A stretch of 64,000 nucleotides of DNA from Octopus vulgaris (GCA_951406725.2 OX597824.1:9982001-10046000); one strand, 5' to 3'. Positions 1 to 64,000 are shown, counted from the first letter of the stretch. Notes: generated by a model not told the origin, from the sequence alone. Program-made: numbers and translations.

Positions 1-911
1 GGTCGATAAATTAAGTACCGGTTTCGCACTGGGGTCGATGTAATCAACTTAATTCGTTTGTCTGTCCTTGTTTGTCCCCTCTATGTTTAGCCCCTTGTGG
101 GTAATAAAGAAACAATTATTTGTATATAACATACAACCGTGTGTGTGTGTAATCATCTCCATTATCATTTTAACACTTTTTCATACTTGCATGAGTCAGA
201 AAGAATTTCTTGTGACAGATTTTCTGGGGCCAGACACCCTACCTCACTTGCTTTTAAACAAGGTAGTATTTTTCCCCCACACGCGTTTTCATGTCTGCTT
301 TCATGATGGTTGCACTCATTTACAACTATCACACACAGTGACAATGTCAAATGAGACAGTAACACACACACACACATATATTATATAATATATATATATT
401 CTTTTACTTATTTCAGTCATTTTGACTGTGGCCATGCTGGAGCACCGTATTTAGTCGAACAAATCGACCCCAAGAATTATTCTTTGTAAGCCTAGTACTT
501 ATTCTATCGGTCTCTGTTACTAAACCGCTAAGTTACAGAGACGTAAACACACCACCATCGGTTGACACACAAACACATATATATATGTATATATATATAT
601 GTGTGTGTGTGTATATGTATATATATATATATATATATCATCATCATCAAACGATGATGATGATGATATATATATATATATATATACATATACACACACA
701 CACACACATATATATACATATATACGACGGGATTCTTTCAGTTTCCGATTACAAAATCCACTCACAAGGCTTTGGTCACTCTTGCACAAAGTGCCACGCT
801 GTGGGACCGAACCCAGAACCATGTGGTTAGGAAGCAAGCTTCTTACCACACAACCACTCCTGTATATAGAAGTGGTACATATATAGGAGTGTATATATGT
901 ATGTGTGTGTG

Positions 912-957
<46 letters not shown>

Positions 958-3162
958 CACACACATACATATATATACACAATGAGTTTCCGTGTACCAA
1001 ATCTACCCATAAGGTTTTGGTCAACCTGGGGCTACATCATAGAAGACGACTGTCCAAGGTGCCACACAATGGGACTGAACCCAAAACCATGACGTTGAAA
1101 AGCAAACTTCTTTCCACACGACCAAGCGCGCATGTGCATCTGTGTAAAATATAAATAATTTCGTAATTCCATGTTTGGAGACCTAGAATTACACACACAC
1201 ACACATACAAACTAATCAATGTTGAAAAATGGGAGTAGGACATGTTCGAGTTAGGAAACTAAATGCGTCGTGATATTTCAGTCGTAATCTCCATTGTTTT
1301 TTCTTCTCTTTTCTTTTCTTTTTTTTTTCAACAAGGATGGTAATTAGCCAGACTAGATTGTTGCTGTGAAGACCCAAAACAGCCCTCATTGAGCAAACAT
1401 CTAATAAAAAAAGACTTAAGTATTAACCATTAGAGATTTATATATATATATAAGGCTATATTCTACAATCCGTTTTTCTTTGTTTTTATAAGGTCGATTA
1501 TCTGTCTATGGGTATTTGGCTGTTATTTCTAGCAATCCGAGCAGCCACGTAGAAAGTTCCTTTTATGACTAAATGTTCTACATGGGTCTCTTCGTGCTGT
1601 GTCACATCCTTTCGCCATTCGATATCCCCAAAGTGATCGATAAAATAAATAACAGTAATATGTCGGGATGAACCGAATTGGCGACACCGCGCACCCTTCG
1701 CAAAAAAGAAAACGATCCCTTTTATGTCTTGAGAAGAATACTTTTTAACCACCTCCACCACTACCACCACTAAATACTGTGACTAACAATAGCAGAGAAT
1801 CTCTGAGACGGGAGTAAAAATGAAGTAATGTCTTGTATATCGTTTACCAGCTGGAAAGTTTTCAGAGATAAACGAAACCTAACATGGCTTATTTTTCCAC
1901 GTGTGTTTGTGTGTTGGAGATGAAAAAAGAAAGCTTTTGTCTGTTAAATAAAAACCATTCTACTATTGTGTTCTTCCAGTTTGCTGGGACGGCCATAAAA
2001 AAAACTGAAATATGTGTATATACATTTATATATAAGGAGGTTAGCAAAAGCATCAGCATCGCCCAAGATCTGACCTCTTAAATAAATGACGTTTAGTAAA
2101 ATCAGCTGGTCGAGGTCGGAGAATGGAGTATGTAAAACGGTAGCACTGAAGCAGAGTTTAGAAAATAGGCGAGAGCAAAACTGAAATTTGGCGAAGGCAA
2201 ATTGGATATTTTTGAAAATTCTAGAGAAAAACAAAAATTACTGAAAGCATCTTCAAATAATTTTCAGCTTTATTTTTTATTATTTAGCTCAGCAATTAAC
2301 AAAATATCGTCTTCGTAGATTTCATGCCATAATGGAGATGGTAGTGGCCCAGACATTAAATCGTTTATGAAAAGAGAGATCTGGACATCGAAATGGACTT
2401 GGTATCTAGTATATTACTGGTAGTTCAACGAGTGACTTCGGAAGATGGGGAGGAGGGGATCGAATCAACATCAAGGTACCATTAAATATCGGTAAAAATC
2501 TCTAGTTTGGTTCTTTAAACGTGCTTAATATCCCACAATAACAACAACATTTTATGCTATAGACACAAGCTCTGAAGACGAGGGGGATAGTCGATTCATA
2601 TCGACTCCAGTGCTCAACTAGTACCCAACTAGTATTTATTTCATCGACCCCGAAAGAATAAAAGGCAAATAATAATAATAGTCTCTGATTTAAGGAAAAT
2701 GCCAGCACCTTAATAATAATAATAATAATAATGTTGAATGATGATCTTCATCTGCTACAAGAACAAAACAAAACTGGTTTAATGAAATATATAATACTGC
2801 TACTATTACTAAAGATAATATACAAGGAACTCCCAGACACCAAAAGAGGGGCAAAAATTAGATGAGACTAAACTCAGGTGACACTCTTATAACCAAGTCG
2901 CAATAGATTGGGATATTGATGAAAACAGATTAATTTCATCGATATTGGAAATAGAAGAAGTTCCCACATCGATCTGAATTATGTATCCGCCAATATGAGT
3001 CTTCGACTGTCTCTCTTAATTATCCTTCTGTCTACATATTTATCCATTAATAATACATCTATCTATGGATCTCGTATATCTATCTGCACCTCCCTGTATC
3101 TACCTACCTACCTACCTACCTACTCATCGAGCTAGGTCGCTTGCTAGCTTGGTAGCTTGCTA

Positions 3163-3297
3163 GCAGGATTGCCAGGCTATCTGTCTAGCTTTTTGTCTAT
3201 ACACCTTGCAGGATTGCCAGGCTATCTGTCTAGCTTTTTGTCTATACACCTTGCAGGATTGCCAGGCTATCTGTCTAGCTTTTTGTCTACACACCTT
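3163..3297. repeat. 45-bp minisatellite x3, followed by (TG)n and (TA/CA)n microsatellites to about 3733
   Basis: Unit GCAGGATTGCCAGGCTATCTGTCTAGCTTTTTGTCTATACACCTT. Confidence 0.9.
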
Positions 3298-3413
3298 TAC
3301 ATACATACATGTGTGTGTGTGTGTGTGTGTGGAGTGCGTGTGTGTGGTGTGCGTGTGTGGTGTGTGTGTGGTGTGCGTGTGAGTGTGTGTATGTGTGGTG
3401 TGCGTCTGTGTAT

Positions 3414-3454
<41 letters not shown>

Positions 3455-3639
3455 TGTGCGTGTGTTCGGTTTGTCAGACTAAATAGCTAGCCAAACCTTC
3501 TAATAAGACAAATAGCTATCTATTCCACTCTTTTCGGACAAGGATACAAAATAATCATATATATATATATACACATTATATATACATACATACATATACA
3601 CACACACACACATATATATATATATACATACATACATAT

Positions 3640-3674
<35 letters not shown>

Positions 3675-3754
3675 CATACATACATATACACACACATATA
3701 TATATATACACACATACATACATATATATATATAATAAAAATTGGTCAACTCAC

Positions 3755-4178
3755 CGGACACAATCCACTCTCCGCCGTTGTTGGAGAATTCGATAGCATT
3801 AACACATCCATAGTGAGCCTTGAGATCCTTATGGTAGAGATTATTAGCAAAATATAGGCGATCTTTGATGAACTTTCTCTGCAAAGAGTGGCCATAGGTG
3901 GAACGGTGAGTTAAATATGGAAGAGGTGAGAAAAGCGACTCTGTTTGCTGTCTTTTCGGAGTCGACGATGAAGCAGAGGAAGATGAGTGTGATGTGGATG
4001 ATGAAGAGGCATTGGCCGTGGCCGTGGCCGTCCAGGTGAGGCGATTGGTGTTGTGATGTCCACTTGTGGTGGCACAAGTCCTTGGAGGATGACATTTGTT
4101 CAGATCGCCGTCACCACGGCTCGAAACCGAGCTGTTCTGAGGTGCAGCCTTGCAAAATTTCCGCATATTGTTTGACAT
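3755..4178 (-). CDS. DCAF5: DDB1- and CUL4-associated factor 5 (WDR22), coding exon 1; the rest of the gene lies left of the window
   Basis: ATG at 4178. Translation ends ...[29 protein letters not shown], matching the DCAF5 first WD repeat as I recall it ([29 protein letters not shown]). Phase-1 donor G|GTGAGT at 3755/3754. Confidence 0.9.
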
Positions 4179-4330
4179 GGCACTTTTTAATGATCAGCTG
4201 CTTCGTTAAAGAGCAGTTGGGCTGAAGTAGAGGACATCGCAGACGAATAAACAAGAGAGAAGAGACATTTCATTGATCGTACACACACGACATGTTTTGG
4301 TTCAACCACTTCACAACATGGCTACTCTCT

Positions 4331-4340
4331 TCTCGCGAGA
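4331..4340. promoter_or_regulatory. TCTCGCGAGA palindrome (CGCG/BANP-type promoter element) about 150 bp upstream of the DCAF5 ATG
   Basis: Perfect 10-mer in a locally CpG-rich promoter region. Confidence 0.5.
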
Positions 4341-4420
4341 TTTCACTCAACACAAAATCTCGACCTTTTTTTTGACAACTTCTTCCAGATGAGATGTCGT
4401 CGCCTTTTGAACAAGATTTG

Positions 4421-5137
4421 GGATCTTTTCCGTTTCAACGGCAGTTTTTTAAAATAATTTCTAGATTTAAAAAAATTTTAAACTTCGTATACTGGTAGAA
4501 TGTGTTTATAAAACATCTTTTTCTCTTGGCTTTATTGAGAAAATTCTATAGTTTCTAAGATATTTGTTGTTGTTTTTTCTTCAATTTCTGCAATTTCAAC
4601 CAATCAATGACGTCCATTGAGGTAAAAAAAAAACATTCTGTGCCGTATGAAAATGTCCCTCGTTTAAGAAACAGGGATCTTTTCGGTTTGACCCACGTAA
4701 CTAAACACTTTTAAACTTCGTATACTGGTAGAATGTGTTTATAAAACATCTTTTTCTCTTGGCTTTATTGAGAAAATTCTATAGTTTCTAAGATATTTGT
4801 TGTTGTTTTTCCTTCAATTTCTGCAATTTCAACCAATCAATGACGTCCATTGAGGTAAAAAAAAAAACCCATTCTGTGCCGTATGAATATGTCCCTCGTT
4901 TAAGAAACAGATTGGGTTTATTTACATTTGTGAAGAAAAAAAGATACCCTTCCCCCCACCCCTAACCCAAAAACACATTGGGTTTATTTACATTTGTGAA
5001 GAAAAAAGATACCCTTCCCCCCACCCCTAACCCTAAAACAGATTGTAATGCAATAGATCGATACTAGGGTCATAATTATGGGTGACAATTTCATATGACA
5101 CTGCTAGAAAAAACTGCCGTTCAAACGGAAAAGATCC
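4421..5137. mobile_element. MITE with GGATC-terminated TIRs (Merlin-like), internally duplicated
   Basis: TIRs GGATCTTTTCCGTTTCAACGGCAGTTTTT / AAAAACTGCCGTTCAAACGGAAAAGATCC, 9-bp TSD CAAGATTTG, extra TIR start at about 4675. Confidence 0.8.
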
Positions 5138-5679
5138 CAAGATTTGTTCGTCTGACACCAACCAAAGAAGGAAGAGGAATTACGTTTTAAATTAAATTTC
5201 ACTTTATATGTTGTTGCTCTTGTCGTTGTGGTTATTGTTTAACCCAGGTCGGCCAAGATCGAGTAACTTCATATTCAAAGGCTTTCCAGCCATGCCCATC
5301 CATCTTAATCGCTCGAAGAAGTGTTGGTTTCAAATTTTAGTACAAGGCCAGCAATTTCGGGGTTGGTGGGGAGCTAAGTCGATAACATCGACCTCAGTGC
5401 TCAGATTATACTTATTTTATCGACCTCAAAAGGCGGAATTTCAACTCAAACACAGAGAAATATTAACCATGTACAGTGTGATGTGAGGGAAGCTTAGCTG
5501 CTATTTCTAGGTCTAGTTGTAGTTTTCTAACGCTGATCAACCATGACTGTTCAAAGACTTTCCAGCCATTGCCAGCCATCTTTTTGCTGCCACTATGGAC
5601 TATAACTAGCCACGTATGGTGTGATATGAACTAGATTTAGCTGCTATTTCTAGAAGGTAGTGCGACCACTCAGAACCTA

Positions 5680-6098
5680 TTTCTTTATTACCCACAAGGG
5701 GCTAAACACAGAGAGGACAAACAAGGACAGACATAGGTATTAAGTCGATTACATCGACCCCAGTGCGTAACTGGTACTTAATTTATCGACCCCGAAAGGA
5801 TGAAAGGCAAAGTCGACCTCGGCGGAATTTGAACTCACAACGTAACGCAGACGAAATACCTATTTCTATTTCTTTATTACCCACAAGGGGCTAAACACAG
5901 AGAGGACAAACAAGGACAGACATAGGTATTAAGTCGATTACATCGACCTCAGTGCGTAACTGGTACCTGGTACTTAATTTATCGACCCCCGAAAGGATGA
6001 AAGGCAAAGTCGACCTCGGCGGAATTTGAACTCACAACGTAACGCAGACGAAATACCGCTAAGCATTTTGCCCGGCGTGCTAACGTTTCTGCCAGCTC
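5680..6098 (-). mobile_element. tRNA-derived SINE family 1 (GGCGAGCTGGCAGAA head), self-nested dimer; many other copies (e.g. 1-110, 7240-7445, 8555-9203, 25150-25385, 36450-36682, 45590-45825, 57590-57800)
   Basis: TSD GCGACCACTCAGAACCTA, A/B-box-like head, conserved GCCTTTCATCCTTTCGGGGTCGATAAA core. Confidence 0.85.
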
Positions 6099-6598
6099 GC
6101 GACCACTCAGAACCTACATGGTGGCTAGTCACAGAAATTCACGTTTTTAATCGCGCTGTTATTAACTGAAAATTAACTTTTGGTTTGGTGACTTATTTCT
6201 TTTCTGTTTTTTTTTAATCCTGATGAAGGGTTACTTCTGGAGCAAGAAGCGAAAAAATATAGCATAAGCATATTAATTCAATATCAATGTAGCACAAGTA
6301 CCTACTTCCTACTCCATGTTTATAAAATAAGTACCAATGATATACGCTCAACGTCATCATTGTTTTAGCATTCACCTTTCCATGTGCTTGTATGGGTCAG
6401 ACGGAATACGATGAGATATTTTCTGTGACCGTATGCCCTTCCTGTCACCAATCTTCAACTATTTTCCAAGTGAGATCATATTTCCCCATATCCAGATAGA
6501 CTTTCACTGAAGATTGCAACATCAAAGCACCCCTTGCATGACAGTAACACTCGTTTGTCTATCATGCAAAGAGACAATGATACTCCCCCACTCCACTC

Positions 6599-6635
<37 letters not shown>

Positions 6636-7048
6636 CTAGCAGCTAAGCCCGGTTTCACCCGGTCTGTTTGGATGATGTGGCTGTGATCGTTTTCGGTAAG
6701 GCATAATCTATAACACCGTTTCTCAACCATATCATTTCGGGTCCCCTGTTTCGATTGGAGCCTCCGGCTGTATGAAAATTTCCTGGCCCCACCCTGTCAG
6801 AAAACAGCTTCTACGCAACTGGTTGTTTTAATGGCGGAAGAAAGAGGGGAATCCCATTAAAAAAAGTTTTAATCAATTTTCTCGGTAAGTATGGGGGCTA
6901 GGAAAAAAAAAATACAAACTGCATTCCAATCTATGCACCCTTCTCCACAAGAGTGCCATTTTTCATGTGAATCCACCCAGCCGTTTAACTGTGAACCTCA
7001 AGACCAGAAAGAATACAACGATCGCCCATTTCCAATTTATATTATAGA
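6636..7048 (-). mobile_element. Non-autonomous Helitron
   Basis: Minus strand has 5' TCTATAATATAAA and 3' hairpin CCGGGTGAAACCGGG plus CTAG, within (TA)n. Confidence 0.7.
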
Positions 7049-9761
7049 TATATACATCAGGCTTCCACTCAGTTTCTGCCCATCAGAGGCTTTGGTAAAC
7101 GCAGGGCTATAGTAAAAGATACTTGCCCAAGGGGTCACACTGTGGGACTGAACCTGAAATTATGTGGTGGAGAAGCAAACTTCATGTTACCCAGACATGC
7201 CTGCACCTAAGGTCACAAAAACTGACCTCTTTGTTTCTTAAACATAGAGGAGACAAACAAGAACAGACAAAGGGATTAAGTCGATTACATCGACTCCAGT
7301 GCATAACTGGTACTTAATCTATCGACCCCGGAAAGGATGAAAGACAAAGTCGACCTCAGTGGAATTTGAACTCAGAACGCAGCGGCAGACAAAATACCAC
7401 AAAGCATTTCGCCCGGCGTGCTAATGTCTCTGCCAGCTCACCACCTTAACCTTTTTGTTTCTACTTAACAAAATAGCTTTATGTCTACAAAATATTCATT
7501 CAAAGAATTCCATCTTCACATTCACCACCATACACCCAGAGATGCAAGAGCTAAAGTCCCACCAGTTGCTTCAAACCCCACAAAAATCTACTGGCTCTAA
7601 TAATGTTCAGGGCTGGATTTACGTATGGACCAATATGGGCCATGGCCCAGAGGCCCCCAAACTAAGGGGATACCAAGCAATGGGGGCTCGTTTAACTCAG
7701 GAAAACCTAAAACTTGGCATTAAAAATTTTGAAATATTTTTCCAGCAGTCAAACATTATCTGTGATTTTTTTAATCCACAGAGTGTGGTAAGTAGCTTGC
7801 TAACGAACCACATGGTTCCAGGTTCAGTCCTACTGCGTGGCACCTTGGGCAAGTGTCTTCTACAATAGCCTCGGGCCGACCAAAGCCTTGTGAGTGGATT
7901 TAGTAGACGGAAACTGAAAGAAGCCCATCATATATATGTATGTGTGTGTATATGTTTGTCCCCCCCCTCCCCAACATCGCTTGACAACCAATGCTGGTGT
8001 GTTTACGTCCTTGTAACTTAGTGGTTCGGCAAAAGAGACCGATAGAATAAGTCCTGGGGTCGACTTGCTCGACTAAAGGCGGTGCTCCAGCATGGCCACA
8101 GTCAAATAACTGAAACAAGTAAAAGAGAGTTCTTTTTAAGTTATTGAACTCTCTTTTGATTGGATGGGCTCGTTTAGATATAAAAAAAATTATTACATTT
8201 AACTGAATACCTCTGAATCTATTAAGGCTCTTGAGTTAAACTGAACCCTCACAGAGGGGCCCATCTGTTCAGCATGTACCCTCAAATGCATCACAGAAAA
8301 TGCTTCTGTTGCTAACAATTAGTTCTCTACAAAGCATAGACACAAACATGGCTGTATGGTTAAGAAGCTTGCTTCCCAAGAATGTGGTCTTAGGTTCAGT
8401 CTCACTGCAAGGCACTTTGGATGTCTCCTGCAATAGTCTTCAGTCAACCAAAGCCTTGGTACAAAGAAACTGAAAGATGCCTATTACATATGTGTATATT
8501 TATGTGTGTGCTTACCATTGGCTAGACATCATGTGATGGCTGTGAGCATCATTTCTCATTTCTTTATTGCTCACAAGGGGCTAAACATAGAGGGGACAAA
8601 CAAGGACAGACAAACGGATTAAGTCGGTTACATCGACTCCAGTGCATAACTGGTACTTAATTTATCGACCCTGAAACGATGAAAGGCAAAGTCGACCTTG
8701 GCAGAATTTGAACTCAGAGCGTAACGGCAGACCAAATACCGCTAACCATTTCGCCCGGTGTGCTAATGTTTCTTATTTCTTTATTGCTCATAAGGGGTTA
8801 AAAATAAAAGGGACAAACAAAGGGATTAAGTCGATTACATCGACCCCAGTGTATGACTGGTACTTATTTAATCGACCTCGAAAGGATGAAAGGCAAAGTT
8901 GACCTCGGCGGAATTTGAACTCAGAATGTAACGGCAGACGAAATACTGCTAAGCATTTCGCCCGGCATGCTAATGTTTCTGCCAGCTCGCCGTCCTTTCT
9001 CGAAATACCTATTTCTTTACTACCCACAAGGGGATAAACAAATGGATTACATCGACCCCCAGTGCGTAACTGGTACTTATTTGATCAACCCCGAAAGGAT
9101 AAAAGGCAAAGTCGACCTCAGTGGAATTTAAACTCAGAACGTAACGGCAGACGAAATACTGCTAAGCATTTCACCCAGCACGCTAACGTTTCTGCCAGCT
9201 CGCATCATTGCTATACAAGCTATGTTGTTTCATGAAAAATATATCTAGCAATGGAAAAAATAATACCATGTTTGAAAACAGGTGAAGGTTGGTGACAGGA
9301 AGGGCATCCATCCAGCTGCAGAAAATTTGTCTTAACAAATTCTGTCTGATGCTTACAAGCATAGAAAAATAGACATTGAATGATGATGACAAAGAAAGCT
9401 AGGGTGAGATTCATAATGGAGTACTGCTTTGACATCTATGAAGATGCTTCTGCTTCACAAACAAACATCCAAAGAAAGGTTACCCAACTATTAACATGGA
9501 GTCACTTACCCCAACATTATTATCCTTCTCACAGATATGCTGTATCTTCTTTCTCAAACTTTTCTACCACTACTACAATGGTCTTTGCCCTCTGAGACTG
9601 GCAAACTTCATGTCACTCCATTCGAGTACTCTTGACTCAATTAATCTCCCATCTTGGCACCACCCATATTGTTTCCACTGACATTAGGCAAATTCTTGTA
9701 GGTGGTGTTTCTTTAATGAGACTTATCCATTTGATGTCAAATGTCAAAAGAGAGGAATTAA

Positions 9762-9980
9762 CCCTTTCGTTACTGTATTTATTTTGAGATGCTCTGTGTT
9801 TCTTCCAATTACTTTAAATATAACAAAGAATTTAGTAAAATAATTTAGTTCTCATTAAGCTAGTGTTAGGAACATAAATTGTGACTAAGGTTTGATGGAA
9901 GATTTTAATTCAAAACTTATGAAGACAAGACATTGTACTCAGAGCCAGAACCGGTTTCAGCCGGGTTGGTAATGAAAGGG
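9762..9980. mobile_element. piggyBac-type MITE
   Basis: TTAA|CCCTTTCGTTAC...GTAATGAAAGGG|TTAA. Confidence 0.75.
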
Positions 9981-11141
9981 TTAAGTTTTAAATTAAAATT
10001 CCTTTTGGGTTATAGAATCATTGTTTGCACTGTGTACAGCGAGATCATGAATGATTGTGAGTTTATTCTTGATATGCTCAGACAGGTTGAAAAGCAAAAT
10101 ATGCTAATCTTTGTAATGTACATCAAGGAGACAAACTCTTTTATGACAACAGTATGTTCAACACACTTGACACATTGGTGAGGAGGATTTGGGGACCCCA
10201 GTGTTTCAACACGCTGCATCTCATCAGTGCTGTGTACCTTTGAGTCTAGCCAAGCAGCTGGCTAGTATTGATGGCCTTCGCAAGCCCTTCAAGACCAGTG
10301 AAATTGAAGTGACTAAAGTGCTTCTTGAGCAATAATATGTAATGACTGTAGGAAAGCTGTATAGGAAGGGAATTCCTAAGAGTTGTTTGTTTTGGGGAAG
10401 AAACAGAGACTGTTGTGATTAAGTGAAGAGCTTTGTGACACCCCAGGTTCCCCACTGACCACTACACCCACGAGCTCTAAGTTGAGCAAAGGGCTAGTCC
10501 CCCTTAGCCACAAGGCAGCCTCTAAGTGATCACGTAACATTCTAGAAAGGGTAGCTGAATCTCCCTCATATCACATCATACATGGATAATGTAGCTTTTT
10601 GAGCCAATGGAAAGAGATGTCCATGATAGGAAAGCCTTTAATCCCGAGGCTATTCAATCATGACTGATTCACTTTGTAGGCATCTTTGCATTTACTACAG
10701 CTGTCTAACATTATTCGCACATCCAGATATTAAAACAACTGGTTTGAAGTCTACCACCTTAATGCATGCATGTGGAGGCACATGGCCCAGTGGTTAGAGC
10801 AGCGGACTCGCGGTCGAGGGATCGCGGGTTCGAATCTCAGACCGGGCAATGTGTGTGTGTTTATGAGCAAAACACCTAAGCTCCACGCGGCTCCGGCAGA
10901 AGGTAATGGCGAACATCTGCTGACTCTTTCGCCACAACTTTCTCTCACTCTTTCCTCCTGCATCTTGCAGCTCACCTGCGACGGACCGGCGTCCTGTCCA
11001 GGTGGGGAACCTATACGCCAAGGAAACCGGCCCTTATGAGCCAAGGATGGCTCGAGAAGGAACAAACAACAACAACAACCTTTATGCATGATAGCACATT
11101 TTTACTTATTCTATTTGAAAATCATTCAAATTTCAGGTTGC

Positions 11142-11361
11142 CAGTAGTGGACGCATATAAATATTACTGTTAACTCGGCCTCCATCATCTGGGTAGGAAG
11201 ATCAGTAACTAGCAGTTCAGATTATAACGTGACAGAATTTAAGGGTAGAATATTCTACTCTTAAATTCTCTTGCATTATGATCTGAACTGCTAGTTGCCA
11301 ATCTTTCCACTTTGATAACGTTGGCTGGGTTTATGGCAATGTTCATATGCATCTACTATTG
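11142..11361. repeat. 220-bp loop-less imperfect palindrome (foldback element)
   Basis: Axis GTAGAAT|ATTCTAC at 11251/11252. Arms AACTAGCAGTTCAGAT/ATCTGAACTGCTAGTT, ends CAGTAGTGGACGCATAT/ATATGCATCTACTATTG. Flanked by GTTGC on both sides. Confidence 0.85.
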
Positions 11362-12002
11362 GTTGCGTATCAACTTTTTGCACACTCCATCTACCAACAT
11401 TGCAACTATTACATAATTCTGAGCCTTTAGAAACAGCTGTCGGACATGAAATACTCTTAGTTATCCAGATTTTTTTGTATTCTATATAAATTTGTTCTGT
11501 AAATATATATCTACATGCTTACACACAAGTATTCATTTTCTTAATATTTTCAGTTCTTTCTCTCTATATATACCCCTATATATATTTACATGTGTATATG
11601 TATGTATGCATATTTTATATATCAAACCCAAGCATGTTTATTTGCATCACTATCTTCATATCAGCTCATCTGTATTCCTCTTGTAGCAAACTTAGTCTTC
11701 AAAAAAGACTTTGGAGAATAAGTTCAAATCATTTGAGCACTACATGTTTTCTAAATTGATCCTCTCTGGATCTCACCTGTTGACTGTACATGTGTGTGTG
11801 TGTATTTATATATATCATTATCATTTAACATTCCATGCTGGCATGGGCTGAACAGTTTGTACACACACACACACACACACACATATATAATTTTAGAAAA
11901 TGAATAAAACGACCAAACAAAATGCAATATTTATTTCCATAAGTATCCGTGGTTTCTTTTCTCTTTCCGTGTCTTAAATGAATTAATAAAAAAATATATA
12001 GA

Positions 12003-12205
12003 TCACTCTGATATATCACATGCATATAAGTGAAATTCATCTTTTATTGCCATCAGCATAGCAGAATTACCATGGAGACCAGCCCAATGGTCTGAATAAT
12101 GGATGGCAGGAATAAAGTCCAGAGAACATGGATGAGGTGGTGGTATGCTTTTTAACAAGATACCAGTCTTCATATCCCAGAACCTTGAGTAACAGTCTTG
12201 GCCCA
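12003..12205 (-). CDS. DCAF4: DCAF4 last coding exon
   Basis: TTTCAG|(V)GQDCYSRFWDMKTGILLKSIPPPHP...YACDISE*, matching the DCAF4 C-terminus (VGQDCYTRIW...IPSP). AATAAA on the minus strand near 11930. Six exons total 1791 bp (596 aa plus stop). Confidence 0.9.
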
Positions 12206-12539
12206 CTGAAATATAAATAAAATCCCATGAGATTATTTACAGATTTTATTTGAAATTTTTTTTTTTTAAATCATAATTTTTTTACATCTTTTTCTCAAGT
12301 CTTTCATGACTATGCTCCTAATGAAATATTCTGTTATATATCTTTCTTTTACTTGTTTCAGTCATTTGACTGGAGCCATGCTGGGACACTGCCTTCAAAG
12401 GTTTTATGTCGAATAAACTGACCCCGGTACTTAATTTCGGTCTCTTTTGCCAAACAGCTAGGTCAAAGGGATATAAGCAAACCAACGTCCATTGTCAAAC
12501 AACTGTGGGGAACAAACACAACACAAAGATACACAGAGA

Positions 12540-14315
12540 CACAAATCATCATTGTTTACCGTCCGCCTTCCATGCTGGCATGGGTGGAACGGCTTGACAG
12601 GAGCTGGTCAGGCAGAAGCCTGCACCAGACTTCTCTGGCTATTTTGGCGCCGTTCAAGAATTTGGACCTGGAGATCTCCATTTCCAGCAACTTCAAGGGC
12701 CACCTCCCAGTGGTGTCGGGTGTCAACGAAGAGCCTCGACTACAATAAGACGACCAAAGTTTTTTTATTTTTCCCAAGGTCTGGGGTCTCCCGCCCCTAA
12801 GCCCTAAACCATCACCTAATCACCCGTACCCGTCTTGTTGCTTAACAACAATGACTGTTTTGGCAGAATTTTTACAGCTGGATGCCCTTCCTAATACCAA
12901 CTACTCAGCAGAGTGGACTTGGTGCTTTTTACATGGCACAAGCACAGGTGAGGTCAGTAGTGCTTTTTACGTGGCACGAGCACAGGTGAGGTCAGTTTTG
13001 GCAAGGCTTTTACAGCTGGATGCCCTTCCAAACCCCAACCACTTTACAGTGTGGACTGGATGCTTTTAAGTGGCACCTGCACTGATAGGATCACCAAGTA
13101 ACCTGCAAGACACTAATCTTTTGAGAGGGGAGGGGGCATTGGAGGAGGCGATCTTGTGTCAGATGATGAAAGGTTACAGTGAGACAGAAACAGATGTCTT
13201 GTTGTAGAGGAAGTGCAAGGTTACCTGGCCAGAGAGAGAGAGATCAGGAATGAAGTCAGAAACAGGCATGCTGCTGCAAAGGAGATACATGGTTACCCAA
13301 CCTGAGGGAAGTGCAAGTGGGAGACACCAGGGTAGAGATGGTAGCAGTGCTGGGCATACTCACAAGGAACAGGGGTCAGAATATAAATGGGATGGTTGAG
13401 TAAAGGCAGAGAGAGATATACATGGTGACAGGTGCCAGGGCATACCCTTGAGGTTCGAAGGTAATAAGTGGTAGGATATTGCCAAAAAAGTGAGTGGTGA
13501 AAACCTGGGTATATAGAGTGGGGGAGGGTGCTACCGGACAGTAGTGATGCAGAGAAACAGGGCCATGAAAAAAGGACTGGGAAGTGAGAGTTAGACATAG
13601 TGCATGAAGGAGGAAATGTGAGGAAGAGAAGTGATGTAGAGATGTAGATTGGTTTGTTGGGGTAGAGTGTGTGAGAAGTTTTCTTGTTACGTGTGGGTGG
13701 AACACACAGATCAGGGGGCTAGTGGATAGCAATGATACAGTGAGACAGAGCCAAGAGCACAGGAGACTTAGTTTGGTTTATTGTGGTAGAGTGTGAAGTT
13801 TTCTTGATAAGTGTGGGTGGAAACATAGCGCTTTTAGAACTCAGTTTCGCTGACATGGGTGGGTCTTCACAAGAACTTCATATCGCCAGACATCTCAGTC
13901 CTTTGTCATTTCCTCCATGAGGCCCAACATCCTGAGGTTAGCCCTACTACTTCATCCCATGTCTTTCTGAGTCTTCCTCTTCTGTGGGTACCATCCACTT
14001 ACAGTGACCAGCAATTATTTATGCATTTGTCCTAATTCATATGCATCACATGTCCAAACCAACGTACTCTTCTCTCTTGCATGCTACATTTGACTCCTCT
14101 TATGTCCAAATTTTCTCTCAATACATTTGCACTTTGTTGTACATGCACATTGATGTTGTACATCCAACAGAACATACTGCCTTCCTTTCTTTCCAGTCTA
14201 CCTGCCTTCTGCATTCAGAGCCCATATCTCAGTACCATGGAGTAGAGCTGTTCACACACAAGCACCATACAGTCTACCTTTCACTCTGAGAGAGAGTCCT
14301 TTTGATGCCAATAGA
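12540..14315 (-). mobile_element. RTE-clade LINE 3' end
   Basis: MQERRVRWFGHVM on the minus strand, plus a 3' UTR similar to 21360-22670. Confidence 0.7.
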
Positions 14316-15101
14316 GGTAATATATATGTGTGTGTGTGTGTTGGAGGCAGCAAGCTGGCAGAATCATTAGTGCACCGGGCGAAATGCTTAGCGGTATTTT
14401 GTCTGTTGTTAAGTTCTGAGATCAAATTCCACCGTGGTTGACTCTGCCTTTCATCCCTTCGGGGTCGATAAATAAAGTACCAGTTTCACACTGGGGTCAA
14501 TGTAATCGACTTAATCCCTTTGTCTGTCCTTGTGTGTCCCCTCTATGTTTAGTCCCTTGTGGGCAATAAAGAAATATATATATATATGTGTGTGTGTGTG
14601 TGTATATATATGAGCAGGTGTAGCTGTGTGGTAAGAAATTTGCTTCACAACCATATGGTGCCAAGTTCAATTGTGATGAAAGCCTTGTGAGAGGAAATGG
14701 TAGCCAGAAAGTGAAAGAAGCCTGTGTGCATGTTTTTTTGAGCCTGTGTTTGTTCCCCACCCCATCACCGCTTGACAATCAGTGTTGGTGTGTTTACATC
14801 CCTGTAACTCAGCGGTTCAGCAAAAGCAACCAATAGAATAAGTACCAAACTTAATAAATAAGTCTTGGGGGTCGATTTCTTCGACTAAAACTTGGTGGAG
14901 TAAGGCTCTAAACAACAACAAAAACAGCAACAGCTCCAGTGGTTGACCTACCCTGTACACTGTTCTAAAAACATGCAAATCTTTAAATTTGAATATCGAT
15001 CTAACTCTAAGAGTAGATATTTAAAAAAAAATAAAACAGACAAAAATGTGACAAAGCATAAAAAAAACAAACAAAGTAGAAGAATATAAAGAAACAGTTA
15101 C

Positions 15102-15216
15102 CTGCATATAAGAAACGTTCTGAGTGATCAATATGCACAGGAAGGTGACAGTGTTTATTGACATGGCCAGTGTACTCATGTAGGGTACGTTTCTTGCGGA
15201 AATCCCATAATTTTAT
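15102..15216 (-). CDS. DCAF4: DCAF4 coding exon 5 (WD40; absent from the ORF track)
   Basis: Polypyrimidine tract then CCAG|IKLWDFRKKRTLHEYTGHVNKHCHLPVHIDHSERFLYA G|GTAAC, 115 bp, phase 0-1. Confidence 0.9.
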
Positions 15217-16754
15217 CTGGAGAAAAAAGAGAAAAACAAAGACATTTACAAAAGAGAGAAAACCATGATATTTATTTTAATGTATCCGGAGGGATGAAAA
15301 CAGAATATATTCCAATGAGATTTGAATTCCCCCAAAACTCCAAAAGAATACTGTTGTACAATTAATTTGACATTCTATAATTTCTTCCGCTTAATTACCT
15401 TCAACACCATTGTTTTAACATCCACTTTTTCAAGTTTGTATGGCTCAGACAGTTTATTGAGGCAAGTTATCTATGGCCAGATGCCCTTCCTGTTGCCAAC
15501 CCTTACCTGCTTCCAAGCAAGGCAATATTTCCCCATGTCCAGATATGTTTTTGAAGAATATTGGAAATTAACGAAATTCATTTACAACAATCACACAAAC
15601 ACACACATACAGGCTTCTTTCAATTTGTGTCTCTGAAATCCACACAAAAGGCTTTGGTTGGCCTTGGGCTTTGGTAGAAGACACTTGCCCAAGGTGACAT
15701 GCCGTGGGACTGAACCTGAAACCATGCAATTTGGAAGCAAACTTCATTACACAGCCACACCCACACCTGCATTACCATAAATTATGGGTCGAATTACAAC
15801 TAGTAGAAGTAGCTCAGTCGGTCATGTATTAGACTAAAAGGCTACATATTGTGGTTTTCCAATCATAGAAAACTATGCCAAAACTGACATTGGAACTCAA
15901 TGCAGCCCTATAGCTCACCAGACACTATCAAACCATCCAACCCATGCCCAGCATAGAAAACAGACATTATATATCAATATCATCCTCATCAATATTTAAT
16001 AGCTGTTTTCCATGTTGGTGGCATAGATTGGATGGCCTGACAGGAGCTGGCAAGGCCAGGGGCCACACCAAGTACCATCATCTGTTTTGGCTAGGTTTCT
16101 ACAGCTGGATGCCCTTCCTAATGCCAACCACTTCACAGTGCATACTAGGTACTTTTTAAATGACACCATCACCAGTATTTTGTATATGGTCTGCAACCAT
16201 GTGAAGGCTCCTTTTGTTTTGTTTTTTTTTGGCTTTACTTGTCGCAGAGCAATGGTGAAAAGGAATCAAGAGTAGGATTAAAGCTCTGGAAGTATGCAAG
16301 TCTGAGAAAGAAAGGATTGAGAAGGTGTTGGATAAAACTAAGGCCCCAGTCAAATGACTAAAACAAGTAAAAGAGTAATCCTGTGACAGACTGGTGTCAC
16401 ATCCAGGGGGAAACATGTGCGCCACGGAAAACAGGGAACCGGCTGTATGAGTCTATATGACTTAGAAAGGATGTTTATCCTTTATTCCATCTAATTCATC
16501 ATCATCATCATCGTTTAGCATCCGTTTTCCATGCTGGCATGGGTTGGACGGTTCAACTGGGGTCTGTGAAGCCAGAAGGCTGCATCAGGCCCAGTCTGAT
16601 CTGGCAGTGTTTCTACGGCTGGATGCCCTTCCTAACGCCAACCACTCCGCGATATGTATGAAAGTATCTAATCATGTAATATTGTTTGATGAATACAAAC
16701 CTACAGTAGTGGTGGTGTGTAAATTGAAACGCTTATGGGTGAAAGCAGACTTAC

Positions 16755-16922
16755 TTGTCCTTTGAAATCAGCAGCTATCACATGATAACCGTTCTGTAAG
16801 GAGTTCAGAGAACATACAGGATTATGTTGCTCCATCACAGCAGCATGCTTGGAAGACTGGATTCTGAGGTCATGGACCAAAATGTCACCTTGACGAGTTC
16901 CGTGGACCAGGGTGGAGTCAGT
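16755..16922 (-). CDS. DCAF4: DCAF4 coding exon 4 (WD40)
   Basis: CCAG|TDSTLVHGTRQGDILVHDLR...VIAADFKGQ|GTAAGT, 168 bp, phase 0-0. Confidence 0.88.
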
Positions 16923-18449
16923 CTGGATGAGGAATAAAAGACAAAGGATAAATGCAATCATTAAGTTCAAAGTAGAAACCAACAGGTAAATCAAAATAAT
17001 CTCTAGAAACAGTTTGTCATGCAGAACCATAAATTTAATGGGTCACCATCGTCATTCCTGGCCCATTAACTGACACATTTTCCAGCTAAACAATAACCCT
17101 CTCTCCACAAAAAAAAAAAAAAAAAATCAAACTGGCTCTCTGTCAGTTTCAATGACAAGAGTTCCAGTTGATCTGATGAACAGAATAACCTGCTTGTAAA
17201 ATTAATGTGCCGGTGGCACATAAAAAGCACCATCCGAACGTTGCCAGCGCCGCCTTGGCTGGCTTCCGTGCCGCTGGCACATTAAAAGCTCCAACCGATC
17301 GTGGCCGATGCCGGACCCCCCCCGGCACGTAAAAAGCACCCACTACACTCGCGGAGTGGTTAGCGTTAGGAAGGGCATCCAGCTGTAGAAAACCATGCAA
17401 GATCAGACTGGAGTCTTGTGTAGCCTTCTAGTGTGCCAGCCCTGGTCAAATGGTCCGACCCATGCCAGCATGGACAATGGACGTTAAATGATGATGATGA
17501 TGATGTAGCTGAGCACTTCACAGACATGTGTACGCTTAATGTAGTTTTCAGGGAGATCCAACATGACACAGAATGTGACAAGGATGGTCTTGTCCCACTG
17601 CATGGCACCTTGGGCAAGTGTCTTCTACTATAACCTCGGGCCGACCGAAGCTTTGTGAGCGGATTTGGTAGATGGAAACTGAAAGAAGCCCATCATATAT
17701 ATATATAGATGTGTGTATGTGTGTGTATATGTTTGTGTGTCTGTGTTATAATATCACTTGGCAACCGGTGCTGGTGTGTTTACGTCCGAGTAACTTAGTG
17801 ATTCGGCAAAAGAGACCAAAAGAATAAGTACTAGGCTTACAAAGAATAAGTCCTGGGGTCGATTTGCTCGACTAAAGGTAGTGATCCAGCATGGCCACAG
17901 TCAAATGACTGAAACAAGTAAAAGAATAAGGAAAATTTGCCCAAAATATCTGAAATTTAAACTGGAATAAATAAAAATCTGTCACTGAAGTCAATTTTGA
18001 CATCTTAGATATGTTAGAACATTAATATAGGAGTAGGAGTGGCTGTGTGATAAGTATCTTGCTTACCAACCACATGGTCCCGGTTTCAGTCCCACTGCGT
18101 GACACCTTGGGCAAGTGTCTTCTACTATAGCTTCAGGCCGACCAAAGCCTTGTGACTGGATTTGGTAGACGAAAACTGAAAGAAGCCCGTCGTATATATG
18201 TATGTATGTGTGTCTATATGTTGTGTATCTGTGTTTGTCTCCTCCAACACTTGACAACGGATGCTGGTGTGTTTAGGTTCCCGTAACTTAGCAATTCGGC
18301 AAAAGAGGTTGATAGAATAAGTACTAGGCTTACAAAGAATTTGTCCTGGGGTCGATTTGATTCGACTAAAGGCGGTGCTCCAGCATGGCAGCAGCCAAAT
18401 GACTGAAACAAGTGAAACAAATAAAAGAATAACTGTACATGGGAATTAC

Positions 18450-18809
18450 CTGCTGAGCAAATACTTGAGATAAGACGTCACTCATGCGCGAGTTTAATTC
18501 CCACTTTTTTTTGGTTTCCACATCCAGGAGATAGGCCGTCTTCTCCGCTCCAACACTGAACTGCTTTGTATTTTGATTCCATGCGCATGTCCAAGAAAAC
18601 GTTTTGCCCAAATTGTAATCAGCTATATAAAAATTTTCTCCGTAACGCGGCTTGAAGTTTCGTATTAATGCAAAATTGTCCAAGAGGCCAAATGCACTAC
18701 TTGTTGTGTAAAGAACCCAACGCTCGTCTGGATTGTCTGAAAATGGGGCCCAACAACTGCTGCTCACTTGTCCCCAAGAATGCAATATTGAGGTTCCAAA
18801 GGGGTCAAT
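18450..18809 (-). CDS. DCAF4: DCAF4 coding exon 3 (WD40)
   Basis: TTTCAG|IDPFGT...FSWTCAWNQ...SDVLSQVFAQQ|GTAATT, 360 bp, phase 0-0. Confidence 0.88.
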
Positions 18810-19034
18810 CTGAAAGACATTAAAATGAACAAAAATTATTTTAGACATTTGTATATATACAAACATATATATATACACACATACATTTCACTCCTTGTTT
18901 TTTCTGTGTCCCTTCCTGTAGAAGAGCGTAGGCTCGAAAAGTAAAAGACTTTTTCTATTCCTGAGCGTTATACATCTGTTTGTTTTGTACACCACCTGTC
19001 TTTGTCTTTTGTTTTTTTCGTAAACTCTCCCAAT

Positions 19035-21331
19035 ATATATATAATAGAGCTTCTGTGTGTGTATGTTCCTTATGCATTTGAAAACTGAGCTGCCAATTTT
19101 GACATATGGGATATCAAAAGATTAGGTAATCTTTCAGCTAGGAAGTAAACTATATTTTCATTTACATATATTCTACGTTATCTGAATAACCAGCTATAGT
19201 TAATTGAAAGAAACTGCTCTACAACGATTTTAGTTTCATTAGAAAGTAAAAATAGTTTCACACTTTCAATTTGAACTAAAATTACAGTGTAGCATTACAA
19301 GAGTGACGTCCTTTATCTCTCTCTCTCTCTGTTCCCAATGCATTCTCAAACAGCTCAACCAAATCAATTCAAATTTTACATGGTAATTCTATCAGACCCT
19401 GTGAGTGTCAACATGTAATTTTTTTTTTGAATTAAAGCAATGCAACATTGGCACTGGTTCTGTATTACGTGTCAAAGGTCAAAGAGTAGAAGAATAAGAT
19501 CTATATTGTAATGTGATATAATATAGTTTCACTTTTAATTCTACAGTGATAACACTAACATCATCTTATTTCTATTATATTTGAAATAAATGAAAAATTT
19601 ATATCCTAATGTGAACAACATTACACATCAGCAACTTTCCGTCTTTACAGCCATGACAGCAGAATGGTGTGTCTGTGTATGTGTGTTGACTGACGTAACA
19701 AACAGCTGGAGGTGAAACTCTTGACAAAAAACAATGAGGTGGCAGATCTATGGTATATAGAAATACACATTTACCGTTCAATTACCAGTTAATAATTATC
19801 ACAGCAGTTGCAAGGTTGCAAGGTATTAACCTTAAATTAACATTCAATACATGTGCTTAATATATATATATATCATCATCATCATCGTTTAGTGTCCGCT
19901 TTCCATGCTAGCATGGGTTGGACGGTTCAACTGGGGTCTGGGAAGCCAGAAGGCTGCACCAAGCCCAGTCCGATCTGGCAATGTTTCTACAGCTGGATGC
20001 CCTTCCTAATGCCAACCACTCCATGAGTGTAGTGGGTGCTTTTTACGTGCCACTGGCACGGAGGCCAGGCGAGGCTGGCAATGGCCACGATCTAAGAAAT
20101 TTATCTATAATTATTGTGGAATTTACCATTAAATTAGCAGTTATTACATGTGCTTCTATTTGGTTAATTTACACTGCATACAAAAATAAAGACATACTAC
20201 ATACATACAACTGCTTACAGAAATAAAGATTAATGTATAATTTTTTTGGTTACAATATTAAAAAAAATATGCTACTAAAGAAACCAGTATAAAGCAAGGA
20301 GGATTGTAGAAAACCGAAGGTGAAAGTCTCAAGACAGAAGTGAGATGAGACTTTCCCAAGATCAGCAAAAGCATACTGCAGCACATCGAATGGAGTCTCA
20401 AAAGAGAAGCAAGATGAGACTTTCCCAAGATCAGTAAAGGTATGCTGCAACATGTCAAATGGAGTCTCAAGAGAGAAGGGGGATGAGACTTTTCCAAGAT
20501 CAGCAGTTTTAATGATTAGACAGAGGTCTAATAAAATAGTTCTCAGGAACAGAACACATACAAATTCATTCTTCACAACTCCTGGAGCTGCTTTCAGATA
20601 TGATCCATCCCATTCTTATAGAAATGATAATTCTATCCAATTGGTGTGCTACACTCAAATTTTTGTTTTTACAAAGCTTTAAAATTTCTAAATGAAATTA
20701 ATGGCATGTGCTGCTCAGGCATTAAGGTAAGATTGCCAGCACTGCCAGTTACTCTTCAACCTCTTATGGATCTTCTGGAAGGCACTTCCATCCAGTCAAC
20801 AGATTTTCTGAACAATATCAGACAATACAACTCAGCATTTCAAATGACATCATTTGGTGCAGCTAAGAAGATAGGTGAACGTAGATTTATGCTGATGTTC
20901 AAAGTTCAAGGGCAAGTCTATCTACTCATTGGTTCCCTGTTACCAACAAATGAACAACTAAAGTTCTTCCAACTTTATTTTACAAGTGACATAGGACAAT
21001 GAACCTGAAGGAGGTGCCAAAACTTCAGACGATGGGTCATGTTAGACGTAGCACTGACTGCTGCAAAGGCAGGGGTATCCACTGACAACTTTTCGGTGCG
21101 TTCAAATATCATATATACCCCAGCCCCAATTTTCCATGACAGGTTAGGGCCTGGAACTATCCAAACAGACACATTACATGTTGCTTAGTTGAATTCACCC
21201 ACCAGTTTACTCCACAACTGTTTTGTTGTCAATGCTGCACTTTCCTGTATCACCTGTTTCAATATAACCGTAATATATTATATACAAACTATGCCATTTT
21301 AAACCCGAGCAATGCCAGGTACCTCTGCTAG
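19035..21331 (+). mobile_element. Internally deleted Helitron with a degenerate N-terminal Rep/helicase coding region, in DCAF4 intron 2
   Basis: 20580-21000 reads AAFRYDP...YKALKFLNEINGMCCSG.KVRLP...FLNNIRQYNSAFQMTSFGA...FKVQGQVY..IGSLLP, typical of the Helitron N-terminal region. The 3' end is a hairpin CCCGAGCAATGCCAGG followed by CTAG, in (TA)n. The 5' boundary is approximate. Confidence 0.8.
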
Positions 21332-21359
21332 TATATATATATATATATGCATATATATG

Positions 21360-22670
21360 TTACATGGTAGTGAGACATGGACACTGAATGCAGAGGACAT
21401 GCCTAGGCTGGAGAGGAATTAATGCAGTATGCTCCATTGGATTTGCAACACCAGTGTGCATGGCCAACAAAGCACAACTGTATCAAAAGAAAAGTTAGGG
21501 ATAAGAGGGATTAAATGTGGTATGCAGGAGAGGAGACTGCATTGGTTTGGACATGTGATGCGTATGAGTGAAGACAGCTGTATACAGAAGTACCTGTGGA
21601 AGAAGGAGACACAGGAAAACGTGGGATGAAGTACTGAGGACTGATCTTAGGATGTTGGGGCTCATGGAAGAAATGAAAATGGCGCAAGATGTTTGGCAAT
21701 ATGAGGTCCTAAAGAAGACCTGTCCACAAAAACTGAGTACTAAAAGAGTTGTGTCCCACCCACATGTAACAACACAGTTTTCATCTTCTCTACCCTAAGA
21801 AATCAAACTACAATTCATCTTCTAACTGTATCTTTCTCTCCCTCACATTTCCTCTTCATAAACTATGATTGTTTGCCAATCCCCTTTCTTGCCATTACTC
21901 CTTGCTCACTGTATCGCTGCTCTCCACACCCTATTTTTCTAACCAGGTCCTACGCTCATATTCTTGTTACTTGTGAGGATACCCCAGCATTACACCATCT
22001 CTCTTCTGCTCTCTCTTACACATTCACTGATTCTTACTCTCTCTCCTTCTCTTGTTTCTCCTCTGACTAGGTAACCAAATATTACTTTTACATCAGCACA
22101 CTCGTTTCTGGCCTCTAGTACCTCTCTCCCACTCTCTATCTTTTATCTCTCTCTCTCTCTCTCTCACCTGGTAACCATGTACCTCCTCTATAGCAAGACA
22201 CTTATTTCTCTGTCACATTCTAACCTTTCATCATTTGATACTGGATCACCCTCTCTAAATCCCACTCTGTTGTGGAAAGACACCTGTCACTTTGTCACGC
22301 TCTAAACTTTCATCCTCTGACACAAGTTCCTCTCCTCAAATGCCCTGCTTCTCTTGTAATTCCTTGTCTTGTGAGTTACTTGGTTACTCTACCAGTGCTG
22401 GTGCCAAGTTAAAAGCATCCAGTCCACACTGTAATGTGGATTGCATTTGGAAGGGCATCCAGCTGTAAAAATCATGCCAAAATAAACTTCGCCTGTGCTA
22501 GTACCATGTAAAAATCACTGAGCCCACTCTGCGGAGTGGTTGGTGTTAGGAAGGGTATCTAGTCATAAAATTCCTGCTAAAACAAACACAGTAACTTAGG
22601 GTAGTTTTTCTACCAAGCCAGCTCCTGTCAACCGTCCTACCCATGCATGCATGGAAGATGGATGTTAAGG
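21360..22670 (+). mobile_element. RTE-clade LINE 3' end with long 3' UTR
   Basis: LHGSETW...MQERRLHWFGHVMRM...RKTWDEV. The 3' end is shared with the (CAT)n-tailed repeats. Confidence 0.75.
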
Positions 22671-23527
22671 GAAGGAAGGAAGGAAGGGTATGTGTGTGTA
22701 TATATGTATGTATATAATTTCTTCAATCAGTTCTCTCTCTCTAGCTACTACACTTTCAGAGCAACTACTTCCCCTGCTAACTATGTCTCCTAGATAACAA
22801 AAGCTATGAACTACTTATAGTGAGCCATCTGAGCATTTAAGAGACTTAATTTCTGATGTGCTTATACAAACTGTTTCAAACCATCTACCACATATGAAGC
22901 TTACATTTTTGAATAGTCTGCCAGTGACTCCACAACATCTTTTGTATGTATACAAATTAAATTAAATAAATTCAAAGGAAAATTTAGAGAATGAGCAATT
23001 TAGTCTGTAAGTCTGACATTTACGTTAGAAAGACAAAAGAAAATATCTCTTCAAGTATATGAGCGGGTGTTGAAGAGTTCCTGGCTTTGGATAAAAGAAA
23101 ATACAGGAGGATCAGTTAATTGTGATTTTATTCAACATGTTCCCCCCTCAGATTCACACACTTATTGCAGCAGTCCTTCAGTTTTTCTAAGCCCTGTAAA
23201 AAGAACTCAGAAGGTTGGGCCTCCAACTAGGCCTTTTGTGATACCCTTAAAGCCAGGAACTTTTCAGTACCACCACCACCACCCCTTATATACTTTTCTA
23301 TGTTTATTAAAATTCAGATGATTTTATTCTTTTTGGATCTTGTAAGAATGGCCCTTTCTTTAGTGTAGAAGCATAAGTAGGCTTCATTATATCAAAGAAT
23401 AAAAGTCAATAAGAAAATATGTAGCTAATTCAGAATGACAGTATGGAACAAAAATAACAAAGAATGAAAATAAAAGAGCATCAAAAAAAGCAAAATAGAA
23501 CAAATACAGAGAATATTTAGAATATAC

Positions 23528-24020
23528 CTCAATAGGAATTGTGTTGTTATCTTTAGTTGGTGTCCGTCTTTTAATGTGAATCAGTTGTAGACGTTGTTTA
23601 AGGAACTTTTGCACTGTCCAAGAGCCAACAATATCATCACATAAAGGGCTCACTAAAAGCTGCAAGCAATGTTTTAACTGTTCGTAAGGACCGAACTCAC
23701 TAGGAAATACTTTCTCGTGCCAGAAAGGTTTCAAGCCTGCAATATTTTTTCTTAGCTGGAAAATACCCATTTGTGTGTTGTTTATAGAACCTACTTTCAT
23801 TTGTTCCAGCCACAGAGTAATATTGTTCTTGAAGTGGGAAACTTTAGGCAAAGAGCAAGAGCTGTCTCGCATTTTGATCAAATCTTTCTGACGTTTTTCC
23901 TCAGTCTCTTTCGCAATAATTTTTGCCTTAGTGAAAACATTTAGATTGTTGTGTCCAGGAATAATCTTGAAATATTTCTCCTGTTCTGTGTCATAGTAAT
24001 ATCCTGCAAGTTGTAGGATT
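23528..24020 (-). CDS. DCAF4: DCAF4 coding exon 2
   Basis: Acceptor TTAACAG. Contains LAGYYYDTEQEKYFKIIPGHNNLN, the DCAF4-family motif (LPGFYFDPEKKRYFRLLPGHNNCN). Phase-0 donor GAG|GTAT. Confidence 0.9.
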
Positions 24021-24202
24021 CTGTTAAGGATCAATACAGGGGAAATGCAAAGAACAAAACTTAAAAATTGAGAAATTCAAAGAGTGAAACATTGTCAATC
24101 AATAATTGCAATAGTTAGTGAAAATTACTATGTATGTGCTATAAACAACCTCCATGAATCTCTGTAACAAGTGGGTATTAAACAAACACGAATAAAGTAG
24201 AG

Positions 24203-24793
24203 CAGTGGTTCCCAAACTTTTTAGAGTCACGACCCACTATTTATCACACCAGTTTATGACGACCCACTTAACTCTACTGAGTAAAAAACATTAATGAAAT
24301 TCACAAATTTATTTCAGATTACATCTTTACCAAGGCCTGTGAGAACGATGAGCCTGTATCTTGCTACGCTCAATAATAGAATTAACATCAGGTTCAGTGT
24401 CTGATAGTTTCAGGCGTAAAGAATTTGAGAGCTGCAGTGTAAATACTAACACTAATACAAAACCTTGAAGTAGCAACTGTTATCGGCTCGATCAGTGTTA
24501 TACTTTGCCTAGTTAAAGTTCTCTGTAAATAGGTAAAAACAGACCTTTCCTTTTTATGATTACATACAAATAAATAACTTGAGAAAATGACAACCTCTGA
24601 TTTGTTAAGTTCGTGAAAAAGCCCACTGCTTGATATAAAACAACAAGTCTGGTATTGAAAACATAAGTCTTGAACTATCTCGATAGACAGCAGTTAATCA
24701 AAGCTAATGCGTAATTTTATAACTTTTTGCGACCCAATAAGATTCCGTTCGCGACCCATCTGTGGGTTGCGACTCATAGTTTGGGAACCACTG
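24203..24793 (-). mobile_element. hAT (Charlie-like) non-autonomous element with a transposase C-terminal remnant
   Basis: TIR CAGTGGTTCCCAAAC, perfect 8-bp TSD AAGTAGAG. Minus strand reads LRLKLSDTEPD and QAHRSH. Confidence 0.85.
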
Positions 24794-26683
24794 AAGTAGA
24801 GAATATGAGTGATCAGTATGGTCTATTTAAAGATAAGAAATAAAGAACTTGTATTGGTTAAATCTAAAAGAATTCACGACATTCTTTAAGTGACTGATTT
24901 AATAATAGGACAGAATTAAGTCCTGGCAAGAAGTGCCATGTAAATTAAATTACTATAAACACATGAAGGAATTAACTGAATAATAAACAGTATGCTTTCT
25001 CAAATAATAATGGATGGTTTCCAATTTTGATATATGGCCAGCAATTTGGGGGAAGGGGTAAGTTGATTACACTGACCCCCAGGGCTCAACAGTTACTAAT
25101 TTTATTGATCCTGATGGGATTTGAACTCAGAACGTAAAGATGGACAAAATACCTATTTCTTTACTACCCACTAAGGGCTAAACGCAGAGAAGACAAACAA
25201 GGACAGACGCGTGGATCAAGTCGGTTACATCGACCCCAGTGCACAACTGGCACTTAATTTATCGACCCCGAAAGGATGAAAGGCAAAGTCGACCTCGGCG
25301 GAATTTGAACTCAGAATGTAACAGCAGACGAAATACGGCTACGCATTTCACCCGGTGTGCTAACGTTTCTGCCAGCTCGCCACCCTTAAACGGACAAAAT
25401 ACCACTAAGCACTTTGTTCAGTGTGCTAATGATTCTACCAGAACAACAATAATGATTTCAAATTTTGGTACAAGGTCAGCAGTTTTCTGGGGAGGGGGTA
25501 AGTCGATTACATCGACCCTAGTGCTCAACTGGTACTTATTTCATTGGCCCTGAAAGGCAAATTCGACCTTAGCAGAATTTGAACTCAAAACATAAAGCAT
25601 TTTACCTGGCATGCTAAGGCTTGTCGCCTTAATAATATTTTCTACTAAAGGCATAAAGCCTAAAATTTTGAGGGAGGAGACAGACGATTACATCGACCCC
25701 CACCCCCACCGTTTCACTCGCACTTAACTTATCGACCCCGAAAGGATGAAAGGCAAAGTCATCCTCGGTGGAATCTGAACTCAGAACGTAGCGACGAGCG
25801 AAATAGCGTTAAGCATTTCGCCTGGCGTGCTAACGATTCTGCCAGCTCGCCGTCTTATTAATAATAATAACGTACAAGTTAGATCTTGCTCTCTATTGTC
25901 AAAAAAGCTAACTCCATAGCAAAATAGGACAAGAAATAAAGTATTATGAAGGGTCCATATAAAGTCCCATCCCAACAGTTGGTATTGTTCTGGATCTTTG
26001 AAAAAAAACCATCCATTATTCTTGTAAATCAACTTCAAAAGAACTAAAACAATTCGGATAACAATAAGAGTGGAAAATGTTTATATCGATAGAATGATTA
26101 AGACACTTCAAATAATGACTAAAGCAAGATAATTGTTCTCAATCTTCCAAGTTAAAAACCACGAACATTATCAAGGAAGCCTCCTCATGATCACGTGACC
26201 TATTAAAAAAATAGTAGCCTAATGTACCTCAAATTAGACGATAGAGTATTAAAAGAGGGAAGAGAACGTTGGTCTGTGTTTCTAGAGATTTCTTTCAACG
26301 ACATTGTCAAATACAAAATTGGAAAGACAACTTTTCCGAAGAATTACACATCGAAAATACAAGCAAAAGAGAAGTAGAGATTTCCTAAACATATCTAAAC
26401 GAGAAACACTGAAATTTTCTTGAGAAAAAAAAATTAATAATAATAATAATATAAATAAATAAATAAGCATGACTTAATTATCTTCAACAATTCACATTTT
26501 CTGGACTACAACAGAAGTCGAAAATAATGAACACATTTTTTGACAGATTGTCGGAAATTAGTGAATCGTACAAGTGAAATGAATTATTTGGCATTCTTTC
26601 GATATTAGTATCAGCATTTATAACACTTATCTCAAAAGAATGCCAATTATTTTCGGAATTGTAAAGATTTAAAGAGAACATAC

Positions 26684-27135
26684 TGGAAAAGGATATCGAG
26701 TTCTTTATGTTCATTTGATTTGGGGGCCGAACCATAAGATGTCGAAGGAACCTCGTCCGTGTGATTTCTTTCGGTGAAGTCGTCTTTCGTTTTGTTGTTG
26801 AAATAGGATTTCCAATGCTTTTTATTTGGAGGAAATTTTCGTTTCCTTCCTTTCGAGAAGTATTTACACGACATTTCAGGATCTATCGATGGACTGTTCT
26901 TCGGTTTCTTACTGAGCTTACTGCCAAACTTCTGTGAATGTATAGCAGGGGTGACTTGTGTGCTTGCCGTGTCGTTATGCGGAGTGGATTTGGAAGTTGA
27001 GGGACTTGGCGAGAAAGTAGAGGCACGCTGGCCAGAAGAAGCATTGTCATAACTTACTGACATGGTCGCAGAAGAAGGATATTCATTTTCCTTTTTCCCC
27101 CACTTTCCCTTTTTCCTTCCTCGAAAATCAGTCAT
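26684..27135 (-). CDS. DCAF4: DCAF4 (WDR21) coding exon 1, Lys/Ser-rich N-terminal region
   Basis: ATG at 27135, open frame MTDFRGRKKGKW...ELDILF. Donor CA|GTATG (phase 2) joins in frame to the acceptor at 24020. Confidence 0.7.
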
Positions 27136-27139
27136 ATTC

Positions 27140-27537
27140 AAAACACCAATATATAATTAAACTTTACCCAAGTTTTAATTATATTGATGTCTTGCTGAAA
27201 AAAAAAGCGTCCCCCATTATCCGAGGCTTTCACTTTTCTTCTTTTCCAAACTAAAGAGCTTCGCAACACCGGAAGAATTAATCCGTTTCCTTTTCAATAA
27301 AATATGTCCTAAATTATTTCCTTTATATTTAATCCATCCACTTGCTATTAATCCACATGCAGCACTTTACACTTTTATTCACTAACTATTTGTGTATATT
27401 TACACACATATATATATGTGTGTAAATAAATATATGTCTTTATAATAAAACTTTCAATCGAATATTTATGGGATACTAATTTTGCATTACACCGGTTGAC
27501 AACACGCGTGTCGCTAACATCCAAATATTAAGTAAGT
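27140..27537. promoter_or_regulatory. Putative bidirectional promoter DCAF4/RRP15 with a possible non-coding RRP15 exon 1
   Basis: Divergent genes. ETS-type CCGGAAG at 27269, CpG palindrome ACACGCGTGT at 27502, plus-strand donor GTAAGT at 27532. The first coding exon of RRP15 begins at an acceptor, so an upstream exon is required. Confidence 0.5.
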
Positions 27538-28031
27538 TAATTTACTTCAAAATTTTCCAATTAAATGTTTATTTGTAATTAATTCTTACTTTCTTCATTT
27601 TCGATGATTAGATCAATAATATTTTAATGGTCTTATATATTTTTATTTGCATTGAAAAAGTAATTGAATCGTAAATCGGAGAGATTTTATGGTTTTCTGT
27701 AATATCTGATTCTAACATTTGTGTAAATATTGCTGTGTTTTTAAATAACTATACATCTTATGATTGTATTATGATTTAGAATTCTCTGGAGAAAGGTCAG
27801 GCTCATCGATTATATTTGTAATCACTATTTGTTGCTTTATGAAAATGTTTTGCGACATCAGGAAGAACATATCGCACATGTTAAGACAACTCATACTAAG
27901 CTAATGTGTATGCCTTTACTCAGTTACTCGATCTGCTAGAAATAGAAGCTAAATATCTCACAGCTACACCCTACCGATTTAATGCAGGCAGTACACAGTT
28001 TTAGATGTACCGTGTTTGAAAAAAAAAGTTT

Positions 28032-28443
28032 GGATCTTTTCGGTTTGAACGGCAGTTTTTAACATAATTCCTAGGTAACTAATAAATTTTAAACTTCGTA
28101 TACTGGTAGAATGTGTTTATAAAACATCTTTTTCTCTTGGCTTTATTGAGAAAATTCTATAGTTTGTTAGATATTTGTTGGTTTTTTTTTCTTCAATTTC
28201 TGCAATTTCAACAAATCAATGACGTCTATTGAGGTGAAAACAGTCTGTGCCGTATGAATATGTCCCTCGTTTAAGAAACAGATTGGGTTTATTTACATTT
28301 TTGAAGAAAAAAAAGATACCCTTCCCCCACCCCTAACCCTAAAAGAGATTGAAATGCAATAGATCGATACTAGGGTCATAATTATGGGTGACAATTTCAT
28401 ATGACACTGCAAGAAAAAACTGCCGTTCAAACCGAAAAGATCC
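28032..28443. mobile_element. MITE of the same family as 4421-5137
   Basis: Same TIRs and body. 8-bp flanks AAAAGTTT/ATAAGTTT. Confidence 0.8.
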
Positions 28444-28823
28444 ATAAGTTTAGGCATTCTTTCGATATAACTCGACAAAATCAAGACATTTCACTCCGGG
28501 TATTTCCATGGGTTGCGGAGTAAAGATATAACGAAATTATGCCAGCAATGTCTCATTTTAAACTTGAAGAAAAAAAGCCTTGCATATTTGTTCTTCCCTG
28601 CTTCAGGTGTTTATGTAAAATCCGCAAATTTCCAAGCAGAAAACAGAATCGAACTGTCATTTGCTTCCACGGAAATACCCAAAGTGAAGTGTTTTGATTT
28701 TGTCCAAGTTATATCGAAAGAATGCCAAAGTTTATTACGACTGGAAAATTAATCATAGGTTTGATCAAGACCACCATGGAGCTTCACAGCAAATACATAC
28801 ATACAAATATATACATATAGGCA

Positions 28824-29200
28824 CAGGAGTGGGTGTGTGGTATGTAGCTTGCTAACCAACCACATGGTTCCGGGTTCAGTCCCACTGCGAGGCATCTTGG
28901 GCAAGTGTCTTCTGCTATAGCCCCGGGGCCGACCAATGCCTTGTGAGTGGATTTGGTAGACGGAAACTGAAAGAAGCCTGTCGTATACATGTATGTGTGT
29001 TTGTGTGTCTGTTTGTCCCCCTAGCATTGCTTGACAACCGATGCTGGTGTGTTTACGTCCCCGTCACTTAGCGGTTTTGGCAAAAGAGACCGATATAATA
29101 AGTACTGGGCTTACCAAGAATAAGTCCCGGGGTCGATTTGCTCGACTAAAGGCGGTGCTCCAGCATGGCCGCAGTCAAATGACTGAAACAAGTAAAAGAG
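28824..29200 (+). mobile_element. tRNA-derived CORE-like SINE family 2 with internal (TA/TG)n; many other copies (e.g. 405-860 minus, 7780-8128, 18035-18430, 37045-37420, 44860-45243, 57930-58325)
   Basis: GGAGTGGCTGTGTGGTAAG-type head, CCTTGGGCAAGT CORE-like motif, GACTGAAACAAGTAAAAGA tail. Confidence 0.85.
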
Positions 29201-29662
29201 TATACCATTTATGTGTGTATGGAAAGAGAGATTGCAATGGTTCAATAGATCTTATATATATTAACTGAAGGTGGTCAGAATCTAGATAAATACTATTTGT
29301 AGAGTAAATAGTATTCATCCAAATTCTGACTACATTCCTTATAACTTGCAATAGTAAGGACCTAAAGAGGCCCCTTTAACTGAAGTAAGATAGTAGAGAC
29401 GGGGTGTAATGATTTTAGGTTGGATGGTGGGAGTTGGTAAAGTGTAAAGAAAAGAACAGATTGATAGGTGTGAGTGGGTGGTAGAGGATAGTGTAACAAA
29501 GTGGACACTATTGGGGGGAGAGATAGATGGGACGGAAAACAGAGAAGGGATTAGTGGGAAAGTTGGGGATAGAGTTAAGGGTGACAGGGAGGGTTGTGTA
29601 TTAGCAAGAACACCAAACTCCAAGAATCTGCATTTGCTCATAAATATATTTGTTTTACAGGA

Positions 29663-29732
29663 ATGGTTAAAAGAAAGCAGACCAAAAGCACAGAAGTGGA
29701 AGCTGACAATAGTGAAGATGAAGTAAAATCTG
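29663..29732 (+). CDS. RRP15: RRP15-like ribosomal RNA processing protein, coding exon 1
   Basis: Acceptor TTTTACAG|GA then ATG, MVKRKQTKSTEVEADNSEDEVKS. Phase-1 donor G|GTATT fits the next exon. Confidence 0.75.
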
Positions 29733-30462
29733 GTATTTACTTTACAATTACTTTTTTGCTAAAAATTAAATAATTTTCTGCATAATTCTTCAGTTTTATG
29801 TATGGGTTGGGTTTAGAAACACAAAAGCTTTGGTAAGATATAGTTGAATGATAAACACTTTTGTAAAAGCATAAACTACATAGAAATTGTCTTTTGTTAG
29901 ATTTAATCTTTTTGGTTGAAAATTTTAAGAATAGTTTAAATTTTCTGTTTTTTCATTTAAAAAAGAAAAAAACACGATTTTCCATGACTTTTGCCAGTAC
30001 CGCCTGACTGGCTCTCATGCCAGGGGGCACGTAAAAGCACCCACTACACTCTCGGAGTAGTTGGTGTTAGGAAGGGCATCCAGCTGTAGAAACTCTGCCA
30101 AGATCGGAGCCTGGTATAGCCATCTAGTTCGCCAGTCCTCAGTCAAATCGTCCAACCCATGCTAGCATGGAAAGCGGACGTTAAACGACACTGATAATGA
30201 TGAATAATTTGACTACCATGTAGTAATATGGTAGTAACATGGATATAAACGCAGAGGAATAATTACAGAAAACTGTTAGAAGTGCAGGCTAGATTCCCAA
30301 CCACATGGCACCTTGAGTGTCTGGGAATGTTATGAACACCACAACTTCTGATATATCCATCCCCTCCCTATAAATACAAAGCTTAGTACCTTTCCAAAAA
30401 AACTAAAAATCTCTATTCATGTTTAGATAAGTAGATACATTCTTTTATTTCTTCCTTGGCAG

Positions 30463-30914
30463 AGATAGAATATGTGTTTAGTGAAAGTGATGGAGAAGAA
30501 GCAAGTGATGAAGATTCTGAAGCTGAAGGGGAGAAAGTTGTAAAAAAGAAAAAGAAGGCATCAAAGGAAAGTTTTGATGAGGAATCTGCTTCAAACGAAG
30601 AGGAAATTTCTCCAAGTAAAAAGAAGAAGAAGACAAAAACAAAGAAAACTGTTTCCAAAACACAAAAGGATGCGGATGGTGGTGGTGGTGAGGAGGAGGA
30701 GGATGATGATGAAATTGTTGGTTTTGCAGATGCTATTTCAAGAATTTTAGAAAGGACTCAGATTCCTGTTGGCAAGAAACATACAATTCTTGCTAAAGGT
30801 AAAACAGACAAAGAAATTCAGAAACATAAACTCGAAAGATTGTTGGAAACAAATCCAGAAGCAGTCAAAGAGGAAATTCCAGATTCTAAGGATCATAGAG
30901 AAAAACTGAAAGAG
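30463..30914 (+). CDS. RRP15: RRP15 coding exon 2
   Basis: Acidic/Lys-rich region followed by GFADAISRIL...HTILAK (Rrp15p family GWADAMAKIL...TILVK). Donor GAG|GTTTGT. Confidence 0.88.
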
Positions 30915-31194
30915 GTTTGTCATGCGATTTTTATTTTCTTGTTTTTTTTTTTTTATTTATCTTCTTTCTTGTCGTGATTCCATATATAATTGAGTAAGAT
31001 ATTTATTAGATATATGTAGCTCTGCCTTAAGAAGTTTGCTTCCCAACCATGTGGTATCAGGTTCCGTCCTCCTGAACAAGTGTCTTCTGCTACAGCCCTG
31101 GGCCCATCAAAGCCTTGTGAGTGAATTTGGTTGATGGAAACTGTAAGGAACCTGTTGGATATATGTAAAAATATACTTGTGCGTTTGTGTATAC

Positions 31195-32220
31195 CAGTGT
31201 TTCTCAACCTGTTTACCCTTGCATAACCCTTAAAATAAATTACATGTCTCAAGGAACCCCTGCACAAAAAAATTATGTCATATTTTTTCATCATAGTTCA
31301 TGTGGTTGATATCATGGATATATATATATTTACCTGCAGGCATACCTCACTCTACGTCATTAATTGATTCCAGGAGACACAACTTAAGTCAAATTAACTT
31401 GTCTCTAGGTTAAACTGACAATAACCATTCCCAGTTCTGTACTTTATTTATAGTGGAGGCGCAGTGGGCCAGTGGTTAGGGCAGCGGACTCGCGGTCATA
31501 GGATCGCAGTTTCAATTCCCAGACCGGGCGTTGTGAGTGTTTATTGAGCGAAAACACCTAAAAGCTCCACGAGGCTCCGGCAGGGGATGGTGGTGATCCC
31601 TGCTGTTCTCTTTCACCACAACTTTCTCTCACTCTTACTTCCTGTTTCTGTTGTACCTGTATTTCAAAGGGCCGGCCTTGTCACTCTCTGTGTCACGCTG
31701 AATATCCCCGAGAACTACGTTAAGGGTGCACGTGTCTCTGGAGTGCTCAGCCACTTACACGTTAATTTCACAAGCAGGCTGTTCCGTTGATTCGGATCAA
31801 CCGGAACCCTCATCGTCGTAACCGACGGAGTGCTTCCATACCATACTTTATTTATAAATGCATTTTCAATAATACATGGTTAATAAAAACCATGTGTGCT
31901 AAAATCTTGTCCTTATTATGTACAATCATCAATACAGTTGTCTGGCTCATCACTTTTTCACCTTTTTCATGACGTTTTATCATAGCTAGTTTATCTTCCG
32001 GTATTATAAGCATGATGCTTAGCACTTTCAATATGAATTTTCTTGGGAGCCATGAGAACAAAAAAATAAAGTCACAAATGAATGAGAATAAGAAATTAGC
32101 TGATAAACAGACGTAAACAAATCTGAATTCAAAACAACTGCGGGAATCAGGAGAGGCAACGATGTCTAAGAGTGGATATTGGAACTACAGTGCAATATCA
32201 GCTCTGAAAAACCGATAAAT
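31195..32220. mobile_element. hAT element, left part (right end missing in unit A)
   Basis: TIR CAGTGTTTCTCAACC preceded by GTGTATAC. Confidence 0.7.
31453..31838 (+). mobile_element. tRNA-derived SINE family 3 (copies at 10773, 43664, 46418, 51027, 63026)
   Basis: TGGCCCAGTGGTTAGGGCAGCGGACTCGCGGTC...GGTTTCGATTCC-type tRNA-like head, near-identical bodies. Confidence 0.85.
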
Positions 32221-32301
32221 GGTATTTCTTCTTGGTTTTATTTTTTCTCTTCCCCTTTAATTCATTTTGCTGTTTTTTCTCTTTCTTTTTTTCTTATCCA
32301 G

Positions 32302-32387
32302 AGGAAAATGAAACTTCTTTTAGCCAGAACAAAGCCTAATGTCCTTGAGATAAATAAAGAACGCAAATTGAAAGCAGTAGCTACACA
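32302..32387 (+). CDS. RRP15: RRP15 coding exon 3
   Basis: ATCCAG|RKMKLLLARTKPNVLEINKERKLKAVAT CA|GTAAGT, the Rrp15p KP...ER.L..IAT motif. Confidence 0.88.
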
Positions 32388-33142
32388 GTAAGTTTTGTTT
32401 TTCTCTTTTGTGCTTCATTGTATGCCTGAAGGGGAAAGTTCATAAGTGAACAGTCACAAGCACAGATGTAGTTGTGTGGTTAAGAAGCATGCTTCCCAAC
32501 CATTTGGTCTTGGGTTCAGTCCCACTACATGGCACCTTGGACAAGTGTCTTCTACTTTAGCCTCAGGCTACCCAAAGCTTTGTGAGTGGATCAGGAAGAC
32601 AGAAACTGAAAGAAGCCTGTCATGTATATGTATGTGTGTGTGTATATCGGTGGCACGTAAAAGTAACCAATACACTCTCGGAGTGGTTGGCGTTAGGAAT
32701 GGCATCCAGCTGTAGAAACTCTGCCAGATCAAGACTGGAGTCTGGTGCAGCCATCTGGTTCGCCAGCCCTCAGTCAAATCGTCCAACCCATGCTAGCATG
32801 GAAAGCGGGCGTTAAACGATGATGATATGGTTCTGGGTTCAGTCCCATTGTACAGCATCTTGAGCAAGTGTCTTCTGTCGTCTCGGGATGACCAATGCCT
32901 TGTGAGTAGATTTGGTAGACGGAAACTGAAAGTAGTTTGTTGTGTATATATGTGTGTGAGTGTCTGTGCTTGTCCCTCACCGCCACTTGACAACCATTTC
33001 AGCAAAAGAAACTAATAGTATAAGTACCAGCTTAGACAAAAAAAATGTACTGGTGTCAATTTCTTTGACTAAGTTTCTACAAGTGGTGCCCCAGCATGGC
33101 TGCAGTCTGATGACTGAAAGAAGTAAAAGATAAAGTTATATA

Positions 33143-33182
<40 letters not shown>

Positions 33183-33362
33183 AGTAGTTGAATGAATTAT
33201 CTTGTTATGGATAATTCGGTTAACCGATACATGGGTAGCAAATTCACATCAGAGAAGGCACGTTTGAAGTTACGTGCTTTCATGTGGAAATTTGTATGTT
33301 TTTTTTTAAATATAAATATATGAAAGAATGGAGTTGAACGACGAATTAACAAAATTCCTTTA

Positions 33363-33445
33363 TTTTCGGCATATGTTTCGAAGGCTGCATATTCCTAATT
33401 GCGACGGAATAAGGAGTATATTATGCCGCTTTCTCATCAGGAAAA
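33363..33445 (-). ncRNA. Type I hammerhead ribozyme-like motif (cleavage triplet reads GCC)
   Basis: TTTTC-CTGATGA-[GAAAGCGGCATA...TATGCAGCCTTC]-GAAAC-ATAT-GCC-GAAAA. Confidence 0.6.
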
Positions 33446-33612
33446 GCAAGGAACTTATGTCAACATCAAGATGCACAAAAAAACTTTTAGATGACTGCTC
33501 ACACGGAGCCCATAGGGATAATGAGTGTCTCTTTAAAAAATTCCTTCAATTCTTTCATATATTTGTATATATATATATATAATCAAAATAAGTTACAGGA
33601 TATCAATAGGTG

Positions 33613-33700
33613 ATGCAGTACGACTGTTTCAAGTGGCTCCATTTAATTGAACAGTGCAATCATTACATCAAGTTAAATGCAGGGCTATCTTCAGCTGCAT
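33613..33700 (-). ncRNA. Type I hammerhead ribozyme-like motif
   Basis: ATGCAG-CTGAAGA-[long stem II including CATTTAA/TTAAATG]-GAAAC-AGTC-GTA-CTGCAT. Confidence 0.55.
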
Positions 33701-33811
33701 AAATAAATAGAATTTTTTTAATCAGTTGGACGCATTAATATAAGTTTACTCAAATTTTCTAATAGAGTAAGAAGAGGGAGAAAGTTCAGATGAATGTGGA
33801 AGGCTGTAGAG

Positions 33812-34051
33812 CAGTGATCCTCAACCCCTTAGATTCCTATTTTACTCAGGTGGACCCTTTCAGCCATTCGATGTTTAAAAAATAAACTTATTATATTTTT
33901 ATAATTAACTATTATTAGGAATTTTATAAAAATACTGTGAAAATATTTTACATATTGTAGAAATATAACCAATTTATTGCACATAAATTTTAACAATAAA
34001 ATCTTATATGGGCCCCTAAGGATCATATGGAACCCCACTTGAGAACCACTG
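33812..34051. mobile_element. hAT MITE
   Basis: CAGTGATCCTCAAC...TTGAGAACCACTG, TSD CTGTAGAG/ATGTAGAG. Confidence 0.75.
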
Positions 34052-34292
34052 ATGTAGAGGAAGGAGAAAACCAAAAAGATGTGGTTGGATGTGATGAAAG
34101 AGGTTCTGGGACCAAGGGGTTTTGGGGTAGAGGGATCTAAAGGATAAGATAAAATGGAGAAAGAAGACCATCATAAAGTTCTCAACACTAACTTCTGCTT
34201 TAGCATGGAAAACGGTCTTAAAACGTTTGTTGCTATTGTATTAGTTCTGTTATCCATCATTTTGTCACTTTCTCTCTCTCTTTATATATATA

Positions 34293-34686
34293 CTAGCAGT
34301 ATCGCCCGGCATTGCTCGGGTTTGTTTCGACCCTTTAGAATTGGAATTTTTTAAAAGTAAAAATTTTGCATTATGTAACTTGTTATTCTCTTTAAATGAA
34401 CATTTTTCTGGTTTAAATACACCGGAAAATGGCGATACAACAGTGAAATAATTGTAAAAAATAAGGATTTTCATAGAAAAAGAACAACTTTTTGATGTAA
34501 ATAATTTTTGGTGTTAACATGGTCTGATTTGAATTTTATCTTCTACGGAAGGAAGAGCAAGCCTTCTTCTATCATACTCCCAATTTTGGTCAACTTGCAC
34601 TGCAGGGTCTCGGAGGAGATAGTGTTAGTTGAAGGCTACCAAACATGCCATACACAGACAACTTCAGCTTTATATATATATAGAGA
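34293..34686 (-). mobile_element. Non-autonomous Helitron, unit A only
   Basis: Minus strand has 5' TCTCTATATATATAAAG and 3' hairpin CCCGAGCAATGCCGGG plus CTAG. Inserted in (TA)n and absent at the paralogous site near 48240. Confidence 0.75.
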
Positions 34687-34712
34687 TATATATATTTATT
34701 TATTCTTTTCAG

Positions 34713-34902
34713 GGGTATTGTCCAGCTATTCAATGCTGTACAGGAACAACAGAAACTGAATGAGGAGAACGAAAATACCATAAACACAACTGAGTGGAAA
34801 AAACAGAAAATCTCTGAGAACACAGAGCAGATGTCATTCTTTCACCTGCTTCAAAACATGCCGAAAGTTAATTTGTCATCTCAACCAGACGACACAATTA
34901 AA
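34713..34902 (+). CDS. RRP15: RRP15 coding exon 4
   Basis: TTTCAG|G then GIVQLFNAVQEQQK (family hallmark GVVQLFNAV). Donor AAA|GTAAGT. Confidence 0.9.
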
Positions 34903-35069
34903 GTAAGTAATTCAGTAACTTGGCTCTTAATTGACTACTTCCTCCTACTCATTCCACTGCTTACCGAGACATATGATCTATTAGTAATCCGACCTCCTCC
35001 TCTAGTCATGTTATTTCATGTCTTTTCAAGTCATGTTATCCATTAGTTATGTCTTGTGTTCCTCAATTA

Positions 35070-35582
35070 CCGTAAATCCTCGAGTATAATCCGCAATTTT
35101 TTCCCAAAATTTAAAGGTCAAAATCACTAGTGCTTACTATATACGAGGTTAAAAATGAAAATTATTTTCTAAGCAATGTCCGAGTCTCTATTTGCTGTCC
35201 GGCAATGTTTATTCAGACGCATTTTGTGATGTCAAGCGTGGAAATACCTTAAGCTAAGCCTGAAAGTAATGAAGTCATAAAAGAATCATCCATAACTTGC
35301 AGTAAACAACATTTATTAAACGTTATTACTGTTATTTCTTTTATTTTCTGCAAACAAAATGCATGAAAATGCTACACGTTTGCATTATGTTATATATACA
35401 ATAATAATCAAGGACGTTACCGTATACAGTTTTACAAACCAAGGACGTTATATAGACCTCCTTGACTCAAGTTAGAGAAGGAGTGCGTATTATACACAAG
35501 GTTTAGGTTTTTCAGAGGTACAGCTCCCTAAAAATCCCCTGCATATTATAGTCAAGGGCGGACTATACTCGAAGATTTACAG
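35070..35582. mobile_element. Tc1/mariner-type MITE, unit A only
   Basis: TIRs CCGTAAATCCTCGAGTATA / TATACTCGAAGATTTACAG, TA TSD. Empty site at about 48599 in unit B. Confidence 0.85.
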
Positions 35583-35916
35583 TATATCTTCCATTGGTCA
35601 TTTCTCTTCTCCCTTGTGTTACCCTTTAATTACGTCCTGTTAACCTAGTCATGTTATCATCCATTAGTTATGTCTTTTGTTCATGAGTATTGTCTTGTCC
35701 CCCACTTGTGTTATCCGTTAGTTATGTTATCTGTTTGCCTGTGTGTGTGTATGTATGTATGTATGTGTGTATGTTATTTTAAATAGATTGATTTGGCCCT
35801 ATACAACATAAAGTTTTGTAGACTCACCTGAGCACAAGCTAAATTCTTGTGATGAGCCTGTGGAACTTTAATATGCTTGGAGCTGAATCAAACTATTTTA
35901 CACCAACCACCGCTTT

Positions 35917-36260
35917 CATCATCATCATCATCATTGTTTAACGTCTGCTTTCCATGCTGGCATGGGTTGGACGGTTTGACTGGGGACTGGTGAACCAGAT
36001 GGCTGCACCAGGCTCCAATCTGATCTGGCAGAGTTTCTACTGCTGGATGCCCTTCCTAACACCAACCACTCCGAGAGTGTAGTGGGTGCTTTTACGTGCC
36101 ACCAGCACAAGGGCCAGTCAGGCAGAAAAGGCAACGGCCACGCTCAAATGGTGTTTTTTATGTGTCACCTGCACAGAAGCCAGTCCAGCGGCACTGGCAA
36201 CGCCCTCACTTGAATGTTGTTTTTCACGTACCACCAGCACAAGTGCCAGTAAGGCGATGC
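35917..36260 (-). mobile_element. (CAT)n-tailed repeat sharing the RTE LINE 3' end (other copies at about 16500, 19872, 42195, 48906, 62637, 63260; opposite orientation at about 30000, 32650, 46950)
   Basis: CATCATCGTTTAACGTCCG..CCATGCTAGCATGGG...GGATGCCCTTCCTAACGCCAACC consensus. Confidence 0.8.
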
Positions 36261-36851
36261 TGATAAATGAGAATTGGGTCCTTAGATCCATGAGGCCTAC
36301 AGGCAAATCAATACATTGGGCCCTATAGTAGTTATTTATTGACAGCAAGTCACAGCATACATAGATCAGAATTGGTCCCCTGAACCCTTGAGACTCCCAT
36401 GCAACTGCTCTATCTGCTCATGCCTTAACACTTTGGTATTTAAACTGGCGAAGGCGGCGATCTGGCAGAAACGTTAGCACGCCGGGCGAAATGCTTAGCC
36501 GTATTTCGTATGCCGTTACGTTCTGAGTTCAAATTCCGCCGAGGTCGACTTTGCCTTTCATCCTTTCGGGGTCGATAAATTAAGTACCAGTTACCCACTG
36601 GGGTCGATGTAATCGACTTAATCCGTTTGTCTGTCCTTGTTTGTCCTCTCTGTGTTTAACCCCTTGTGGGTAGTAAAGAAATAGGTATTTAAACTGGCCT
36701 TATCCAACTAAACTATTTTACCTGCTTTATGCTCAAACTGCCCATGTGTTTTGCTGCATTGGTTCTGTCCACCTGTGTTGTTGTGTTGATTGTGTTTGCC
36801 TTGAGTTAATTTACTTGCACAATAAATATTCACCATATCTACCTATTTCAG

Positions 36852-36947
36852 CCTGAACCTGAGAAAAAGATTTGGAATTTTCTGAAAGATGACTTCATAC
36901 TCGACAGCACCAAAATGAAAGATTGGGACAAAAAAGAGAGTGTATAG
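36852..36947 (+). CDS. RRP15: RRP15 last coding exon
   Basis: TTTCAG|PEPEKKIWNFLKDDFILDSTKMKDWDKKESV* (family W..LRDDF....MKDWD). AATAAA at about 36953. CDS total 894 bp. Confidence 0.9.
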   Translation, partial: PEPEKKIWNFLKDDFILDSTKMKDWDKKESV

Positions 36948-37691
36948 TTTTAAATAAATTGTTTAAACAGTATCTTTGTGTCACTTGATGTTTTGAAGTT
37001 TGTATCATCATCACCATCATTCTTGTTATTTCATTATTAAAAGCCAGGAGTGGCTGTGCTAGTAAGTAGCTTGCTTACCAACCACATGGTTCTGGGTTCA
37101 GTCCCACTGCGTGGCACCTTGGGCAAGTGTCTTCTACTATAGCCTCAGGCCAACCAAAGCCTTGTAAGTGGATTTGGTAGACAGAAACTGAAAGAAGCCA
37201 GTCATATGTATATATATGTATATGTTTGTGTGTCTGTGTTTGTCCCCCCAACATCGCTTGACAACTGATGCTGGTATGTTTACGGCCCCATAAGTTAGTG
37301 GTTCAGCAAAAGAGGCCGATAGAATAAGTACTAGGCTTACAAAGAATAAGGCCCAGGGTCAATTTGCTTGACTAAAGGTGGTGCTTCAGCATGGCCACAG
37401 CCAAATGACTGAAACCAAAGAATATAAGCAGTGAGTTGACAGAATTATTAGCACATTCAACAAAACGCCTATCAGCTTTTCTTGACTCATGACATTCTCA
37501 GCTCAATTCCCACCAAGGTCAATTCTGTGAGTCAAAATAAGTACCAGTTGGGTACCGGGTCAATGTAACTCCCCTCTGCTGTCAAAATTTCAAGTGTTGT
37601 GCCTTTATTAGAGCAGGGTACCCTAAAACCAGATGGTGAAGAAACTATTACTACTACTACTGATGACAATAATAATAACAACAAGGATTAA

Positions 37692-37899
37692 CCCTTTAGC
37701 ATTCAGATTATTTTGTCAAATGTAATGGTTATTTATTCTCATTGTTCTGAATAATCATGTATTATCTTGTAGCTTCAAGATTTTGATGACATGGTTGTAT
37801 ATTTTAAGAATATAGGTGTGATAGATGGGATCTGGCTGATTTGAGTGTAAAACAGGTAGAATATTTGGGCCAGATATGGCCAGTTTAAATGCTAAAGGG
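37692..37899. mobile_element. piggyBac-type MITE (related copies at about 49410-49800 and, truncated, about 36430 and 57841)
   Basis: TTAA|CCCTTTAGCATT...AATGCTAAAGGG|TTAA. Confidence 0.75.
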
Positions 37900-39899
37900 T
37901 TAAAGAAGACACATCCTTAGATATAAGGGTAAGTTGAAACAACTACTAAAATCCCTACAGCTTAGCTTAACACCTTGGGAGAACTTATTGCCTTGATCAA
38001 TCTGAATGGTATAAAATGTGTCATGATGCATCTAAACAATTTGAGTTGAAGAAAGAGAACAATGCAAGAATTATATCCTGCAATCAACAGACACATTTGT
38101 CCAATCCCAGGCAAAATCAAAATCATCATTGTCCCCATTATGACTTCATATCAAAATCCATACCTGGACCCCTTTTGTTTATTTTTTTATTTTTATTTTA
38201 TAAATCTTTTCCTTCAAATACTCTCATGCCGAAATCAACAGGAGTGACCATCATCGTCATCATTATCATTATTATTATTAAGGTGGTGAGCTAGCAGAAT
38301 CGTTAGCACACTGGACGAAATGCTTATCAGTATTTCACCTGTCACTACGTTCTGAGTTCAAATTCCTTCGAGGTCGACTTTGCCTTTTATCCTTTCAGGG
38401 GTCAATAAATTAATTACCAGTGAAACACTGGGATCAATGTAATTGACTTGTCCCCACCCACAAAATTTCAGGCCTTTTGCCTTTAGTAGAAAGGATTGTT
38501 ATTATTATTGAGTGAGAGAGCAGTGCATGCCATCAAAGTGACACTGGGGTAAAATATACAAAGCCCAGTATACCCATCATAACTACCCGCCTGATAAGGG
38601 TACACTAGGAACATACATCACAACCATATGTGCGCGACATGGTGATCTCATATCAAGATAAACAGCGCATGATCTTGCAGGTGGGGGCCCATTTAGAATT
38701 TTCTTCTGGTCGAGTAACCCATCCATTTCAAAAGGTCCCTGAATAAGGGTTGCTTAAGGATGTTGAACGAAACACCCATGTTTCCCAAAGGTGAATTATC
38801 CAAACCTCCAAGAATCCCTCTCAACACATGGCTATGATGCTCCCCCACTACTTCTGCTTGTGATCAGAGATGCACCTATCATCAGCCGCTAAGGGACATG
38901 CTCAACTGGTTACGGTCAAACAACTGACAAGCAAATCTGTGGTATTGAGCAGAATATTTGCTGTAGGCCATCTTTATTATTATTATTGTCATCATTAGTA
39001 GTAGTAGTAGTAATAGTTTCTTCACCATCTGGTTTTAGGGTGCCCTGCTGCTCTTTTCCCTTCAGACTGCCACTTCAGTGCCACCAAGTCACTTTTGCAA
39101 TCTTGTCTGAGAACATGTCCGATCCAGTTCCAGCATCTGTGTCTTATTTCATCATTTAGCTTGTTGTCATCTCAGTTGTGTTATTTCTTTGCATCCACTT
39201 GAATAAGAAGTAAAAAGCTGAAAATTAATTCTAGCTTCACTTCCAAATAATTTGGGAATTTTAAACACTAGAGAGAATGATATGGACATACTATCTGCTG
39301 GAAATAGCAGCCAAATCTTTAATACCATACTGTCTTTAAAAATTAAATAAAAAAGAAAAGAATAAAGCATTATAGTTAGCATTTGTTGACATAAAGGCCT
39401 TTCATAGGTTATCATGCTCTGTAATGGAACTAACGAATGTCATGTAGGTAGTGCACGTGGTTGTCATGGCTACACTTCCGCTTGTCTGACCGACCGTTAA
39501 GTTGAATCTGTCCACTTTCAAGGTAATCAAAAGAATAATTTCGTATTTCCTTGTTCGTGACACTTATAGAAACAAGGAGTTGTGGTATTCATCCATCTCC
39601 CAAGTGCATTAGTTATCACCGACTTATTTGTTATATTGTTTATTGACTTCACTTTTGGTGTGTTTACATCACGTTAAGCCATTCAACAACATTCACCTAG
39701 ATTATCCGGCACCAATAGACATTTCGGCAAGTATACGACTACTTAAAATAATTACAAACTTTTATTTAAAATCATTTTTAAGGTGGAAGAGTGAAGTGAA
39801 AAATAGATTTGAGAAAATAGGAAGAAGAAAATGTACCTGATTTTGTAGGGGGGGACTTGTCTCTGTGAAACATTCAAAAGCTTATAGTATACGTGATGG

Positions 39900-41030
39900 A
39901 TTAACGGAGAATCTTGCCTCCCAGAATATAGAAACATTTCCCATGGCACCAGCTGACAAAATGGAAAAGGTTTTGTCCCGGAGGATAGCGAGGGAGATGC
40001 GTTGGAATAGCCACTCTGACTCCACGGGGTTCGCACTTGCAGACAGTAACCCTGCGTCCACATACTCCCTCCACAACACTGATATCAAGAAATCCTCTTG
40101 CGAGCGTGACCTAGACATCACTGTCAGCAGTGATTTGCGTTGGACAAAGCATATCTCTAAAATTGTCAAGAAGGCCGAGGGTGTCTTGGCATCACTCAGC
40201 AAGACTTTTGTTAGCCGCTCTCCAGCCATCTATTTAAAACTGTATACAGCTATGGTACGACCACACTTGGAATTCGCATCATCAGTTTGGAACCCCTATC
40301 TTGCTCAGAACATTGACCTCCTAGAATCTGTCCAGAGACGTGCAACCAAACGCATACCCTCCATCAGACACCTACCATATTCTGAGCGCCTTGTTTCCCT
40401 GGGCATGGATTCACTGAAGCTCCGGCGTCTGGCGACGGACTTGGTAAACACCCACAAAGTTATCAACCACCTCACCAACAACAACACTGAACACCTTTTT
40501 GATCTCCATGTGTCTAACACAAGTGGACATGCCTACAAAGTCAGAAAACAACACAGCTCCCATGACTTTCGGAAACATTTTTTCACGCTCAGAGTTGCTG
40601 AAGCATGGAATAAACTGCCTGCGTCAGTTGTTGACTGCCATGACACTGCATCCTTTAAGGCCCTCATGCTTTCCGAAATCCGCCGAAGCTACACCTGATT
40701 ATATATACACTTTAGATGAGTTGTAGTGCACCTGAGCACTGTACACAATTATTATTATTATTATAATCTCCGCCCCGATATCGGTAATCAGAGATATGGT
40801 CCGGGGGCCAAGTGTGCTGGAGGTCTGCATTGCTACAAGTTCGACCATAAACCTGTCGGAAAGTTTGACTGTTTTTCTCAGCCTGACGAGCAGCGGAGCC
40901 TGGGTTGGTAGCTGACAACACCAAGCTGCCGCTGGAGGTGCCACAGCATGTGTCATCTGGCATCCCAGATGAAGGGCCTTCCGTCACTGTGAGAGACAAG
41001 ATCCTCCGATAATCCACCATGCACACTATA
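39900..41030 (-). mobile_element. Degenerate CRE-like (restriction-like endonuclease) non-LTR retrotransposon 3' fragment, interrupted by the LINE above
   Basis: Frameshifted pieces SATNPGSAARQAEK, LSDRFMVELVAMQTSSTLGPRTISLITDIG and ESEWLFQRISLAILR resemble the CRE-clade C-terminus (AAAxxAE..K, F.P..VET.G.WG, QRLSLAIQRGN). Confidence 0.7.
40050..40766 (+). mobile_element. 5'-truncated L2/CR1-group LINE (RT C-terminal region plus (TAT)n tail)
   Basis: ERDLDI..SSDLRWTKHI...LYTAMVRPHLEFASSVWNP...LESVQRRATK...FFTLRVAEAWNKLP. Absent at the paralogous site near 54763. Confidence 0.9.
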
Positions 41031-41816
41031 AGCCTAAGGTCTCACAGAGATACATTCTGAGTATAGAAATATACACATATTCTTCTTCCTATCTTTTCAT
41101 TGTTTTTAAAATCAAATCAGTTTTTTTACTTCACCCTTCCTCCTCTGTCTTTTAAGGTTACGCAGGGTGGAAATCAAATCTTTGAGGCGCTTATCCAGAT
41201 TCGTAAAGTATCTAATTGTTTCGTTTTTCACCTAAACAATTTCATTTTTATAATTTCGCTCTATCTCTCATACGAAATGTTTAAAAGTTAAAACATTGAC
41301 TCTTTTTCGTTTTCCTTATAAATGTTTAAAATGTCTTTTTCTACTTTATGTATTTTGATTTTTCTTTTAAACGTTTAAAAGTCATTTCACAGCTCTATAT
41401 ATCTTATAAATAGCACCTTAAAATTCCCAAAGAAGTATCTTCTCAAAGTGTTGTTAGTATGATTTAACCCCAGGTAGGTAAAGTTCTAGATAGCAAGAGA
41501 ACAGACAAAATTCTACTTCCTTCGGGAAAATGGCTTTGCTCAATATGTAGGAAAGGTGTAGGCAGAAATTTTCTGCAGTGAACTCAGTGCAAGCCATGAT
41601 CCATTCTTGAATTAATTCATTTTGGATATGTTCTTGCATGGATCTTCTATTCCTGGCCATTTGTGTTGTAGCCAATGTTCTTCCCTCTTTGTAGCAGCCC
41701 ACATTTCACCTGCTATAAGAGAACGGGTACGACAGTACCATTGAAATCGGACAGTACAAATACTTACAAAATTATATTTTATTTTATTTTATCATTTCTC
41801 TCTAGATAATATTACA

Positions 41817-41955
41817 ATGGCTGATCCCAATTCAGGTAATATTGAGCAAGAAGAGGAGACAAACGTAGGCGAAGATGAGAATGCAGACCAAAGTGAAAGT
41901 AACATTCAGCAAGATGATGGCGAAGGCAGTCAGGAAGGGGATGAAGAAGGTGAAG
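41817..41955 (+). CDS. Unknown acidic protein, copy A, first coding exon
   Basis: Acceptor TTTCTCTCTAG (exon from 41806), ACAATGG start, MADPNSGNIEQEEETNVGEDENADQSESNIQQDDGEGSQEGDEEGE, phase-1 donor G|GTAAC. Confidence 0.7.
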
Positions 41956-43174
41956 GTAACATTCAGGGCTTAGTGACTTTTGGTAATGATTAAAACTTGC
42001 CTTACCTTAACTGCTACATCATATTTTCGCATAATATGATCCCTCATGTATTTAGAGCTAATCCTGCTAATCCTGCCTTAGTCTCAGTGAGACTCATGGT
42101 CTGTATGTTTATCCAGTTCTGATAGCAATAAGGTATTGGCATGGCAGCATGGTAAGATGTTTGGTCCCACTGTGTAGCACTTCAGACAATCATCACCATC
42201 ATCATCATTTAACGTCCGTTTTCCATGCTAGCATGGGTTGGATGGTTTGACCAGGGTCTGGGAAGCCAGGAAGCTGCACCAGGCTCCAGTCTGATCTGGC
42301 AGTGTTTCTACAGCTGGATGCCCTTCCTAACGTCAACCACTCCGTGAGTGTAGTCGGTGCCTTTTACATGCCACTGGCACAAGGGCAGGATGATGTGTCA
42401 TGATGAATCTCCCTGAGAACTACATTAAGGGTAAGCGTGCCTGCAAAGTGGTCAGTCACTTGCGGATCGATTTCTTGGTCAGGCTGTTCCATTGATCAAC
42501 TCAACTGGGACACTCGTCGTCACAACTGACAGAGTACCCAGCAGCAATGCGAGTGAAATAACCAATATCACAACACTCCCCCTGAAAGGGACACCCATAC
42601 ATTTCAGGGTTCAAGACCAGCCATTTTGAAGCAGGTCAGAGCTAAGTTAGTTTTACCAATCTCCTGTAATTTACTGATACTTGACTCTAAAGGGATTAAA
42701 GGCAAAGACGGAAACTGAAAGAAGCCCGTCATGTATATGTATATATATGTGTGTGTGTGTGTTTGTATGTCTCTGTTTGTCCCCACCAACATCGCTTGAC
42801 AACTGATGCTAGTGTGTTTATGTCCCCGTCACTTAGCAGTTTGGCAAAAGAGGCCGATAGAATAAGTACTAGGCTTACAAAGAATAAGTGCTTGGGTCGA
42901 TTTCCTCGACTAAAGGTGGTGCTCCAGCATGGCCGCAGTCAGATGACTGAAACAAGTAAGAGAGTAAGCATTTTGCCTGGTGTACTAACAGTTCTGCTCG
43001 CTCACTGCCTTAGTAGTAATGATAATAATAATAATAATAATAATACTATTGCTTCTACATGTTTATACTGAAAAGAATGTTTTTCCCTTTTTATTTTTTT
43101 CAAATGTTATTCATTTTAATTAATGTTAAAGTTTGTATTATAATAGACATACTGTTCTGGACTTTTGTTTGCAG

Positions 43175-43483
43175 AGGATGTACCTGAATTAGCTCAGGAT
43201 GAAGATGTTGAGTTGCCTGATGATGCATTAACTGATGAGGCTGATCAGTTAGCAAAAGCTGCAAGTGATGTGATGAGTGAAACTGGATCTGCTTTGACAC
43301 AAGGGTCTGAGATATCAGAGGAAGAAGTAGAAGGAGCGGTTGTAAGTGAAGAAGATCAAAATCTTTTACAAACTCCTGTGAGCGTTGACGAAACTGAGGT
43401 TTGTACTTCTCAGGAAGAAGTTGAAGCAACTTCAGCAACAGAATTAGAGCCATTGAAGGAGGAAGAGGCAGCGGAAGAGGAAG
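43175..43483 (+). CDS. Unknown acidic protein, copy A, exon (309 bp, phase 1-1)
   Basis: TTTGCAG|EDVPELAQDEDVELPDD...EEEAAEEE G|GTATG. Frame is open and conserved in copy B with only in-frame indels. Confidence 0.7.
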
Positions 43484-44189
43484 GTATGGACTTTATTAGA
43501 ACAGTGCTTACTTTTTCATTAAGTAAATATCTACTCTGATATTGTTGTGTGGTTAAGATGTTTGCTTTGCAACCCTGTAGTTCAGTCCCACTGTGTGGCA
43601 CCTTGGGCAAGTATCTTCAGCTATAGCCTTGAGCTCACCAAAGCTTTGTGAGTACATTTGTGAGTGGAGGCGCGATGGCCCAGTGGTTAGGGCAGTGGAC
43701 TCGCGGTCATAGGATCGCGGTTTCGATTCCCAGACGGGGCGTTGTGAGTGTTTATTGAGCGAAACCACCTAAAGCTCCACGAGGCTCGGCAGGGGATGGT
43801 GGTGATCCCTGCTGTACTCTTTCACCACAACTTTCTCTCACTCTTACTTCCTGTTTCTGTTGTACCTGTATTTCAAAGGGCCGGCCTTGTCACTCTCTGT
43901 GTCACGCTGAATATCCCCGAGAACTACGTTAAGGGTGCACGTGTCTCTGGAGTGCTCAGCCACTTACACGTTAATTTTCACGAGCAGGCTGTTCCGTTGA
44001 TTCGGATCAACCGGAACCCTCATCGTCGTAACCGACGGAGTGCTTCCAATTCCACATTTGTGAGACAGAAACTGAAAGAAGCCCATCATATGTATGTGTG
44101 TTTGTGTTTGTGTGTGTTTATATCTACTATGAGGTGGTATTAAAACGTTCCCAAACTAGTTATGTTTAATAAGAAATAGACTTATTTAA

Positions 44190-44590
44190 AAATAATACAA
44201 TAATAATGAAATTATTGTATACAGTGCTCAGGTGCACCACAACTTGTCAAAAGTGCGTATAAAGCATATGCAGTAATGTACAAATGTCTGGAAAGCAAAC
44301 AGTGTATGAGTCAGATATATGCTTGTGTGTGTATGGAGGGGAGAAAATCAAGTGTAGTGTTGGCGAATCTCGGGAAGCATGGAAGTTTTGAAGGATGCAG
44401 TGCTTCGACAACTAACAACTGATGCCGGCTGTCTGTTCCATGCTTCAGCAACTCTTAGCATGAAAAAAATGTTTCTAAAAGTCATGGGAGATGTGCTGTT
44501 TTCTGACTTTGTAAACATGTCCACGGGTGTTAGACAGGTGGAATTTGAAAAGGTGCTCAGAGTTATAGTTAGTAAGATGGCTAATAATTT
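44190..44590 (-). mobile_element. L2/CR1-group LINE 3' fragment (further copies at about 50035-50400 and 61545-61930)
   Basis: LRVAEAWN..PASVV..., with the same 3' UTR as 40050-40766. Confidence 0.8.
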
Positions 44591-46194
44591 GTAAGACATA
44601 ACAAAAATTCTCTGAGATTCTTTAGATGAATAGATACACATACTCGGGTGTATGTATTGACAGCTCAACCAACATACCAACTCAACCAACATACCAACTC
44701 AACCAACATACCAACTCAACTACATATCAACACCAGGAACTCTCTTAAACCAAAGTCTTGTCACCTTGTGAGTGACCAGCTTGAACTCTCTTAAAAAGAA
44801 CTTAAATTAAACTGAAAAAAAAATCGTACACACATATTTGTTTGCTTTATGTCGTTGGCACAGGAGTGGCTGTGGGGTAAGTAGCTTGCTTCCCAACCAC
44901 ATGGTTCTGGGTTCAGTCCCATTGCGTAGCACCTTGGGCAAGTGTCTTCTACAATAGCCTTGGGCCGACCAAAGCCTTGTGAGTGGATTTGGTAGACGGA
45001 AACTGAAAGAAGCCCGTCGTATATATGTATATGTATATATGTGTGTCTGTGTTTGTCCCCCACCTCCAACATCACTTGACAACCAGTGGTAGTGTGTTTA
45101 CGTTCCTGTAACTTAGCAGTTCGGTAAAAAAGCCGATAGAATAAGTACTAGGCTTACAAAGAATAAGTCCTGGGGTTGATTTGCTCGACTAAAGGCAGTG
45201 CTCCAGCATGGCCACAATCAAGTGACTGAAACAACTAAAAGAATGTGTGTGTGTGTGTGTTTGTGTTTGTCCCCTCCACCATTGCTTGACAACCAATGCT
45301 GGTATGTTTACGTCCCCGTCACTTAGTGGTTCCGCAAAAGAGTCCAATAAAATAAGTAGTAGGCTTACAAAGAATAAGTGAATTTGTTCTACTAAAGGTG
45401 GCCACAGTCAAATGACTGAAACAAATAAAAGAATAATGATTTCAAATTTTGCCATAAGGTTAGCCATTTTGGGGGAGAGGATTAGTCGATTATATCGACC
45501 CCAGTGTTTTGCTGGTACTTAATTTATCAACACTGAAAGGATAAGTCAACCTCAACGGAATTTGAACTCAGAACATGAAGACAGACAAAATACCTATTTC
45601 TTTACTACCCACAAGGGGCTAAACACAGAGAGGACAAACAAAGACAGACAAATGGATTAAGTCGATTATACCGACCCCAGTCTGTAACTGGTACTTATTT
45701 CATTAACCACAAAAGGATGAAAGGCAAAGTCGACTTTGGCGGAATTTGAACTCAGAACGTAGTGGCAGACAAAATACTACTAAGCATTTCACCCAGCATG
45801 CTAATGATTCTGCCAGCTCACCACCTTAGTATTATGTCTTTATAATAAAAACAATTTTACAATAAACGGTAAAATTACACACACACATATACACACTATG
45901 GGCTTTTCCCAGTTTCCATCTACCAGATCAACTCACAAAGCTTTGGGATGCCCTGGGGCTATAGTAGAAGAGATTTGCCCAAGATGCCACACAGTGGAAC
46001 TGGACCCAAAACCATATAGTTTAGGAACAAAGCATCTTAACCACACAGCCATACCTGTGTCTGTATATATGTGTGTGTGTGTGTGTGTGTGTAAATCCTT
46101 TGTTGCAAGGTATGAACTGAAAAAATGAAGGCTTGTAAAAGTTATTCTTCAATTGTTTTCTTTTCAATCTTTCTTCTTTCTTCTTCTTCTTTAG

Positions 46195-46266
46195 AAGCAG
46201 GTGATGAAGCAGGTGATGAAGCCGTTGATGAAGCAGGTGATGAAGATGCTGAATGTTCTAGCTCAG
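46195..46266 (+). CDS. Unknown acidic protein, copy A, micro-exon (72 bp, phase 1-1)
   Basis: Long pyrimidine tract, TTTAG|EAGDEAGDEAVDEAGDEDAECSSS G|GTGTG. Confidence 0.6.
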
Positions 46267-46808
46267 GTGTGTTTCTGAGGAAGTTAATTACTTGACTACT
46301 CGTGATAATGGACAGAACTGTCAGTGCTACGAAGAGGTGTGCATGTCCTTGTGTGTGTGTGCTTATGTGTGTGTATACAAACACATGCATATGTGTATAC
46401 TTATGTATACACACATAGTGGAGGCGCAATGGCCCAGTGGTTAGGGCAGCAGACTTGCAGTCGTAGAATCGTGGTTTCAATTCTCAGGACGGGCATTGTG
46501 AATGTTTATTGAGCAAAAGCACCTAAAGCTCCACGAGGCTCCGGCAGGGGATGGTGGTGATCCCTGCTGTACTCTTTCACCACAACTTTCTCTCACTCTT
46601 ACTTCCTGTTTCTGTTGTACCTGTATTTCAAAGGGCCGGCCTTGTCACTCTCTGTGTCACGCTGAATATCCCCGAGAACTATGTTAAGGGTACACGTCTC
46701 TGTGGAGTGCTCAGCCACTTATACGTTAATTTCACGAGCAGGCTGTTCCGTTGATCGGATCAACCGGAACCCTTGTTGTCGTAACCGACGGAGTGCTTCC
46801 TTTCCTTA

Positions 46809-47455
46809 TATCAGCTCTGAAAAACCGATAAATAAAACAACACAGCTGATTTCATTCACTAAGCTACACTACTTTATGGTGTGTATCTTTACTGTACATA
46901 TTTTAATATGACTTTATAGGCTTTTACTCTTAATCGATGCTAGTGTCGCCTTGACTGGTGTCCGTGCTGGTGGCACATAAAAAGCAACAACCGATCATGG
47001 CCGTTGCCAGCCTCCTCTGGCCCCTGTGCCAGTGGCACATAAAAAGTACCCACTACACTCTTGGAGTGGTTGGTGTTAGGAAGGGCATCCAGCCGTAGAA
47101 ACACTGCCAGTTCAGACTGGAGCCTGGTGCAGCCTCCTGGCTTCCCAGACCCCTGTTGAACCGTCCAACCCATGCTAGCATGGAAAACGGACGTTAAAAC
47201 AATGATGATGATGATGTACAGTAACATGATTTTATGTGTTTTTTAACGGTTTTCTAGTGATTTTACGATTCCAGTATTTGTGGCGGACAGACGTAAAGTC
47301 GAGTGAAATGACTTGACTTGATTTTTATTTTTCCAATGTTGTTATATTTTCTTGATAACATAATAGGTTAGACAGGATGATGTCGATATTACGATCCTGA
47401 AATTAGCATTAGCTTATCTTACTCTTTCTTACAGAACCCTGGTTGAGAAATGCTG
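46809..47455. mobile_element. Same hAT element, right part (unit B)
   Basis: Starts with the 32196-32220 sequence and ends with TIR GGTTGAGAAATGCTG followed by GTGTATAC. Confidence 0.7.
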
Positions 47456-47796
47456 GTGTATACCCTTCTCTAGACATAACATGATGGTTGTAAATCACTG
47501 TCATCATCATCATCACCATCATCATCATAGAAGCAATGTTGTTTGCTTCCAGTCTTCTTTGAAAAACATGTCTGGTCATGGGAAAATATTTTTTTGCATG
47601 AAAAGAATGGTGAGGGTTGGCAACAGGAAGAGCCTCCAGCTGTAGAATATCTGCCTCTACAAATTCCATCTGACCCATGCAAGCATGGAAATATAAACAT
47701 CACCCATAAATTTTAGATATTTTCTTGTTGGTTTTATTTTTTCTCTTTCCTTTTAATTCATTTTGCTGTTTTTCTCTTTCTTTTTTTCTTATCCAG

Positions 47797-50603
47797 AGGA
47801 TCTTTAAACTTCTTTTAGCCAGAACAAAGCGTAATGTCCTTGAGATAAATAAAGAACTCCAATTGACAGCAGTAGCTACACAGTAAGATTTGTTTTTCTG
47901 TTTTGTATTTCATTGTATGCCTGAAGGGGAAAGTTATTTCAAGGCTGCCTTGAAATAATACCACAAAATGCAGTATATTTAAGAGACCAAAAAAGTAAGA
48001 TGCAAAAGAGATGTTTTCTTCAAACTTGGCCTGGAGGAAGGAAAGACTATTTGGTTTCTCAAGAAGTTTTTTTTGCCTTAACTTCATTTAACAAACCCCA
48101 AAAATTTATTGAAATAAAGGCATGCTTAATTATTTTTTAATGAAAAGAAAACACTGATTGCTTTTTATTCAGCAGATTTGATTCAGCACCGACCATTGGA
48201 CGGTGGGGGGGGGGGCGTTTTGCTTGTATGTATTTATATATATATACATATATATATATTCGTTTCAGAGGTATTGTCCAGCTATTCAATGCTGTACAGA
48301 AACAACAGAAACTGAACGAGGAGAACGAAAATACCATAAACACATCTGAGTGGAAAAAACAGAAAATCTCTGAGAACACAGAGCAGATGTCATTCTTTCA
48401 CCTGCTTCAAAACATGCCGAAAGTTAATTTGTCATCTCAACCAGACAACACAATTAAAGTAAGTAATTTAGTAACTTGGCTCTTAATTGACTACTTCCTC
48501 CTACTCATTCCACTGCTTACCTAGTCATATTATCTATTAGTTATCCCACCTCCTCCTCTAGTCATGTTATCCATTAGTTATGTCTTGTGTTCCTCAATTA
48601 TATCTTCCTCTGGTCATTTCTCTTCTCCCTTGTGTTACCCTTTAATTACGTCCTGTTAACCTAGTCATGTTATCATCCATTAGTTATGTCTTTTGTTCAT
48701 GAGTATTGTCTTGTCCCCTACTTGTGTTATCCATTAGTCATGTTAACTGTTTGCATGTGTGTGTGTATGTATGTATGTATGTGTGTATGTTATTATTTTA
48801 AATAGATTGATTTGGCCCTATACAACATAAAGTTTTGTAGACTCACCTGAGCACAAGCTAAACTCTTGTGATGAGGCTATGGAACTTTATGAAAACAAAG
48901 TTTTCATCATCATCATCATCGTTTAACGTCTGCTTTCCATGCTGGCATGGGTTGGACGGTTTGACTGGGGACTGGTGAACCAGATGGCTGCACTAGGCTC
49001 CAATCTGATCTGGCAGAGTTTCTACTGCTGGATGCCCTTCCTAACACCAACCACTCCGAGAGTGTAGTGGGTGCTTTTACGTGCCACCAGCACAAGGGCC
49101 AGTCAGGCAGAAAAGGCAATGGCCACGCTCAAATGGTGTTTTTTATGTGTCACCTGCACAGAAGCCAGTCCAGCGGCACTGGCAACGCCCTCACTCGAAT
49201 GTTTTTCGCATACCACCAGCACAAGTGCCAGTAAGGCGATGCTGATAAATGAGAATTGGGTCCTTAGATCCATGAGGCCTACAGGCAAATCAATACATTG
49301 GGCCCTATAGTAGCTATTTATTGACAGCAAGTCACAGCATACATAGATCAGAATTGGTCCCCTGAACCCATGAGACTCCCATGCAACTGCTCTGTCTGCT
49401 TATGCCTTAACACTTTGGCATTTAAACTGGCCTTATCCAACTAAGATATTTTTTTTCCTCTCCTTGTTTTTTCTGTGTCCCTTTCTGGCGAAGAGCGTAG
49501 GCTCGAAACGTAAAAGACTTTTTCTATTCCTGAGCGTTATATTAATACATCTGTTTGTTTTGTACACCAACTGTCTTCGTCTTTTGTTTTTTTCGTAAAC
49601 TCCCCCTAAGATATTTTACCTGCTTTATGCTCAAACTGGCCAAATCGAGACCCTTATACCTACCCTACAATATCATTCTAAAAATAAACTACCACATCAT
49701 TCATCAGAATCTTAAAGCTACAAGATAATGCATGATTAATTCATAACAATATGAATAAATAAGCAATACATTTGACAGGGTAATCTGAATGCTGAAGGAT
49801 TAAGATAGTACAGGTATGTGATTACCTGTATAATTGTGTTATGTTCCCTTCTGTTGAGTGGTTCACTTGTTTTATTCTATGTGTTCACCTGTATGATTTT
49901 TTTTATGTTCACCTGTTTTGTTGTGTTGACTGTTTCTGTTATGTTCACTCTGTTTGCCTGTGTTATTGTGTTAACTATGTTCACCTCTTCTGACCATTCA
50001 ACTAATTTGTTGGCTGGACTGTCCATGTGTTTTAATAATAATAATAATAATAATGAAATTATCGTATACAGTGCTCAGGTGCACCACAACTTGTCAAAAG
50101 TGCGTATAAAGCATATGCAGTGAATGAGTCAGAGACATGCTTGTGTGTGTATGGAGGAGAGAAAATCAGGTGTAGTGTTGGCGAATCTCAGGAAGCATGG
50201 AAGTTCTGAAGGATGCAGTGCTCCGACAACTAACAACTGATGCCGGCACTTTGTTCCATGCTTCAGCAACTCTTAGCGCGAAAAAATGTTTCCGAAAGTC
50301 ATGGGAGCTGTGCTGTTTTCTGACTTTGTAAACATGTCCACAGGTGTTAGACAGGTGGAGTTTGAAAAGGTGTTCAGAGTTATTGTTTGTAAGATGGTTG
50401 CTGCATTGGTTCTGTCCACATGTGTTGTTGTTGTTGTTGTGTTGATTGTGTTTGCCTTGAGTTAATTTACTTTCACAATAAATATTCACCATATCTATCT
50501 ATTTAAGCCTGAACCTGAGAAAAAGATTTGGAATTTTCTGAAAGATGACTTCATACTCGACAGCACCAAAATGAAAGATTGGGACAAAAAAGAGAGTGTA
50601 TAA
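47797..50603 (+). pseudogene. RRP15: 5'-truncated duplicate of RRP15 exons 3-5 (47797-47882, 48269-48458, 50508-50603)
   Basis: Near-identical copies of 32302-32387, 34713-34902 and 36852-36947 with their intron flanks. No exon 1-2 upstream, several missense changes, and the last acceptor changed from CAG to AAG. Confidence 0.85.
49453..49605 (+). mobile_element. About 150-bp element carrying a minimal hammerhead-like motif (49481-49516); second copy at about 18886-19031
   Basis: 12-bp TSD CTAAGATATTTT, empty site near 36710. Motif CTTT-CTGGCGA-A-GAGC-GTAG-GCTC-GAAAC-GTA-AAAG. Confidence 0.6.
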
Positions 50604-50873
50604 TTTTAAATAAATTGTTTAAACAGTATCTTTGTGTCACTTGATGTTTTGAAGTTTGTATCATCATCACCATCATTCTTGTTATTTCATTATTAAAAGC
50701 CAGGAGTGGCTGTGCTAGTACATAGCTTGCTTACCAATCACATGGTTCTGGATTCAGTTCCACTGTGTGGCACCTTGGACAAGTGTCTTCAGCCTCACGC
50801 CGACCAAAGCCTTGTGAGTGGATTTGGTAGATAGAAACTGAAAGAAGCCAGTCATATGTATATATATATATAT

Positions 50874-50931
<58 letters not shown>

Positions 50932-50990
50932 ATATTTCGGAATGGTCACACGACTTCACATAAAAAATCTTGCACAACAAATATTTAAAC

Positions 50991-51028
<38 letters not shown>

Positions 51029-52699
51029 GGAGGCGCAATGACCCAGTGGTTAGGGCAGTGGACTCGCGGTCGTAGGATCGCGGTTTCGATTCCCAGACTG
51101 GGCGTTGTGAGTGTTTATTGAGCGAAAACACCTAAAGCTCCACGAGGTTCCGGCAGGGGATGGTGGTGATCCCTGCTGTACTCTTTCACCACAACTTTCT
51201 CTCACTCTTACTTCCTGTTTCTGTTGTAGCTGTATTTCAAAGGGCCGGCCTTGTCACTCTCTGTGTCACGCTGAATATCCCCGAGAACTACATTAAGGGT
51301 ACATGTGTCTGTGGAGTGCTCAGCCACTTACACGTTAATTTCACGAGCAGGCTGTTCCGTTGATCGGATCAACCGGAACCCTCGTCGTCGTTACCGACGG
51401 AGTGCTTCCATTCCATATATATGTATGTATATGTTTGTGTGTCTGTGTTTGTCCCCCCAACATCGCTTGACAACTGATGCTGGTGTGTTTACGTCCCTGT
51501 AACTTAGCAGTTTGGCAAAAGAGACCGATAGAATAAGTACTAGGTTTACGAAGAATAAGGCCTGGGGTTGATTTGCTGGACTAAAGGAGTTGCTCCAGCA
51601 TGGCCACAGCCAAATGACTGAAACAAATAAAAGATTATAAGCAGTGTGCTGACAGAATTATTAGCACATTCAACAAAACGCCTAGCGGCATTTCTTCACT
51701 CATGACATTCTTAGCTCAATTCCCACCAAGGTCAATTTATAATGACATAATATTAAGGTGTTGAGCTGGCAGAATCATTAGCATGCTGGGTGAAATGCTT
51801 AGTGGTATTTTGTCTGTCACTACATTCTGAGTTCAAATTCCTCCGAGGTCGACTTTGCCTTTCATCCTTTCAGGGGTCAATAAATTAAGTACCAGTGAAA
51901 CACTGGGATCAATGTAATCGACTTGTCCAATCATCATCATCGTCATCATTTAATGTCCATTTTCCGTGCTAGCACTGGTTGGATGGTTCAACTGGGGTCT
52001 GGGAAGCCAGGAGGCTGCACCAGGCTCCAGTCTGATCTGGCAGTGTTTTCTACAGCTGGGAGCCCTTCCTAACGCCAACCACTTCGTGAGTGTAGTGAGT
52101 GCTTTTTACGTGCCAGGGGAGGCTGGCAGCAGCCACGATCGGTTGGTGCTTTTTACGTGCCACTCCCCCAAAATTTCAGGCGTTGTACCTTTAGTAGAAA
52201 GGATCATTATTATTATTGTCATCAGTAGTAGTAGTAGTAATAGTTTCTTCACCATCTGGTTTTAGGGTGCCCTGCTGTTCTTTCCCTTCAGACTGCCACT
52301 TCAGTGCCACCAAGTCACTTTTGCAATCTTGTCTGAGAACATGTCCAATCCAGTTCCAGCATCTGTGTCTTATTTCATCATTTAGCCAGTCGATGCCTGT
52401 TGTCATCTCAATTGTGTTATTTCTTTGCAGCCATTTGAATAAGAAATAAAAAGCTGAAAATTAATTCTAGCTTCACTTCTAAATAATTTGGGAATTTTAA
52501 ACACTAGAGAGAATGATATGGACATACTATCTGCTAGAAATAGCAGCCAAATCTTTAATACTATACTGTCTTTAAAAATTAAATAAAATAGAAAAGAATA
52601 AACCATTATAGTTAGCATTTGTTGACATAAAGGCCTTTGATAGGTTATCATGCTCTGTAATCTGGTAACCACTAAGAAAACAATGCTGACAAATGACTT

Positions 52700-53150
52700 G
52701 TAAAGGCAATACCAGCCATATACAGAGATGATGTTCTATGCAAAGTGATATTTGGCACTGAGTTCAGGAAAGAATTTAGAAAGCAGGTAAGGGTCCATCA
52801 TGTTTCAGTACTCAGCCCCATTTTTGTTTATTATAGTTTTACAGGCCACAATAGAGGAGTTTAAGATCAGCTGTCTGTTGGAAGTCTTGTATGCCAGTGA
52901 CCAATTCCTTATTGCTGAATCTGTCAAAGAATTACGAGAAAAGAAATTCCAAATGAAGAAGCATAACATAGAATCAAGAAGCTTCAAACAGGACTATGCT
53001 GACATTTGAGAAGCAACCATTCTCAGAATGCAGAGAATAACTAGGGAGGATTCCCATATGGTGTACCCAGTGTATACAATGGGGGCAAAAAAAGGTATTG
53101 TGGGGTCACAAACAGGCTCATAGGAAAGGACAACTTGTGTGTAGAAGAGG
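52700..53150 (+). mobile_element. Highly degenerate RTE-type RT fragment
   Basis: SVLSP-like motif followed by FLFIIVLQATIEEF...EVLYASD (YADD-like). Confidence 0.5.
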
Positions 53151-53542
53151 TACAAGAATAGTTTACTGATTGTACTATGGAGGTAGAAGTTCTGCGAATG
53201 ACAGAATTCTGGTTTAAACACCCTCAACTTTGTATTTGTCAGAAAATGTTCGTGAATGTGTGCTCTACACACGGAATACATATGATTATAAACAAAAAAT
53301 TTTCAGCCCCACCCTATAAATCCTCAAATTTCCGTTTTAAAACCAGGGTTTCTAATACGGACAGTTCTAATTTTCTGCTAAAATCCCAGCAACGAACCAC
53401 CCTTGGGTGCATCATCAAATGTGTGTAGGAGGAGAAAAATATTGAAAAACATCAATACATGTCAGAGTGACAACGAGGTATCAGGTGGTCGTGGGATGTG
53501 CTAAAAACAATAGCTAAATCACTCTTAAATCACACACATTTA

Positions 53543-53667
53543 GGATCTTTTTACTTTGACCGGCACATTTAAAAAATATTTTTCTGTATGTAACATTCTA
53601 CGAAGTTTAAAAGTGTTTAGTTACAAAAAATTATTTTTTAAATGTGCCGGTCAAAGTGAACAGATCC
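53543..53667. mobile_element. Short GGATC-terminated MITE related to the two above
   Basis: TIRs GGATCTTTTTACTTTGACCGGCACATTTAAAAAAT / ATTTTTTAAATGTGCCGGTCAAAGTGAACAGATCC, 8-bp TSD CACATTTA. Confidence 0.75.
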
Positions 53668-54599
53668 CACATTTATTTTTGATAATCTCGTGTGTAGAGC
53701 ACAAAATCGCAAAAGTTTTCTGAAGATTAAAAAAAAAAAAAAACAAGTTACGAGGGGTGCTTAAAGCAGAATTTCGCCCCGTAAACATAAGCACAGGAAG
53801 CGGCTGGTTTCAGGAACCTATTACCTCCACCACCAATAAAGGATTACCTTTCCCAGTGAAAGGTAGATTGTCCGATACTCGTGTATTCAGCGCAAGGTTA
53901 AAGAGAAGTGACGCGTAGACATTACATGCAGAGAATGTATGAAGAAATAAGGAAGAATGTATGGGAAGCAATACAGAACGAAATGCCCAGCTGGGGGAAG
54001 ACCCATCCAATTCATGGCAGTTTGGAAAAGCAGTGATGACGATGACAGAGTAGAAACTGTGATGATAGTTGTAGTACTCGCAGCAGTAGGGAGATGGTGG
54101 TGGTAGTAAGATTGTGGTTGTGATGGTGTTGGGATTAACGATTGTCATGTAGGTAGTGCGTGAGGTTGTCATGGCTACACTTCCGCTTGTCTGACCGACC
54201 GTTAAGTTGAACCTGTCCACTTTCAAGGTAATCAAAAGAATAATTTCGTATTTCCTCGTTCGTGACACTTATAGAAACAATGAGTTGTGGTATTCATCCA
54301 TCTCCCAAGTGCATTAGTTATCACCGACTTATTTGTTATATTGTTTATTGACTTCACTTTTGGTGTGTTTACATCACGTTAAGCCATTCAACAACTTTCA
54401 CCTAGATTATCCGGCACCAATAGACATTCCGGCAAGTACACGATACCTAAAATAATTACAAACTTTATTTAAAATCATTTTTAAGGTGGAAGAGTGAAGT
54501 GAAAAATAGATTTGAGTAGAAAGGAATGAGAAGATCGGAAGAAGAAAATGTACCTGTTTTTGTATGGAGGGCTTGTCTCTGTGAAACATTCTAAAGCTT

Positions 54600-55025
54600 A
54601 TAGTATACGTGATGGATTAACGGAGAATCTTGCCTCCCAGAATATAGAAACATTTCCCATGGTACCAGCAGAGAAAATGAAAAAGGTGTTGTCCCGGAGG
54701 ATATCGAGGGAGATGCGCTGGAATAGCCACTCTGACTCCACGGGGCTCGCACTTGCAGACAGCAATCTCCGCCCCGATATCGGTAATCAGGGATATGGTC
54801 CGGGGGCCAAGTGTGCTGGAGGTCTGCATTGTTACAAGTTCGACCATAAACCTGTCGGAAAGTTTGACTGTTTTTCTCAGCCTGACGAGCAGCGGAGCCT
54901 GGGTTGGTAGCTGACAACACCAAGCTGCCGCTGGAGGTGCCACAGCATGTGTCATCTGGCATCCCAGATGAAGGGCCTTCCGTCACTGTGAGAGACAAGA
55001 TTCTCCGCTAATCCACCATGCACAC
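54600..55025 (-). mobile_element. Uninterrupted paralog of the CRE-like fragment
   Basis: Same sequence without the 0.7-kb LINE insertion. Confidence 0.7.
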
Positions 55026-55934
55026 TATAAGCCTAAGGTCTCACAGAGATACATTCTGAGTATAGAAATATACACATATTCTTCTTCCTACCTTTTCATT
55101 GTTTTTAAAATCAAATCAGTTTTTTTACTTCACCCTTCCTCCTCTGTCTTTTAAGGTTACGCAGGGTGGAAATCAAATCTTGAAGCGCTTGTCCAGATTC
55201 GTAAAGTATCTAATTGTTTCGTTTTTCACCTAAACAATTTCATTTTTATAATTTCGCTCTATCTCTCATACGAAATGTTTAAAAGTTAAAACATTGAATC
55301 TTTTTCGTTTTCCTTATAAATGTTTGAAATGTGTTTTTCTACTTTATGTATTTTGATTTTTCTTTTAAACGTTTAAAAGTCATTTCACAGCTCTATATAT
55401 CTTATAAATAGCACCTTAAAATTCCCAAAGAAGTATCTTCTCAAAGTGTTGTTAGTATGATTTAACCCCAGGTAGGGCATTCTCGCTGTTCTCATATTCT
55501 TATTTTTATTTTTTAAAATAGGATTGCATTATCTAGTATTCGGTGTCTTGCTCTGTCCCTTTTTCTTTTCTTTCTATTTTTAAAGTTCTAGATAGCAAGA
55601 GAACAGACAAAACTCTACTTCCTTCGGGAAAATGGCTTTGCTCAATATGCAGGAAAGGTGTTGGCAGAAATTTTCTGTAGTGAACTCAGTGCAAGCCATG
55701 ATCCATTCTTGAATTAATTCATTTTAGGATATGTTCTTGCAATGATATCCCTGGCATGGATCTTCTATTCCTGGCCATTTGTGTTGTAGCCAATGTTCTT
55801 CCTTCTTTGTAGCTGCCCATATTTCACCTGCTATAAGAGAACGGGTACGACAGTACCATTGAAGTCGGACAGTACAAATACTTACAAAATCCTATTTTAT
55901 TTTATTTTATCATTTCTCTCTAGATAATATTACA

Positions 55935-56073
55935 ATGGCTGATCCCAATTCAAGTAATATTGAGCAAGAAGAGGAGACAAACGTAGGCGAAGATGAGAAT
56001 GCAGACCAAAGTGAAAGTATCATTCTGCCAGATGATGGCGAAGGCAGTCAGGAAGGGGATGAAGAAGGTGAAG
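55935..56073 (+). CDS. Unknown acidic protein, copy B, first coding exon
   Basis: Paralog of 41817-41955 with the same splice sites, MADPNSSNIEQEEE... Confidence 0.7.
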
Positions 56074-56279
56074 GTAACATTCAGGGCTTAGTGACTTTTG
56101 GTAATGATTAAAACTTGCCTTACCTTAACTGCTACATCATATTTTCGCATAATATAATCCCTTATGTATTTAGAGCTAATCCTGCTAATCCTGCCTTAGT
56201 CTTAGTGAGACTCATGGTTTGTATGTTTATCCAGTTCTGATAGCAATAAGGTATTGGCATGGCAGCATGGTAAGATGAT

Positions 56280-57200
56280 CCAAGGTAAGCACAGCAGGCC
56301 GTCCTGCGAGCCATGAACTCACTTCATTTGTCGGGTCTTCGCAGCCACAGCATATCCCCAGAGGTCTCAGTCTTTCGTCATTGCCTCTGTGAGGCCCAAC
56401 ATTCGAAGGTCCACCACATCCCATGTCTTCCTGGGTTTACCTCCACCCCGGATTCCTTCAACTGTTTGGGAGTGGCACTTCTTCACACATCTCTCCTCGT
56501 CCATCCGTAGTACATGAACATACCAACACAAATGTCTCTCCTGCATGCCACATCCAATGCTTCTTATGCCCAACAGTTCTCTCAGGACGCTTACACTCTG
56601 TCGTGCATGCACACTGACATTACACATCCTGCAGATCATGCTAGCTTCATTTCTTTTAAGCCTACACATGTCCTTGGCAATCATGGCCCATGTTTCACTG
56701 CCGTGAAGTATGGCGGTTCGCACACATGTGTCATACAATCTACCTTTCACTCTGAGCAAGAGACCCTTTGTCGCCAGTAGGTGAAGAAGCTTTCTAAACT
56801 TTTCCCAGGCTATTCTTATTCTAGTGGTAACACTCTCTGAGCATCCACCCCCACTACTAACTTGGTCACCCATCAACTACTTCTAGTTTCTCCCACTTGA
56901 GTTAGATGGAATCTGTTTTCTGAGTATCTGTGGTGTCTATTGCCCCTGTGCATCTGCCACACACGATAGCTATCTTCTCGGTTAATTTTCCTTTGATGTT
57001 GCTGCACCTCTTATGTGTCCATAGCTTACACTGGGTACATCTTATAGAGTTTCTACCGACACCTTTTCTACAGATTGAGCAGGTCCACCTACCTGAGGGG
57101 TGGGAGTGAAGAGTTCACCTTCCTGCTTACTAGAACTTTGGTTTTTGCTACATTGATTCTAAGGCCTTTTGATTCTAAACCTAATTTCCACACAAGCATC
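56280..57200 (-). mobile_element. RTE-clade LINE fragment (RT C-terminus with embedded Cys/His finger), unit B only
   Basis: CSICRKGVGRNSIRCTQCKLWTHKRC, then GGGCSESVTTRIRIAWEKF...KGRLYDTCVRTAILHGSETW...GKPRKTW. Confidence 0.85.
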
Positions 57201-58538
57201 TTATTATGTCTGACAAGTGTCATATTATGTCTTCAACTATAGCCCCAAGCTGACCAAAGCCTTGCGACTGGATTGAACAAAAGAAGCCCATCACACACAT
57301 GTGTGTGTGTGTGTGTGCACACGTGTGTATGTGTCACTGTCTCCTTGTGTTAGATGTAAACTCCAGGTGTTAGTTGTAAACAAGTGCCACTGTCGTGCCA
57401 GCAGTGTCATTCATTCCCATTCTTCCAAGAAAACATGTCTGGCCATGGGGAGATATCACCTTGCTTGGAAACAGGTTAGCGTTGGAGACAAGAAGGGCAT
57501 CCACCCTTAGAAAATCCACCTCTAGCTACGTCACTGATAAATACACATATATAAAGTAACCATTCTGTATATTCTACATACCCATTATTCCTTTATTGCC
57601 CACAAGGGGATAAACAAGGACAGACAAAGAGATTAAGGCAATTACATCAACCCCAGTGCATAACTGGTACTTTATTTATCGACCCCGAAAGGATGAAAGG
57701 CAAAGTCAACCTCAGCGGAATTTGAACTCAGAACATAATGGCCGATGAAATACTGCTAAGCATTTCGCCCGGCGTGCTAACGATTCTGCCAGCTCGCCGC
57801 CTAATTTTCTACATACCCCCATGCTGCACCATTGATTTAACCCATTAGCACTTAAACTGGCCATATTTGATCCAAATATTCTGTTTTATGTTCAAATAGG
57901 CCAGATTCAACTACTCGCATCTACTCTGAAGTGGCTGTGTGGTAAGTAGCTTGCTTACCAACCACATGGTTCCGGGTTCAGTCCCACCGCATGGCACCTT
58001 GGGCAAGTGTCTTCTGCTATAGCCTCGGGCCGACCAAAGTCTTGTGAGTGGATTTGGTAGACGGAAACTGAAAGAAGCCCGTTGTATATATGTATATGTA
58101 TATATGTGTGTGTGTGTGTGGTTGTGTGTCTATGTTTGCCGCCCCCCCAACATCGCTTGACAACAGATGCTAGTGTGCTTACATCCCCGTAACTTAGCAG
58201 TTCGGTAAAAGAGGCCGATAGAATAAGTACTAGGCTTACAAAGAATAAGTGTTTGGGTCAATTTCCTCGACTAAAGGCGGTGCTCCAGCATGGCCGCAGT
58301 CAGATGACTGAAACAAGTAAAAGAGTAAGCATTTTGCCTGGTGTGCTAACAGTTCTGCTCGCTCACTGCCTTAGTAGTAATGATAATAATAATAATAATA
58401 ATAATAATACTATTGCTTCTACATGTTTATACTGAAAAGAATGTTTTTCCATTTTTATTTTTTTCAAATGTTATTCATTTTAATTAATGTTAAAGTTTGT
58501 ATTATAATAGACATACTGTTCTGGACTTTTGTTTGCAG

Positions 58539-58871
58539 AGGATGTACCTGAATTAGCTCAGGATGAAGATGTTGAGTTGCCTGATGATGCATTAACTGAT
58601 GAGGCTGATCAGTTAGCAAAAGCTGCAAGTGATGTGATGAGTGAAACTGAAAGTGCTTTGACACAAGGGTCTGAGATTGAGAAGATGGCTCCAGAGAAAG
58701 GCTCTAGAAGAGATATCGCATTATCAGAGGAAGAAGTAGTAGGAAGGTTTTTAAGTGAAGAAGATCAAAATCTTTTACAAACTCCTGTGAGCGTTGAAGA
58801 AACTGAGGTCAGTACACCTCAGGAAGAAGTTCCAGCAACAGAAGAAGAGTCATTGAAGGAGGAAGAGGAAG
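58539..58871 (+). CDS. Unknown acidic protein, copy B, exon (333 bp, phase 1-1)
   Basis: Paralog of 43175-43483 with in-frame indels, including an extra EKMAPEKGSRRDIAL. Confidence 0.7.
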
Positions 58872-58926
58872 GTATGGACTTTATTAGAACAGTGCTTACT
58901 TTTTCATTAAGTAAATATCTACTCTG

Positions 58927-59533
58927 ATATTTAAATCTCAGAATGAGATTGAAACAGTAATCGCTCGATAATGTAAAGTATAGAAGCCATCTTATCATGG
59001 CTAACCACATAGAGGAGGGGGTGTTACTGTAGCTTTATAGCCCCAAGAGATCTTCGTCTCCAGCTGGCTTTAGACACAATATCAGTGCCCTTGGAGTATT
59101 TGCAAAGGGAGGCCATCCCTTCCTCGCAAGCCTGAGTGATACGCTCGAACTAGTTTCGGGATATTTGTCCCTTGTCAACGGGCGGTAACCACCAGGATGC
59201 GACGAAAGTGAAGGCTTCCTTGCAAATATATAAAAGCTTTTCTAGTGGCGTCTGCCACTGATTTCGAAAAACTGACAGTAAGCATATTTAAATCTCAGAA
59301 TGAGATTGAAACAGTAATCGCTCGATAATGTAAAGTATAGAAACCATCTTATCACGGCTAACCACATTGGGGAGGGGGTGTTACTGTAGCTTTATAGCCC
59401 CAAGGGATCGTCGTCTCTAGCTGGCTTTAGACACAATATCAGTGTCCTTGGAGTATTTGCAAAGGGAGGCCATCCCTTCCTCGCAAGCCTGAGTGATATG
59501 CTCGGACTAGTTTTAGTCCGGACTAAAACTAGT
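58927..59533 (-). mobile_element. Penelope-like partial tandem repeat (pseudo-LTR-like) with a hammerhead-like motif, unit B only
   Basis: About 230-bp direct repeat (58927-59155 versus 59285-59513). GAAACTAGT hammerhead signature on the minus strand. Ends in a 28-bp perfect palindrome. Confidence 0.55.
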
Positions 59534-59809
59534 AATCCGGATACAGAAGCTGGAGGTTTGGAAGCAGTTGTCCACAGTTATCTTCTTTCTCTTTGATTTT
59601 CAAAGAGATATTCACATCAGCAGGTCAACTGACCTCTCTCCCGGTACATACATTTCTTGTCTACCCAAACGAACTTTGTTATTAAAACCCTTTGATTTTG
59701 TTGGATCCTGAAAATAATTATATGTATGTATGTGTGCATTGTCTGATGCTGGGGGTGACATTTATTATTTGTTTTCTTTTCAATTTCTCTTCTTTTTCTT
59801 CTTCTTCAG

Positions 59810-59845
59810 AAGCAGTTGATAAAGCAAGCATACCTGATGTTGAAG
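59810..59845 (+). CDS. Unknown acidic protein, copy B, 36-bp micro-exon
   Basis: (TTC)n TTCAG|EAVDKASIPDVE G|GTAGG, phase 1-1. Flanks resemble those of the other micro-exons. Confidence 0.55.
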
Positions 59846-59998
59846 GTAGGTTTCTGAGAATGTCCGTTACCTAGCTGCTCAAGATATTGATCAGACCTAT
59901 CATCAAGATGAAGAAATGTGTGTGTGTGTGTGTGTGCATGTAACAATTATTATTTAACTGTTTTCTTTCCAATCTTTTACCTCCTTTTTCTTCTTCAG

Positions 59999-60049
59999 AA
60001 GCAGCTGAAAAAGCAGAGGCACCTTTGGATGTCCAACCCACTGTCACAG
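59999..60049 (+). CDS. Unknown acidic protein, copy B, 51-bp micro-exon
   Basis: TTCTTCAG|EAAEKAEAPLDVQPTVT G|GTAGG, phase 1-1. Confidence 0.55.
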
Positions 60050-60434
60050 GTAGGTTACTGAAAGAATTAATTTCCTAACTACTCATTATATCGTGCATAC
60101 CCACCATCATGACCGAAAGCAATGTGTGTGTATGTATGTGGACGTGTGTTCATATATATATACACACATACACATATGTATATAACATGCACGCACACAC
60201 ATGTTTATGTGTACATACACAAATATATTTATATATCATCATCATCATTTAACATCCTCTTTCCTATACTCACATGGGTCAGACAGACACCCTTTTTGGC
60301 ACTAACCCTCACTTATTTCCAAACGAGGTAGCATTTTCCATAATCCTTGTTTTTACAGAAGACTGGAAATGAACACCCTCACTTATATGATAGTGATGCT
60401 ACTCTACAACCATCACATGATATCAAGACAAGGG

Positions 60435-60477
<43 letters not shown>

Positions 60478-60866
60478 ATAGTGTTGAACATAGGCCAGAC
60501 ATGTTGGCATAGGGGACTGTTCATTCTCTCAGGTAATGAATACTATCTTCTATGATTATTGTCATTAATGCAAGCCTGGTAAAAGAAATGGTTATTTTCT
60601 TTGAGTAAAAGCAAACCAACAACCTTTTTTGAAATACATACCACATGGAAAATTACTATACTTTCACCATTGCAATGAAACAATCTGGCATTAGGCTGCA
60701 TGAAAAGACTTAAAGAATATTGAGATAAGAAAAACCCAACAATCTCAAATTTTTCAGAAAAACAATTACTTTAATGGCTACATTTGTTAGGAAGAAATAT
60801 TCGACCTTACCAAGCAAAATCATTCAGCCAAAATATACAAATGATAATGTTCTTTTTCTTCTTCAG

Positions 60867-60907
60867 AAGCAGCTGAAAAAGCAGAGGCACCTTTGGATGT
60901 CCAGCCC
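60867..60907 (+). pseudogene. Duplicated copy of the 51-bp micro-exon that lost its donor to a SINE
   Basis: Matches 59999-60039, then SINE sequence. The original downstream intron sequence resumes at about 61388 (ACTGAAAGAATTAATTTCCTAA). Confidence 0.6.
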
Positions 60908-60942
60908 GTATGCGGGCGAAATGCTTAGCAGTATTTCATCTG

Positions 60943-61289
60943 GGTGAAGGTGCATGACTCAATGGTTAGAACGTCAAACTTACGATCGTGAGGTTGTGAG
61001 TTCGAATCCCGGACCAGACTGTGTGTTGCGTTCTTGAGCAAGACACTTTATTTCACGTTGCTCCAGTTCACTCAGCTGTAGAAATGAGTTGCAATGTCAC
61101 AGGTACCAAGCTGTATCGGCCGTTGCCTTTCCCTTGGATAACACTAGTGGCATGGAGAGGGGAGGCCAGTATGCATGGGCGACTGCTGGTCTTCCATAAA
61201 CAGCCTTGCCCAGACTTGTGACTAGGAGGGTAACTTTCTAGGTGCAATCCCATGGTCAGTGTCATGACCGAAGGGGGTCAACAACAACA
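60943..61289 (+). mobile_element. tRNA-derived SINE family 4 nested in a family-1 SINE
   Basis: B-box GTTCGAATCC, (CAA)n tail, 13-bp TSD AGTATTTCATCTG. Confidence 0.8.
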
Positions 61290-62410
61290 AGTATTTCATC
61301 TGCCATTATGTTCTGAGTTCAAATTCCGCTGAGGTTGACTTTGCCTTTCATCCTTTCGGGGTCGATAAATAAAGTACCAGTTACGCACTGAAAGAATTAA
61401 TTTCCTAAATACTCATTATATCGTGCACACCCACCATCATGATCATGTTGTTATTATGCTGCTGAAGCTGTTGCTGCTGCTGATGATGGTGGTGGTGGTG
61501 GTGGTGGCGGTGGCGGTGGTGGTGGTGGGGTGATGATGATGATGAAATTATTGTATACAGTGCTCAGGTGCACCACAACTTGTCAGAAAGTGCGTATAAA
61601 GCATATGCAGTAATGTACAAATGTCTGGGAAGCGAACAATGTATGAGTCAGATACATGCTTGTGTGTGTATGGAGGGGAGAAAATTAGGTGTAGTGTTGG
61701 CGAATCTCAGGAACCATGGAAGTTTTGAAGGATGCAGTGCTCCGACAACTAACAACTGATACCAGCAGTTTGTTCCATGCTTCAGCAACTCTTAGCATGA
61801 AAAAAATGTTTCCAAAGTCATGGGAGCTGTGCTGTTTTCTGACTTTGTAAACATGTCTACGGGTGTTAGACAGGTGGAGTTTGAAGAGGTGCTCAGAGTT
61901 ATTGTTAGTAAGATGGCTAATAATTTGTAAGACATAACAAAAATTCTCTGAGATTCTTTAGATGAATAGATACACATACTAGGGTGTATGTATTGACAGC
62001 CCAACCAACATACCAACTCAACCAACATACCAACTCAACTACATATCAACACCAGGAACTCTCTTAACTCAAAGTCTTGTCACCTTGTTAGTGACCAGCT
62101 TGAACTCTCTTAAAAAGAACCCAGTTTCCATCTACCAGATCAACTCACAAAGCTTTGGGATGCCCTGGGGCTATAGTAGAAGAGATTTGCCCAAGGTGTC
62201 ACACAGTGGAACTGAACCCAAAACCATATGGTTTAGGAACAAAGCATCTTAACCACACAGCCATACCTGTGTCTGTATATATGTTTGTGTGTGTGTGTGT
62301 GTGTGTGTAAATCCTTTGTTGCAAGGTATGAACTGAAAAAATGAAGGTATGTAAAAGTTGTTCTTCAATTGTTTTCTTTTCAATCTTTCTTCTTTCTTCT
62401 TCTTCTTTAG

Positions 62411-62521
62411 AAGCAGGTGATGTAGCCGTTGTTGAAGCAGGTGATGTAGCCGTTGTTGAAGCAGGTGATGAAGCCGTTGTTGAAGCAGGTGATGAAGCTA
62501 TTTATGTAGATACTAGCTCAG
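62411..62521 (+). CDS. Unknown acidic protein, copy B, 111-bp exon with internal 24-bp repeats; the gene probably continues right of the window
   Basis: TTTAG|EAGDVAVVEAGDVAVVEAGDEAVVEAGDEAIYVDTSS G|GTATG, paralog of 46195-46266. Confidence 0.6.
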
Positions 62522-63258
62522 GTATGTTTCTGAGAAAGTTAATTACTTGACTACTCGTGTTAATGGACAGAACTGTCAGTGCTGCGAAGAGATGTGCATG
62601 GGTGCATCTGCTTATGTGTGTGTATACAAACACATGCATCATCATCATCATCATCATCGTTTAACGTCCGTTCTCCATGCTAGCATGGGTTGGACAGTTC
62701 AACTGGGGTCTGGGAAGCCAGAAGGCTGCACCAGGCCCAGTCTGATCTGGCAATGTTTCTACAGCTGGATGCCCTTCCTAACGCCAACCACTCCGTGAGT
62801 GTAGTAGGTGCTTTTTATGTGCCACCTGCACAGGTGCCAGGCGAGGATGGCAACGGCCACTATCGGATTGGTGCATTTTACGTGCCACCGGCACGGAAGC
62901 AAGTCGAGGCGGCACTGGCTTCGGCCACGATTCGGATAGCATTTTTTATGTACCACCGGCACAGAAGCCAGTCTAGGCGATATTTATGTATACACACATG
63001 CGTATATTTATGTAGACACACATAGTGGAGACGCAATGGCCCAGTGGTTAGGGCAGTAGACTTGCAGTCATAGGATCGTGGTTTTGATTCCCAGACCGGG
63101 CATTGTGAATGTTTATTGAGCGAAAACACTTAATGCTCTATGAGGCTCCGGCAGAGGGTGGTGGCAAACCCTGCTGTACTCTTTCACCACACCTTCTCTC
63201 ACTCTTTCTCCCTGTTTCTGTTGTACCTGTATTTCAAAGGGCCAGCTTTGTCACACTC

Positions 63259-63290
<32 letters not shown>

Positions 63291-64000
63291 GTTTAACGTC
63301 CGCTTTCCATGCTAGCATGGGTTGGACGATTCTCTGAGGTCTGGCGAACCAGATGGCTGCACCAGACTCCAATCTTGATTTGGCAGAGTTTCTACAGCTG
63401 GATGCCCTTCCTAACGCCAACCACTCCAAGAGTGTAGTGGGTGCTTTTACTTGCCACCGGCATGAGGGCCAGTCAGGCGGTACTGGCAACGGCCATGCTC
63501 AAATGGTGTTTTTTATGTGCCACCTGCACAGGAGTCAGTCCAGCGGCACTGACAACGACCTCACTCGAATGTTTTTTCACATGCCACCAGCACAAGTGCC
63601 AGTAGTGCGACACAGCTAAATCTCCCAAGAACTGCATTCAAGGTACATGTGTCTGTGGAGTACTCATCCACTTGCACATTAATTTCATGAGCAGGCTGTT
63701 CCGTTGATCAGATCAACTGGAACCCTAGTCATCATAACCGACAGAGTGCCACAATACCCGCATACTGCATATCTATCTATACTTACCTAACACCTACATA
63801 CCCACATACATACATACATACATACATACAAACATACATATATATGTACATATATGCATGCATGCATACATACACCTACATTTATGTATATTAATTGAAG
63901 TGTACAGTATTATATATTCATTGTGGCTGATTTTAACAGTTGGTTTCACACTGGATACTAAACCAGATGTTAGATAATAGCATGGTTAAGAAATACCGCA

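Follow-up and report, generated by a model that had tools for sequence, protein, structure and literature searches.

Two Parent Genes and a Tandem Duplication Between Them

Two parent genes, both intact, lie on the plus strand of the window, the 64,000-nt stretch of Octopus vulgaris DNA analyzed here (Table 1). The upstream gene is RRP15, as its exon 34713–34902 scored 29.6 bits against the Pfam family Rrp15p (PF07890, cut-off 27); parental letters dominate in RRP15 contigs. The downstream gene, previously described only as an acidic gene, is IQUB. Its exon 58541–58870 picked out one protein (P0001, 904 aa) among 2,107 candidates, and the cluster of this protein includes named IQUB proteins from two octopus species. 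P0001 is encoded in 16 exons from 55935 to 86734, with 100% identity exon by exon (coordinates above 64000 refer to ten adjoining stretches beyond the window). The full-length gene, hereafter copy B, carries the Pfam domain IQUB (PF25805) at residues 572–707 (166.5 bits), and its matches to solved IQUB/FAP253 chains begin at residues 208–360 (8j07_c2, E = 1e-158). This domain and the full-length similarity to solved chains place copy B as a full member of the IQUB/CFAP253/CMUB116 family, with copy A as its 5′ paralog. In the accessible text of two studies, IQUB is a stalk protein of radial spoke 1 in motile cilia and sperm tails, and its loss leads to asthenozoospermia in man and mouse (PMC11755891, PMC10774353).

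Self-comparison of the window showed a collinear tandem duplication of ~14.5 kb that begins in RRP15 intron 2 and reaches into the IQUB intron behind exon 46195–46266; the unit 32195–46502 is repeated from 46808 to about 63130. After the duplication, three IQUB exons (copy A) stand upstream of copied RRP15 exons 3–5. In 17 collinear blocks, 192 of 5,368 aligned non-coding bases differed between the copies (3.6%, or 96.4% identity), and we counted 27 non-coding indels as well as many private repeat insertions. Two exons were tested against the 2.8-Gb genome: A2 and 48269–48458 each occur twice, all within the window, and a third genomic copy of either, as expected of a retrocopy, was sought genome-wide and not found. 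The resemblance of the two units is thus no accident. Copy A lacks two micro-exons of full-length IQUB (59810–59845 and 60000–60050). The preliminary description placed the RRP15 exons directly downstream of the cut copy A; they are present there on the same strand, but a repeat block of ~890 bp intervenes.

The duplication junction falls at about 46503–46808, within and just behind a mosaic SINE. Six variants of this SINE are common to copies A and B only, all of them within 46451–46502, and 41 B-only variants follow from 46523 onward. From 46523 the element is 2.6–3.7% diverged from four young copies vs. 16.5% from the copy B SINE. This pattern suggests that recombination between SINEs made the junction and left the mosaic element, with later conversion as a possible alternative origin. 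A SINE in RRP15 intron 2, at 31450, is a candidate donor; its distance fits (3.7%), but three subfamily variants are absent in copy A.

Table 1. Coordinates of the parent genes, the duplication and the hybrid gene structure within the window.
Feature	Position	Strand	Remarks
Intact parental RRP15	29661–36958	+	Coding exons 29661–29732, 30463–30914, 32302–32387, 34713–34902, 36852–36947; AATAAA 36953
First copy of tandem unit	32195–46502	+	RRP15 intron 2 to IQUB intron; collinear diagonal runs
Best-conserved non-coding block of the duplication	40765–41478	+	1.4% divergence; likely promoter/5′ UTR region of IQUB copy A (putative promoter role)
IQUB copy A exon A1	41806–41955	+	ATG 41817; X1 contig with 0 mismatches over 41811–41955
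IQUB copy A exon A2	43175–43483	+	309 nt, acidic; contigs stop at exon borders in X1, X3, X8, X11
IQUB copy A exon A3 (final exon from IQUB)	46195–46266	+	72 nt; AG/GT; phase-1 donor
Mosaic SINE at junction	46415–46807	+	5′ part orthologous to copy B SINE, 3′ part from younger copy; crossover 46503–46522; 7-nt filler 46801–46807
Start of second copy	46808–46833	+	26 nt matching RRP15 intron 2 (32195–32220) without a difference
Repeat-rich block, ~890 bp, missing from parental intron	46834–47720		Insertion here or deletion there, unpolarised
Copied RRP15 exon 3, out of frame	47797–47882	+	Stop TAA 47805–47807; junction contigs X1, X3, X11
Copied RRP15 exon 4	48269–48458	+	Likely 3′ UTR, by presumed onward splicing
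Copied RRP15 exon 5	50508–50614 (exon 50508–50603)	+	Stop TAG to TAA; AATAAA 50609; acceptor CAG to AAG
Full-length IQUB (copy B), 5′ part	55924–64000	+	ATG 55935; exons 55924–56073, 58539–58871, 59810–59845, 60000–60050, 62411–62521; ~23 kb more past the window

Reading Frame Across the Hybrid Junction

The last copy A exon at 46195–46266 (72 nt, AG/GT, phase 1) and the acceptor at 47797 proved to be exactly as first described, and an acceptor scan returned 47797 as the first strong acceptor 3′ of A3. The joined frame likewise reads ...CSSSEDL* with TAA at 47805–47807 (176 aa), and the parental exon would have given EENETSFSQNKA* (185 aa). The clustered change at the start of copied exon 3 consists of four substitutions at 47801–47805. 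This change creates the stop but is of little consequence, as it only trims 9 residues from a tail that is already out of frame. No local template for it was found among 9–11-mers on both strands near both copies. Copied exon 3 has 8 substitutions in all, an apparent excess (P = 0.014) that disappears with the cluster counted once (P = 0.20). Retention of the splice sites holds for all GT/AG dinucleotides, and AATAAA is kept at 50609, but the exon-5 acceptor is now AAG where it was CAG.

Contigs Spliced From IQUB Into Copied RRP15

Searching with exon A2 gave 24 runs, of which 20 contained A2; 14 were guessed to be RNA and none was recorded as RNA. For organism E the share in this search was 0.35, equal to the share of A2 words also found in copy B (0.348), and this value is not used for dating. 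Five of the 24 runs were examined as assembled contigs, not reads, and the case for their RNA origin is the lack of introns at the junctions. Such contigs are graph paths from which rare variants are dropped. Over 41000–48600, among the matches listed (SINE contigs being abundant), contigs matched A1 and A2 with 0–1 mismatches and ended at exon borders.

The splice from 46266 to 47797 was found in contigs of three of four runs over 46140–46345: X1, X3, and X11, from studies P1, P2, and P4 with organism labels A, A, and B. The remaining run, X14 (organism C), gave no contigs at 46140–46345, possibly a filter effect. The junction contigs leave the genome exactly at 46266 and continue with the first 30 letters of copied RRP15 exon 3, starting that exon with the copy-specific AGGATCTTT and not with parental letters. 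They span 68–69 nt on the A3 side, and 83 nt (X1), 117 nt (X3), and 39 nt (X11) beyond it. A2 was also joined to A3 without the intron in contigs of X3 and X11 (330 and 424 nt). As each tested exon has two genomic copies only, a retrocopy does not explain these intron-free contigs. Spliced contigs from three studies thus bear out the chimeric splice that had been proposed; copy A transcripts exist and do not end before 47797, as the junction contigs cross into it.

A further splice into copied exon 4 is suggested by the loose end of the X3 contig: its 117 nt equal 86 + 31 and stop at 48299, just short of the next difference between the paralogs. The parental contig of X3 begins at 48270. Copy-specific letters of copied exon 4 (48300, 48317, 48345) had no cover in any of the four runs, which is uninformative since contigs drop rare variants, and no contig showed copied exon 5 or its poly(A) signal in use. 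Contig depths, which cannot rank the genes, were 3–4.5 for the hybrid, 15.5 (X1) and 3.6 (X3) for a full-length IQUB exon, and 34–177 for RRP15.

The Predicted Product

The hybrid open reading frame would encode 176 residues (38% D/E, 2 K/R, pI about 4) ending in SSSEDL, and RRP15 contributes three of these, out of frame. Copy A corresponds at most to residues 1–223 of copy B. In an AlphaFold2 model of IQUB, residues 1–234 had pLDDT <50 and the first strands appeared at 240, with an alignment of 25 sequences that is shallow here, so low pLDDT also reflects poor depth. Copy A ends before this first folded element of copy B. No Pfam family was found in exons A1 and A2, and the product is without the ubiquitin-like, IQ, and PF25805 regions, which places it outside the IQUB/CFAP253 family. 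The frame for a 176-aa acidic protein is as first described, but the proposal that such a protein is made or functions finds no support: no annotated copy A protein of 56–179 aa was present among 25 candidates, and selection gave no significant sign (see below). The ...SEDL ending was considered as an ER-retention signal and rejected: the standard signal is the KDEL pattern, which it does not fit, and the protein has no hydrophobic leader.

Of 41 IQUB-like proteins examined, 38 have an acidic N-terminus (17–36% D/E, 90–431 aa) ahead of the folded part, and the remaining three start at it or close to it. Judged by the model, the hybrid would free an acidic module that is conserved in kind from the regions by which IQUB is positioned in the spoke. 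The accessible text of PMC11755891 gives no role for the IQUB N-terminus and has 0 mentions of "N-terminal."

Nonsense-Mediated Decay

Under the junction-dependent criterion for nonsense-mediated decay (NMD), a stop lies >50–55 nt upstream of a spliced junction. By position, the hybrid stop is 75 nt 5′ of the exon 3/4 junction, where onward splicing is judged from the length of one contig. The hybrid RNA is thus a possible NMD target on this criterion. An AATAAA also lies at 47848, within copied exon 3, and cleavage close to it would take the RNA out of the reach of the junction rule. In flies and worms NMD depends on UTR length and not on junctions, and a short UTR would escape; the hybrid 3′ UTR is about 366 nt. 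Any decay of the hybrid RNA is incomplete, since the RNA was detected in three studies. A literature search found no cephalopod NMD study. A CRISPR study in a snail, in its accessible text, indicates that NMD may act in molluscs and calls for confirmation (PMC12277549).

Selection and Age

There was no significant sign of selection on the hybrid. The copied RRP15 exons had pN 0.035 and pS 0.036, which equals the non-coding divergence (0.036). In IQUB exons 1–2, copies A and B differed by 19 non-synonymous and 3 synonymous changes (pN 0.056, pS 0.036; Fisher's exact test P = 0.59), and dN/dS between copies A and B showed no difference from 1. Under neutrality, copy A would keep its frame, start, and splice sites together with P of about 0.24. 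All three indels between A2 and its copy B counterpart B2 (45, 9, and 12 nt) keep the frame, as does a 3-nt gap in the organism-B contig; the figure for non-coding indels is 10/27. This frame-keeping has P of about 0.02–0.05 if all the indels fell on the A lineage, the indels being unpolarised and lying in triplet-rich sequence. Between two octopus species, full-length IQUB has changed at 10 of 219 N-terminal residues vs. 5 of 681 elsewhere. As its N-terminus itself evolves fast, constraint here could not be read from amino-acid divergence.

Over about 308 letters the organism-B contig and A2 have one difference, which makes the duplication several times older than the split between organisms A and B. 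Among 37 hits, none was named as a pre-duplication cephalopod IQUB. To call the gene newborn, as in the preliminary description, overstates the case: the copies are 3.6% apart, and a second organism label has an identical junction and stop. At 47831 the X11 junction contig seems to have the parental letter (summed depths 38.4), which would mean that copied exon 3 is still changing while the stop is common to both labels.

Origin of the Hybrid and Alternative Explanations

Our preferred reading, to which we give a probability of roughly 0.6, is that the hybrid is a real spliced duplicate that would encode only a 176-residue, predicted-disordered acidic fragment and is likely drifting near neutrality. 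Its history would start with the observed tandem duplication across the RRP15 3′ end and the IQUB 5′ end, probably through recombination between two SINEs. A2–A3 would then have come to be spliced, as they are in the contigs, to the first strong acceptor downstream. The copied IQUB promoter presumably drives the RNA, with copied exons 4–5 giving the 3′ UTR and poly(A) site. Lacking the ubiquitin-like, IQ, and IQUB domains, the product would be unable to join radial spoke 1, and its RNA is probably partly removed by NMD. Since both parent genes are intact, the hybrid would cost little and persist. As counterpoints to near-neutral drift, there is RNA in three studies, the A2 indels keep the frame, and divergence is lowest (1.4%) in the presumed promoter block.

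A less likely view is that the hybrid is a functional young gene, making a free, highly acidic disordered protein under the ciliary and sperm programme of IQUB. Its role might, for example, be that of a competitor for partners of the IQUB acidic N-terminus, a polyanionic chaperone, or a cation buffer. A frame still open after 3.6% divergence, indels in A2 that are all frame-keeping, and a junction and stop identical under two organism labels are in its favor, as is the near-universal acidic N-terminus (38/41), which implies that evolution keeps the module itself; the UTR of about 366 nt would also escape decay if octopus NMD works by UTR length. However, the intactness of the frame is not significant (P about 0.24), no folded domain is predicted, no annotated protein turned up among the 25 candidates, and PMC11755891, in its accessible text, offers the IQUB N-terminus no role. 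Copy A could also serve as extra 5′ exons of IQUB, with A3 spliced in frame to 55924, the RRP15 relics skipped, and the hybrid RNA a by-product of a competing acceptor. The result would be a 1,074-aa IQUB with a doubled acidic N-terminus, and in the deposited model CAI9729678.1 (1,074 aa) A1–A2–A3 do run in frame into 55924 and on through all of copy B. The site at 55924 is a strong downstream acceptor, IQUB N-termini vary widely in length, that of copy B is built of similar micro-exons, and such use would account for the retained frame in copy A. Against this, all three contigs covering the A3 donor enter the copied RRP15 exon and none enters 55924, with the proviso that contigs drop rare forms. 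This suggests a mis-join, or else a minor form, behind the deposited model, and we consider the extra-exon structure improbable. A splicing switch would combine these two outcomes: the copied acidic exons would either end in RRP15 exons, giving a free polyanionic protein of 176 residues, or bypass these exons, giving a doubled-arm radial-spoke protein, and so tune ciliary or sperm beating in one octopus lineage. We hold this speculative scheme to be, if anything, more improbable. Finally, the duplication or its junction might be an artefact of haplotype mis-assembly, of a retrocopy, or of a template switch to parental RRP15 RNA, a concern raised by runs that are guessed to be RNA and by the use of contigs in place of reads. 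It is very hard to reconcile with copies 3.6% apart that have many private insertions, with junction contigs from three studies that carry the copy-specific start, with A2–A3 also joined intron-free, and with the lack of a third genomic copy of the tested exons.

Comparison With Known Chimeric Genes

Chimeric duplicates that arise from one duplication over adjacent genes were defined by Katju (2012; PMC3449122). The octopus hybrid falls under this definition, since its IQUB exons and RRP15 exons 3–5 come from two duplicated donors, at least one of them genic. It came from a single event, a duplication partly covering two adjacent genes with the parents left intact, and in three of four runs it is transcribed and spliced across the junction. 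The available text of a Drosophila yakuba survey reports 76 chimeric genes among 1,116 tandem duplications, and treats such duplicates as common in Drosophila with loss as the prevailing fate (PMC5460883). As far as these two sources describe their cases, the octopus locus is like them in having same-strand neighbors, both parents intact, the 5′ part of the downstream gene ahead of the 3′ part of the upstream gene, and transcription. Unlike the polymorphic D. yakuba cases, the octopus event is older and has a mosaic SINE at its junction, and unlike both sets, its 3′ partner gives only three out-of-frame residues and a UTR.

Drosophila Sdic, a Cdic–AnnX chimera, likewise arose by incomplete duplication over two neighbors, has a parent linked to a microtubule motor, and underwent later internal deletions; as described in the accessible part of the same paper, it kept the folded dynein-chain part, exists in about 10 copies, and affects sperm competition (PMC3449122). 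The octopus hybrid, in contrast, is single-copy, without a folded domain or any demonstrated effect. It neither keeps a folded domain nor makes an in-frame fusion as Sdic might lead one to expect, the RRP15 part being out of frame and the kept region having pLDDT <50. The human genes ARHGAP11B and SRGAP2C are, like the octopus hybrid, truncated 5′ partial duplicates with a short new C-terminus. In them a folded interaction domain is retained and functions have been demonstrated, whereas the octopus hybrid keeps a predicted-disordered region only.

Outside subscription papers and supplements, our literature search found no paper on IQUB with octopus, nor on RRP15 with IQUB. The locus is an RNA-supported mollusc chimeric transcription unit that is fully resolved, with its breakpoints mapped and both parents adjacent. 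It may serve as a natural reporter for junction-dependent NMD in cephalopods, with its stop 75 nt before a junction and its short UTR, and as a natural test of the IQUB acidic N-terminus, which is conserved in kind and unstudied. If the fragment is untranslated or unconstrained, it is ordinary duplication debris. Set beside these systems, the hybrid is a clean but ordinary case of a gene structure made by duplication, of a kind already known from Drosophila.

Sequence differences in the copied RRP15 exons

The copied and parental exon 4 of RRP15 differ at their first base (A versus G; window 48269 / 34713), a synonymous difference. The parental contig of organism B, the second organism label among the sequencing runs, appears to have A at this position, so G may be the derived state.

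Within copied exon 3, the contig of run X3 that spans the splice from 46266 to 47797 has G at window 47821, as opposed to A in the genome; this may be an allele or A-to-I editing. The same exon contains AATAAA at 47848-47853, which is also present in the parental exon, and the hybrid contig of run X1 ends at 47879, 26 nt past this motif. This could reflect an internal poly(A) site, or merely low cover.

Insertion, micro-exons and neighboring genes

Only the first copy of the tandem duplication has an insertion of ~700 bp (window 40050-40764), directly before the conserved promoter-like block on its upstream side. The insertion is contained in a 285-aa open frame, which matched no Pfam family and resembles the end of a non-LTR retroelement.

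In IQUB copy B, the acidic N-terminus is made up of phase-1 micro-exons of similar kind (59810-60910) with near-identical acceptors. A third micro-exon copy at about 60868, whose donor region is absent, broken by a repeat, was not found in the deposited proteins.

Genes and open frames neighboring RRP15 and IQUB
Feature	Position	Strand	Remarks
Gene head-to-head with RRP15	window 16704-27156	-	exon matches to PF23761 (DCAF4 beta-propeller) fall short of the cut-off, at E about 1e-5
Exon-like frame	window 3576-4193	-	0 Pfam families
Ser/Thr/Lys-rich long open frame, 272 aa (L010)	extended coordinates about 158970-160690	+	~95 kb downstream

A repeated exon-start motif was seen in the Ser/Thr/Lys-rich frame. 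The exon-like frame resembles the beginning of a WD40 protein of the DCAF5 type.
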